Assembly: GCA_041500405.1 (NCBI GenBank) | Contig: JBGQMB010000004.1 | Location: 1 to 37,196 of the forward strand | Direction of reading: 5' to 3' | DNA from: Candidatus Micrarchaeia archaeon | GTDB taxonomy: Archaea; Micrarchaeota; Micrarchaeia; Anstonellales; J096 | DNA: 37,196 nucleotides | Shown: positions 1 to 37,196 of the stretch, piece by piece | How the letters are laid out: every line of letters starts with the position of its first letter | How positions within the stretch are numbered: the first letter of the stretch is position 1 | The notes under the pieces: generated by a model | Seen by the model: the letters and a program-made list of their open reading frames with translations, nothing else | The model's database searches: none | Told to the model about the DNA's origin: nothing | Translations under genes and position numbers: made by a program

Positions 1-128
1 ACTCTAGATAATAGTTCTTGAAAAGTTTTAATTCTAAATGAACTAGATTGTTGAAAAAATCCTAATGCTGCAAAAATAAGGCCAATGAAAGCAATTAATA
101 AATTAGAATCAATTCCGTATACATCCAC
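1..128 (-). CDS. Partial ORF running off the left edge; putative membrane-anchored hypothetical protein in AT-rich DNA
   Basis: Hand translation from GTG at 128 gives MDVYGIDSNLLIAFIGLIFAALGFFQQSSSFRIKTFQELLSR..., open to the window edge, with an N-terminal hydrophobic helix. Confidence 0.4.
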   Translation of the reverse strand, partial: MDVYGIDSNLLIAFIGLIFAALGFFQQSSSFRIKTFQELLSR

Positions 129-132
129 GAGA

Positions 133-258
133 TCACTTTCTTTTTGGTTTATTTAATAGAGCAACAAATTCTGAATTATTTGTAGATTTCTTTCCGATAT
201 CAGAGATAAATACTTTATTGCTAGTAGCCTCTTTTCTTAAATCTTTTATTACCGTCAT
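133..258 (-). CDS. Possible small basic protein (41 aa)
   Basis: ATG at 258 to TGA at 133-135 gives MTVIKDLRKEATSNKVFISDIGKKSTNNSEFVALLNKPKRK. A TATA-like TTTTTAAATAT lies about 25 nt upstream. No recognisable family. Confidence 0.3.
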   Translation of the reverse strand: MTVIKDLRKEATSNKVFISDIGKKSTNNSEFVALLNKPKRK

Positions 259-352
259 AATAATAACAGAAATGATCTATTTTTAAATATGATTAGACCT
301 CGTTGCCAATCCCCACACCCTTTAAAATCCCTCCAGTATCTATAAGTTGCAT

Positions 353-1987
353 ATGCAACCTGACCAAACCCCCAATGTTGGCGAATCCCCCGACGCTGTT
401 GCAGGCGGAACAAACAAGGACTTCAAGGAGCATTCTGTTGCGGAATTTTTCAAAAAGAACAGGCACATGCTCGGCTTCTCGGGAAAAACAAGGAGCCTCA
501 CCACCATAATTCACGAATATGTGACCAACTCGCTTGACGCATGCGACGAGCATGGAATCCTCCCAAACATAAAGATAGAGATGTCTGAAAGGGGGGAGGA
601 CAAATATCATGTCGTTGTGTCGGACAACGGCCCCGGCATGCCGAGGTCCATCATAGGAAAGGCGCTGGGAAAGATGCTTGCAGGGACAAAATTCCACCGC
701 TATATGCAGCAAAGGGGCCAGCAGGGGATTGGGGCGACTGGATGCACAATGTACGCGCAGATAACGACCGGAAAGCCCATCCATATCATCTCCGCGCACA
801 GGGGAAAGGCCATATTATGCGACCTTAAGGTTGACCTTAAGACAAACGAGCCCATTATGACCAATATAACGGAACAGGACGCGCCCTACAATGGGCTTAC
901 AATAGAGGCCGATTTCGCAGACGTGAAGTTTGACAAAGGCACTTACGGCGTATTGGAATATGTCAAAAGGACCGCAATAGCGAATCCGCACGCGCAGATA
1001 GAGCTGATAGCGCCTGGAAATGAGCATTACCCGTTCCCAAGGTCGGTTGACGCTGTCCCGAAAAAGCCAAAGGAGGTCCAGCCCCACCCGATGGGCATAG
1101 GCGCATATGACCTGCAGGCAATGGCGCATGGCGCAAAGGAAAACAGGCTATCGGCATTCCTGGTTGAAAACTTCGCAAGATTCTCCCAGCAGAAAATAAA
1201 CGAGCTTAAGGAGCTGACGGATGTCGATTTCGCGAAAAACCCGAAACAGCTCACATGGGACGAGGCGGAAAAGCTGGTCAATGCGATAAAGAAGCTGAAA
1301 TGGATAGCGCCTCCGCTGGACTCTGTCATACCGATAGGCAAGGCGCAGATAGAAAAGAGCATGAAAAGCGTGCTGGACCCGGAGTTCATGAACGTTGTTG
1401 AAAGGGACATAAAGATTTATTCCGGCGGAATACCGTTTGCGGTCGAGGTCGGCATCGCGTTCGGCGGAAAGATAAACGAGAAAAAGGGCGAGATATACAG
1501 GTACGCAAACAGGACGCCGCTGATGTTCGACTCGTCCGGATGCGCGATAACGGAATCCGTAAAGGAGATAGAATGGAGAAGGTACGGCATTGACATGGAC
1601 AATGATCCGGTGGTAATTTTTGTAAACGTCTCAAGCGTGCACATCCCGTATATGGGCGCCGGAAAGCAGGCGATATCGGACATAGACGACGTAAAGCAGG
1701 AGATAAAGAACGCGATAATGGAGTGCGCAAGGGGCATAAAGCTCAGCCTTGGAAGGAAAAGGAAAGCCGGCGACATTGAAAAGAAGAAGGCCGCGCTTAT
1801 GAGATATATAGGCAGGCTGAGCGAGGACCTTGCGAACCTTTCCGAGGAAAGCAGCAAGGAGGAGCTGGAGAAAAAGATACGGGAAATGATAGAAACCAGG
1901 TATGCGTCGGTGTTTGAAAATGACGAGCCTGAGCCTGAAAAGCAGGAACCGGCAGGGGATGTGGACAATGGAGAAAAAGAAGAGTGA
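353..1987 (+). CDS. top6B: DNA topoisomerase VI subunit B
   Basis: GHKL motifs HEYVTNSLDAC, VSDNGPGM and RGQQGIG; N-terminal SVAEFFKKNRHMLGF; transducer RYANRTPL and GAGKQAI. ATG at 353 is preferred because TTTAAAAT lies at 321-328. Confidence 0.96.
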   Translation: MQPDQTPNVGESPDAVAGGTNKDFKEHSVAEFFKKNRHMLGFSGKTRSLTTIIHEYVTNSLDACDEHGILPNIKIEMSERGEDKYHVVVSDNGPGMPRSIIGKALGKMLAGTKFHRYMQQRGQQGIGATGCTMYAQITTGKPIHIISAHRGKAILCDLKVDLKTNEPIMTNITEQDAPYNGLTIEADFADVKFDKGTYGVLEYVKRTAIANPHAQIELIAPGNEHYPFPRSVDAVPKKPKEVQPHPMGIGAYDLQAMAHGAKENRLSAFLVENFARFSQQKINELKELTDVDFAKNPKQLTWDEAEKLVNAIKKLKWIAPPLDSVIPIGKAQIEKSMKSVLDPEFMNVVERDIKIYSGGIPFAVEVGIAFGGKINEKKGEIYRYANRTPLMFDSSGCAITESVKEIEWRRYGIDMDNDPVVIFVNVSSVHIPYMGAGKQAISDIDDVKQEIKNAIMECARGIKLSLGRKRKAGDIEKKKAALMRYIGRLSEDLANLSEESSKEELEKKIREMIETRYASVFENDEPEPEKQEPAGDVDNGEKEE

Positions 1988-3086
1988 AAAAAGCGAGGAC
2001 CAGAAGGCCTACGACGGCCTTGTCTCCCTTGGAAAGGGCATGGTCACGGAAGTCAGGGGGGGCGCAACGCCAACGTTCGAGACCTCGCTAAGGGGCAGGT
2101 CCAACATCCTGTTCGACAAGGACGGATACCTGAAGCTCGGGGACAAGACCGAGACAAGGAAATTCATGAACCTCAGCCAGGCAAGGACGTTCATGCAGAC
2201 AATAAGCATAGCGAACAAGCTCAAGCAGTTCATAAGGCAGGGATTGCACACGTCCATCAGGGGCCTTTACTACCAATTGAAGTTTAGTTTGGGGGAGGAT
2301 TTGGACGAAAGCCTGTTTGAGGAGCAGAGCGAATCAAACGTCCTTGTGGAGGACCTTGAAGTTTCCATGGGCTCCAAAAGGGAGGACTTCCATCTGACGA
2401 CGGACAGGAAGGGCGTGCTTGCAGGAAACATAAAGCTCATAGACAGGTTCGGCGGGGAGGAAATAACCATAGACGGGACAAAGCAGGGAAGGAGCGGGTG
2501 GATGATACCGAGCGACGTTGACAACGGCATGGAGATAGAGAGCGTGAAGGCAGACTACGTTTTAGTCGTTGAAAAGGACGCGCTCTGGCAAAGGCTCAAC
2601 GAGGACAGGTTCTGGCAAAAGGAAAAGGCGATACTGATAACGCCAAAAGGCCAGAGCTCAAGGGGAACAAGGAGGCTGATAAGGAAGCTCGCGGACAAGG
2701 GGCTCCCTGTTTATGTTTTCACTGACTGCGACGCCTGGGGATGGTACATTTACTGGACCTTGAAGACAGGGTCCATGAACCTCGCATACCTTGGAAAGGA
2801 GTTCAGCATACCGGAGTCAAGGTTCATAGGCGTTACGATGAGCGACATAGAAAGATACGACTTCCTGAAAAAGCTCACAATAAACGCAAAGGAGCTGGAC
2901 ATCAAGAGGGCAAGGGAGATGATGGGCTATCCGTGGATAGCGAAGCACCCTGAGTGGGTGAAGGAGCTGAAAAAGGTCCTTGACACAAAGAAGAAGATAG
3001 AGCAGGACGCATTGCAGGGGCAAAGATTAACTTTCGTCAGCGAGTACGTCAAGGACAAGATAGAGAACAACGATATGCTGCCGTGA
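1968..3086 (+). CDS. top6A: DNA topoisomerase VI subunit A
   Basis: SIRGLYY (catalytic Tyr), Toprim VVEKDA, KGQSSRGTR, FTDCDAWG and KIEQDAL. Overlaps the 3' end of top6B; start ATG at 1968. Confidence 0.96.
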   Translation: MEKKKSEKSEDQKAYDGLVSLGKGMVTEVRGGATPTFETSLRGRSNILFDKDGYLKLGDKTETRKFMNLSQARTFMQTISIANKLKQFIRQGLHTSIRGLYYQLKFSLGEDLDESLFEEQSESNVLVEDLEVSMGSKREDFHLTTDRKGVLAGNIKLIDRFGGEEITIDGTKQGRSGWMIPSDVDNGMEIESVKADYVLVVEKDALWQRLNEDRFWQKEKAILITPKGQSSRGTRRLIRKLADKGLPVYVFTDCDAWGWYIYWTLKTGSMNLAYLGKEFSIPESRFIGVTMSDIERYDFLKKLTINAKELDIKRAREMMGYPWIAKHPEWVKELKKVLDTKKKIEQDALQGQRLTFVSEYVKDKIENNDMLP

Positions 3087-3142
3087 GCCATGGCAAAAGG
3101 GCCATGAAAGGCATTTAAAGGGTTCTGCGCAATATTATTCCA

Positions 3143-4414
3143 ATGGAAAAAAAGGAAGACATAGCCCAGATGCCATCGCACGCGCTCATAGAGCACGCCA
3201 GCCAGAGGCTTGAGCAGAATATAGGGCTAGGCGAGCTGAAGAGGCTCAGAAATGAGATGGTAAAGCGCGGGTTCATACATCCGTTTGCGCACATGGCAAG
3301 GATTCCGGGCGATGCGGAAAAAAGGGAAAAGGAGGACATAAGGAAGCAAATCGACTATTTCATGAAAATGGCGGTTTTGAAGAAATACACGCTTGTCAAG
3401 ACCCAGGCGCTGATAGCATCCTGGTCATTGAAAAAGTCGCTTGAAAGGAACGGATACACGGACCTGATGGCGCACATGCCGAAGAACGGCGACTATATCG
3501 GGGAGCTTATCCTCCACGGCAACGGAGCAATCCGCGCGTACAAGGAGCTTGACGAATATCTTTCCAAATCAGGCCATACTGAGGAAAGGCATTTTGTTGA
3601 GGTGGAAGAGCAGCTTGGCGCGACCTACAGGAAGAAGGGAAAAACAATGGCTGAGGCCATGGCCGGCATCCCGAAGGATGCGAAAATAAAAAGATCCGGA
3701 AAGATGAAAAAAAGGTTCCCGATAATCAAAAGCAAGATAATAAGGAAGCTGCTTTGCGCGTCGGTGGCGTGCTATGTCTCGGATTTGGCGGTGGAGCAGT
3801 TCAATACGGGAAAGATAAGGGATTACAACAAGGCATTGCTTGGCCTTGGCATAGCGCCGTTCAGCAGGCTGGACTATGCCGAGGGCTTTGACAATGAGAA
3901 AAAGGAGCTTGTGAAACAGGGATATATGGAAAGCGACGGGGAAACGTCCAAGACAAGAAAGGAATGGGTGGAGGAGATTTACAGGGCAAGGGACGGCATG
4001 AACACGTGGATGATGAGGAACGCCGCCGCGATGCTCTTTACCCCGATAATGAAATATTACCTGCTCAACAACAGGGCGCAAAGGGAGAAAAACCCGATAT
4101 TCCCTAGCCTGGCGCCCATGCCGAGCGAGGAGCAAACGGCCGTCTTCGTCTATCTGAGGGATTTGCTGGGCATGGATGTGTTCAGCGTCATAAAAAGGAA
4201 ACTCCAGTTCGAAAGCGTTATGCCCTCGGGAGAGCTGGCAGCAGGCCTTCTTGCCATATACGGGACAATGGAAAAGGCGTCCAAGATGACCGGCATGAAG
4301 GAAAGCGAAATAAGTGAGGCCGAAAGCCGGGTAAGGAAGATGATGGAGGGCGGAAAGGGCCATGAGTTCGCGGAATACCTTGGAAATAAGGGGAACAAGA
4401 AGCAGGATAAATGA
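3143..4414 (+). CDS. Conserved archaeal hypothetical protein, probably DUF530-like
   Basis: 423-aa ORF with host-like codon usage and an upstream TATA box. The N-terminal LKRLRNEMVKRGFIHPF and later KYYL...R...FPSL segments resemble DUF530 from memory; not verified. Confidence 0.55.
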   Translation: MEKKEDIAQMPSHALIEHASQRLEQNIGLGELKRLRNEMVKRGFIHPFAHMARIPGDAEKREKEDIRKQIDYFMKMAVLKKYTLVKTQALIASWSLKKSLERNGYTDLMAHMPKNGDYIGELILHGNGAIRAYKELDEYLSKSGHTEERHFVEVEEQLGATYRKKGKTMAEAMAGIPKDAKIKRSGKMKKRFPIIKSKIIRKLLCASVACYVSDLAVEQFNTGKIRDYNKALLGLGIAPFSRLDYAEGFDNEKKELVKQGYMESDGETSKTRKEWVEEIYRARDGMNTWMMRNAAAMLFTPIMKYYLLNNRAQREKNPIFPSLAPMPSEEQTAVFVYLRDLLGMDVFSVIKRKLQFESVMPSGELAAGLLAIYGTMEKASKMTGMKESEISEAESRVRKMMEGGKGHEFAEYLGNKGNKKQDK

Positions 4415-4742
4415 GCTGCTTGCCCATAATCCAGAGATTACGGACGCGCTGGTCTACGCCAAGCCGTCAAAAAGAATATTGTTCAGCATGCTCAACGCAT
4501 TCCCAAACCTGAAAAGGGTTGTTTTGGGAAAGGGCATAATGAGGCAGATGCCGAAAAGGCAGGTTGATGCGCTGGAAAAGGTCGGCATAGCGGTCATAGC
4601 TGAAACTAGGAAAAGGGGAAGGGCGCCCATGTTTTCAGAACAGCAAAAACAGGGAATAATCGCGGATTTCGCAAAGGACCGGTCGTCTGCAAAAAAACAC
4701 GGCGTGAGCGCACGGTCCGTGTACTATTGGATGAAAAAATGA
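4362..4742 (+). CDS. DUF1699-like protein with a C-terminal helix-turn-helix
   Basis: KPSKRILFSMLNAFPNLKRVVL...LEKVGI resembles DUF1699. The tail RGRAP...SAKKHGVSARSVYYWMKK is HTH-like. Confidence 0.55.
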   Translation: MSSRNTLEIRGTRSRINELLAHNPEITDALVYAKPSKRILFSMLNAFPNLKRVVLGKGIMRQMPKRQVDALEKVGIAVIAETRKRGRAPMFSEQQKQGIIADFAKDRSSAKKHGVSARSVYYWMKK

Positions 4743-4745
4743 AGG

Positions 4746-7115
4746 TCAGTTGAGCTGCGCGCCAGGCGCGTAAATCTTTATTTTCGCGTCCATGGCGTTG
4801 TAATATGAGGAGCTGGCGCAGCCGCCGCACTCGTCTATCGCGTCAATGTAGATGGAGAGCGTGTCCATGCCGTACTGTATCTTTCCGTAGCTGCCCTTGA
4901 CCTTGCTGTAGAACGTCACCGGGTCCATATTCGGCTGGCCGCACACGCCGTACTGGTTCTTGTAGTCGCCGTCGGAGTTGCAGCACAGGACGCGGCCCAT
5001 ATTGTTCATCTTTTTGCAGTCCCCTCCCTTGTCGACATTGGGCCTGAAGTCCCTCCAAAGCTCGAGGTATGTGTCGCTGCTTGTGCCGCCGTCGTCAAGG
5101 CTATAGCCGTAATAAAGCTCCGCAGTGAACGCAACTGTCAGCGCGTCAAGGAGGTTCTGGTTGTTCTCGTCGGAAAACGACGCAACCTTCAGGGTTTCGC
5201 TGTTGGCCGTGACTGCGGAATATGCCGCAGGCAGGAAATTCCATGCGATCTTGTACGATGCAGCGCATATGCTGTCCGCGGCCACGAACGGGTTGAACTT
5301 CTCGCCGCCGCATGCCTTCACCTCGGCCGGCATCGCAAGCCCGAGCGAGGCGTACATGCTGCCAGGCAAATCGGTCGTCTGCATCATGCCGCTTGCGCAT
5401 ACTGTGTATTTCTGGTTGTCGCTAGGCGGGTCCGCCATTGACGAGACGCTGCACCCCGCGGCTGTTGCGGCCGTGGAGATGTCGGACTTCTTTATTATTT
5501 TTCCTGTGCAAAGGCCTGCGCTTAATTCAGGAAGGTAAGATATGGTGCAAGGATTGAAATCAGACTCCTTCTGCGCAATCGCCTTCAGGAGGTTGGTGTC
5601 TATGTCATAAAGGTCTCCGTAAAAATTAATCCTGTTTGCCGCATCTTCAGGTTTCTCGCAGTTTGAGGCCCTGAATACGCCCTTTATGTTCTTTAGGAAT
5701 GCCGATATGTTCTTGGAGTCGTATATCATGAAGCACGCCCTGCACTCATAGGTCTGTTTCTCACTGTCCCCAAAATTTATTTCGGCAAGCGGGACATAGT
5801 CGCCCGTGCTCTGCGTTCCGGCATAGGACATCGTGTTTTCAGGGATGAAGTCAAGGACCCCGCACTTGCCGATTGAAGACGTGTCCATTGCAAAGACCTG
5901 GAAGTTCCTGCCGCCGTAATAGTTCTGGCAAAGCGAGAACCACGCGGACGCCGCGCTCTGCCTCAGCGACGTGCTGGAATCCACGAATGAATTGTTTTCC
6001 GCAGGGTAGAAGAACGCCTCCGAGTAGAACGGCTCTGATGACATGCCCATAAGGCCGTTCTTGGACATCTCCGGTATGTCGTTGAACATCAGCCAGAGAA
6101 GCTTCCTTTCCTCAAGGTCGCTCCACCTGCATGCGCTCCTGTTGAGATTGACATAATACCAGAACGTCGGCTTCCCGTATTTCGCCCTTATTGCGTTTGT
6201 GGCCAGCTGGGCCTGCGAAACAAGGTAGGATCCTGAGCCGCACTTTGAGTCCTCGTTTGAATCAATTAGATAGTCGCTGTCAATGCCGAATCCGACAAAA
6301 TCAACTTTGTCCAGCGCGTGGGATGCGCTGAGCGCGTCAAGGATGCGTGTGCCGTTCGGCCCGTTCCTTATTGACAGGCCGACCTTGCAGTTGGAGCATG
6401 CGGCGCTTATCCCCCTTATTTGGCTGGCTATATTCTCTATGTTTGTGTCGCTGGATTCTGGGTTCATCTCTGTCGCTATCATGACCGGCCCGAGACCGGA
6501 CATCTGGCGCGCGAAGCCTCCCGCATTGTCTTTTCCAGGCACGGTTCCGTTGTTGTAAAGTATGTAGAGCGGGATGACGCTTTTGTCAAGGAAGCACGCG
6601 GCGCCGGTATATGACTTCGAGGAAAATGTGTATTTCTCTGCGTCAAGCGAGCGGACAAGCTTGACCGCATAGCGAAGCGAGTTGTTGCAGTACGTGTTCG
6701 CATTGTTGAAGTCGGCGAATGTCATGCCCTGGCCTATGCCAAATTCGCGAATATAATATGTAGAATCGTTCAGGTTCTTGGCTATTTCAGCCTTGTTCTC
6801 AAAGGTCACGTTCTGGAGCCAGCAGTTCCCGCCGATGAGCGACGCGTCCATCCATTTCCAGTAGCGCACGCTGTAATACATGAACTGCGCCCAGTTCACA
6901 AATGATTTTCGCGAGGCGTTCTGGCACAGCATTATGCTGCAGTTTCCGGCGTTTGCGTATTCCGTCAGGTTTGTAGCGTTCATTTTCGCGCTGACGGCTG
7001 TGTGGCTGTCGCTGAGATATTGCGCTGTGCTGCTCTCTATCATATCGCTAAGGCACCCTGAAAGCAGCGCAATTGCCGCCAAAATCAAGACCGCGAAAAA
7101 CTTTCCTTTTCCCAT
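4746..7115 (-). CDS. Secreted lipoprotein (789 aa) with a glycoside-hydrolase-like barrel and a lytic transglycosylase (SLT/GH23-like) domain
   Basis: Start reassigned to ATG 7115 (SD-like AGGGGT upstream): MGKGKFFAVLILAAIALLSGC is a signal peptide plus lipobox. SLT motifs: YDIDTNLLKAIAQKESDFNP, ASGMMQ and FNPFVAADSICAASYKI. Cys-rich with many N-x-S/T sequons. Confidence 0.75.
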   Translation of the reverse strand: MGKGKFFAVLILAAIALLSGCLSDMIESSTAQYLSDSHTAVSAKMNATNLTEYANAGNCSIMLCQNASRKSFVNWAQFMYYSVRYWKWMDASLIGGNCWLQNVTFENKAEIAKNLNDSTYYIREFGIGQGMTFADFNNANTYCNNSLRYAVKLVRSLDAEKYTFSSKSYTGAACFLDKSVIPLYILYNNGTVPGKDNAGGFARQMSGLGPVMIATEMNPESSDTNIENIASQIRGISAACSNCKVGLSIRNGPNGTRILDALSASHALDKVDFVGFGIDSDYLIDSNEDSKCGSGSYLVSQAQLATNAIRAKYGKPTFWYYVNLNRSACRWSDLEERKLLWLMFNDIPEMSKNGLMGMSSEPFYSEAFFYPAENNSFVDSSTSLRQSAASAWFSLCQNYYGGRNFQVFAMDTSSIGKCGVLDFIPENTMSYAGTQSTGDYVPLAEINFGDSEKQTYECRACFMIYDSKNISAFLKNIKGVFRASNCEKPEDAANRINFYGDLYDIDTNLLKAIAQKESDFNPCTISYLPELSAGLCTGKIIKKSDISTAATAAGCSVSSMADPPSDNQKYTVCASGMMQTTDLPGSMYASLGLAMPAEVKACGGEKFNPFVAADSICAASYKIAWNFLPAAYSAVTANSETLKVASFSDENNQNLLDALTVAFTAELYYGYSLDDGGTSSDTYLELWRDFRPNVDKGGDCKKMNNMGRVLCCNSDGDYKNQYGVCGQPNMDPVTFYSKVKGSYGKIQYGMDTLSIYIDAIDECGGCASSSYYNAMDAKIKIYAPGAQLN

Positions 7116-7126
7116 GCAAAAACCCC

Positions 7127-10100
7127 TTACTTGTATTTCACCTTGCACTGCGGGCACGAGCCGGCCCCCCTCCTGATAAGCGCGCCGCAATAGCTGCATT
7201 TCATCATGTAGTTGGTGCCTCCGAGCGTGACCGCCGCCGCATTGAGCGGCGCGGAAAACCCTTCCGCGAAGAAGTCCGCGGTCGCACCGCCGAACTTCTT
7301 GGCCGCCCCCAGCCACCCTTCCTCTTGAACTGAGTCCCGTGCATTCATGTATAGGTTATTCAGGATCTTCTCCGTCTTGCCGGATATGACGTTGGTCGCT
7401 ATGAACGGGTTTATCATCGCGCCCATGAAGCTCTTTGACGGCGAATACATCTCCGCCTCCTGCTCCCTCTTGAAATAGTCTTCCACGATGTTGTTCTGCC
7501 TCTTCCTTATGCTGAGCGAGGCGTATGCCAGGTCTTCGGTGTCCGCCGTGCGCACGGAGCTTACCTTGGGCTCCTTGTATTCCCATTTGTACGTGTAGCT
7601 GCCCTGCTCCCCGCTCTTTTTCTGCTCCAGCTCCCTGGCCTCGTAGAGATTGTACACCTTCCACATCTCGCCCGGCTCGATTACGCGCTTGCCGGTTCCG
7701 AACATGTAATGCTCCCTGCCGGGTATGTCAGCCGGCGTCGCAAACTCGTTTGAGTACCAATAGAAGTGCGAGGACACCCTTTTCGCGCTATGGGTTTCCT
7801 CCTTGTCCGCTATCGCGCTCCCCTCGTTCGGGTTTACTGACGACATCCATTTGCCCACAGGGGCCATGAACTTCTTGAATGAATCCCACTTCTTTTCGCC
7901 GCCGGTCCTCTTCCAGGCGTCGAATCCCTCCGACGTTTCCGTGCCTGTCCAGAAGTTGGTCATTGCGCGGCTCCTGTCCCTTACCAGGTCGTTTGCGAAC
8001 TTCCCTGCATAGTAAACGCCGGGGATTGTGGCCAGGGCCGGGCCCCCGACAAGCGCGGCGATGCCCGCCAGGCCTACCTTTGAGCCTGAGCCTAGGTTGG
8101 CGAGCATTCCTGAAAGCGTGTATCCGATGTTGAGGCCCTGCTGGGGAAGGAATTGATCCATAGGGCCGCGTATTGTGCCCGGCTCCACGAATCTCCCATA
8201 CAGCATGGACCCCTCCTTATCGCGGTGGTGTATTGAATCAAGGCCCATGTCCTTGAACGCCCTTTTCACGTCGTCGTCAGCCTCGTACCTTATCTCATAT
8301 GGGTTGGCGACGCCCTTTGACATCTTCTCCTCAAAGCGGACTGCGTGCGCAAACGCCTGCTGCAAAGGCAGGTGCGCCCTTATCGTTTCGCGGGAAAGCC
8401 AGTCAAGCGCCCAATTCAGGCCCGAAGGATAGCTCTCTATGTTCTCCCTCCTGTATGCCTGCCACATCTGGTCTATCCAGGACTGCTTTAGCGTGGAAAC
8501 GCCTGCGTTTAGCGACGCCGCCGTAAGGCCCTCCCTGTAGTATGGATATGCCCCCCCATATATCGGATGCACATCCCTTGTCATGAACCACTCGAATGCG
8601 ATGAACGACTTCTGCAGGTCGCCCATCCTTAGCCTTATGAATTCCTCCGCGTCCTGCCTGGATTTGAATTGCTTCAGGAAGTCTATTTGGCTTTCGTCCG
8701 CCCCCCTTTCCATTCGTGCAAGTATTTTGTTGAGCGCCCCGTACTCGTCCAGCACAGCGAAGCCTTCCCTAAGTATCCTGTTCTCCTGGTTCTCTATGCC
8801 GAACAGGTCCTCGCTGCCTATCTGGAGCGTCTTCGTGTAAAGTACGGTCTCGTGGAATTTCGTGAACTTGTCTATGGCCTGCTCCTTGCCGTAAAGGAGC
8901 AGCCCTGAAAGCGCCTCTGCCGGGTTGCCGCTCCTGAACACGCCCTTCCAGGCTTCCATTCTCTGCTGGTCTATATCCGCAACCGTTCCGACCTTCACGT
9001 TGGCCATTCTGTTCAGCAGCGGCTCGAAGTCCCTTGTCTTCTCGGCATACCTGAATGCGGCTATCGCAACCTGCTGCGGGTCGGACACTGTTGTCCTCAG
9101 CCTTTCCAGGCCGGCCTTGAGCGCCTCTTTGTCCGCTCCGCCCGCCAGGTCTTTCATGAACTGGATTACGGACTTGTCTGTTATTCTGTATGTGTCCGCA
9201 AGCTCGCCCAGCGACTTGTATATGTTGCCGTGGTCGCCGATGTAGCTTATCCTCATGTTGAGGACCTTTTCGGTGCTGGCCCTTGCCATGTTCTGGAACG
9301 AAAGAGATGCTTTCTCCTTATCCCCAAGGTCCATGTTGGCGCCAACGAGCAGTTTTTTCAGGTCGCTGTTCATTGAGCTGGGATCCGCCCTCATCGGCAA
9401 TATGTCGCCGAGCTCGCCGTTCATGAACAGGAAGTCCTTGCTGCCCTTGACAGATTTGAGCGTGACCAGCCTGTTGTCCTGGTCCATCATGAAGTTGAAC
9501 ATCGCGGCGTCGAAGACGCGGCTGCGGTTGGCCTTTAAGTAGTCGCTGATTTCCTCTTTTGAGGCGGAGTATTCCTTGCCCTCCTTGGCGCTCCTGTCCT
9601 CGTCCTTCTTTCTGGCTATTATCTGCCTCCTGGCCTCGTCTTCCATCTCCTTGTCGGGCTTGAACTTGCCTCCGCTCATGATATAGTCAAGCATGTGGAT
9701 ATACCGCGTGCCGAACGTAAGCATGTTTTTGGACTGGAGCGTCGTTGACCTGTCGCTTATCAGCGTGAAGAGCCTGTCGTCGTTCTCGGCGCCCTTTCCG
9801 ACGAGCTGCGCCATGAGCGCGTTGGCCACGGACTCGCCGGTGCTTCCGGCTTTCTTGAACATGCCCTTTTCCCTCCTGTAGAACACATCCCAGAGGCCCA
9901 CGAACTTGAGCGTCTCCTCTGTCTCCCCAAGGTCCGAGAACCTCCTTGAGGTGGGGACAAATGATGTCTTTACAGCGAACGGGTCCTCGTCCTTGTCGTT
10001 TTTGTCATTTCTCAAGTATGCCCAGTGCCTGCCGTCAAGATAGGTGTGCGCAGTGTGCCTTGCGCCTGTCCCGAAGAGGTATGTCTTGACGTCATTCTTG

Positions 10101-12715
10101 AAAATGTCCTTGTATTTCTCCCCTAGCACGAAGTTGTTGACAAGATTGTCCTTCTGTGCCTGGCTTAAGGCCTGGCTTTTATCTATCTCCTTCTTGAGCG
10201 CCCTTGCGTTGAAGAACATCAGGTAGTTGTTGTCTTTCTCAAGGTACTTCAGCTCTTTCGGTATCTCTTTCCTGTTAATCATGTCCTTTGCGATTTTGTT
10301 GGCGAACGCCATCGCCACGGAAATGCTTTCCGCCATCTCGTTTATCTTGTCCTGCGGGATGAGGAAATTCTCCCTGTGGCCCTTCATCCACGGGAACATC
10401 TTCATCTTCTCCTTGGGCAGGTGCGAGACCGAAGACGCGTTTGCCCTTTCCAGTATCGCCTTTATGTCTTCCTTGCCTGAGGGAAGGAAGCCATACGTGT
10501 TGTTTATCTTCTCAAGATAGACCAGGCCAAACGCGTTGGAAAGGTTTGCCTTGCCCTTGTTGGACTTTGCAAGGCTGTAAAACATGTCCGCAAGCATGTT
10601 CTGGGAAGCGTCCTTTGATTCCATTATCTTGTCGTTGAAAACGGTCCTTCTGATGCCGCTTTTCGCCGCCAGTGAATCAAGCGCGCTGTTCAGCTTCCAG
10701 ACAACAAGGCCCTTCTTTATCGCGCTGTCCTTGAGTTCGCCTGAGCCGAGGCTGGCATATGCGCCATTTATGGCTTTACACCTTTCCATGAAATAATCGT
10801 ATTCCGCCCCTTTTCCCTTGAATATTTCCTTTGCGAGTTTTTTGTAATCGCTGTGTTTTTTCGCCAGCGTCATGCTGGACTCTTCCTTGTTTATTATCTC
10901 GGCTATACTCTGGAGCGTCCCGCTGTTTTGCTTGTCGAAATCTTTCATCTTCTTCAGAATGGACTGCAGCATCCCGACGTTGCCCGCGAGCTTCTTGAGG
11001 TTGGAGAGGTCGGCGCCCTTGAGCGCATTCAGCAGCGCCAGCTCGTCCCTGGTCATGCCCACGCTCTTGGCAAGCTTGCTGTCGTTTAGGATCTTGCCCA
11101 TCATGCCCTTAAGCAGTATCGCGGAGCTCTCCCTGTCGTACGCCTCCAGCATCCTGTCCGCGTTTCCGCCCTCGCGGAGCGAGACCTTGCCCGCGAAGCT
11201 GATGTCCATATTTCTCCTTAATTCGTTGCTCAGCCTGCCCATGACGTCGCCAAGGTCCTTGGCGCTGAGCCCAAGTATCTCCCTTGCCCACCTTTGCGCC
11301 CTTACGGATTCCTTCCATTTTCCGATATTCGGCAGGAAGGCGAAATATGTCGCAAAAATCGGCCTTATTATGTACTGCCCTCCGTTGAGCCTGCCGATAT
11401 ACTGGTTAAGCGGCTCGTGGAGCCTCCTGAAAATAGCCTCTGATGCGCCCGTGTCAGCCTTGACCTTTTCAAGCATCTTTTCAAAGGCGCCCACAGCCTT
11501 GTTTTCTGGGGCGATGGCCTTGGCGACCCTTGCGGCGTATTTCATGGGGTCCAATATGACAGCCATCAGGCTTCCCCTCTGCAGGCCGCCTATGACGCCC
11601 TTCACTATGCCGGCGTGCGGGCCGTACTGCGCCCTGACGTGGCTCTTTCCGTACTCCATTTTCTCCGCACCCATCCTGAACGTCTTCATCATCCTTAGGT
11701 ACTGATTTATGGAGTCCCTATCCTTTATGCCAAGCTTCAAGGAGATATGCTGTTGGAGGGGCCTGTATATGTCCAGCAGGGAGCTTTGGTAGGTAAGCCC
11801 ATTGCGCCTGAGGAACAGCTCCAGGTCTGCGCGCGTCATGCCGGCCAGCATCGCCACGCGCGCCAGGTTTCCGGCGTTCTTGTCCTTGAACGTGCCCGCC
11901 ACCTTTTCCATGTCCTTGCCGAGCTTGGTGTATTTCGTGATGTTCTTTATGGAGGCAATGATGGAGGTCGCGTCGCCGAACCTGCCGTGCCATCCGTATC
12001 CGCTCCACTTGAACCTCATCTGGTTGAGGTGGGGGAGCCTTGGCGAGGTGAAGTCAAAAAGGTAAAGCATGCCCTGGCCGCCCCTATAGTAGAACGCGCC
12101 GCCTATCAGCGCCATGAGTATGAGAATGGGTATGCAATATATGTTGTTTGATGGATTGGCAAGCTCCTGCAAAATTATGTTGCTTATCAGGGCAGGCGTC
12201 GCCTTTATGCCAAAGCAAACCTGCTCGGACTTCTCTGCAGTGGAATAGTCCCCTGGTGAGCTTGATTCCCCCCTGAATTCTGCCTTCAGCTCGGAGCAGG
12301 AATCCTTGTATTCGGAGCCGGGCTGGAAAGTGGCGATGCCGGAATACATCGTCCCTAGTGTTCCGTCCGAAAGCGTTACGGACGCTGGCGTGTCTGTTGT
12401 TCCGCTCCCAAGCAGCGTGAATTTGGAATCGCCAGATTTCTTTATGTAAAAATACACCTTGGCGTTTTGGAGCGAGGTCTGCTCGTATTGCCTTATGTTG
12501 AGCCCCGCTGTAGGGTCTGTCTTCATCCCGGTGTAATCATAATCTGACAGGGATTCTGTGTAAATGACTGAAAAGTTTACCTGTATATACGGCGCCCCGT
12601 TCTCTTCCCCAGTCGACGGGTACATGGATATTTCGGTTGTGGAGGCGGCGAATGCGATGGGCAGGGCTAGCAGCAGGGCTAAGATTATCCACAAACGCTT
12701 ACTAATTCCACCCAT
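7127..12715 (-). CDS. Giant membrane protein (1862 aa) with a signal peptide, TM helix and C-terminal zinc ribbon
   Basis: Start reassigned to ATG 12715 (TATA at about 12741-12750). Signal peptide MGGISKRLWIILALLLALPIAFA; TM IYCIPILILMALIGGAFYY; C-terminal CSYC-x9-CPQC. Confidence 0.85.
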   Translation of the reverse strand: MGGISKRLWIILALLLALPIAFAASTTEISMYPSTGEENGAPYIQVNFSVIYTESLSDYDYTGMKTDPTAGLNIRQYEQTSLQNAKVYFYIKKSGDSKFTLLGSGTTDTPASVTLSDGTLGTMYSGIATFQPGSEYKDSCSELKAEFRGESSSPGDYSTAEKSEQVCFGIKATPALISNIILQELANPSNNIYCIPILILMALIGGAFYYRGGQGMLYLFDFTSPRLPHLNQMRFKWSGYGWHGRFGDATSIIASIKNITKYTKLGKDMEKVAGTFKDKNAGNLARVAMLAGMTRADLELFLRRNGLTYQSSLLDIYRPLQQHISLKLGIKDRDSINQYLRMMKTFRMGAEKMEYGKSHVRAQYGPHAGIVKGVIGGLQRGSLMAVILDPMKYAARVAKAIAPENKAVGAFEKMLEKVKADTGASEAIFRRLHEPLNQYIGRLNGGQYIIRPIFATYFAFLPNIGKWKESVRAQRWAREILGLSAKDLGDVMGRLSNELRRNMDISFAGKVSLREGGNADRMLEAYDRESSAILLKGMMGKILNDSKLAKSVGMTRDELALLNALKGADLSNLKKLAGNVGMLQSILKKMKDFDKQNSGTLQSIAEIINKEESSMTLAKKHSDYKKLAKEIFKGKGAEYDYFMERCKAINGAYASLGSGELKDSAIKKGLVVWKLNSALDSLAAKSGIRRTVFNDKIMESKDASQNMLADMFYSLAKSNKGKANLSNAFGLVYLEKINNTYGFLPSGKEDIKAILERANASSVSHLPKEKMKMFPWMKGHRENFLIPQDKINEMAESISVAMAFANKIAKDMINRKEIPKELKYLEKDNNYLMFFNARALKKEIDKSQALSQAQKDNLVNNFVLGEKYKDIFKNDVKTYLFGTGARHTAHTYLDGRHWAYLRNDKNDKDEDPFAVKTSFVPTSRRFSDLGETEETLKFVGLWDVFYRREKGMFKKAGSTGESVANALMAQLVGKGAENDDRLFTLISDRSTTLQSKNMLTFGTRYIHMLDYIMSGGKFKPDKEMEDEARRQIIARKKDEDRSAKEGKEYSASKEEISDYLKANRSRVFDAAMFNFMMDQDNRLVTLKSVKGSKDFLFMNGELGDILPMRADPSSMNSDLKKLLVGANMDLGDKEKASLSFQNMARASTEKVLNMRISYIGDHGNIYKSLGELADTYRITDKSVIQFMKDLAGGADKEALKAGLERLRTTVSDPQQVAIAAFRYAEKTRDFEPLLNRMANVKVGTVADIDQQRMEAWKGVFRSGNPAEALSGLLLYGKEQAIDKFTKFHETVLYTKTLQIGSEDLFGIENQENRILREGFAVLDEYGALNKILARMERGADESQIDFLKQFKSRQDAEEFIRLRMGDLQKSFIAFEWFMTRDVHPIYGGAYPYYREGLTAASLNAGVSTLKQSWIDQMWQAYRRENIESYPSGLNWALDWLSRETIRAHLPLQQAFAHAVRFEEKMSKGVANPYEIRYEADDDVKRAFKDMGLDSIHHRDKEGSMLYGRFVEPGTIRGPMDQFLPQQGLNIGYTLSGMLANLGSGSKVGLAGIAALVGGPALATIPGVYYAGKFANDLVRDRSRAMTNFWTGTETSEGFDAWKRTGGEKKWDSFKKFMAPVGKWMSSVNPNEGSAIADKEETHSAKRVSSHFYWYSNEFATPADIPGREHYMFGTGKRVIEPGEMWKVYNLYEARELEQKKSGEQGSYTYKWEYKEPKVSSVRTADTEDLAYASLSIRKRQNNIVEDYFKREQEAEMYSPSKSFMGAMINPFIATNVISGKTEKILNNLYMNARDSVQEEGWLGAAKKFGGATADFFAEGFSAPLNAAAVTLGGTNYMMKCSYCGALIRRGAGSCPQCKVKYK

Positions 12716-12790
12716 TGAGTATATATTATCAGGGAAAGAGTTTTTATATATGTGCGTCGCCCCTGTGCAGTCGGACGGATTTAAAAATGA

Positions 12791-12830
12791 AAAAACGTGG
12801 CCAAAGGAACGGCAATGCACCCATGTTTTT
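12791..12830 (-). terminator. Inverted repeat just downstream of the 12829..14016 gene; possible terminator
   Basis: Arms AAAAACGTGG (12791-12800) and CCATGTTTTT (12821-12830), followed on the minus strand by a T-rich run. Confidence 0.35.
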
Positions 12831-14016
12831 AATGCGGCCCGCTTCTTTTACTCGCCTCTTGTTGTTGTTCCCAGTATCCTTTTTCTAAACGTTTTTTCTT
12901 AATGCGCTCATACTGCTTTTGCGTGTCTTCATTCAGATATGGCAAAATCTCGCTCGGAAGGGAAGTTTCAGATGATGTCTCTTTGAAGAGGGTCCAATGG
13001 TCCCAAGTGTGGCATCTTTTTTGGCGTTTATCTAGTGCATTGAAAATCCTGTTTGGCATGTCTTTCAGCTTGTGCTCGAAAATCGTCAAACAGTCGTCCA
13101 GAAACCTGTAACGATACTTGCCAAGGCGATTCAGCGATATGGGAAGCTCAAAACTGAAAGTGTATGGAGATGCGGTTGCCCAAGCATGGGCGTATCTGTA
13201 TAGCTGTTCTTCGGTCATGTTTGCGACAATAGCCTGTGGTATGCCACTCTCCGAGGATTTTTTGAATCCCTCAATCCTGGCATCTATATAGTCATATAAT
13301 TCTGTTTGGGACATTTTGGCGCATACGACCTTTGGTGCATTTTTGCCGTTTTCTGCGGCATCAGCAATATATGCTGCGATTATTTTGTTTAAGCGTTTGG
13401 AGTCAAGCGGCTGGTCCAGCTCTCCCTCGACCAGCTTATCCCAATAAGGCGGCTTTGCGGTTCCAGAGGAGTTTAAATAATGGCCAAGCAGGCGCCCGCG
13501 TTCCTTGGTCCTTTCGTCTCCGGAAAGGCGATTGTATCTCCTGTATTCCGTGCTGCATTCTTGCGCCCAGCGCCTTTTCTCCTCCAAGTCCCTTTTTTCT
13601 TCCAATTCCCTTTTGGCTCTTTCATTCTCCGCGGCCCTGGCTCTTTCTTTTCTTTGCTCTTTGCGGCGCTTGGACAGTCTGCTGACTGCCCACAGGAGGA
13701 TGACTGTCATGATGATTCCACCGAGGAGCGTTTCGTTTTTGTCTTCCTTGCTTTTGCTGGCAGCTTTCTTCCTTGGTGAGGCAACAGAAGTATGGGTTTT
13801 GTGCCGGGAAACGTGCAATCTTTTCTGTACAGGTTTTTGCTTGATTAAATGTTGGTTATAAGAATTTTCTAAAAGAGGTTCATTGGCGAAAGCTGGCTTG
13901 ACGGCCCCGAAAGGCAGGGTCAAGGCGGCGGACGTGATGCCGATGCCAAGGATTGAATGAATGAGGCGCCTTGCCTTGCTTTTTTCATTTATCCAAATCC
14001 GCTGCATCTGCTCCAT
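12829..14016 (-). CDS. Hypothetical membrane protein (signal peptide, TM helix, coiled coil)
   Basis: 395-aa ORF. Hydrophobic N-terminus ending AFA, TM LLGGIIMTVILLWAVS, then a charged coiled coil (KRRKEQRKERARAAENERAKRELEEK). Visibly more AT-rich than its neighbours. Confidence 0.75.
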   Translation of the reverse strand: MEQMQRIWINEKSKARRLIHSILGIGITSAALTLPFGAVKPAFANEPLLENSYNQHLIKQKPVQKRLHVSRHKTHTSVASPRKKAASKSKEDKNETLLGGIIMTVILLWAVSRLSKRRKEQRKERARAAENERAKRELEEKRDLEEKRRWAQECSTEYRRYNRLSGDERTKERGRLLGHYLNSSGTAKPPYWDKLVEGELDQPLDSKRLNKIIAAYIADAAENGKNAPKVVCAKMSQTELYDYIDARIEGFKKSSESGIPQAIVANMTEEQLYRYAHAWATASPYTFSFELPISLNRLGKYRYRFLDDCLTIFEHKLKDMPNRIFNALDKRQKRCHTWDHWTLFKETSSETSLPSEILPYLNEDTQKQYERIKKKRLEKGYWEQQQEASKRSGPH

Positions 14017-14108
14017 GTTTGTATTTTGTGTGAATTAATGTTTTTAAATATATCGTCTATCTGTAGAAAATCCAATAAATCTTTAAATCGGATTTCCCAA
14101 ACATCCGC

Positions 14109-14504
14109 ATGGATTTCTTCTCCAAGCAAAACAGCATTGCCGTCATTGGCTTTTCAAGGGACAAGTCAAAATACGGATATAGGGTTTTCATGAGGCTCAG
14201 GGAACTTGGATTCAGTGTTTATGCAGTGAATCCTAATATGGCGGAGTTTGAGGGCACTAAGGTTTATCCTGACTCCAAGTCCGTGCCAAAAAAGATGGAC
14301 GTTGCGATAATGGTCGTGAAACCGGAAATCGGCATCGGCCTGCTGGACAACATCGCAAAGGCCGGAGTGAAGGGAATTTGGTTCCAGCCAGGAAGCGAAA
14401 GCGCGGAATCTGAAAAAAGGTGCAAGGAGCTTGGCCTTAGTTGTGTCATTAAAAAATGCTTCATTGTTGACGGATTAAAGACGGATTTCGGGGTGTGGCA
14501 ATGA
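14109..14504 (+). CDS. CoA-binding domain protein (CoA_binding_2/YccU-like)
   Basis: Motifs SIAVIGFSRDKSKYG, VYAVNP, IWFQPGSES and KKCFIV. Confidence 0.9.
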   Translation: MDFFSKQNSIAVIGFSRDKSKYGYRVFMRLRELGFSVYAVNPNMAEFEGTKVYPDSKSVPKKMDVAIMVVKPEIGIGLLDNIAKAGVKGIWFQPGSESAESEKRCKELGLSCVIKKCFIVDGLKTDFGVWQ

Positions 14505-15214
14505 TTGTTGACGCGCACACGCACATTTTCGAGGAAAATATGGACATCTCAAGATACCTGAAGGCAGGCATTTTGCCGGTTTTGACAGGGCACTCCGACA
14601 AGGCAAACAGGCTTGCGTTCGAGTGCGCGCAGAAATACGGCGTGCCGTTTGTTGTCGGCATCGCCCCGCAGACGGCGCAGACAGAGGGCCTAAAAAGCCT
14701 GGGCGAATGGGAAAACTTCATAAGGCAGTGCGAGCCGCATGCGATAGGCGAAACCGGGATTGACAACCACTGGGCAAAAAGCGAAAAGGACAAAAAACTG
14801 CAGATGCAGTCGTTTTCCGCAATGGTGAACGCGGCGAAGGACATGGTCCTTCCGCTTGTCATCCATTCAAGGGAATCATTCAGCGAAGTTGTTGATTTCA
14901 TCGCAGCAAAAAACTTCAGGGGAAAGGTGATGTTCCATTTTTTCGGGGAGGACAATCCGGAATATGCGCTCAACAAGCTGGACGCCTATTTCTCCTTCCC
15001 TCCGCTAAGCTCAGCAAGGAGGGAAAGGGCGCTTGAAAAAATCCCGGCTGAGAGGATAATGGCCGAGACAGACTCGCCGTACGTGGGAAAGACGCCGCTG
15101 GACGTTGAAAAGTCGGTCTTGGCAATAGCAAGCAGAAAGGGAATGGGATATAGGGAGGCCGCGGAGCTGGTTTCCAGGAATGCATTTAAATTCTTTGGTA
15201 TAGACGCGTATTAA
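14501..15214 (+). CDS. tatD: TatD family deoxyribonuclease
   Basis: Motifs DAHTH, AIGETGID, LVIHSR, MFHFF and AETDSPY. ATGA overlap with the upstream stop codon. Confidence 0.92.
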   Translation: MIVDAHTHIFEENMDISRYLKAGILPVLTGHSDKANRLAFECAQKYGVPFVVGIAPQTAQTEGLKSLGEWENFIRQCEPHAIGETGIDNHWAKSEKDKKLQMQSFSAMVNAAKDMVLPLVIHSRESFSEVVDFIAAKNFRGKVMFHFFGEDNPEYALNKLDAYFSFPPLSSARRERALEKIPAERIMAETDSPYVGKTPLDVEKSVLAIASRKGMGYREAAELVSRNAFKFFGIDAY

Positions 15215-15215
15215 A

Positions 15216-15845
15216 GTGATTCTGATGGACTTTTTGAACATTTTTGGAATGGGCAAGCCAGCGCAGCCGAAACCCGGCGAGCTGGGGAAGAACGAGGTTT
15301 TTGCGGTTTTTGTCGACGCGCCGAACATGATAAGGAAGGACGCGAAGATAGACCTTGCGGAGGTAAAGGAAATCCTGGCAAAGGAGGGAAGGATAAGCAG
15401 CGCGTTTGTCTATGTGGACCAATACGCCTCAAGGAAGCTAATAGAGGCTGTCATAAACCAGGGATACAAGGCGGTCGTGACTTCCGGTGACGTTGATGTG
15501 GCAATGGCGGTCGATTCCGTTTATTATGCCGCAACGGCCAAGGACATAACGGCCGTTGTCTTTGTCACAAGGGACACGGATTTTGTTCCTGCGATAACGA
15601 GGATAAAGGAGCTGGGCAAGAGGATTTACATCATAAGCCTGAGATTTGGGTTCAGCGCGGCCCTGCCGCATTATGCCGACAGGCTGATAATGCTGGACCA
15701 GCACTCCAGCGGGTTTGACAGCCGCAACCGGTACAATCCGCATCAGGGTTTTAAAGCTTTTCAGAGGAAACCGAGAAATGAGCCGCCAGTGCAGGCTGAC
15801 AGCAGCGCACCGGTTGGCAAAAACGATGAGGTGAAACAGCAATGA
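15216..15845 (+). CDS. NYN/LabA-DUF88 (PIN-like) domain protein, TIGR00288-type
   Basis: Motifs VFVDAPNM, DVDVAMAVD, VTRDTDFVP and YADRLI. Exact start uncertain (GTG 15216 or a nearby ATG). Confidence 0.88.
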   Translation: MILMDFLNIFGMGKPAQPKPGELGKNEVFAVFVDAPNMIRKDAKIDLAEVKEILAKEGRISSAFVYVDQYASRKLIEAVINQGYKAVVTSGDVDVAMAVDSVYYAATAKDITAVVFVTRDTDFVPAITRIKELGKRIYIISLRFGFSAALPHYADRLIMLDQHSSGFDSRNRYNPHQGFKAFQRKPRNEPPVQADSSAPVGKNDEVKQQ

Positions 15846-16078
15846 TTGGCAACACGGCGCAAAAGAGGCCTTTTGACCTGCTTAACAGGTCTGTGGACAA
15901 GAACGTCACGGTCGGCATAAAGGGCGGCAAGGAATTCACGGGAAAGATGGAGTCCTTTGACGTGCACATGAACATAATACTTGTAAACGCGTCCTTCAAG
16001 GACGGGGAAAGCAAGAAGGAGTTCAAGAACATCTTCATAAGGGGAGATTCCGTAATATACATATCCCCGGTCGAGTGA
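15842..16078 (+). CDS. Sm-like (Lsm/SmAP) RNA-binding protein
   Basis: RPFDLL, Sm1 GKMESFDVHMNIIL and Sm2 IFIRGDSVIYISP. SD GAGGTGA upstream and an ATGA overlap. Confidence 0.95.
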   Translation: MIGNTAQKRPFDLLNRSVDKNVTVGIKGGKEFTGKMESFDVHMNIILVNASFKDGESKKEFKNIFIRGDSVIYISPVE

Positions 16079-16122
16079 TTAGGCAAACCCTTTAATATCT
16101 GCTTTCTGCAAACTATTCCTTT

Positions 16123-17079
16123 GTGGAACAGCTAAACATAGCCTACAGGTACCCATTCACGGCTTATGGCAAGAGAGAGATGTCCAGCCATGCCCAGCTC
16201 ATAGGCAGCGAATACCTGGTGTCTGAGGCAAGAAACAGGCTCATCGGCGTGGTTTCCGGAGGTTCCTATCCCATAATAGATACGGAATCCGAGGAAAAGC
16301 AGCTGGAGGAGCTGGCGATATATGCCATATGCAGGCTGATAATAACGCACTCCGCGAACAACTATGCGACAAACAGGTTCGCTGTCGCATACTCAAAGTC
16401 GCTTTGCGAGAAAAGAATAGACAAAAAGGAGGTAATTGACAGCGAGATGGCGATGCTCCTCAATGATTTCGGCATGGACGCAAAAAAGGGGAACGGGGAA
16501 TGCGACATCGACATTTTCTCGTTCGTGAAATTCTCTCCCAACCCCGTGCATTACTCCCTTTTCTATAGGGAAGTGAAAAATGGAAGGGTAAAGATAACGT
16601 TCGAGGAGCTGAAAAGGATGCTGGAAGAGGCGATAAAGAGGCATTTGCTCGCCTTGCCGAGGATAGAGAAAAGAGACCAGCACTACAACGCGATAGGCCA
16701 GTCTGTGCTTTCAAGGCTTCCAAAAAAGGAAACCGCAAAGGTCTCATTCCAGGAGGGCGACAACCCGCCGTGCGTGGAAAAGCTGCTTGACGAGATGAGG
16801 ATGCACAAGAACCTGAACCACTATGCAAGGTGGTCGTTGGCCGTTTACCTGATGAACAGGGACGTTGGGCTTGAGGACATGCTAAGGATTTTCGCGAACG
16901 CGCCTGACTACAGCGAGAAGATATCAACATACCAGCTGACGCATGTGATAGAGCACAAATACAGGATGCCGACCTGCGACAAGATGAAGCTTTACGGGAT
17001 TTGCGTTGCGGAATGCGGGATAAGGAACCCGATAAGATGGAGTGGAAAGGATGGAACCGGAAAGAAAGTGGATAAATAA
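16123..17079 (+). CDS. priL: DNA primase large subunit
   Basis: YRYPFT N-terminus and a C-terminal Fe-S domain: NPPCV, NLNHYARWSLAVYL, APDYSEKISTYQ, YRMPTCDKM..GICVAECGIRNP. Confidence 0.93.
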   Translation: MEQLNIAYRYPFTAYGKREMSSHAQLIGSEYLVSEARNRLIGVVSGGSYPIIDTESEEKQLEELAIYAICRLIITHSANNYATNRFAVAYSKSLCEKRIDKKEVIDSEMAMLLNDFGMDAKKGNGECDIDIFSFVKFSPNPVHYSLFYREVKNGRVKITFEELKRMLEEAIKRHLLALPRIEKRDQHYNAIGQSVLSRLPKKETAKVSFQEGDNPPCVEKLLDEMRMHKNLNHYARWSLAVYLMNRDVGLEDMLRIFANAPDYSEKISTYQLTHVIEHKYRMPTCDKMKLYGICVAECGIRNPIRWSGKDGTGKKVDK

Positions 17080-18157
17080 CCTGATACAAGGATACTATTC
17101 GAAAAACAGGAAGTCCATCTACAATGTGGAGAAAAGGGAGTTCGGCATAGGCGACTTCGGCAAGAAGATAGCAAGAAGGCACCTTGCGTTCGCGTCTGAC
17201 GCGGACCTGAATGCGTTCCTTGCAAGGGAGGCGCCGCTTTACATATCGCATTCTGTCGCGTATTACGAGTTTCCGGACGCAACGCCCATGGAAAGGAAAA
17301 ACTGGCTTGGCGCGGAGCTTGTGTTTGACCTGGACGCCGAAAGCACGGACGAGGAGACCATGAAAAGGACCAAGGCGGACCTGATTAGGCTGGTCGGGAC
17401 ATTGAAGGATGATTTCGGGGCAAGGGAATATCTTATCAACTTTTCCGGAAACAGGGGATACCACCTCCATGTCAGGGATAAAGGTTTCCTTTCGATGCTT
17501 TCAGAGGACAGGAAAAGGATAATTGAATACATCAAGGGCGAGGGGTTTGACCATTACAAGATGTTCAATGCATTCAGGAAAAGGATGAAGGACGAGCTGA
17601 TGAAGGACGGAAACAGGAGCATGGTGCCTGGCCCAAGGCCCGGCGATGCGGGCTCCGCGGGAAGGTTTGCGAGGGCGGCGATTGACGTCGCAAGAACGAA
17701 CCCGCTTAACATTTCCAAGAAATTCAAGGATGCGCTGAATGTTGATATGTTCGCAAACGGCGTGAACGTTGGGCATTGGGAAAAGGGCCACGGCCTGAAG
17801 GAAGAGGACCTTATGGAGAGGCTGAAGCCTGTTTCAGAAAGGATAAAGCTGGGCTCGGTCAACATAGACGCAGGGGTTACACAGGACATATCAAAGCTGA
17901 TAAGGATGCCCGGCTCGATACACGGGTCCACCGGGCTAGAGGCAAAGATACTGAAGGAAAGCGAGGTTGAGGCGTTCGATCCGTTCAACGACGCGGTCGT
18001 TTTCCCGGATGACAAAACGGCAATTCTGCTGAAGGAGGACGTCAATATAAGAATAAGGGAAACTGTGCTAAGGGCGAAAAAAGGCCAGAAGGCAAAGGTG
18101 CCTGCCTATATGGCGGCATACCTCTGCCTCAAGGACAAGGCAACGCTTACTTCTTAG
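17051..18157 (+). CDS. priS: DNA primase small (catalytic) subunit
   Basis: Motifs KREFG, SVAYY, WLGAELVFDLD, FSGNRGYHLHV and IDAGVTQDISKLIRMPGSIHG. Start at 17051 (ATG) or 17042 (GTG). Confidence 0.95.
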   Translation: MEPERKWINNLIQGYYSKNRKSIYNVEKREFGIGDFGKKIARRHLAFASDADLNAFLAREAPLYISHSVAYYEFPDATPMERKNWLGAELVFDLDAESTDEETMKRTKADLIRLVGTLKDDFGAREYLINFSGNRGYHLHVRDKGFLSMLSEDRKRIIEYIKGEGFDHYKMFNAFRKRMKDELMKDGNRSMVPGPRPGDAGSAGRFARAAIDVARTNPLNISKKFKDALNVDMFANGVNVGHWEKGHGLKEEDLMERLKPVSERIKLGSVNIDAGVTQDISKLIRMPGSIHGSTGLEAKILKESEVEAFDPFNDAVVFPDDKTAILLKEDVNIRIRETVLRAKKGQKAKVPAYMAAYLCLKDKATLTS

Positions 18158-18551
18158 GCGGCGCCTTTTGCTCCGCAGTGCCTATTGAAAGCTTCGGCGG
18201 AAGTATCGGCGGCCTTATGTTGAGCACCCTTGTGACAATGGTGCCGTGCGCAGAGCCGACGAAGTTTATGATGTTTACCAATTCCTCGATATACTCCCTC
18301 GGCAGCCTCTTGTTCTTCTTCCAGCTGTCCTCGAGCGCGGGTATCCTCTTTGCGTCGGATTCGAAAACGGTCCCGTAAAGCAGGACCTTTCCCAGCTTGT
18401 CATAGTCAAGCGTGTAAACATAGTCCACAAGCAGCCTGTCCTTGGCGTCCTTCCTGACATCGCCCATCTTTATGTCTATCTTGAATCCCGAAAACGGCGC
18501 GTCAGCGTTGATTTGCGCATCTATCCTGTTTATTCTGTCTCCAACAATCAT
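18147..18551 (-). CDS. Conserved archaeal hypothetical protein
   Basis: 134 aa with SD AGGTG upstream, a beta-rich N-half, W...K.LP and C-terminal LNIRPPILPP. Overlaps priS convergently by 11 nt. Confidence 0.75.
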   Translation of the reverse strand: MIVGDRINRIDAQINADAPFSGFKIDIKMGDVRKDAKDRLLVDYVYTLDYDKLGKVLLYGTVFESDAKRIPALEDSWKKNKRLPREYIEELVNIINFVGSAHGTIVTRVLNIRPPILPPKLSIGTAEQKAPPKK

Positions 18552-18627
18552 CGATTACACCTTTTCGGATGATGATACATAACATTTATAATACTTCTTT
18601 CGAACGTATATATGTTAAATTCCGTCG

Positions 18628-18703
18628 GGGCCCGTAGCTCAGCCTGGATTAGAGCGACTGCCTTCTAAGCCGTAGGTCGGGAGTTCAAATCTCCCCGGGC
18701 CCG
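18628..18703 (+). tRNA. tRNA-Arg (anticodon TCT), no intron, CCA not encoded
   Basis: Acceptor GGGCCCG/CGGGCCC; D-stem GCTC/GAGC; anticodon loop CTTCTAA; T-arm GGGAG-TTCAAAT-CTCCC. One T.C mismatch in the anticodon stem. Confidence 0.96.
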
Positions 18704-18795
18704 ATTAAGCCCCTTTTCTTTCGTAAGGGAACCAAGGTTCCCTTGACGTTCAACCTTCCTTTTCTTTGGCCCTTGGGTTCAAAAGAAGGCATTTT

Positions 18796-18842
18796 GGGCA
18801 TGGGGCAAATGGATGCGCACGGCCATGGCTGCCTTGGGCCCG
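18796..18842 (+). repeat. tRNA-trailer hairpin element, copy 1
   Basis: GGGCATGGGGCAAATGGATGCGCACGGCCATGGCTGCCTTGGGCCCG; aligns with 26975-27020. Confidence 0.65.
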
Positions 18843-18860
18843 ATTCGCATTATATAAGAG

Positions 18861-19484
18861 TCAAACCTTTGCCTTATGCTGGGCATTTTGCGCCTTGGCC
18901 TTCAGCCCAAAACGGCCGTCGAAGCTTGCGCTCAGGTGCTTCATAGGCGCGGAAATGGGGTCTGTGTTGGCCGAGATGTTCTGCAGGGACAGGAGCGCGA
19001 ACGCCCACACGACCTGGTCCTTCACCGCCTTGTTGAACACATGGGACGCGCTGAAGGAAAGGTCGTTGAATCCGATTGCCAAAGGAATTTCGCTTTTCAT
19101 GCATTTTTCCACTGACTCGGAAGCGTCCCTGAAGGACAGGACCTTGATTGCAATTTCATTGTCCTTGTCGGGGTTGTCTATCCTGCCTTTGCGGTTCGCC
19201 AAAGTAATGAAACAGAGCGGGACATTGTGGCGCAAAGAGGCCGCAACCATGTGGATGGAGTTGTCAGTTGGTTTGGAGTGCTCGTCAGCCGGAAAATGGG
19301 CGTCGCTTATGATGAAGCTGAACTTTTTTGATTCGAGCAGCGCAAGCGCTGACTTCAGCGTGCCCGCAACGGTAACGTTATACGTGGATTTGAGGTGCTG
19401 CTTTGCCAACCGCGCGAAATCCGTGTTGTCTTCCACAACAAGGACCGAATGGCGGGACCTGTCATCTTCTAGTATGTCATTCAT
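18861..19484 (-). CDS. Response-regulator receiver (REC)-like domain protein
   Basis: VLVVEDN acidic pocket, FIISD (phospho-acceptor-type Asp) and PLCFIT. Start reassigned to ATG 19484. Confidence 0.75.
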   Translation of the reverse strand: MNDILEDDRSRHSVLVVEDNTDFARLAKQHLKSTYNVTVAGTLKSALALLESKKFSFIISDAHFPADEHSKPTDNSIHMVAASLRHNVPLCFITLANRKGRIDNPDKDNEIAIKVLSFRDASESVEKCMKSEIPLAIGFNDLSFSASHVFNKAVKDQVVWAFALLSLQNISANTDPISAPMKHLSASFDGRFGLKAKAQNAQHKAKV

Positions 19485-19592
19485 ATGAGAATATGTGCGG
19501 CGAAGTGTTTTTAAACGAGTGGTAAAAAGTGGGATGGGGCACGGCAAGGCGGTTCCTGAACCTTTTTAAACACAACCGCGCCAAAATATGCC

Positions 19593-20024
19593 ATGGGATC
19601 AGGGATCAAAGTCAAAGACGTCATGGTCAAAAGGATCATAACAATGGACGCCAAGAAAAGCATCTCCGATGCGGCAAATAGGATGAAGGACCGCGAAATA
19701 GGGTCTGTCATAATAATAAACGCGAAGAAGCAGGCGGTTGGCATTGTGACAGAAAGGGACATTGTCAGGAGGGCGGTGGCAAAGGGAATGAGCCACAAGG
19801 AGCCCGTCTCGAAGATAATGTCAAAGTCCATATTCACTATAGCTCCGGACACGGAGCTTGAGATAGCCGCAAAGATGATGGTCAAAAACGGAATCAAAAG
19901 GCTTCCGGTCATAGACAAAAAGGGCGACCTTGTTGGCATCATTTCAGACGACGATATGGCAAAGGCATGGCCTGGGCTTATCGATTTGGCGGAAGAGAAA
20001 GGATATTTAAAGGGCGAAACCTGA
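19593..20024 (+). CDS. Tandem CBS domain protein
   Basis: VKDVM...IGSVII...GIVTERDIV and VSKIM...IKRLPV...LVGIISDDDM. Confidence 0.93.
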   Translation: MGSGIKVKDVMVKRIITMDAKKSISDAANRMKDREIGSVIIINAKKQAVGIVTERDIVRRAVAKGMSHKEPVSKIMSKSIFTIAPDTELEIAAKMMVKNGIKRLPVIDKKGDLVGIISDDDMAKAWPGLIDLAEEKGYLKGET

Positions 20025-20032
20025 CAAACAAA

Positions 20033-20094
20033 TGCCGAGCCGGGATGGCGGGCGCGATGGATGAACGCTGCGGTCAACACGGTTCGGCACCTGA
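20033..20094 (+). ncRNA. Candidate small structured RNA (K-loop-like hairpin)
   Basis: Lower stem TGCCGAGCCG/CGGTTCGGCA, internal loop, upper stem GGCG/CGCT, apical loop CGATGGATGAA; CTGA follows. Confidence 0.35.
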
Positions 20095-20113
20095 TTCTGG
20101 TCCCATTGGGAGC

Positions 20114-20386
20114 ATGAGGATAAACATAAGGGTCAAGCCAAACTCGAGGGAGGAGTCCATTTCACTGGACAAGGGCATAGTGCTGGTCAGCGTGAAAAAG
20201 AAGCCTGAAAAGGGCGCTGCCAACTCTGCGGTGCTCAAGCTGCTGAAAAAGGAGCTGGGCATGCAGGCCAGGCTGGTCCGCGGAATTGCGTCCAGGAACA
20301 AGACAGTGGAAATCCTCGGTGACGAGAACGAGATAAGGCAAAGGCTCGCAAGCCTCATGGATTCAGCAAAACAAAAGGGGGATTAA
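20114..20386 (+). CDS. DUF167/UPF0235 (YggU-like) protein
   Basis: INIRVKPNSR, VKKKPEKGAANSAVLKLL and LVRGIASRNKTVEI. Start reassigned to ATG 20114. Confidence 0.9.
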   Translation: MRINIRVKPNSREESISLDKGIVLVSVKKKPEKGAANSAVLKLLKKELGMQARLVRGIASRNKTVEILGDENEIRQRLASLMDSAKQKGD

Positions 20387-20387
20387 C

Positions 20388-21848
20388 ATGGGAAAAACAT
20401 ACATAGACACAGTCAAATATACTATATACGCGAAGTTCGGCGTCGAAGGGCTTGTTGAGAAGCCGGACGTGGTGGGAGCCATCTTCGGGCAGACAGAAGG
20501 CCTGCTTGGCGAGGAATTGGACCTAAGGGACCTGCAGAAGAACGGCAGGATAGGCAGGATAGAGGTCAACACATCGTCCAACAACATAAGGACAACGGGA
20601 CTGATAAAGATACCGTCAAGCCTTGACAGGATAGAGACCGCGGTTGTCGCTGCGGCGATGGAAACTGTTGACAGGGTAGGGCCTTGCGACGCGAAGTTCG
20701 AGATAGAAAAAATAGAGGACAACAGGGACGCAAAAAGGAAGAAGATTGTGGAGAAAGCAAAGGACCTGTTCAAGGTTATGCTCAATGACCAGATACCCGA
20801 CAGCAAGGAGATAATCGAGCTTGTGAGGGCCGATGTCAAGACTGACGAGACGCAGGTTTATGGGCCTGACAAGCTTGTCGCAGGCAAGGGCATAGAAAGA
20901 AACGAGACCATAATCCTGGTTGAGGGAAGGGCGGATGTGCTCAACATGCTGAGGAATGACATGGACAATGTCATAGCCATAGGCGGGGCAAAGATTACGC
21001 CCAGCATAATAGAGATAACCAAGAAAAAGGAGGTCATTGTCTTCCTTGACGGGGACAGGGGCGGGGACATCATCCTGAACGAGCTTGTCAACGCAGGCGC
21101 TGAGATAGACTTTGTCGCAAGGGCGCCGTCTGGCCAGGAGGTCGAGGAGCTCACAAGGAAGGAGCTCATAAAAGCGATCAGGAACACAATGCCGTTCAAC
21201 CAGTACCAAACTGACAGGGAGAGCGCGAATGTCAGAAGGCAGGAAGAGCATAGGAACCGCTTTGGCGGAGGATATGGCAGGCAGAGGTACCAGGAATATG
21301 AAAGGAGGGACAGGCCGCAATACTCGCAGCCGTTCCAGCAGCAAAGGACTGCGCCAGTTGCACCCGTGATGCCTATAAGGCAGCCGACGCCTGAGCCGGC
21401 CTTGCCTGAACAGCCGAAGCCGGATGTTGTGGTTCCACAGGACGCTGCAGTGCGCGAGGCGCCCAAGCCATTGGATGTGCTGGTTTCAGAGCTTCCTGAA
21501 AAGAGGGAGGAAAGGACTGCGCCGGCTGTTGTGCCAGAGCCGACTGTGCCTAAGGAAAAGATAGAGCTAAGCTCCGAAAACCTCGTGAAGCAGCTCGCCA
21601 CAATAACAGGCCAGTCAAAGGCAAAGATATACAATGCCGCAGGCGAGCTTGTGGACGAGTCCTCCGTAAGCAACATAATAAAGGCGCTGGACGAGTCGCA
21701 CGAGCCGTTCGCCATTGTGTTCGACGGCATAATAACGCAGAGGCTGGCGGACATAGCCGCGCAGAAGGGCGCGAAATGGATCGTGGGGACAAAGACAGGG
21801 AACGTCAGGAAGGTGCCTGATTCGCTGACCATGATAACGTCGCAGTGA
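20388..21848 (+). CDS. dnaG: Archaeal DnaG-like protein (exosome-associated, Toprim)
   Basis: VEKPDVVGAIFGQTEGLLG, Toprim ILVEGRADV and FLDGDRGGD, EVEELT, and C-terminal FDGIITQRL. Confidence 0.96.
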   Translation: MGKTYIDTVKYTIYAKFGVEGLVEKPDVVGAIFGQTEGLLGEELDLRDLQKNGRIGRIEVNTSSNNIRTTGLIKIPSSLDRIETAVVAAAMETVDRVGPCDAKFEIEKIEDNRDAKRKKIVEKAKDLFKVMLNDQIPDSKEIIELVRADVKTDETQVYGPDKLVAGKGIERNETIILVEGRADVLNMLRNDMDNVIAIGGAKITPSIIEITKKKEVIVFLDGDRGGDIILNELVNAGAEIDFVARAPSGQEVEELTRKELIKAIRNTMPFNQYQTDRESANVRRQEEHRNRFGGGYGRQRYQEYERRDRPQYSQPFQQQRTAPVAPVMPIRQPTPEPALPEQPKPDVVVPQDAAVREAPKPLDVLVSELPEKREERTAPAVVPEPTVPKEKIELSSENLVKQLATITGQSKAKIYNAAGELVDESSVSNIIKALDESHEPFAIVFDGIITQRLADIAAQKGAKWIVGTKTGNVRKVPDSLTMITSQ

Positions 21849-21883
21849 AACGCGGGGCTTTTTGCCCCGCTGTTTCCCTTTTT
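21847..21883 (+). terminator. GC-rich hairpin with a T tract after dnaG
   Basis: GAAAC-GCGGGGC-TTTTT-GCCCCGC-T-GTTTC followed by CCTTTTT. Confidence 0.55.
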
Positions 21884-21894
21884 GCAGTGATGCC

Positions 21895-23133
21895 ATGAAA
21901 ATCATCTTCAAGACATATGGATGCACGCTCAACAGGGCGGACACGGAGATGATGGAAGCCATTGCAAGGCAGGGGAAGCACGAGATTGTGGAAAACGAGG
22001 ATGACGCGGATGTTGTTGTTGTCAATACGTGCACAGTCAAGCTCCCAACTGAAAACAAGATAATCAGCTACCTCAACGGGCTGAAGAAAAAAGGAAAGAC
22101 GTTTGTCATAGCAGGGTGCATGACTGTTGACAAGAAAATCCAAGATACATTCAACGCGCCCATGCTTGGCCCGTCTTCATTAAGGCACATAAACGAGGCC
22201 ATAAGCGACGCTGCTGAGGGGCGGCGCAGCCATTATGGCGTATTGGAAACAAAGGACTTCCTGCCAAAGGGATTCACGCCGCCCATCGCCAGGATCGCGA
22301 TATGCGACGGGTGCACGGACAAATGCCATTTTTGCCAATCAAGGCTTGCAAGGCCGAAACTGATAAGCCAAGGTATGAAGTCGATAAAGGTCAGCCTCGA
22401 AAAGGCGCTTGGCCTGGGGTGCAGGGAGATAGAGCTTAGCGGATGCGACACAGGCGCATATGGCCTGGACATCGGGACAGATGTTACTGAACTGCTAAAG
22501 GAATTATGCAGGACAAACGGGGACTTCAGGATAAGGCTGGGCATGGCGAACCCGCACCATGTGAAAAGGCTTCTTGGAAAGCTCGTGAACGTTTACAAAA
22601 ACCCGAAGATGTTCAAATTCCTGCACGCATCTGTCCAGTCAGGAAGCGAGAAGGTCGCCCGCGAGATGGGGCGCGGGCATTCTGTTGCGGATTTTGAGTC
22701 CATCATCAAGATATTGCGGAGGGAAATCCCCGATGTAATGGTCGAGACTGACATTATAGTGGGATATCCGACCGAAACCGAGGAGGATTTCAACGAAACC
22801 ATGGCCATGCTTGAACGGGTGAGGCCGGACATTGTCAACCTTTCGAAATTCACGCCAAGGCGGGGAACGGTTGCGGCAGAAATGAAGCAGCTTCCGTCCG
22901 AGACGATAAAGCAAAGAAGCGTGAAAGTGGCGGACCTGCTGAAAAATCAGGGCCTGGAAAACAATGTGAAGTTCCTGGGAAAGAAAATCAATATCCTTGT
23001 CACTGAAGAGGGCAAAGGCAGGGCGAACAGCTACAAGCAGGTCGCGTTCATCGGAAAGGCGGAATTGGGAAGCAGGATAGATGTTGCAATAACCGGATTC
23101 ACGCACACGACGCTTTTGGGAAAGAAGATTTAG
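21895..23133 (+). CDS. tRNA t6A37 methylthiotransferase (archaeal MtaB/CDKAL1-type, MiaB family)
   Basis: UPF0004 motifs TYGCTLN, VNTCTVK and AGC; radical SAM CTDKCHFC; VQSGS; TDIIVGYPTETEEDF; C-terminal TRAM-like region. Start ATG 21895. Confidence 0.92.
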   Translation: MKIIFKTYGCTLNRADTEMMEAIARQGKHEIVENEDDADVVVVNTCTVKLPTENKIISYLNGLKKKGKTFVIAGCMTVDKKIQDTFNAPMLGPSSLRHINEAISDAAEGRRSHYGVLETKDFLPKGFTPPIARIAICDGCTDKCHFCQSRLARPKLISQGMKSIKVSLEKALGLGCREIELSGCDTGAYGLDIGTDVTELLKELCRTNGDFRIRLGMANPHHVKRLLGKLVNVYKNPKMFKFLHASVQSGSEKVAREMGRGHSVADFESIIKILRREIPDVMVETDIIVGYPTETEEDFNETMAMLERVRPDIVNLSKFTPRRGTVAAEMKQLPSETIKQRSVKVADLLKNQGLENNVKFLGKKINILVTEEGKGRANSYKQVAFIGKAELGSRIDVAITGFTHTTLLGKKI

Positions 23134-23600
23134 CCGCTGCTTGGCTTGTCGTACAGGTTTATCGACATTGACACGGCGTTCCCAAGCTGGTCAATGACTA
23201 TCCTTGCTGTCCTTACCTGGGAGATGGAGTTCTGCATCGCCATGTTGCAGTCCGATGGGTGAAAAGTCGTCCTTACCGGGCCGCGAATCTGGATGCAGAT
23301 GCCATACGGGGACGTGTCGTCAACGTTCTTTATCCTGGCGTTCATGTCCGTCAGGGGGTCCATGCCCGTTTCCGCCATTATCCTGTTGGATATTGCGCTG
23401 TCCATTATGCCATATACAGGGTCCTCGCTCATCAGGAGCGCGGAAACCCTTATCATTTCCTTGTCTATTATGTCCTTCTTGTAATCATTTGTTGCCTGCG
23501 AGAACAGCAGGAAGCTGAAGAACGAGAATATCGCAACCACGAAGATTATCGCGGCGATTATCGCGTCAAAGCTGAACGATTGCCCTTTAAGGTTCTTCAT
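23130..23600 (-). CDS. Pilin-like protein with a class III signal peptide
   Basis: MKNLKG/QSFSFDAIIAAIIFVVAIFSFF. ATGA overlap with the upstream gene. Confidence 0.8.
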   Translation of the reverse strand: MKNLKGQSFSFDAIIAAIIFVVAIFSFFSFLLFSQATNDYKKDIIDKEMIRVSALLMSEDPVYGIMDSAISNRIMAETGMDPLTDMNARIKNVDDTSPYGICIQIRGPVRTTFHPSDCNMAMQNSISQVRTARIVIDQLGNAVSMSINLYDKPSSG

Positions 23601-24043
23601 TCGCACGCACCCCCTTCCTTCTTGGCGAAGCACAAACCATCGCCCCTCATGCTAAGGTAAACAGTCTGGCCTGCATGGAGAGTGACCTTTTTGCCTTCGA
23701 CCAGGCCGTAATCTATTGTGCTGGACGAGAAGTGCGTCAAGAACGAGTCAGCGACCGTTACGTCCACTAGCCTGTATTGTTCGTCAATGGTAACGTTGTA
23801 GTCAAAGCCGTTTATGCTGCCCGGAAGGTCGAACGACGTCCTGAAGTCCGGCCCCATGGAGTAAGCGACAGTCGCGAAAGACATTACCTTGCTTCCGACT
23901 ATGGATGCCATGATATAGTCGTTTCTCGAGACCTCATACCTGGACATCTCGGAAAACAGGAAGATGACTATCACGAAAGCCAGCATGAAAACTGAGGTGT
24001 ACACAAGGAATTCAAGCGAAACCTGCCCTTTTCTCCTTTCCAT
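23597..24043 (-). CDS. Type IV pilin-like protein with a class III signal peptide
   Basis: MERRKG/QVSLEFLVYTSVFMLAFVIVIFLF (Gln +1, Glu +5). Confidence 0.88.
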   Translation of the reverse strand: MERRKGQVSLEFLVYTSVFMLAFVIVIFLFSEMSRYEVSRNDYIMASIVGSKVMSFATVAYSMGPDFRTSFDLPGSINGFDYNVTIDEQYRLVDVTVADSFLTHFSSSTIDYGLVEGKKVTLHAGQTVYLSMRGDGLCFAKKEGGACE

Positions 24044-24044
24044 G

Positions 24045-24551
24045 TCAATCCCTCGCGTCCTCCATCTTCAGCGATATGTACTGCGAAGACATTCCCTCTT
24101 CCATGATTTCGCAGCTTATCTTTATCCTCACTATGCCGCCGTTCCTTATGACATTTGTCGTAGACCCCGAAACCGGCTGTATATCCAGTCTCTTGTAATC
24201 TTCCGTGTTGCTGTTCACCACGTTTATCGGGGTCGAAAACGAATATTCCTTTCCTTCAAGCGTGTAGTTGGTTATCAGCATCGCCCTTTCCCCCGCCTTG
24301 GCGAACGTCACGTTGTCAAGCACCGCAGGATAGTATATGGAGACGTTCCTGTCTCCAGGGCAGAAGGCGTACGCCTCCTCCAGGTTCCTTTTCAGCACGT
24401 CGGTGTCCTCGTAAAGCTGCTTTTGGTAAAAGTCGCTGCTGTGCGTCGTTGAAATGCTGAGCATGAAAACTATGAGCGGTATCATGATTACCATGAATGA
24501 GGACACCATGGCAATGTTCTCAACAGAGGACTGCCCTTTCCTGCTTGCCAT
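24045..24551 (-). CDS. Type IV pilin-like protein with a class III signal peptide
   Basis: MASRKG/QSSVENIAMVSSFMVIMIPLIVFML; SD GGAGGT upstream. Confidence 0.85.
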   Translation of the reverse strand: MASRKGQSSVENIAMVSSFMVIMIPLIVFMLSISTTHSSDFYQKQLYEDTDVLKRNLEEAYAFCPGDRNVSIYYPAVLDNVTFAKAGERAMLITNYTLEGKEYSFSTPINVVNSNTEDYKRLDIQPVSGSTTNVIRNGGIVRIKISCEIMEEGMSSQYISLKMEDARD

Positions 24552-24552
24552 G

Positions 24553-26163
24553 CTAGTCAACCTCCGTGCACAGCGGGTCGTCTATGCCGCAGTAAAGGTA
24601 GTTTGGTATGCCGAACTCGTCCCTGATTGTGTCAGAGACTATGACGCGCCTTATGACAGTTCCGGTTGCGCACATCCCGCTGTTCTTGCATCCGGGCATG
24701 CCTTTCACGATGTTGAGATTGTAATGCGACCCACTTTCATAAGTTGATATGAACTCAAAGTCAACGCTGCTCCAGTCTATGTACGCATTATCTGGGCCAA
24801 GGAACTCCTCCTCTATCAATATTGTGGTTATGCCGTTCTCCCCGTCGCTCATTCTTTGGGCGTTCTGGAACATCCTCTGGAAGAAGTTCGGGCCGTTTAT
24901 TGACTTGAAATAATATGCGCAGATGAACTGGTCCCTCATGCCCTCTATGCCGTAAAGCGTTATTTCGGACATTCCCTTGTTCCTTGCGCTTGTGGAAATT
25001 CTGCTCTTTCCCGTGTCAAAATAAACTGCCGCCGGATATTGATTATTGTCGCTGATGAAATAGCCTGGATTTTGGCTGCCTGTTATTGCACTTAGCTTGA
25101 AATCCGGAATTACCAGGAATGGCTGGTCGATATAAGTTCCATCTTCGTTATTTTCTAAGATGCAGGCTGCGCTGCCATACATGATGGGATTGAAGACTGT
25201 TTCCGGGTCCTCGTTACTGTGCCCCAGGCATACCTCATCCGTTTCGATTATGGTGTTGTTGAGGATGTACGCGCCGTAAAGGGTCCAGTTCTCCAGCGTC
25301 AATATGTCCGAAAGGTTCCCATACAGAATATAAAGGTCTGGGCTGGCCGGGGTTGTTGCGTTTGCCTGCGCAACGGATATGAGCGGCCCGTAGAACCATC
25401 CTTGGCCTGCAAGGCTTCCTGTGAATGGTACGCTTCCTGTTTCGTTGCTGAACTCGTCCACTATGCTGTCTCCATCATGCTTGAACAGGAACCAGCTGTA
25501 GTTCTGCGCCCCGCCTGGGTGATCTTCATCTATCAGATACCTGTTCAACATCGGGTCCGGAAGGCCCTCTATGCTGATGTTTGTGCTAAGGTTCTCATAC
25601 ACCACGTGGTACTCAGACCTGCCAAGCGCGTCCGAAACATTTACAACGACGTCCGCTGTGAGCATGACGCTGTGCGGCGAGCTCATATTCATCCTGGTGT
25701 TGTTGAACGAAAGCGTGTTGACGGTGTATCCCACCGGCGCAATGCTCTGGTTGACAAGTGATGCAAATCCGTTAAGCGTGTAGCCCATCTCGTCTTCCGA
25801 ATAAGACAATGGATTGTCGCTATGGGCGAACAACGATGAATCCGATGTTCCATTGTTGATAAGGCTCTGGAAGACCGCCTCTGCGTTCTCCATGTTTGTG
25901 TCGTCGCTTCCAGTGTCCTTCATGGGATTGTACGCCGTGTGGTTCGCCATCTTGAAAAGCGCGAACTTGCCTGTTGCGCCAAGCGAGGCGGCCATTGACT
26001 CGCTGTTGAAATTCGAGAAAACTGTCTGGTATGAAAGCAGGCTCATCAGGTCTGCGTAGAACATCTCGTTTTCCCTTATGGACGAGAGGTGCTGTGTGAC
26101 TGACGAGACTGCGAAAACAAGGAAAACTAGCGCCGAAAGCGAAAGGAAGAAACCCTTGTTCAT
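24553..26163 (-). CDS. Large pilin-like or adhesin-like surface protein (536 aa)
   Basis: MNKG/FFLSLSALVFLVFAV followed by an acidic, Asn-sequon-rich extracellular region. ATGA overlap with the upstream gene. Confidence 0.78.
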   Translation of the reverse strand: MNKGFFLSLSALVFLVFAVSSVTQHLSSIRENEMFYADLMSLLSYQTVFSNFNSESMAASLGATGKFALFKMANHTAYNPMKDTGSDDTNMENAEAVFQSLINNGTSDSSLFAHSDNPLSYSEDEMGYTLNGFASLVNQSIAPVGYTVNTLSFNNTRMNMSSPHSVMLTADVVVNVSDALGRSEYHVVYENLSTNISIEGLPDPMLNRYLIDEDHPGGAQNYSWFLFKHDGDSIVDEFSNETGSVPFTGSLAGQGWFYGPLISVAQANATTPASPDLYILYGNLSDILTLENWTLYGAYILNNTIIETDEVCLGHSNEDPETVFNPIMYGSAACILENNEDGTYIDQPFLVIPDFKLSAITGSQNPGYFISDNNQYPAAVYFDTGKSRISTSARNKGMSEITLYGIEGMRDQFICAYYFKSINGPNFFQRMFQNAQRMSDGENGITTILIEEEFLGPDNAYIDWSSVDFEFISTYESGSHYNLNIVKGMPGCKNSGMCATGTVIRRVIVSDTIRDEFGIPNYLYCGIDDPLCTEVD

Positions 26164-26690
26164 ATGAACACCACCAGTCTCATGAGGGTCGTGTCCACGC
26201 CCCACACAGGCAGATACTCCTGCAGGTTGCACGGAACGTTGCTGCCCTTGCACGTCGTATATCCAAACGGGTTGTAGTTTGTGTCGCTGCCGCTGCGTTC
26301 CTCAATGACTGTTGAAACCGTCACTATCGCGTCGCTGCTCTGCACGCCTATGCCTGCTTTTTTGTAGTCGCCCACAGAGCATCCCTCAATTGCGGACCAT
26401 TTGTTATTTTTGTAGTCAAGAGCCAGGAGCGCATATCCGTAGCCTGGCGGAAGGTTTTGCCTTATGATTTCGGCGCATGCGTCTTCCCTGCCGTTGTTGT
26501 TCACTATGTTGGCAAGCAAAATCGGGGACGCGGCTATCGCCCTTATGCCGTCCGATGAAAGCAGCTTGAGCTGGTATGCCACCGTGTACTGGTAGGTGGA
26601 AAGGCCAAGCCCGAATATCAGCATATTCATCGCCATGGCTATAATCATCAGTGAGATGAACGCGTCCAGCGAGTATATAAATGCCTTCAT
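26160..26690 (-). CDS. Pilin-like protein with a class III-type signal peptide
   Basis: MKA/FIYSLDAFISLMIIAMAMNMLIFG. First gene of the operon, with a TATA-like TATTAAATA about 25 nt upstream. Confidence 0.8.
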   Translation of the reverse strand: MKAFIYSLDAFISLMIIAMAMNMLIFGLGLSTYQYTVAYQLKLLSSDGIRAIAASPILLANIVNNNGREDACAEIIRQNLPPGYGYALLALDYKNNKWSAIEGCSVGDYKKAGIGVQSSDAIVTVSTVIEERSGSDTNYNPFGYTTCKGSNVPCNLQEYLPVWGVDTTLMRLVVFI

Positions 26691-26813
26691 CGGTATATTT
26701 TGGCCCTGAAAGGTATTTAATACTATGCCCAAACAACCCAATATTGCAACCGTATTAGCAACGGAGCATAACCGTTTGGTTTTTAAGGATTTGCGGGAAC
26801 GTTGTCCTTACAT

Positions 26814-26888
26814 GGGCCTGTAGCTCAGCCTGGCTAGAGCACTCGACTCTTAATCGAGGTGTCGGGGGTTCAAATCCCCTCAGGCCCG
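26814..26888 (+). tRNA. tRNA-Lys (anticodon CTT), no intron, CCA not encoded
   Basis: Acceptor GGGCCTG/CAGGCCC; D-stem GCTC/GAGC; anticodon arm CTCGA-CTCTTAA-TCGAG; T-arm GGGGG-TTCAAAT-CCCCT. Confidence 0.97.
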
Positions 26889-26974
26889 ATCCTTTTTCTT
26901 CAGAGAAGAAAAAGTCTTCACCCCAAAAGAAGCTATGCTTGGACTCTGCGGAGTCAATAATGCATTCTAAACGT

Positions 26975-27020
26975 CGGGTCCGGAGGCAGATGGATACGTA
27001 CTGTGGCTGCCTCAGGCCCG
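26975..27020 (+). repeat. tRNA-trailer hairpin element, copy 2
   Basis: CGGGTCCGGAGGCAGATGGATACGTACTGTGGCTGCCTCAGGCCCG with a GAGGCAG/CTGCCTC stem; homologous to 18796-18842. Confidence 0.65.
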
Positions 27021-27028
27021 TATCTCAC

Positions 27029-28036
27029 CTACATTTCCCTATTTACAATAAAGTTGGAAAGGTCTATCATCTTCGAGCTGAACTCGTTCCTCGGAAGGAG
27101 CGACGCTATCTCATTCTTCTCCTTTTCCACCAGCTTGGACGCGACCTTCTGTGCGTAGTCTATGGATTTTGTCTTGTTTATCAGGCTTATGGCCTCTAAT
27201 ATTATCTTGTCGTCCGTGGTATGCGAGCTCAGTATCTGCTTTAGCCTTGAGGCATCATTCTTCTGCAGGTTCGCAAGCGAGTGAATGACCATCAGCGTCC
27301 TTTTGCCTTCCGTGATGTCGTCGCCTATCTTCTTCTTGTATTTCGCCTCTTCGCCAACAAGGTTTAGGACGTCGTCCTGTATCTGGAACGCTATGCCTAT
27401 GGACTTGCCGAATGCATAAAGCGGCGAGAAAAGCGACGGCTTGTCAAGCATTATGGATGGAAGCGCCGCTGAAATCCCTATCAGCGCGCCTGTCTTCTTG
27501 CTGACCATGGTGAAATAGTCCTGTTCCGTCTGGTCGAATATGTTGTTGTGCTCCCAATAAAGGTCGTAGGCCTGGCCTTCAACCACTTCCTTGTACGTTT
27601 CTCCCATGGCTTTCATCATCTTGAGCTTCTTGTCCGTCTCAAAGTTCATGTCAAGCATCTTGTTCCATACGAACGTGTACAGGCTGTCTCCGGAGTTCAG
27701 GGCAACAGGCATTCCGTGCGTGACGTGGAGCGTCGGCTTCCCTCTCCTGAGCACCGAGCCGTCCTCTATGTCATCGTGTATCAGCGAGAAGGCGTGGAAG
27801 CACTCTATCACCGCGGACGGAAGGAGCGCCTTTTTGTATATTTCCTCCCTTTTTGCCTTGTTCTCCTCTATCGCCTGGGCTATGGTAAGCAAAATTGCGG
27901 GCCTTATCCTTTTTCCGCCACGCATGATATACTCATTGAGCATGCCGTAAGCCTCCTTGGGCTCCTTTGGCAGAATTTCCGTTATGACCGCGTCAACGTC
28001 CTTAAGCTCCCTTTCAAAGGCCTTTCCGATGTCCAT
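27029..28036 (-). CDS. idsA: Polyprenyl diphosphate synthase, likely geranylgeranyl diphosphate synthase
   Basis: GGKRIRP, FARM FSLIHDDIED...RRG, GQAYD, KKTG, SARM FQIQDDVL and DDITEGKRT. Confidence 0.93.
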   Translation of the reverse strand: MDIGKAFERELKDVDAVITEILPKEPKEAYGMLNEYIMRGGKRIRPAILLTIAQAIEENKAKREEIYKKALLPSAVIECFHAFSLIHDDIEDGSVLRRGKPTLHVTHGMPVALNSGDSLYTFVWNKMLDMNFETDKKLKMMKAMGETYKEVVEGQAYDLYWEHNNIFDQTEQDYFTMVSKKTGALIGISAALPSIMLDKPSLFSPLYAFGKSIGIAFQIQDDVLNLVGEEAKYKKKIGDDITEGKRTLMVIHSLANLQKNDASRLKQILSSHTTDDKIILEAISLINKTKSIDYAQKVASKLVEKEKNEIASLLPRNEFSSKMIDLSNFIVNREM

Positions 28037-28105
28037 GCGTTTAGAATAACCCCTGAGCCTTTTTAACTGTTGCGCTGGCGTCCAGGGGATTTTGTGGGCC
28101 TAGAA

Positions 28106-28534
28106 CTACTTGGCGCCGTGTTCAAGCAGGATGCTGCGTATCCCCGGCTCATTCCCGGTCCACTTCAGCAGCGTTGTTCCGTCCGGGTCCTTGGCGTTGG
28201 GGTCTGCATGGTATTTCAGCAAGAGGCGGACCATTGCGGGATCGTTGTGGAACACGGCATGGAAAAGCAGCGGCAACGAATCCCACATGATATTCGGGTT
28301 CGCGCCAAGCTCCAGCATCTTTTCGAATTTTTGGAGCTTTTCGTGCGCCAGCCTGCTGTGCGTTTTCGCATCAAGAAAATATTCCTTGAACAGGCAGAGA
28401 AACCTTTCATCCAGTTTCTCCTGCTGCCTTTGCCCGGGCTCTGAGTCGATTATCCTGTTTTTTGAAAAGAGATTTCTGGCCCTTTCAAAGAATTTCCGGC
28501 ACAGGCCGGCCTTGCCCGCCTTTTCCTTTTCCAT
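28106..28534 (-). CDS. Ankyrin repeat protein
   Basis: LELGANPN, PLLFHAV...MVRLLLKYHADPNAKDPDGTTLL...ILLEHGAK. Confidence 0.85.
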   Translation of the reverse strand: MEKEKAGKAGLCRKFFERARNLFSKNRIIDSEPGQRQQEKLDERFLCLFKEYFLDAKTHSRLAHEKLQKFEKMLELGANPNIMWDSLPLLFHAVFHNDPAMVRLLLKYHADPNAKDPDGTTLLKWTGNEPGIRSILLEHGAK

Positions 28535-28574
28535 GATATATTATGGCTATACCTGTTTAAAATTCTTGGCGCGC

Positions 28575-28871
28575 TCATTTATATTTGAGCGCCCGCTGGT
28601 GCCCGCACTCCTTGCATGTGTAGACTATCCTCTTGTTCATCCTGTCGAACGAAACGCTGACAGTCGAAGACGGAACCCAGGGCGCGAAGCACTTTCCGCA
28701 GAATGAGAACCTCTGCTCCCTTGTCAGCCCGATGGTGAAGCGCTTGGCTATGTTGGCCGCGCGCTTCACGTAATTGCGCGAAAGCTCCCTGTCCTTTTTC
28801 CATTCCGGCATTGAGAGGCCGAGCAGTATCGCAATGCGCCCCCTGGCTATTTCGTCCTTCTGCTTTGACAT
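28575..28871 (-). CDS. rnp4: Ribonuclease P protein component 4 (Rpp21)
   Basis: IARGRIAILL, LSRNYVKRAANIAKR, and a Zn ribbon FCGKC...YTCKECG. Start reassigned to ATG 28871. Confidence 0.9.
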   Translation of the reverse strand: MSKQKDEIARGRIAILLGLSMPEWKKDRELSRNYVKRAANIAKRFTIGLTREQRFSFCGKCFAPWVPSSTVSVSFDRMNKRIVYTCKECGHQRALKYK

Positions 28872-28924
28872 TGCATCTGGAGTGGGGCGATTGTTTTTTA
28901 ATTGTTCACACAAAGGGAAAGGGC

Positions 28925-29743
28925 ATGCACATAGGCGTGTTCGTGCGCAACCTGATGCCCCAGATGCTCGGGATAAAGTCAGACGGCCCCACAGTTTTCG
29001 TTGACAACAAGGGCAACATAATAGAGGCCGTGAACATGGAAAGCGGCAAGGGGCTGGGCAGGCTTTCTTCCGACGACAGCGTCTCCATAGTCAATGTGGA
29101 CGACGTGGAGGGAAGGACCGCAAGGTTCACCGAAAGGATAAAGCAGGGCCTTTCGAAGTTCGGGGAGGTTTACGCCGAGTCGGAAAGGCTTTTCATAGTG
29201 AACAGCAGGGCAGAGGACCCTGAGGGAATCCCAAAAAGCATAAGGGAGGACATTGACATCGACTGCATAATCTGCATCTCGGACAGCGCGAGGGTGATAA
29301 AGGCGGTCTGCCCGTTCGCCGACAAGGACATCATATTCAACGAAAAAGACTTCAAGGAGGGGAAGCTGGAAACGCTTGACCTGCCGGACGATGCCAAGGA
29401 CAAGATAGAGTTCGCGCTTTATGACGAGGATGATGTTCTTGACTCGCTTTGCGGCAAGGTGGTCGAGATTGACGAAAAGACAAAAAAGGATGGAATCGGC
29501 AAGGTGCTTGACTCATTGGTCAGGGACGAGGGCCTCATATACCCGATATCGGGGGACATATACGTGCTTGTCATCAGGGAGGGCGCGCAGTTCATAAAGA
29601 GGGTAAGCCTGAAGCAGGACTCGAGGGAGTCGATTCTTGAGAAGATAGGCAAGGTCGCGCGCTTTGCCGAGAAAATCGGCGTTTTCATCTACAGCAGCAA
29701 GAGCGGAAAGGAAAAGAGATTGACAAAGTTCTTCAACTTCTAG
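28925..29743 (+). CDS. Hypothetical acidic protein with a C-terminal PIP-box-like motif
   Basis: 272-aa ORF from ATG 28925 with host-like codon usage; ends KEKRLTKFFNF. Confidence 0.75.
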   Translation: MHIGVFVRNLMPQMLGIKSDGPTVFVDNKGNIIEAVNMESGKGLGRLSSDDSVSIVNVDDVEGRTARFTERIKQGLSKFGEVYAESERLFIVNSRAEDPEGIPKSIREDIDIDCIICISDSARVIKAVCPFADKDIIFNEKDFKEGKLETLDLPDDAKDKIEFALYDEDDVLDSLCGKVVEIDEKTKKDGIGKVLDSLVRDEGLIYPISGDIYVLVIREGAQFIKRVSLKQDSRESILEKIGKVARFAEKIGVFIYSSKSGKEKRLTKFFNF

Positions 29744-29768
29744 CCCGTGCAGGCCGGCCCGCTGCGGC

Positions 29769-30461
29769 TCACCTTGCCATTTCCGGACCGTAAAAAACAT
29801 GCGCTGTGCTGTAATTTTCCTTGCTGACCATATGGTCCGCGACTGCAAATGCGGCAAATTCCATGCGCTTTGAAGTGGAAACAACAGCGAAAAATGCCTC
29901 GCTGTCGTCGGTTTCGCTTCCCGGAAACAGCTTTTCGCAATGGAGCCTGAAGACAAGCAGGCTCTGCTTTTCCTTATGCGACGACGCAAAAAGGTGGATG
30001 CCCCAGGTGTATTCCTGGTTGGGCAAGCCATTCCTGGCAAGCTTGGACATCGCGCTTTCCAGCTGCCTCCGCACTACGCGGCCAAGGTCTACCTTGTCAA
30101 TGGCGTCAAGCCTGAAAAGCTTCGCGTCGTCGCTTTCCAGCCTGCTGTAGTCCACGCGCCCGTTCTGGAACACGCTGGCGTGCAGGATGATTTCCGTCCT
30201 TTCAAAATGGAACTTGCCTTCGCCAGGCTTCCTGTTTTTGTTTTTGGCAAAGATGGAATGCGTAAAGGAGTCGTCGAACGGGCTTCCGCTTACGTACCTC
30301 TTTCTCATTAGCGCGACAACGACGTTGCCGAGGTTGCAGTCCTTGCCTATCCTGCAGTCAAGCTCCTGTACGAATGCCTCGCCAAGCTCCTTCCGGAACC
30401 TCTTTTTTGATATTGCTTTGCGTACGTGCGGTGCCAATTGTTTAGTTTGCATGTCGCACAT
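29769..30461 (-). CDS. Hypothetical protein
   Basis: 230-aa ORF filling the gap between two + strand genes, with a TATA-like element upstream. No recognisable motif. Confidence 0.65.
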   Translation of the reverse strand: MCDMQTKQLAPHVRKAISKKRFRKELGEAFVQELDCRIGKDCNLGNVVVALMRKRYVSGSPFDDSFTHSIFAKNKNRKPGEGKFHFERTEIILHASVFQNGRVDYSRLESDDAKLFRLDAIDKVDLGRVVRRQLESAMSKLARNGLPNQEYTWGIHLFASSHKEKQSLLVFRLHCEKLFPGSETDDSEAFFAVVSTSKRMEFAAFAVADHMVSKENYSTAHVFYGPEMAR

Positions 30462-30523
30462 GGTGGGGACAACTGTATTTAAACCTGCGCATGTTTTTAA
30501 AAAGGCGGGATGATATCTAAACC

Positions 30524-31102
30524 ATGCTGAGCCTTCCGCTGATGCTACAGATGTTCGTGCTGATAAACCCGCTGGCGTCGTTCCCGATGCTGATTGCCGC
30601 CTTCAGGAAGAAAATGGATGCGAAAAGGATAGCGGTGATATCTGTTGTGGTCGCCTTCGCAATAGCGATGCTGATGGTTTTCATAGGGCCTATGCTGTTC
30701 ACGATGTTCGGGATAGGGATAGATTCCTTCATGATTGCCGGAGGACTTATCCTGCTCCTGCTCGGTATAGACACGGTTAGGCACCCTGCGGAGTATGGGG
30801 AGGCAAGCCCGGACGAGATGGACGGGTTCATATCGCTGATAGCGACTCCGCTGTTGACGGGCCCTGCGACCATGTCGTTCATAATATTGAAGACATACGA
30901 GATGAACCAAACGGACCTTGCAATAAACGTGACTCTTACATTTGTCGCGATAGGGATACTGTTCACCCTGCTTGCCTTGGCCGTGCCAAAGGTAAATTCA
31001 AAGATAGTGAGCATAATATCCAAGATAATGGGCCTGTTCCTGACCGCGATGGGCATGGAAATGATGGTGCGCGGGATTCAGGCAATGATGCTGCTCGGCT
31101 GA
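30524..31102 (+). CDS. MarC family integral membrane protein
   Basis: FVLINPLASFP, FGIGIDSFMIAGGLILL, ATPLLTGPATM and KIMGLFLTAMG. Confidence 0.92.
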   Translation: MLSLPLMLQMFVLINPLASFPMLIAAFRKKMDAKRIAVISVVVAFAIAMLMVFIGPMLFTMFGIGIDSFMIAGGLILLLLGIDTVRHPAEYGEASPDEMDGFISLIATPLLTGPATMSFIILKTYEMNQTDLAINVTLTFVAIGILFTLLALAVPKVNSKIVSIISKIMGLFLTAMGMEMMVRGIQAMMLLG

Positions 31103-31678
31103 CTACGCCATAAAGGACGCCAACGCAAGCTCCTCGAAAAAGTATTTTTCCTTTTCAACAATTTCAAAGCCATTTAGATTTCTTGCAGTTCCCATGTATT
31201 CCTGGAACCTGCTGTTCTGCGAGCTCAGTATGATATACGCCCTGCCATCTGGATTAAGGAAGCGCGCATAGGAGCCAAGGAATGCGGATATCTGACCATC
31301 GTCTACAAAGTTGCGGTCATCCCGCGTCCTTGTGCCGTCTTTCCCGAGATAGGGGGGATTGAACGCAATCGTGTCGAATCTGCCTTTCACTTTTGAGAAC
31401 ATGCCGGAAACAGTGAACTCGGCGTTCGTTATGCCGTTCATTTTGGCATTGAGTCTCGCGTTTTCAACAGCAACGGGATTTATGTCAGCGCCAAGCACGC
31501 GGTTTTCCCCATTTAGCGCCGCATTCGCAAGCGCGACAAACCCGGTTCCTGTTCCCAGGTCAAGGAAGCTTCCCTTGCGGTGCATGGTGTTGCGCGCAAG
31601 CAGCAGGGTGTCCTCTGAAGGCGGATAAACGCCTTTTGCTGTCCCTATCTTCAGGCCGATGTCCAGATTCTGAGCGAT
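31103..31678 (-). CDS. HemK2/PrmC-like glutamine N5-methyltransferase; start non-canonical (31678 ATC or 31654 CTG)
   Basis: FLDLGTGTG, ADINP and FNPPYL. The family motif GVYPPSEDTLLLA lies in frame upstream of the first ATG (31585). Confidence 0.85.
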   Translation of the reverse strand: MAQNLDIGLKIGTAKGVYPPSEDTLLLARNTMHRKGSFLDLGTGTGFVALANAALNGENRVLGADINPVAVENARLNAKMNGITNAEFTVSGMFSKVKGRFDTIAFNPPYLGKDGTRTRDDRNFVDDGQISAFLGSYARFLNPDGRAYIILSSQNSRFQEYMGTARNLNGFEIVEKEKYFFEELALASFMA

Positions 31679-34206
31679 TTTCTCACCTCGTCAAGGAACA
31701 GGACTGATGAAGACAGGACTATTATCATCGCCAAATCCAAAACCGGGATTGGCGAGATTCTGAAAAAGTCCGTTGAAATGATTGGCACGTAGTTTATCGC
31801 TATCTGGATGATTGCCATTGTCGCCACCATGGCGATAAGGACCTTGTTGTTTATCAGGTTTTCCCAGAAGTGCGCGGACGGGGAGCGCACCGCAAACGCA
31901 TTGAACAGCTGCATGAAAACAAAGAGGTTGAACGCCATTGTCGCCGCAGCCGTTTCGCCGTATCCGAGATTGCTCTGGAACACGTGGAACGCAACCAGCG
32001 AGATGAAAACCCCGGAAAACAGGATTGTGAGCATCATCGGAACAGTTAGGAGCGTGATTGCCTTCTTCGGCTTTTCCGTCTCTAAATTCTTGCCCGGCTT
32101 CTCAAACGCCTGCGCAACCGCAGGCGGCCCGTCCATTATTATGTTTATCCAAAGCAGCTGGATCGCGCCTAGCGCAAGCGGAAGGTTCGTGATGAACGTG
32201 AAAACGGTGAGCAGTATCGCCGAAATGTTTGTCGTGAGCTGGAAGCGCACGAAATTGGATATGTTGCGCAGAATGGAGCGCCCGTATGTTATGGCGCTGA
32301 AAAGCGTGGAGAAATTGTCGTCAAGCAGCACTATGTCCGCTATTTCCTTGCTGGCGTCCGTCCCGCGGATTCCCATCGCTACGCCGACGTTTGCGCTTTT
32401 GAGCGCCGGCGCGTCGTTTATTCCGTCCCCTGTGACCGCGACAATGTGGCCCATGGCCTTCATGGCCTCAACGATTTTCAGCTTGCTGTCCGGAGTCGCC
32501 CTTGCTATGACCCTGTGCAGCATAACCTTGTTGTAAAGCTCCTCCATCGTCAATCCTTCAAGGCTCTCCCAGCTTATGGGCTCCTCGTGCTGCCCAATGA
32601 CGCCCGCGTCCCTTGCTATGGCCCTTGCGGTGTACTTGTTGTCCCCTGTGATCATTATGACTGTTATGCCGGCATTCCTCATCTTCTTTATGGTTTTGGC
32701 AACGCCCTCCCTTGGCGGGTCCCTGAACAGCATGAGCGCGCTGAAAATCCACGGGCCCCTCCATTCCGAGAACGCGAGCGCCACTGCCCTGAAGCCTTCC
32801 TTGGAGAATTCGTTCACCGCCTCGGACAGTTCCTCCTTCATGTCCTCGTCCAGCTCCGTTATCCCGTCGTCCGTCTCCATGCGCGAGCACGCCTTTATCA
32901 CCACTTCCGGGGCGCCTTTCATCACCCTTTGGCCATTGCGCTCGGCGACCATTCTCTTTGAATTGGATGAGAACGGCTCCACTATTTTCCCGTCCCTGGC
33001 CAGTATGCCGATTGACTGCGCGGCGTTGACAACCTCCACGTCAAGCTCGTCGCCATACATCTCGCCCTCAAAGCTGGTGACGTGCGTGCACACCACCGCC
33101 TTCGACAGAACGTCTTTCCACTCTTTCTTTTCCAGCATCCTGAAAGGGATGAATATCCCGCCAAGCGCAAACTTGCCCTCTGTTATGGTCCCTGTCTTGT
33201 CTGTTGCTATGACGTCGATTGAGCCTATCGTCTCTATGGATGAAAGCCTCTTCACGACCGCCTTTGATTTCGCCATCTCCTTCACGCCGAGCGCAAGCAT
33301 GATGACAAGCGTGGTCGGAAGGCCCTCCGGTATCGCCGCAACCGCGAGCGCGACCGAGAATATGAACAGCTGCGCCATGTCCCTTCCGTTTATTGCCCCG
33401 AAAATGAGAAGGCCCAAAATTATCAGCGTGGACACTATGCTTATCTTCTTGCCAAGGTCCTCCACCCTGAGCGAAAGCGTGGACTGGCCCTTCTCTATTA
33501 TATTGAGGCTTCCGGCTATCTTGCCGAATTCTGACGACATTCCGGTCCTTGTTGCCATGGCCTTGCATATGCCGCTCGCGATGCTTGTTCCGGAGAACAG
33601 CATGGACTTTTGCCTGTGGACGGGAAGCTCTAGATGGATTATGGACGACTCCACCTTTTCAACAGGAAGGGATTCCCCCGTAAGCACGGACTCGTTCGCG
33701 GTCACGCCCTTTGACTCTATGATTATGCAGTCTGCTGGGACTATCTGCCCTGATTCAAGTATTAATATGTCGCCAGGCACGATGCTCTCGCTGTCCAATA
33801 CAACCTTTCTGCCGTTCCTTATGGCTATGACCTTCCTTTCCCTGTATTTCAGGAGCTGCTCCATGGCGTCGTCCGCCCTGTGCTCAAGGAACGAGCTGAA
33901 CAGCACGGACATCATTATTGCAGCGAAAATGGCAACGCTTTCCATGTAGTGCTGCAGCATTATGCTTATCATTGTTGCAAAAAACAGGAGCAGTATCAGG
34001 CTGTTTGACGCCTGCGCCACCATTATGTCAATGAATGAGCGCCTTTTTTTCCTGGCAAATGCGTTCGGCCCGCATTTTTTCAGTTTCGCCTCCGCGGCGC
34101 TGTCCGAAAGCCCTTTTGAGACGCTGGAGCCGTGCTCCTTTATCATGTCCAATGTCCTTGCCGGTTGCATCTGTTTCACGTGTGATGGTGGTTTGCGCCG
34201 CACCAT
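31651..34206 (-). CDS. Cation-transporting P-type ATPase (type II, Ca2+-like)
   Basis: Motifs LTGES, AIPEGL, DKTGT, KGAPE, DPPR, MITGD, TGDGINDAPAL and QLLWINIIMDGPPA. Confidence 0.96.
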   Translation of the reverse strand: MVRRKPPSHVKQMQPARTLDMIKEHGSSVSKGLSDSAAEAKLKKCGPNAFARKKRRSFIDIMVAQASNSLILLLFFATMISIMLQHYMESVAIFAAIMMSVLFSSFLEHRADDAMEQLLKYRERKVIAIRNGRKVVLDSESIVPGDILILESGQIVPADCIIIESKGVTANESVLTGESLPVEKVESSIIHLELPVHRQKSMLFSGTSIASGICKAMATRTGMSSEFGKIAGSLNIIEKGQSTLSLRVEDLGKKISIVSTLIILGLLIFGAINGRDMAQLFIFSVALAVAAIPEGLPTTLVIMLALGVKEMAKSKAVVKRLSSIETIGSIDVIATDKTGTITEGKFALGGIFIPFRMLEKKEWKDVLSKAVVCTHVTSFEGEMYGDELDVEVVNAAQSIGILARDGKIVEPFSSNSKRMVAERNGQRVMKGAPEVVIKACSRMETDDGITELDEDMKEELSEAVNEFSKEGFRAVALAFSEWRGPWIFSALMLFRDPPREGVAKTIKKMRNAGITVIMITGDNKYTARAIARDAGVIGQHEEPISWESLEGLTMEELYNKVMLHRVIARATPDSKLKIVEAMKAMGHIVAVTGDGINDAPALKSANVGVAMGIRGTDASKEIADIVLLDDNFSTLFSAITYGRSILRNISNFVRFQLTTNISAILLTVFTFITNLPLALGAIQLLWINIIMDGPPAVAQAFEKPGKNLETEKPKKAITLLTVPMMLTILFSGVFISLVAFHVFQSNLGYGETAAATMAFNLFVFMQLFNAFAVRSPSAHFWENLINNKVLIAMVATMAIIQIAINYVPIISTDFFRISPIPVLDLAMIIVLSSSVLFLDEVRKSLRIWTSA

Positions 34207-34334
34207 TAAAAAATGTTGCCGGTTGCTTAATTAAATCGTTTCAACATATAACATTACGGAAAACCACAGAAAAATAAGGATATAAGGCGACCACTACATT
34301 TTTAAATCTTATAATATCTAATGGGTATCACAAG

Positions 34335-34601
34335 GTGAATATTATGGCGAGGTACATGCTTGCAAGGCAACTCTCAGGGAAGAAGGTAATTTCCAACGAA
34401 GGCGAGGATTTGGGTAGGGTCGTTGACGTAGCAGTGAACGAAATCAGCGGCGCAATGGAGTATATGATACTTGACCCGAACCACGACAGCTCGACTGTTT
34501 TGAAGCTCAAGAAGGTAAACGCAAAGGCGTACCTGCCGTTTGAGACAGTCATGGCAATTGCCGACTATGTGATTATTGACAAGAGGCACCTCAACGAATG
34601 A
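34335..34601 (+). CDS. PRC-barrel domain protein
   Basis: LSGKKVISNEGEDLGRVVDV...LPFETVMAIADYVII. Start GTG 34335 or ATG 34344. Confidence 0.88.
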   Translation: MNIMARYMLARQLSGKKVISNEGEDLGRVVDVAVNEISGAMEYMILDPNHDSSTVLKLKKVNAKAYLPFETVMAIADYVIIDKRHLNE

Positions 34602-35224
34602 TTTGCGGCGTTGACGAAGCCGGAAGGGGTGCCCTGATCGGGCCCCTGGTAATTTCTTTTGTCTGTTTTGATTCTCTTTCTCTTAAAACAATAAGCGAAA
34701 TCGTGACAAAGGACTCCAAGCAGCTCACGCCCGGCCAAAGGGAGGCGCTTTTCCCGAAGATAGAGGCGCTTGCCGCCAGCATAGAGACGCACAAGATATC
34801 CCCGCGCCAGGTGGACGCGGAAAACATAAACAAGATGGAAAGCAGGACCATATCCGATTTTGTGGGAAGGAAAAAGCCGGACGAGATGTATGTTGACCTG
34901 TTCGAGCATGACGGGACAAAGATGACGAACGCGCTCAAGGCAAAGGGGGCCAGGAAAGTGGTTGCTGAGCACAAGGCGGACGAGAATTATTCTGTTGTGG
35001 CTTGCGCAAGCATCATCGCAAAGGTGACAAGGGACGCGGAAATAAAGAAGCTGCACGAGAAATTCGGTTTTTTCGGGAGCGGATACCCCTCCGACGAGAG
35101 GACGATAGAGTTTGTCAAGAACCCCGAAAACTACGCGAAAATAGAGCCTTTTGTCAGGAAGAAATGGGCCACGCTGAAAAATTTGGGCATTGCGCCAAAG
35201 GCCTTAAAGCAGAAGAAGCTTTGA
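34598..35224 (+). CDS. rnhB: Ribonuclease HII
   Basis: Motifs GVDEAGRG, KDSKQL, EHKAD, ASIIAKVTRD, GSGYPSD and RKKW. Confidence 0.96.
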   Translation: MICGVDEAGRGALIGPLVISFVCFDSLSLKTISEIVTKDSKQLTPGQREALFPKIEALAASIETHKISPRQVDAENINKMESRTISDFVGRKKPDEMYVDLFEHDGTKMTNALKAKGARKVVAEHKADENYSVVACASIIAKVTRDAEIKKLHEKFGFFGSGYPSDERTIEFVKNPENYAKIEPFVRKKWATLKNLGIAPKALKQKKL

Positions 35225-35267
35225 CGGAAGCAATAAACATTTAAACACGTATTATAACTATATTGCC

Positions 35268-35933
35268 ATGCAAAAAACAAGGGAGAACACAAGGACTGTA
35301 AAAAAGCCCGATGTCCGGAAATTCAAGCCCGAGTCTTCAGGGAAAGACGACTTTATTTTTGAAAAAATCATGAGGGACTTGAGAAAGGACAATATGGTCA
35401 GGCACGCAGGAAGATCCGGGGTATTGAGGCCTTGCATTCCGGATTTGATAAGGAAGCTGAATGATTTGAAATATATAGGAGGGCCGCTCTTCGTCCCGGA
35501 CTGGATCACTCCGCTGTACATAGCCAATTGCATGGAAAATGGGACATTCCAGGATGAATGGGTGCCGAAAAGAGGGGACTGGTACCTTGATTCAGACCTT
35601 TGCTCATTAAGGAAGATAGGAAGCAGGAAGGAATACGACAAAGTGTATGCGCCTCCTCCAATAGACAACTGGGAAAAGGCAAGGACAAAGAACGGAAGGT
35701 GGCATTGGCACTTTTACCTGCCCAGGCCCCAATTCTATCTGTGCATGTGCCCAAGGGAATTGACCATGGACGAAATGCGGCACATCTCCATCGGCGTCAA
35801 GTGCAACATAAGCTTTGTCGGCAAGGTCCTAAACGAAGACAGGTGGGACTACAACATTGACGGAACAGTGCTTACTGCCAAGGACAAGGAAGTCGTAAAG
35901 GCGTACGGCCTGATAATAACCAACGACCTGTGA
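35268..35933 (+). CDS. Hypothetical protein
   Basis: 221-aa Trp/Cys-rich ORF with a TATA element (ATTTAAAC) about 25 nt upstream. A diverged copy of its C-terminus occurs at 36757-36834. Confidence 0.75.
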   Translation: MQKTRENTRTVKKPDVRKFKPESSGKDDFIFEKIMRDLRKDNMVRHAGRSGVLRPCIPDLIRKLNDLKYIGGPLFVPDWITPLYIANCMENGTFQDEWVPKRGDWYLDSDLCSLRKIGSRKEYDKVYAPPPIDNWEKARTKNGRWHWHFYLPRPQFYLCMCPRELTMDEMRHISIGVKCNISFVGKVLNEDRWDYNIDGTVLTAKDKEVVKAYGLIITNDL

Positions 35934-36736
35934 GAGACACCATGGGTTCCATGAAGCGGGTTCATTCCCAGATGCTCGCGCAGTCCGAAGCCAGGTTTTT
36001 CCAGAGGATTTTCCACGCGTGCGATTTCCAGAGGTTTGAGAAGCGCGTAAGGTTCAATTTCATTGACGTCATGTGCGATTCCGGCAGGCTCGGCCTCGGC
36101 GTTGCGGAAAAATTGCTGAAGGACATGCCTGGGCTCGCAGCCTGCACCGCGTTCTATTTCAACGACATCGACACAAAGGCGCTGGTGAAGCTGCCAAGGG
36201 AGCTCGCCATCGAGGGCGACGTCTGCTGGCTGGGCGGCTCCTTCCCCCGGCAGTTCGACATCGCGGCCAGCCGCTATGGCTTCAGCAATCTGCGCAAAGG
36301 GATGCTGGCGTCCGCGCTGGGCTCGCTGTATGGCGCGATTCTGCCAGGCGGAAGGCTTGTCATCGCTGACATTGCAGCCCTAACTCCGAAGGGCCGGGAT
36401 GGCTGGCAGGAGGTCTACGACAGGAACCTGGAGCTGTTCGTGGCCTTCGGAAACCACAAAGACGATTATGCCCCGCTGGCCGAAGAGCTGAGGGCTGCCT
36501 TTTATGAAGCAGGCTTCAGCAACGTAACCGTGGACTCCGGGGAAAGGCGCATGCTGAGCACCATCGAACTGGATGGCAGGCTCAGGCATGGGGCGCCAAT
36601 GCTCCGGCAGATGAGGAGCACCATAGAGGACGTCTGCCGCAAAAACCCGGCATTCAAGGACGAGTTCAAGGTTTCCCTCGACGGCCCGAATGCCGTGCTC
36701 CAAATCCCGCGCATAATCGTCTCAGCGGACAGGTGA
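35930..36736 (+). CDS. Class I SAM-dependent methyltransferase-like protein
   Basis: Motif I-like FIDVMCDSGRLG, FNDID, FDIAASRYGF, ILPGGRLVIADI and AGFSNV. GTGA overlap with the upstream stop. Visibly GC-richer than the core. Confidence 0.75.
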   Translation: MRDTMGSMKRVHSQMLAQSEARFFQRIFHACDFQRFEKRVRFNFIDVMCDSGRLGLGVAEKLLKDMPGLAACTAFYFNDIDTKALVKLPRELAIEGDVCWLGGSFPRQFDIAASRYGFSNLRKGMLASALGSLYGAILPGGRLVIADIAALTPKGRDGWQEVYDRNLELFVAFGNHKDDYAPLAEELRAAFYEAGFSNVTVDSGERRMLSTIELDGRLRHGAPMLRQMRSTIEDVCRKNPAFKDEFKVSLDGPNAVLQIPRIIVSADR

Positions 36737-36834
36737 GACGGCATCTGGCATCCAGAATCAGCGGGACAGGGCTCACTCAAAAGAACAGGGAGATTCTCCT
36801 GGCATACGGCCTGACAATAGCAGACGACCTGTAA
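36733..36834 (+). pseudogene. Remnant (or 33-aa mini-ORF) paralogous to the C-terminus of the 35268..35933 protein
   Basis: ISGTGLTQKNREILLAYGLTIADDL* vs IDGTVLTAKDKEVVKAYGLIITNDL*: 14/25 aa and 54/78 nt identical by hand count. Confidence 0.75.
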
Positions 36835-36839
36835 AAACC

Positions 36840-36900
36840 GGCTATCCTGCTGACGAGAGGACCTTGGGATTGGGTCAAAGAACATCAGGCAGAAGAAATT
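36840..36900 (+). pseudogene. Frameshifted RNase HII 3' fragment
   Basis: GYPADERTL, then a +1 G, then DWVKEHQAEE, compared with rnhB GYPSDERTIEFVKNPE. The 11-mer GACGAGAGGAC is shared with 35093-35103. Confidence 0.65.
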
Positions 36901-36909
36901 ATAGCAATA

Positions 36910-37196
36910 TTAATGTTTAGACTTGTCCCATTTGACCTTTAAATAGTTAATAAATGCGGATGCAGTGACTAACATAAAACGTGCATCTTCAATATCTAAC
37001 AACGGTTTTTCTCCAGGCTTAAGACTATGACGTATACCCTGTTTATTACAAGAATATGCATAAATGCTTGTGAATCCTGATATTAACTTTGGGTCTATTT
37101 CAACTTTTTTTTGTTTTTCTATATTTTTTAAAGCTTCGCCTAAAGTTGCTTGTTTGTTATCACATATCAACTTGCACATTGATTCAATAGCTTTTA
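36910..37196 (-). CDS. 3' part of an abortive-infection-like (AbiJ-type/HEPN) protein, truncated by the window edge
   Basis: KAIESMCKLICDNKQATLGEALK...GFTSIYAYSC..QGIRHS...DARFMLVTASAFINYL matches the C-terminal domain pattern I recall for AbiJ-NTD-associated proteins. Frame is open to the edge; AT-rich. Confidence 0.65.
   Translation of the reverse strand, partial: KAIESMCKLICDNKQATLGEALKNIEKQKKVEIDPKLISGFTSIYAYSCNKQGIRHSLKPGEKPLLDIEDARFMLVTASAFINYLKVKWDKSKH

Follow-up and report, generated by a model that had tools for sequence, protein, structure and literature searches.

Attack on bacterial walls has already been proposed for proteins with lytic transglycosylase (LT) domains in DPANN archaea (PMC8204110, PMC9723730). 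Those described for Woesearchaeota and Pacearchaeota are large extracellular proteins with murein-like LT domains (fam00969, up to 3,000 aa; PMC8204110), and GH23 has been described in Lake A MAGs (PMC9723730). For Micrarchaeota, one source describes an extracellular M23B (lysostaphin-like) peptidase in a Norongarragalinales MAG and, for another MAG, lists a GH23 with the extracellular CAZymes (PMC8561730). The nearest known enzymes to the protein described here are MltE and MltC of E. coli (GH23, family 1 LTs; PDB 4hjy and 4c5f). There is also a likeness to EtgA, IagB and VirB1, specialised LTs of secretion machines: small 'wall opener' enzymes whose genes accompany those of a large apparatus that spans the envelope.

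As LT domains of other DPANN archaea are already published, the micrarchaeal barrel-GH23 family that we describe adds a variant. Going by the available descriptions of the fam00969 and Lake A proteins, a DPANN host, export and a GH23/SLT domain are common to them and to the micrarchaeal protein, whereas its size of 789 aa, its lipobox, its barrel and a separate giant gene set it apart from that set, which comes from other phyla. In comparison to MltE and MltC, the micrarchaeal domain is much expanded (~290 aa, ~160 of them aligned); it includes a Cys-rich insertion of 55 aa along with other expansions, and sequence similarity is confined to ~35 residues. Moreover, the protein is archaeal, probably rich in disulfides and fused to a clan GH-A-like barrel, and its third motif reads FNPF. 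Unlike EtgA, IagB and VirB1, it has a single giant protein as neighbour and no secretion-system genes, and its domain is much larger. With the Norongarragalinales M23B peptidase, as far as it is described, it shares the occurrence of a murein-type hydrolase domain in Micrarchaeota, but in our family M23 is found in three relatives and not in the protein of the window, by which we mean the whole stretch of 37,196 nucleotides that was analysed.

The minus-strand ORF spans 4746-7316, and the ATG at 7115 gives a protein with the N terminus MGKGKFFAVLILAAIALLSGC (Table 1). One hydrophobic segment lies at aa 8-26, and the order MGKGK, FFAVLILAAIALL and L-S-G-C21 fits the pattern [LVI][ASTVI][GAS]C after n- and h-regions. 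Both G20 and C21 are at least 90% conserved in the family, and 114 of the 132 representatives of at least 600 aa show [GA]C after a hydrophobic run within their first 60 aa (G-C in 110, A-C in 4). Position -2 of the lipobox is frequently F, P or Y in the relatives, which is non-canonical. The protein would be exported by the Sec pathway and probably held by a lipid anchor on Cys21 on the outside of the archaeal membrane, where the 26 other cysteines probably form disulfides. An earlier note on this DNA had read a lipobox signal at the real start, a GH-like barrel at aa ~120-400, three SLT motifs including a catalytic-type Glu codon at 5565-5567, and a Cys-rich insertion between the first two motifs, and all of these features were recovered. 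Models, fold searches and conservation support the reading of a surface-located lipoprotein, presumably anchored via its lipobox, that combines a GH-like barrel with an SLT/GH23 domain in which a catalytic-type Glu is conserved.

Table 1. Positions in the window of the lipoprotein gene, its domains and key residues, and the two genes upstream of it.
Feature	Position	Strand	Basis or remark
Gene for lipobox / barrel / GH23-like protein	4746..7115	-	789 aa; stop codon 4746-4748; homologues found
Predicted signal peptide and lipobox, aa 1-21 (MGKGK-FFAVLILAAIALL-SGC; Cys21)	7053..7115	-	Sequence and conservation
(beta/alpha)8 barrel, clan GH-A-like, aa ~94-442	5790..6836	-	
Glu216 codon, conserved carboxylate ending the fourth barrel strand, candidate acid/base	6468..6470	-	E in 124/134 rows
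Expanded Cys-rich GH23 / LT-like domain, aa 480-789	4749..5678	-	Structural match aa ~480-770
Glu517 codon, catalytic-type Glu of the ES motif	5565..5567	-	Profile alignment, conservation, model
Cys-rich insertion from motif I to motif II, aa 519-573	5397..5561	-	
GMMQ, aa 576-579, counterpart of the GLMQ motif	5379..5390	-	G576 in 123/131, Q579 in 103/131 representatives
FNPF, aa 607-610, family version of the third SLT motif	5286..5297	-	N608 in 110/131, P609 in 122/131
Tyr756 codon, Tyr conserved within the final long helix of the lysozyme-like fold	4848..4850	-	Y in 110/131
Giant upstream protein, probably co-transcribed, no known family	7127..12715	-	1,862 aa from MGGISK; signal peptide, TM aa ~192-210, C-terminal zinc ribbon
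395-aa membrane protein, whose gene opens the same-strand run	12829..14016	-	No family match

GH23/SLT domains carry motifs of the GLMQ and AYNxG types, the latter being the family 1 form. In the C-terminal domain, motif I (LLKAIAQKES, aa 509-518) is followed by ASGMMQ (574-579) and FNPF...DSICAASYKI (607-623). At the sequence level, the third motif resembles, but is not, the canonical AYNxG form. All four cysteines of the insertion (Cys523, 536, 555 and 573) are conserved in the family. Glu517 is kept in 106 of the 131 representatives and Ser518 in 104, while the remaining 25 show Asp (5), another residue (12) or a gap (8) at position 517. In the model helix 28-39 ends with Glu517-Ser518, and the family profile aligns this ES motif with the catalytic ES of EtgA and MltC. 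Tyr756 is probably the counterpart of the catalytic-site Tyr of lytic transglycosylases. From where the motif-I helix ends, Glu517 could serve as the general acid towards a beta-1,4 bond within a glycan of the MurNAc/GlcNAc type.

The earlier note had also proposed a Pfam search, conservation of the Glu among homologues and a lysozyme-like fold as checks, and the latter two spoke for the domain. Taking the Pfam gathering cut-off of 21.3 bits as the threshold for SLT (PF01464) membership, hmmscan of the protein gave a score slightly below it (20.3 bits, E 4.2e-4) and a six-frame search of the organism's own genome a score above it (23.3 bits). Matches to SLT at E<=0.01 were found in 15 of 56 family members, the best at 8.4e-8. 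Searched against PDB at E<=10, the family profile retrieved ten sequences, nine of which are GH23 lytic transglycosylases, with EtgA as the best match at the sequence level (E 0.018). The fold searches concur in a lysozyme-like alpha+beta fold, and the nearest structures for the C-terminal domain are murein lytic transglycosylases. Based on the Pfam scores, the matches of the relatives, the PDB profile matches and the fold searches, the SLT match is above chance. A single-sequence phmmer search against PDB gave zero matches, NCBIfam gave LolB and IagB only, as sub-threshold noise (IagB E 0.052), and the ESM Atlas leads were all below 0.9 (Muramidase 0.84, GH18 0.76).

The N-terminal half was confirmed as a (beta/alpha)8 barrel by the model and the fold searches, a fold shared with clan GH-A (GH26, GH5, GH10, GH53, GH1 and GH128). 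As in that clan, a candidate acid/base, Glu216, ends strand 4 (model strand 191-195), the strands being numbered by DSSP order in the model. Unlike clan GH-A, however, the barrel has Asn325 after strand 7 in place of the nucleophile Glu, many conserved cysteines and no family match in Pfam. The residues at position 325 vary in the family (D in 62, S in 22, E in 13 and N in 10 of 134), so that D or E is found in 75 of 134. The strand-4 carboxylate is kept and the strand-7 nucleophile is not. Glycan binding, or action by a non-canonical route, appears the more likely role of the barrel. Among its top matches was 6ubd, a non-catalytic GH128 binding protein. A barrel of the GH18 type, weakly suggested by the Atlas, was absent from the 50 best VIA / Foldseek rows.

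The lipoprotein ATG lies only 11 nt beyond the TAA of the giant gene, and the same-strand run begins with the gene for the 395-aa membrane protein, which is separated from the giant ORF (GTG 12820) by an 8-nt gap and from its MGGISK start at 12715 by ~113 nt. A giant ORF was immediately upstream of the lipoprotein gene in 10 of the 14 loci read, and in tables compared by hand the two matches were on the same strand and at most 750 nt apart in 54 of 55 genomes. Relatives of the giant protein have ~1,500-1,900 aa, and the distributions of both proteins per taxonomic family run parallel. The giant protein gave nothing in the ESM Atlas, and no relatives of the 395-aa gene were found in the other loci compared. 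Past these two genes the neighbours in the window are DUF530, TopoVI A/B and primase PriS/PriL, and the location of the lipoprotein locus next to TopoVI is conserved synteny in relatives. No secretion or pilus cluster surrounds the gene. None of the sequencing runs listed for it is of RNA. The lipoprotein would be made together with the giant membrane protein and probably act beside it, possibly in contact with it.

Some candidates at the locus were set aside. Muramidase/SLT rows head the viral fold library, but only at E>=0.067. No sign of a viral origin was seen, and the surrounding genes are of the housekeeping kind and syntenic. Six long ORFs in other genomes, considered as fusions of giant and lipoprotein, turned out to consist of the barrel and GH23, lengthened by insertions or by over-called starts; a word-based search for longer, fused forms found none, which is weak evidence. 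A narrow alignment search for related loci gave 2 loci. A terminator-like hairpin at 4756-4772 belongs to a type no more frequent here than in shuffles.

The earlier note had described a small-genome archaeon, and the genome indeed comprises 60 contigs with a total of 916,473 bases (86% complete); the window itself carries TopoVI and PriS/PriL. The search for homologues gave a family of 164 representatives, which is carried by 165 of 401 Micrarchaeota genomes, almost all from the order to which the window belongs, and whose named members are found only in Micrarchaeota. Within the order the family is near-universal and usually single-copy (f1 16/16, f2 28/30, f6 76/76), and it is retained even in genomes of ~0.5-0.6 Mb; the gene pair was found in none of the genomes of families f12 (0/94) and f13 (0/83). 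A scan of 52 relatives showed three in which the barrel scaffold bears Peptidase_M23 as an additional domain at the C terminus (55.7, 58.0 and 33.6 bits; cut-off 28.7), and one of these relatives, P0064, also keeps the GH23-like region. A second SLT-like ORF of the own genome was rejected as a close paralogue (BLASTP E 5.9).

It was suggested in the earlier note that the enzyme is aimed at another cell. The structural side of its reading held, while for the aim at another cell's wall our best guess is a foreign, murein-type target. This is favoured by the M23 fusions in the three relatives, by the murein lytic transglycosylases as nearest structures and by the own genome (86% complete), in which Mur_ligase_M, AnmK, Glucosamine_iso, Amidase_2, Amidase_3 and M23 were not found; with no Mur ligase found, there is no indication that murein or pseudomurein stem peptides are synthesized. 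Of the targets named in the note, pseudomurein and S-layer glycan gain no specific support. We tentatively favour the reading that the exported lipoprotein directs two glycan-directed modules at the murein of a neighbouring bacterium at a contact site, which is quite possible though short of probable. By such an attack the archaeon may attach, open the wall or feed. The partners of Micrarchaeota in culture are Thermoplasmatales, which lack a wall, and this counts against a bacterial target.

A bolder version, in which a conserved pair of genes, for the giant protein and for the barrel-GH23 lipoprotein, provides the contact apparatus by which this Micrarchaeota order attaches to bacterial hosts and breaches their murein, is doubtful. 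If true, the order would consist of cross-domain episymbionts or predators of bacteria, in contrast to the Micrarchaeota known from wall-less archaea, and the heads that cut murein (GH23, M23) would be exchangeable on one scaffold.

The alternative that survives best, although we consider it rather unlikely, is an envelope enzyme that works on the cell itself, trimming or opening a polymer that contains GlcNAc, or a glycan layer, like a bacterial 'space-maker' LT, for assembly of the giant or another surface structure or for division. Near-universal, usually single-copy occurrence in the order and tight coupling to a giant membrane protein would fit this, and the core-like, syntenic conservation beside DUF530 and TopoVI A/B suits a self-directed housekeeping role equally well. 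The lipid anchor, which would hold the enzyme at the cell's own surface, also fits and counts against the reading of an attack on foreign murein. However, the missing Mur ligase (genome 86% complete) speaks against a self-directed role, and the M23 fusions point to a peptide-cross-linked glycan that the organism apparently does not make. To our knowledge, no archaeal self-polymer is cleaved by GH23.

Less likely still is a nutritional depolymerase that breaks down GlcNAc polymers of the surrounding sediment (chitin, murein debris, exopolysaccharide) to feed an organism of limited biosynthesis. One exported protein with two glycan-type domains is consistent with it, as is the DNA itself, which was detected in sediment metagenomes (5 runs with half or more of the sampled words, 3 of which may be the source), and relatives of the same phylum are described with substantial metabolism (PMC12892359). 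On the other hand, AnmK, glucosamine-6-P isomerase and muramoyl amidases were not found in the 86% complete genome, insoluble polymers would be poorly reached by a lipid-tethered enzyme, and a simple feeding enzyme is not expected to pair conservedly with a giant membrane protein. That the protein is mainly an adhesin, with catalysis lost in one or both domains and a glycan-binding hold on a partner cell, is quite improbable: the barrel without a canonical nucleophile and the 25 representatives without the catalytic Glu agree with it, and count against the murein-attack reading too, and the likeness of the barrel to 6ubd also fits an adhesin, but the retention of Glu517, Ser518, GxxQ and Tyr756 here, and of Glu517 in most of the family, is the pattern expected under catalytic selection.

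For most Micrarchaeota neither host nor lifestyle is known, and a conserved, surface-exposed, muralytic-looking family offers a molecular handle on the host question, as the substrate of the lipoprotein would tell whether the partners are bacteria. Surveys in which murein hydrolases were called rare in archaea may undercount them, because a divergent GH23 domain like this one escapes routine annotation: all named members of the family but one are labelled 'hypothetical protein'.

We found that the structural interpretation of the lipoprotein is supported, in both its N-terminal barrel and its C-terminal half. All three SLT motifs named in the earlier note are present in the C-terminal half, namely LLKAIAQKES (aa 509-518; codon of the candidate catalytic Glu517 at 5565-5567), ASGMMQ (aa 574-579) and FNPF...DSICAASYKI (aa 607-623), and the Cys-rich insertion described there, which separates motif I from motif II, has four cysteines that are conserved. 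The sequence evidence for a GH23 domain is borderline: Pfam SLT gave 20.3 bits against a cut-off of 21.3, over aa 497-535 only, reached 23.3 bits, above the cut-off, in a six-frame search of the organism's own genome, and was detected at E ≤ 0.01 in 15 of 56 relatives (best 8.4e-8). When the family profile was compared with PDB sequences, nine of the ten matches at E ≤ 10 were EtgA, MltC or MltE and one was unrelated, and the ES of the family was aligned with the catalytic ES of these three enzymes.

The structural evidence, based on a predicted model of aa 480-789 (85 aligned sequences; pLDDT 93.2, pTM 0.88), points more clearly to a lysozyme-like GH23 domain. Murein lytic transglycosylases were the closest structures, and other lysozyme-like enzymes (GH124, Tse3, a GH23 chitinase and GH19) came next. 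As these matches cover residues 1 to about 290 of the model, the Cys-rich 'tail' is part of one and the same fold, about twice as large as usual. All top Foldseek rows were lytic transglycosylases with a probability of up to 1.00, but with E-values of at least 0.064, so that this search, like that of a viral fold library, agrees in rank and not in significance. In the model, helix 28-39 ends with Glu517-Ser518, immediately before a small sheet, and GMMQ comes after strand 91-96, as is usual for SLT domains. Among 131 representatives the catalytic-type Glu proposed earlier is conserved in 106 (Asp in 5, other residues in 12, gap in 8), next to Ser518 (104), Gly576 (123), Gln579 (103), Asn608 (110), Pro609 (122) and Tyr756 (110). 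Lack of conservation of the Glu, one of the outcomes that would have refuted the earlier note, was thus not observed, though a minority of members may be inactive. Together, the modeled fold, the motifs and Glu517 support the SLT/GH23 reading.

The lipobox signal at the real start was also confirmed. Translation from the ATG at 7115, which is separated from the TAA stop of the preceding gene by 11 nt (spacer GGGGTTTTTGC), yields a 789-aa protein with the N terminus MGKGKFFAVLILAAIALLSGC, comprising a basic n-region, a single hydrophobic segment (aa 8-26) and a canonical lipobox L-S-G-C21, and close homologues begin in the same way. Of 132 representatives of at least 600 aa, 114 have, within their first 60 residues, a hydrophobic run and then G-C (110) or A-C (4); the remaining 18 seem for the most part to be truncated at the N terminus or to have a wrongly assigned start. 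An extracellular, disulfide-bonded and possibly glycosylated protein fits the 27 cysteines and 12 N-x-S/T sequons.

No Pfam family matched the N-terminal half of the lipoprotein. The predicted model of aa 22-479 (95 sequences; pLDDT 86.5) showed alternating strands and helices, and the best 50 of its 475 Foldseek matches at E ≤ 1e-3 were all clan GH-A-type barrels (GH53, GH39, GH2, GH128, GH10, GH5, PslG), in agreement with the GH-like barrel suggested before. Glu216, at the end of the fourth barrel strand, is present in 124 of 134 rows, and Tyr184, Tyr187, Asp272, Lys315 and Tyr321 are conserved as well. The strand-7 nucleophile position of clan GH-A is not conserved among the 134 (D 62, E 13, S 22, N 10) and is occupied by Asn325 in the window's protein. 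A canonical retaining GH-A enzyme was therefore set aside; the barrel is GH-like in fold, and may bind glycan or work by another mechanism.

In an exhaustive HMMER search, 164 representatives passed E ≤ 1e-3, 143 of them also E ≤ 1e-10; lengths of 700-1,000 aa predominate. The GH23-region profile matched 138 of the 163 proteins compared, including 46 of the 52 missed by single-sequence search, so barrel plus GH23 is the standard architecture. Named relatives were Micrarchaeota throughout (Anstonellales, Bilamarchaeaceae, Gugararchaeum), annotated as 'hypothetical protein' except for one bearing M23. In our Micrarchaeota sample, homologues were detected with the family profile in 165 of 401 genomes (72 of 188 of high quality), with a single copy in the own genome. 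Within the window's order, families f1 (16/16), f2 (28/30) and f6 (76/76) and the small families of f3-f11 were positive; elsewhere in the class, f17 (6/6), f18 (3/3), f20 (7/7) and f29 (5/5) were positive and f12 (0/94) and f13 (0/83) negative.

The giant membrane protein encoded directly upstream has a weak hydrophobic stretch at about aa 1547-1565 and, beyond a weakly matching C-terminal CxxC...CxxC zinc ribbon, gave no Pfam, NCBIfam or Atlas assignment; the alignment consensus of the giants has a conserved motif, roughly FDITTPRLP, after the TM segment. Of 14 loci read, 10 have a giant ORF immediately before the lipoprotein gene and in the same orientation, encoding 1,522-1,913 aa and including a signal peptide. 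It was lacking in L021 and L028, L023 stops at a contig edge, and in the truncated L001 the C-terminus of the giant was detected by BLAST. Iterated local search placed the giants of the loci in one family, with E-values (1e-32 to 1e-113) that hold within this small set only. In the same sample the giant profile matched 164 of 401 genomes, spread over the families in nearly the same way as the lipoprotein, with counts identical or within one genome for f2 (29/30), f6 (76/76), f12 (0/94), f17 (6/6), f18 (3/3), f20 (7/7) and f29 (5/5). Counts differed in f1 (8/16), f14 (weak matches, 7/9) and f13 (weak matches, 2/83). In f1 the giant is mostly missing from genera g3 and g6, the smallest genomes: the profile had no match in G176, G289, G299, G313 and G379 (g6) or G080, G163 and G269 (g3), which at about 0.5-1.0 Mb are the smallest in the window's family and retain the barrel-GH23 gene. 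Where both matches were listed on one contig and coordinates were compared by hand, the giant lay upstream on the same strand within 750 nt in 54 of 55 genomes; in the remaining one (G243) they were 1,420 nt apart. The convergent downstream genes (126-aa protein, DUF530 protein, Topo VI A/B) are conserved in different families: the first two, a pair spanning 3143-4742 (+), end 3 nt from the lipoprotein stop codon, and in several families they stay next to the lipoprotein gene with Topo VI A/B after them. The 395-aa protein had no relatives in the other loci examined.

Coordinates of the genes and ORFs (window positions unless a genome or locus is named)
Feature	Position	Strand	Remark
Lipoprotein ORF	7316 to 4746	-	ORF listing
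Giant, 1,862 aa	7127-12715, ORF listed to 12820	-	signal peptide; TM segment aa ~192-210
DUF530 protein	3143-4414	+	converges on lipoprotein gene
126-aa protein	4362-4742	+	overlaps DUF530 gene; weak HTH_Tnp_1-like end
395-aa protein	12829-14016	-	first of same-strand run; two hydrophobic segments; highly charged Lys/Glu/Arg-rich stretch
Stand-alone GH23-like ORF	G301:C1:112220-113143		
Stand-alone GH23-like ORF	G357:C1:95809-96897		
Stand-alone GH23-like ORF	G157:C2:95562-96554		
Second SLT-like ORF, 323 aa	contig C11 = L016:4912-5883	+	own genome; without signal peptide
Ankyrin-repeat protein	L016:4213-4818	-	
Ankyrin-repeat protein	L016:2793-4262	-	

A C-terminal Peptidase_M23 scored above the Pfam cut-off in 3 of 52 relatives scanned (P0059, P0064, P0138), all with the same N-terminal barrel scaffold; P0064 combines barrel, GH23-like region and M23, with Ser replacing Glu at the catalytic position. 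M23 enzymes cleave the peptide bridges of murein, and it is these fusions that point best, though indirectly, to a substrate of the murein type. The window is archaeal, encoding Topo VI A and B, PriS/PriL, RNase HII and other housekeeping genes. Its genome (916,473 bases, 60 contigs, 86% complete) had no match to Mur_ligase_M, AnmK, Glucosamine_iso, Amidase_2, Amidase_3 or Peptidase_M23, each of which was found in named control genomes; such absences in an 86%-complete genome are no proof, and the genome gives no support for making murein or pseudomurein or for recycling muropeptides. These absences, together with the closest structures and the M23 fusions, lead us to rank four readings. A foreign murein wall at cell-cell contact leads, as a tentative reading at somewhat below even chances. 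Action on the cell's own envelope is rather unlikely, feeding on HexNAc polymers more doubtful still, and a mainly adhesive role improbable.

An exported GH23 domain in a DPANN archaeon is already known. In Woesearchaeota and Pacearchaeota, large exported proteins containing murein-like lytic-transglycosylase domains have been described, following earlier notes from three DPANN genomes (PMC8204110); they are also reported from oxygen-deficient-zone MAGs (PMC10936187) and, as GH23 with a predatory interpretation, from Lake A Woesearchaeota (PMC9723730). For Micrarchaeota, a study giving murein peptide bridges as the substrate of M23 enzymes has table-level entries for one Norongarragalinales MAG with an extracellular GH23 and for another with an M23B peptidase (PMC8561730); no further such mentions were found in the portions of the literature covered. 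The main text of a recent comparative paper on Micrarchaeota (PMC12892359) uses none of the terms peptidoglycan, murein, transglycosylase, lysozyme, M23 or cell wall. No description of the family was found in the Micrarchaeota literature on lytic transglycosylase, GH23 or murein, where supplementary tables could list such genes. What appears to be new is the architecture of lipobox, GH-A-like barrel and expanded Cys-rich GH23 domain. Also apparently new are its occurrence in almost every genome of one large Micrarchaeota clade, very small ones included, the M23 domain added in a few cases, and the gene pair conserved with a giant membrane protein.

Additionally, some relatives carry a further stand-alone ORF of about 350-440 aa whose match to the family profile is confined to the GH23-like half. 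The own genome has a second SLT-like ORF with the motifs QETRG...GIMQ (Pfam SLT 21.7 bits; cut-off 21.3), which showed no similarity to the window's GH23-like domain by BLASTP and adjoins two ankyrin-repeat proteins.

Follow-up and report, generated by a model that had tools for sequence, protein, structure and literature searches.

The window, by which we mean the whole stretch of DNA analysed (37,196 nucleotides of one contig from a Candidatus Micrarchaeia archaeon), carries two adjacent genes on its minus strand, one for a predicted giant membrane protein and one for a predicted surface lipoprotein, arranged as follows:

7127-12715, minus strand: gene for the giant single-pass membrane protein, 1862 aa, ATG start (ORF read)
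4746-7115, minus strand: gene for the Cys-rich surface lipoprotein, 789 aa, ATG start, with 27 Cys and 12 N-x-S/T sequons
7116-7126, minus strand: 11-nt spacer GGGGTTTTTGC from the TAA of the giant gene to the ATG of the lipoprotein gene (sequence)
about 12740-12753, minus strand: TATA-like box ACATATATAAAAAC, AT-rich, about 31 nt before the ATG of the giant gene (sequence)

Judged from hundreds of homologues of each, both genes are real. They are co-oriented, 11 nt apart and preceded by one TATA-like box, all as an earlier, sequence-only reading of this DNA had described. The box is the putative promoter of the pair and its position close to the ATG implies a very short leader; TTTAAA or TTTATA boxes are found at a matching distance upstream of most giant orthologues. 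The Shine-Dalgarno sequence that had been placed before the lipoprotein gene does exist as a run of four G, but is weak since it consists of that run only. In one family (f9) the TATA box of the giants has an operator-like repeat, GAACGCGAAACGCGAAC, in front of it, which is absent upstream of the giant in the window. Around the pair the neighbours are changing housekeeping genes (tRNA synthetases, SecDF, MCM, UvrC, TopoVI), the base composition of the window is flat, and no phage, integrase, capsid or relaxase families were found among the 31 window ORFs scanned. The gene that precedes the giant (12829-14016, 395 aa) was considered as a third member of the module and rejected, as it matched no family and was not found in four relatives (G001, G002, G004, G005).

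The following parts can be distinguished in the giant protein:

12641-12715, minus strand: signal peptide, residues 1-25 (ending ...PIAFA and followed by AS), with a hydrophobic segment at 8-26 (sequence)
12143-12640, minus strand: exported N-domain, residues 26-191, rich in Cys and sequons across the family (27 giants)
12032-12142, minus strand: TM helix (192-214) and juxtamembrane motif LFDFTSPRLP (219-228), then basic residues (alignments)
8696-12028, minus strand: variable K/R-rich region, probably helical and cytoplasmic, residues ~230-1340 (composition, self-BLAST)
7376-8608, minus strand: conserved C-terminal block, residues ~1370-1780 (alignments)
8003-8074, minus strand: Gly/Ala-rich hydrophobic stretch, residues 1548-1571, genus-specific (sequence, alignment)
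7145-7198, minus strand: C-terminal CxxC-x10-CxxC zinc-ribbon motif, residues 1840-1857 (sequence)

The sequence-only reading had listed the signal peptide, exported domain, single TM helix, LFDFTSPRLP and K/R-rich region, all of which are present, while its cysteine spacing of CxxC-x9-CxxC has to be corrected to x10. The topology was derived from the distributions of sequons, cysteines and charge in 27 orthologues: sequons occur at 1.77 per 100 aa in the N-domain vs 0.40 in the rest (4.4-fold) and cysteines at 2.82 vs 0.27 (10-fold), the TM helix is followed by net positive charge, and no second TM helix is conserved. These signals suggest a glycosylated, Cys-rich head of about 166 aa outside the cell, one TM helix and a cytoplasmic part of about 1650 aa.

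In genome searches the N-domain proved to be the best-conserved block of the giant and the C-terminal block the second. The juxtamembrane motif, whose family form is NPLxLFD(I/F)T(T/S)PRLP, was recognised in 108 of the 150 top cluster representatives, with D221 and P225 invariant (alignment A6). The region from ~230 to 1340 aligns poorly between families, self-BLAST detected no internal repeats in the giant, and K and R together make up 14.1% of its residues. Conserved elements of the C-terminal block include an MRDPR-like motif (R1380, D1381), a GYHTGQ-like motif, GYPS, PG1665-1666, R1739 and E1753; an AlphaFold2 model of residues 1281-1862 from 27 sequences (pLDDT 47.3, pTM 0.27) gave no usable fold. 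The late Gly/Ala-rich stretch, taken earlier for part of a hydrophobic hairpin pattern, is there in the window giant, but it is not conserved outside the genus and no such hairpin characterizes the family. The terminal zinc ribbon is similarly real as a motif, but occurs in only half of the full-length orthologues (14 of 28) and in 42 of the 114 large representatives, and of the families considered (PF13248/PF13240) its match to Zn_ribbon_3 (E 0.0044, 16.9 bits) lies below the Pfam cut-off of 27.

Homologues of the giant comprise 466 cluster representatives at E<=1e-3, with sizes of 1500-2300 aa across the family. That it resolves into no known family, as the sequence-only reading requires, is borne out by Pfam, NCBIfam and PDB-profile searches: the first two returned no known family, ATPase or recognisable signalling domain, none of the three gave a coiled-coil, SMC-like or cytoskeletal match, and a 12-giant profile found nothing below E 0.06 among PDB sequences. 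A search of the ESM Atlas with the whole giant gave no usable match. The Walker A motif was found in 0/13 giants, and a loose version of the pattern in 16 of 114 large representatives, which by a rough estimate is about chance. Word-indexed protein searches retrieved close relatives only, five with the giant C-terminus and eight with the lipoprotein, the named ones mostly as ‘hypothetical protein’; the database name ‘beta-galactosidase beta subunit’ on one giant relative is without any support here. The giant is 43-61% identical to its genus relatives, vs 85-96% for the ATPase described below, and its cytoplasmic part diverges very fast.

For the lipoprotein, the features are:

7053-7067, minus strand: lipobox LLSGC, residues 17-21, with G20 and C21 invariant in 16 orthologues (alignment)
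5676-7052, minus strand: N-terminal Cys-rich domain, residues ~22-480 (conserved cysteines)
4836-5627, minus strand: SLT/GH23-like region, residues ~497-760, with long insertions (Pfam SLT, motifs)
5550-5582, minus strand: SLT motif I, AIAQK-E517-S (alignment)
5379-5399, minus strand: SLT motif II, ASGMMQ, residues 574-579 (alignment)

The N-terminal domain has no Pfam or NCBIfam match. Against Pfam SLT (PF01464) the window protein scores just under the cut-off of 21.3 bits (20.3 bits, E 4.2e-4) and an orthologue (G031) above it (24.5 bits); six of 16 aligned lipoproteins match at E<=0.01. The best match of the lipoprotein profile among PDB sequences was a weak one to EtgA (4xp8, E 0.036). The catalytic Glu-Ser and G-M-M-Q motifs are kept in the window lipoprotein. 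Across the family the catalytic column holds Glu in 25 of 36 lipoproteins and has lost it in 11, where the Cys framework stays; among those with an adjacent giant, 23 of 29 retain both the Glu-Ser and GLMQ motifs. From these features the protein is predicted to be exported and lipid-anchored, with a divergent but apparently intact family-1 SLT/GH23 site and a putative enzymatic activity. Archaea are not known to have murein, so that the enzyme would have no obvious substrate there. The lipoprotein and the giant may touch each other; complex prediction with lipoprotein residues 22-789 and giant N-domain residues 25-191 gave an ipSAE of 0.00 in both runs, a value that weighs neither way on binding.

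When loci were picked by the giant alone, the lipoprotein gene lay directly downstream on the same strand in 19/20, the twentieth being cut by a contig end, so that the check set beforehand, conserved pairing across Micrarchaeota, came out positive and the two families are not generally unlinked. Linkage spans the window's own order and extends to six families that fall outside it or belong to other orders (f10, f18, f19, f21, f26, f32). Over 32 loci the distance from giant stop to lipoprotein start has a median of 5.5 nt, with 31 at <=186 nt and a 4-nt overlap in seven. The giant is found in 131 and the lipoprotein in 126 of 301 genomes; 17 families have both genes, 12 have neither and one (f15) is discordant. 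Within the order nearly every genome has the pair, in single copy (64/65 in f9, 22/23 in f6), and in f13 and f14 neither giant nor lipoprotein was detected in any of 129 genomes. Among 20 loci picked through the lipoprotein or through both genes together, 7 had a lipoprotein without an adjacent giant (genera g2, g5 and g6, and G034). By their sequences, the two are unnamed, fast-diverging Micrarchaeota (Microcaldota) families, whose distribution points to a chromosomal pair that is vertically inherited across orders.

The absence of capsid, tail and ATPase genes noted by the sequence-only reading is true of the 37-kb window, which holds no VirB4/CedB-type ATPase, but not of the genome as far as the ATPase is concerned: the pair lies on one contig (C4), two arrays of six polytopic paralogues on others (C22 and C2/C43), and an ATPase operon, with the only AAA_10/HerA-type gene of the genome, on a further one (C8). 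The suggestion to look for VirB4- and VirB6-like genes elsewhere in the genome led to these candidates, and neighbourhoods in relatives tie both to the pair. Array members adjoin the pair in 15/33 loci with a giant; these 15 come from five families (f1, f6, f8, f12, f21) and show three different arrangements, with the array members on the strand of the pair in G005 and G081; in f9 an array is near the giant in 0/9 loci. The ATPase operon adjoins the lipoprotein gene in one genome (G007), and the idea that the ATPase generally neighbours the pair was rejected, since in the other relatives compared it is on other contigs or far away. The arrays and the ATPase are themselves closely linked. They adjoin each other in f13, f14 and f15, and of 17 loci picked by the ATPase in f13 and f14, 16 carry the array, two membrane proteins of ~277 aa and the ATPase on one strand, the remaining one having the array and an ATPase with an inner stop. 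Paralogues and ATPase also share one family-level pattern, which includes an identical pair of f17 genomes. The small genes located upstream of the arrays had no NCBIfam match.

In NCBIfam the ATPase matched best to CedB (9.3e-20), ICE VirB4 (2.8e-19), VirB4-like CD1110 (2.8e-18) and CedD (4e-18), with HerA lower (3.4e-14), although all scores were far below the equivalog cut-offs (70.8 vs 700 bits), as they were again with the f13 orthologue. It exceeds the cut-off for Pfam P-loop_TraG (34.3 vs 25.8 bits), matches HerA (4d2i, 3e-10) and VirB4 (4ag5, 3e-7) among PDB sequences, and has no match to the CagE_TrbE_VirB N-domain. For the paralogues, a model (pLDDT 72) compared with 48,161 chains had TrwI/VirB6 as its top match (Z 8.1; 222/261 residues at an rmsd of 6.6 A), and a second structural look put VirB6 entries at ranks 1, 2 and 4; overall these matches cover 217-227 residues at Z 8.1-8.4 and rmsd 6.4-6.8 A. 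The likeness to VirB6 is weak, because a Z of about 8 is within the range of the tool for unrelated helical proteins. Foldseek found nothing at E<=0.001 for the model in the PDB (VirB6 at E 0.73), and hhalign gave probabilities of 0.2% against R388 TrwI alone and 0.16% against a VirB6 profile of 11 TrwI-type sequences from plasmid records. A language-model search gave, as a lead, a cluster labelled ‘CedA1 domain’ with a score of 0.88. The only match of the paralogue profile among PDB sequences, ATP synthase subunit a (E 0.021), was judged compositional and set aside.

The explanation that we favour, tentatively and as a whole with slightly less than even confidence, is that the giant and lipoprotein genes form one transcription unit and that the pair serves, as a lineage-specific accessory, a chromosomal type IV secretion/Ced-like machine composed of six VirB6-like polytopic paralogues and the CedB/VirB4-like ATPase. 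The two proteins would together form a membrane-spanning pair, and in this partial sense the envelope-bridging system proposed by the sequence-only reading stands. On the outside, the disulfide-bonded lipoprotein would act on or bind a glycan layer at the cell surface, taking the role that VirB1/EtgA-type ‘specialised’ transglycosylases have for bacterial secretion machines. Beside it, the giant would present its glycosylated head, TM helix, long variable helical arm, C-terminal block and often a zinc ribbon, and tether or control the lipoprotein from the cytoplasmic side. The pair may have a part in a transfer machine or in contacts between cells; a role in host contact or penetration, as put forward earlier, is conjectural. 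Since f13 and f14 have a complete array-ATPase operon but no detectable pair, the pair is dispensable for the core machine. Against the accessory role we count this dispensability, the separate contigs in this genome, the 0/9 loci in f9, the lone lipoproteins, the losses of Glu, the lack of known murein in archaea, the unusable model of the giant C-terminus and the weak VirB6 link, and the adjacency of pair and array could be inherited synteny, related genomes being non-independent samples.

Several of these points would also fit an autonomous envelope module in which the giant controls or positions the hydrolase across the membrane, for remodelling of the surface layer, growth or division and with no tie to a machine, much as FtsEX-type systems control wall hydrolases in bacteria. 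The pair behaves as an independent unit: it has a TATA-like box to itself, its changing neighbours and its near-universal single copy in the order; it is missing from two families that have the full machine, and in f9 it is never near the array. We nevertheless consider this alternative rather unlikely, given the adjacency to arrays in five families and three arrangements, the ATPase operon beside the lipoprotein in G007, and a giant with neither ATPase nor recognisable signalling domain. It is improbable that the giant is instead a membrane-anchored cytoskeleton or scaffold, serving shape, division or, via the zinc ribbon, chromosome anchoring, with the lipoprotein as an extracellular landmark and its SLT region mainly glycan-binding. 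The ~1650 helix-favouring, K/R-rich cytoplasmic residues, the dispensable zinc ribbon and the loss of Glu with retention of the Cys framework would suit such a scaffold, but the catalytic motifs persist in most lipoproteins beside a giant, no coiled-coil, SMC-like or cytoskeletal family was matched in the searches above, and the cytoplasmic part diverges very fast.

More improbable still is the analogy drawn by the sequence-only reading, a tape-measure or pore-former that is extracellular or inserts into membranes and penetrates the host envelope together with the SLT enzyme. A long helical protein adjoins an SLT enzyme here, this genus has the hydrophobic Gly/Ala stretch, and excerpts of two reports propose that DPANN SLT proteins act on bacterial walls (PMC8204110, PMC5864196), but the analogy is not supported by the topology, as the signals in 27 orthologues leave only about 166 aa outside the cell; moreover, the hydrophobic stretch is not conserved, phage and tail genes are absent from the window, and across orders the pair appears to be inherited vertically on the chromosome. 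That the pair is left over from a virus, plasmid or integrated conjugative element, to be thought of since SLT domains and T4SS-like partners are typical of mobile elements, can be practically dismissed in view of the housekeeping neighbours, flat base composition, near-universal single copy with conserved local synteny, and lack of integrase, capsid or relaxase families among the ORFs scanned.

Returning to the pair as an accessory of a Ced-like machine, a bolder version, which we judge doubtful and offer as speculation, would make it the module for surface cutting and cytoplasmic docking in an undescribed machine for intercellular transfer that derives from a T4SS and is fixed in the chromosome, with the lipoprotein opening or gripping the wall of a partner cell and the giant coupling that site, across the membrane, to cytoplasmic cargo or to the CedB/VirB4-like motor. 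The partner would possibly be a bacterium, because this type of enzyme targets murein. If true, DNA or other macromolecules could enter these genome-reduced archaea by this route. Little is known about the way in which DPANN archaea adhere to other cells and draw material from them, and the pair bears on this question and on that of interactions with bacteria in some of these archaea. It is nearly universal and single-copy in one large order of Micrarchaeota and present in several sister families, it joins a bacterial-type wall-cutting domain, in an organism that has no such wall, to a giant family without known relatives, and its neighbourhood tie to a conjugation-like machine provides concrete candidates in the few cultivated Micrarchaeota.

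The literature searched held no description of the pair, in keeping with the earlier suggestion that it is possibly undescribed, or of the six-paralogue array. Phage tape-measure proteins with lysozyme or SLT domains are likewise long and helix-rich, but the giant is without a tail module, appears membrane-anchored and cytoplasmic, has its SLT domain on a separate lipoprotein and is encoded by a chromosomal gene universal in the order. Ced of Sulfolobales and Ted of Thermoproteales are described, in the excerpts available, as DNA-import systems and domesticated T4SS (PMC9905601, PMC11868833). Like them, the Micrarchaeota machine seems chromosomal and vertically inherited and combines a CedB/VirB4-like ATPase with polytopic VirB6-like proteins, the matches being weak; unlike them, it has six fixed paralogues in place of one or two CedA/CedE, and those excerpts mention no component resembling the giant or the SLT lipoprotein. 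SPEARE of Nanohaloarchaeota, in an excerpt of its report (PMC10266531), is also a giant single-pass membrane protein of DPANN and is proposed to be part of a T4SS-like host-interaction apparatus; it carries ~75 Ig-like domains outside and a cytoplasmic VirB4/TraG-like ATPase tail, whereas the giant described here would have an ectodomain of ~166 aa and 1650 cytoplasmic aa without P-loop or known domain. Earlier reports of DPANN SLT surface proteins propose action on bacterial walls and treat single proteins, and their available parts do not mention an operon with a mostly cytoplasmic giant or a link to an array and ATPase. The VirB1 (T4SS) and EtgA (EPEC T3SS) transglycosylases (SLT PF01464, GH23) differ from the lipoprotein, which comes from an archaeal host without murein, has 789 aa with an extra Cys-rich domain of ~450 aa and long insertions within the SLT core, is obligately paired with a giant, lacks the Glu in 11/36 orthologues and has a borderline Pfam score. 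It nonetheless shares with them the E-S and G-L/M-M-Q motifs and, in several relatives, a gene position beside those of a T4SS-like machine.

The giant single-pass membrane protein and the SLT lipoprotein encoded side by side in the window form a real and conserved gene pair that, as far as we have searched, is undescribed in print. Both genes lie on the minus strand, 11 nt apart and behind one TATA-like box, as a sequence-only reading had described them.

Features of the gene pair and its upstream neighbor
12829-14016, minus strand: gene immediately preceding the giant; its 395-aa product is rich in K/R/E and has two hydrophobic segments
12715 (ATG) to 7127 (end), minus strand: giant, 1862 aa
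7116-7126, minus strand: 11-nt spacer from the TAA of the giant to the ATG of the lipoprotein, GGGGTTTTTGC
7115-4746, minus strand: lipoprotein, 789 aa

The AT-rich box lies some 31 nt before the giant's ATG, and most orthologues have similar TATA-like boxes at a like distance. The spacer (7116-7126) holds a run of five T; such runs can serve in archaea as a weak termination signal, and co-transcription of the two genes is therefore likely but not certain. The other features named in the sequence-only reading are all present, with two amendments: the spacing of the zinc ribbon is ten residues, and the supposed Shine-Dalgarno sequence ahead of the lipoprotein gene is only a run of four G. In giants of family f9 (loci L034-L038 and L019) a repeated GAACGCGAAACGCGAAC-like element adjoins the TATA box on its upstream side, roughly 40-70 nt before the ATG, and this element is absent upstream of the giant in the window.

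Linkage of the two genes is widespread. Among 20 near-relative loci chosen by a match to either protein, the giant sits directly upstream of the lipoprotein in 13, while the other seven (genera g2, g5 and g6, and genome G034, where the giant is on another contig) have a lipoprotein without an adjacent giant. The neighborhood conservation proposed earlier as a check was found in a further set of 20 loci picked by giant match only, which covers families f6 and f9 and six outside families (f10, f18, f19, f21, f26, f32): the lipoprotein lies directly downstream on the same strand in 19, and the 20th locus ends at a contig end. Over 32 loci, taking the first ATG as the start, the distance from giant stop to lipoprotein start has a median of 5.5 nt, with a 4-nt overlap in seven and at most 186 nt in 31, the single locus beyond that having an assembly gap inside. 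At the family level both genes are present in 17 families and neither in 12, with family f15 showing weak giant matches only. In genus g5 (loci L017 and L018, genomes G017 and G015), which has no recognizable giant, a same-strand gene of 495-565 aa abuts the lipoprotein gene, overlapping it in G017; it belongs to no recognized family and could be a replacement or remnant of the giant.

The source genome (0.92 Mb in 60 contigs, 86% complete) contains the window as its contig C4. According to the ORF scan of the window, the pair is flanked by archaeal housekeeping genes (topoisomerase VI A/B, primase PriS/PriL, a DnaG-like Toprim protein, RNase HII, a P-type ATPase); base composition is flat throughout, and such housekeeping flanks change from lineage to lineage. 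Close homologues are labeled Candidatus Micrarchaeota in public data, while in the protein atlas the phylum goes by Microcaldota. The 395-aa gene has no family match, was not detected in the four near relatives checked, and is an insertion specific to this lineage that separates the giant from its former upstream neighbor. Topoisomerase VI genes lie near the lipoprotein gene in the window (347-3086, by Pfam) and, judged there by eye from protein ends only, also in G005, G009, G026 and G040 (loci L011, L014, L019 and L029), which suggests an old local synteny. Elsewhere in the window, five consecutive co-oriented ORFs on the minus strand (23130-26741; 167, 148, 171, 566 and 193 aa) are without a match in Pfam.

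The giant has no match in Pfam, NCBIfam, PDB sequences or the protein atlas, and beyond the genus a single-sequence search reached no more than its N-terminal domain (in 15 of 41 genomes). All-against-all comparison unites 13 giants as one fast-diverging family, which a 12-sequence profile detects in 131 of the phylum's 301 sampled genomes: it is nearly universal in its own order (f9 64/65, f6 22/23, f1 10/13), present in nine families of other orders, and not found in f13 (0/75), f14 (0/54), f16 (0/7) or f17 (0/15). Searching 1.84 billion cluster representatives with a profile built on the first 300 residues retrieved 466 proteins at E<=1e-3, 68 of them at E<=1e-30; among the top 150, 114 are at least 1300 aa long (median 1670), the match always being N-terminal. 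Conservation covers the exported head (including C194), the TM helix, the juxtamembrane motif NPLxLFDITTPRLP with basic residues behind it, and, toward the C-terminus, a block that spans about residues 1370-1780 here (R1380, D1381, P1665, G1666, R1739, E1753). The middle thousand residues hardly align, no internal repeats were found, only the genus has the Gly/Ala hydrophobic stretch, and the zinc ribbon occurs in 14 of 28 giants.

Across 27 giants a common plan is evident: behind the signal peptide comes a head of some 170 aa, then a single TM helix, and the remaining 1200-2000 aa have no conserved hydrophobic segment. The head is rich in N-glycosylation sequons (1.77 against 0.40 per 100 aa elsewhere) and in cysteines (2.82 against 0.27), and the net charge just after the helix is positive. 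Together with the single conserved helix, these sequence statistics indicate that the head lies outside and that some 1650 residues are cytoplasmic, an arrangement that fits a terminal zinc ribbon and does not suit the tape-measure or pore-forming giant originally envisaged. The proposal of an envelope-bridging DPANN module stands; the mechanism first suggested for it was largely wrong.

The lipoprotein retains a lipobox Gly-Cys and about ten cysteines invariant in 16 orthologues (27 Cys and 12 sequons in the window copy). Pfam SLT is the sole family it matches, at 20.3 bits (cut-off 21.3), the G031 orthologue reaching 24.5 bits and 6 of the 16 aligned proteins E<=0.01. The protein keeps motif I (AIAQK-E517-S) and motif II (ASGMMQ), with about 55 residues inserted between them, and the best hit of the family profile among PDB sequences is the T3SS transglycosylase EtgA (E 0.036), followed more weakly by two further EtgA/lytic-transglycosylase chains. 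The catalytic column is Glu in 25 of 36 lipoproteins (23 of the 29 that have a giant next to them, 2 of the 7 that do not), which, the genomes being related, should be read as a pattern rather than a test. The N-terminal 450 or so residues gave no match to any family. In families f21, f26 and f30 the middle of this domain (profile about 195-418) recurs inside separate open frames that are 1700-2800 aa long.

Frames with the middle part of the lipoprotein N-domain (genome:contig:positions)
G187:C4:15575-16261
G287:C1:53661-54344
G117:C1:270666-271343
G081:C17:4522-5160
G228:C60:11893-12552

The wider setting of the pair is marked by the array, a set of polytopic membrane paralogues of 300-570 aa that carry the motif LPxGxxLRxFxxTRxxGxxLIA and end in LGxxxxxxLxKLI. 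Array members adjoin the pair in 15 of 33 giant-bearing loci (families f1, f6, f8, f12, f21), and in G005 and G081 array, giant and lipoprotein all share one strand. A CedB/VirB4/HerA-like ATPase accompanies the array in other lineages, and in G007 its operon adjoins the lipoprotein gene.

Array and ATPase loci of the source genome
C22:5741-13332: array 1, on another contig than the pair
C2:45855-51957, on into C43:23-5192: array 2, of six paralogues (loci L032, L033), with overlapping protein ends matching across the contig end
C8:12186-18242 (locus L054:4187-10243), minus strand: five-gene operon for a 279-aa membrane protein, the 526-aa ATPase (C8:15814-17394), and 144-, 232- and 829-aa proteins

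A lipoprotein gene without a Pfam match comes after array 2 on its strand; the contig end truncates it, and its product has at least 1222 aa. The paralogue family is wider than the pair, occurring in 266 of 301 genomes, including 75/75 in f13 and 53/54 in f14 (74/74 and 52/53 without the unpublished G061 and G216, on which no conclusion depends by themselves). The ATPase is present in 41/41 near relatives (54-96% identity) and in 134 of 151 sampled genomes, G061 included, and its distribution over the families agrees with that of the paralogues, even to the same two f17 genomes. In 16 of 17 ATPase-picked f13/f14 loci a single strand carries a gene of about 243 aa, six paralogues, two membrane proteins of about 277 aa, the ATPase (about 505 aa) and three more genes; the 17th has the array and an ATPase with an inner stop. 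Three f15 loci have a similar layout, and one f18 locus is without array.

The ATPase matches DUF87/HerA, AAA_10 and P-loop_TraG in Pfam (the last at 34.3 bits, cut-off 25.8), and NCBIfam ranks CedB, ICE VirB4, VirB4-like CD1110 and CedD ahead of HerA, all far below equivalog cut-offs; an f13 orthologue is ranked much the same. Among PDB sequences HerA (3e-10) precedes VirB4 (3e-7). The 144-aa protein of the operon weakly matches the CD3337/EF1877 mobilome membrane family (E 2.4e-4). For a paralogue model (36 sequences, pLDDT 72, pTM 0.65) the top structural match among 48,161 chains is R388 TrwI/VirB6 (Z 8.1, rmsd 6.6 Å, 222/261 residues), the sole chain with Z>=8, a value that can arise by chance for helical models. 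VirB6 entries took ranks 1, 2 and 4 in a second structural comparison; Foldseek gave an E of 0.73, profile-profile comparison with an 11-sequence VirB6 profile gave no signal, and a language-model search pointed, below its threshold, to a 'CedA1 domain' cluster. On the whole, array and ATPase are best read as a putative diverged T4SS/Ced-like machine. For the VirB4/VirB6-like genes that the sequence-only reading had proposed to look for elsewhere in the genome, the candidates are the ATPase on C8 and, by weak match, the arrays on C22 and C2/C43.

The envelope-bridging idea thereby gains a link to a conjugation-like machine; the function of the pair is inferred. We tentatively regard the pair as an accessory of this machine, in which enzyme and giant's head would lie outside the membrane, the long arm ending in the conserved block would lie inside, and the lipoprotein would take the VirB1/EtgA role. 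Counting against this are the separation of the pair from array and ATPase in the source genome and f9, and its absence from f13 and f14, which carry the whole machine. The main rival, an autonomous module of a hydrolase and its transmembrane partner, appears somewhat less likely to us, with array members adjoining the pair in several families. Both genes of the pair diverge far more rapidly than the motor ATPase: identities to the two genus relatives are 61% and 43% (giant), 68% and 50% (lipoprotein), and 96% and 85% (ATPase).

No paper describing pair or array was found among the main texts of openly available articles on Micrarchaeota/DPANN transglycosylases, VirB4/VirB6, CedB, CedA1 and S-layer clusters. 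Two papers briefly note SLT-domain proteins of DPANN and propose bacterial walls as their target (PMC8204110; PMC5864196). Ced and Ted are described as T4SS-derived DNA importers (PMC9905601; PMC11868833), and a chromosomal T4SS as kept by Patescibacteria (PMC12102498). While a search of 13 giants for a Walker A motif found none, the SPEARE giants of Nanohaloarchaeota are described as having a VirB4-like domain (PMC10266531).
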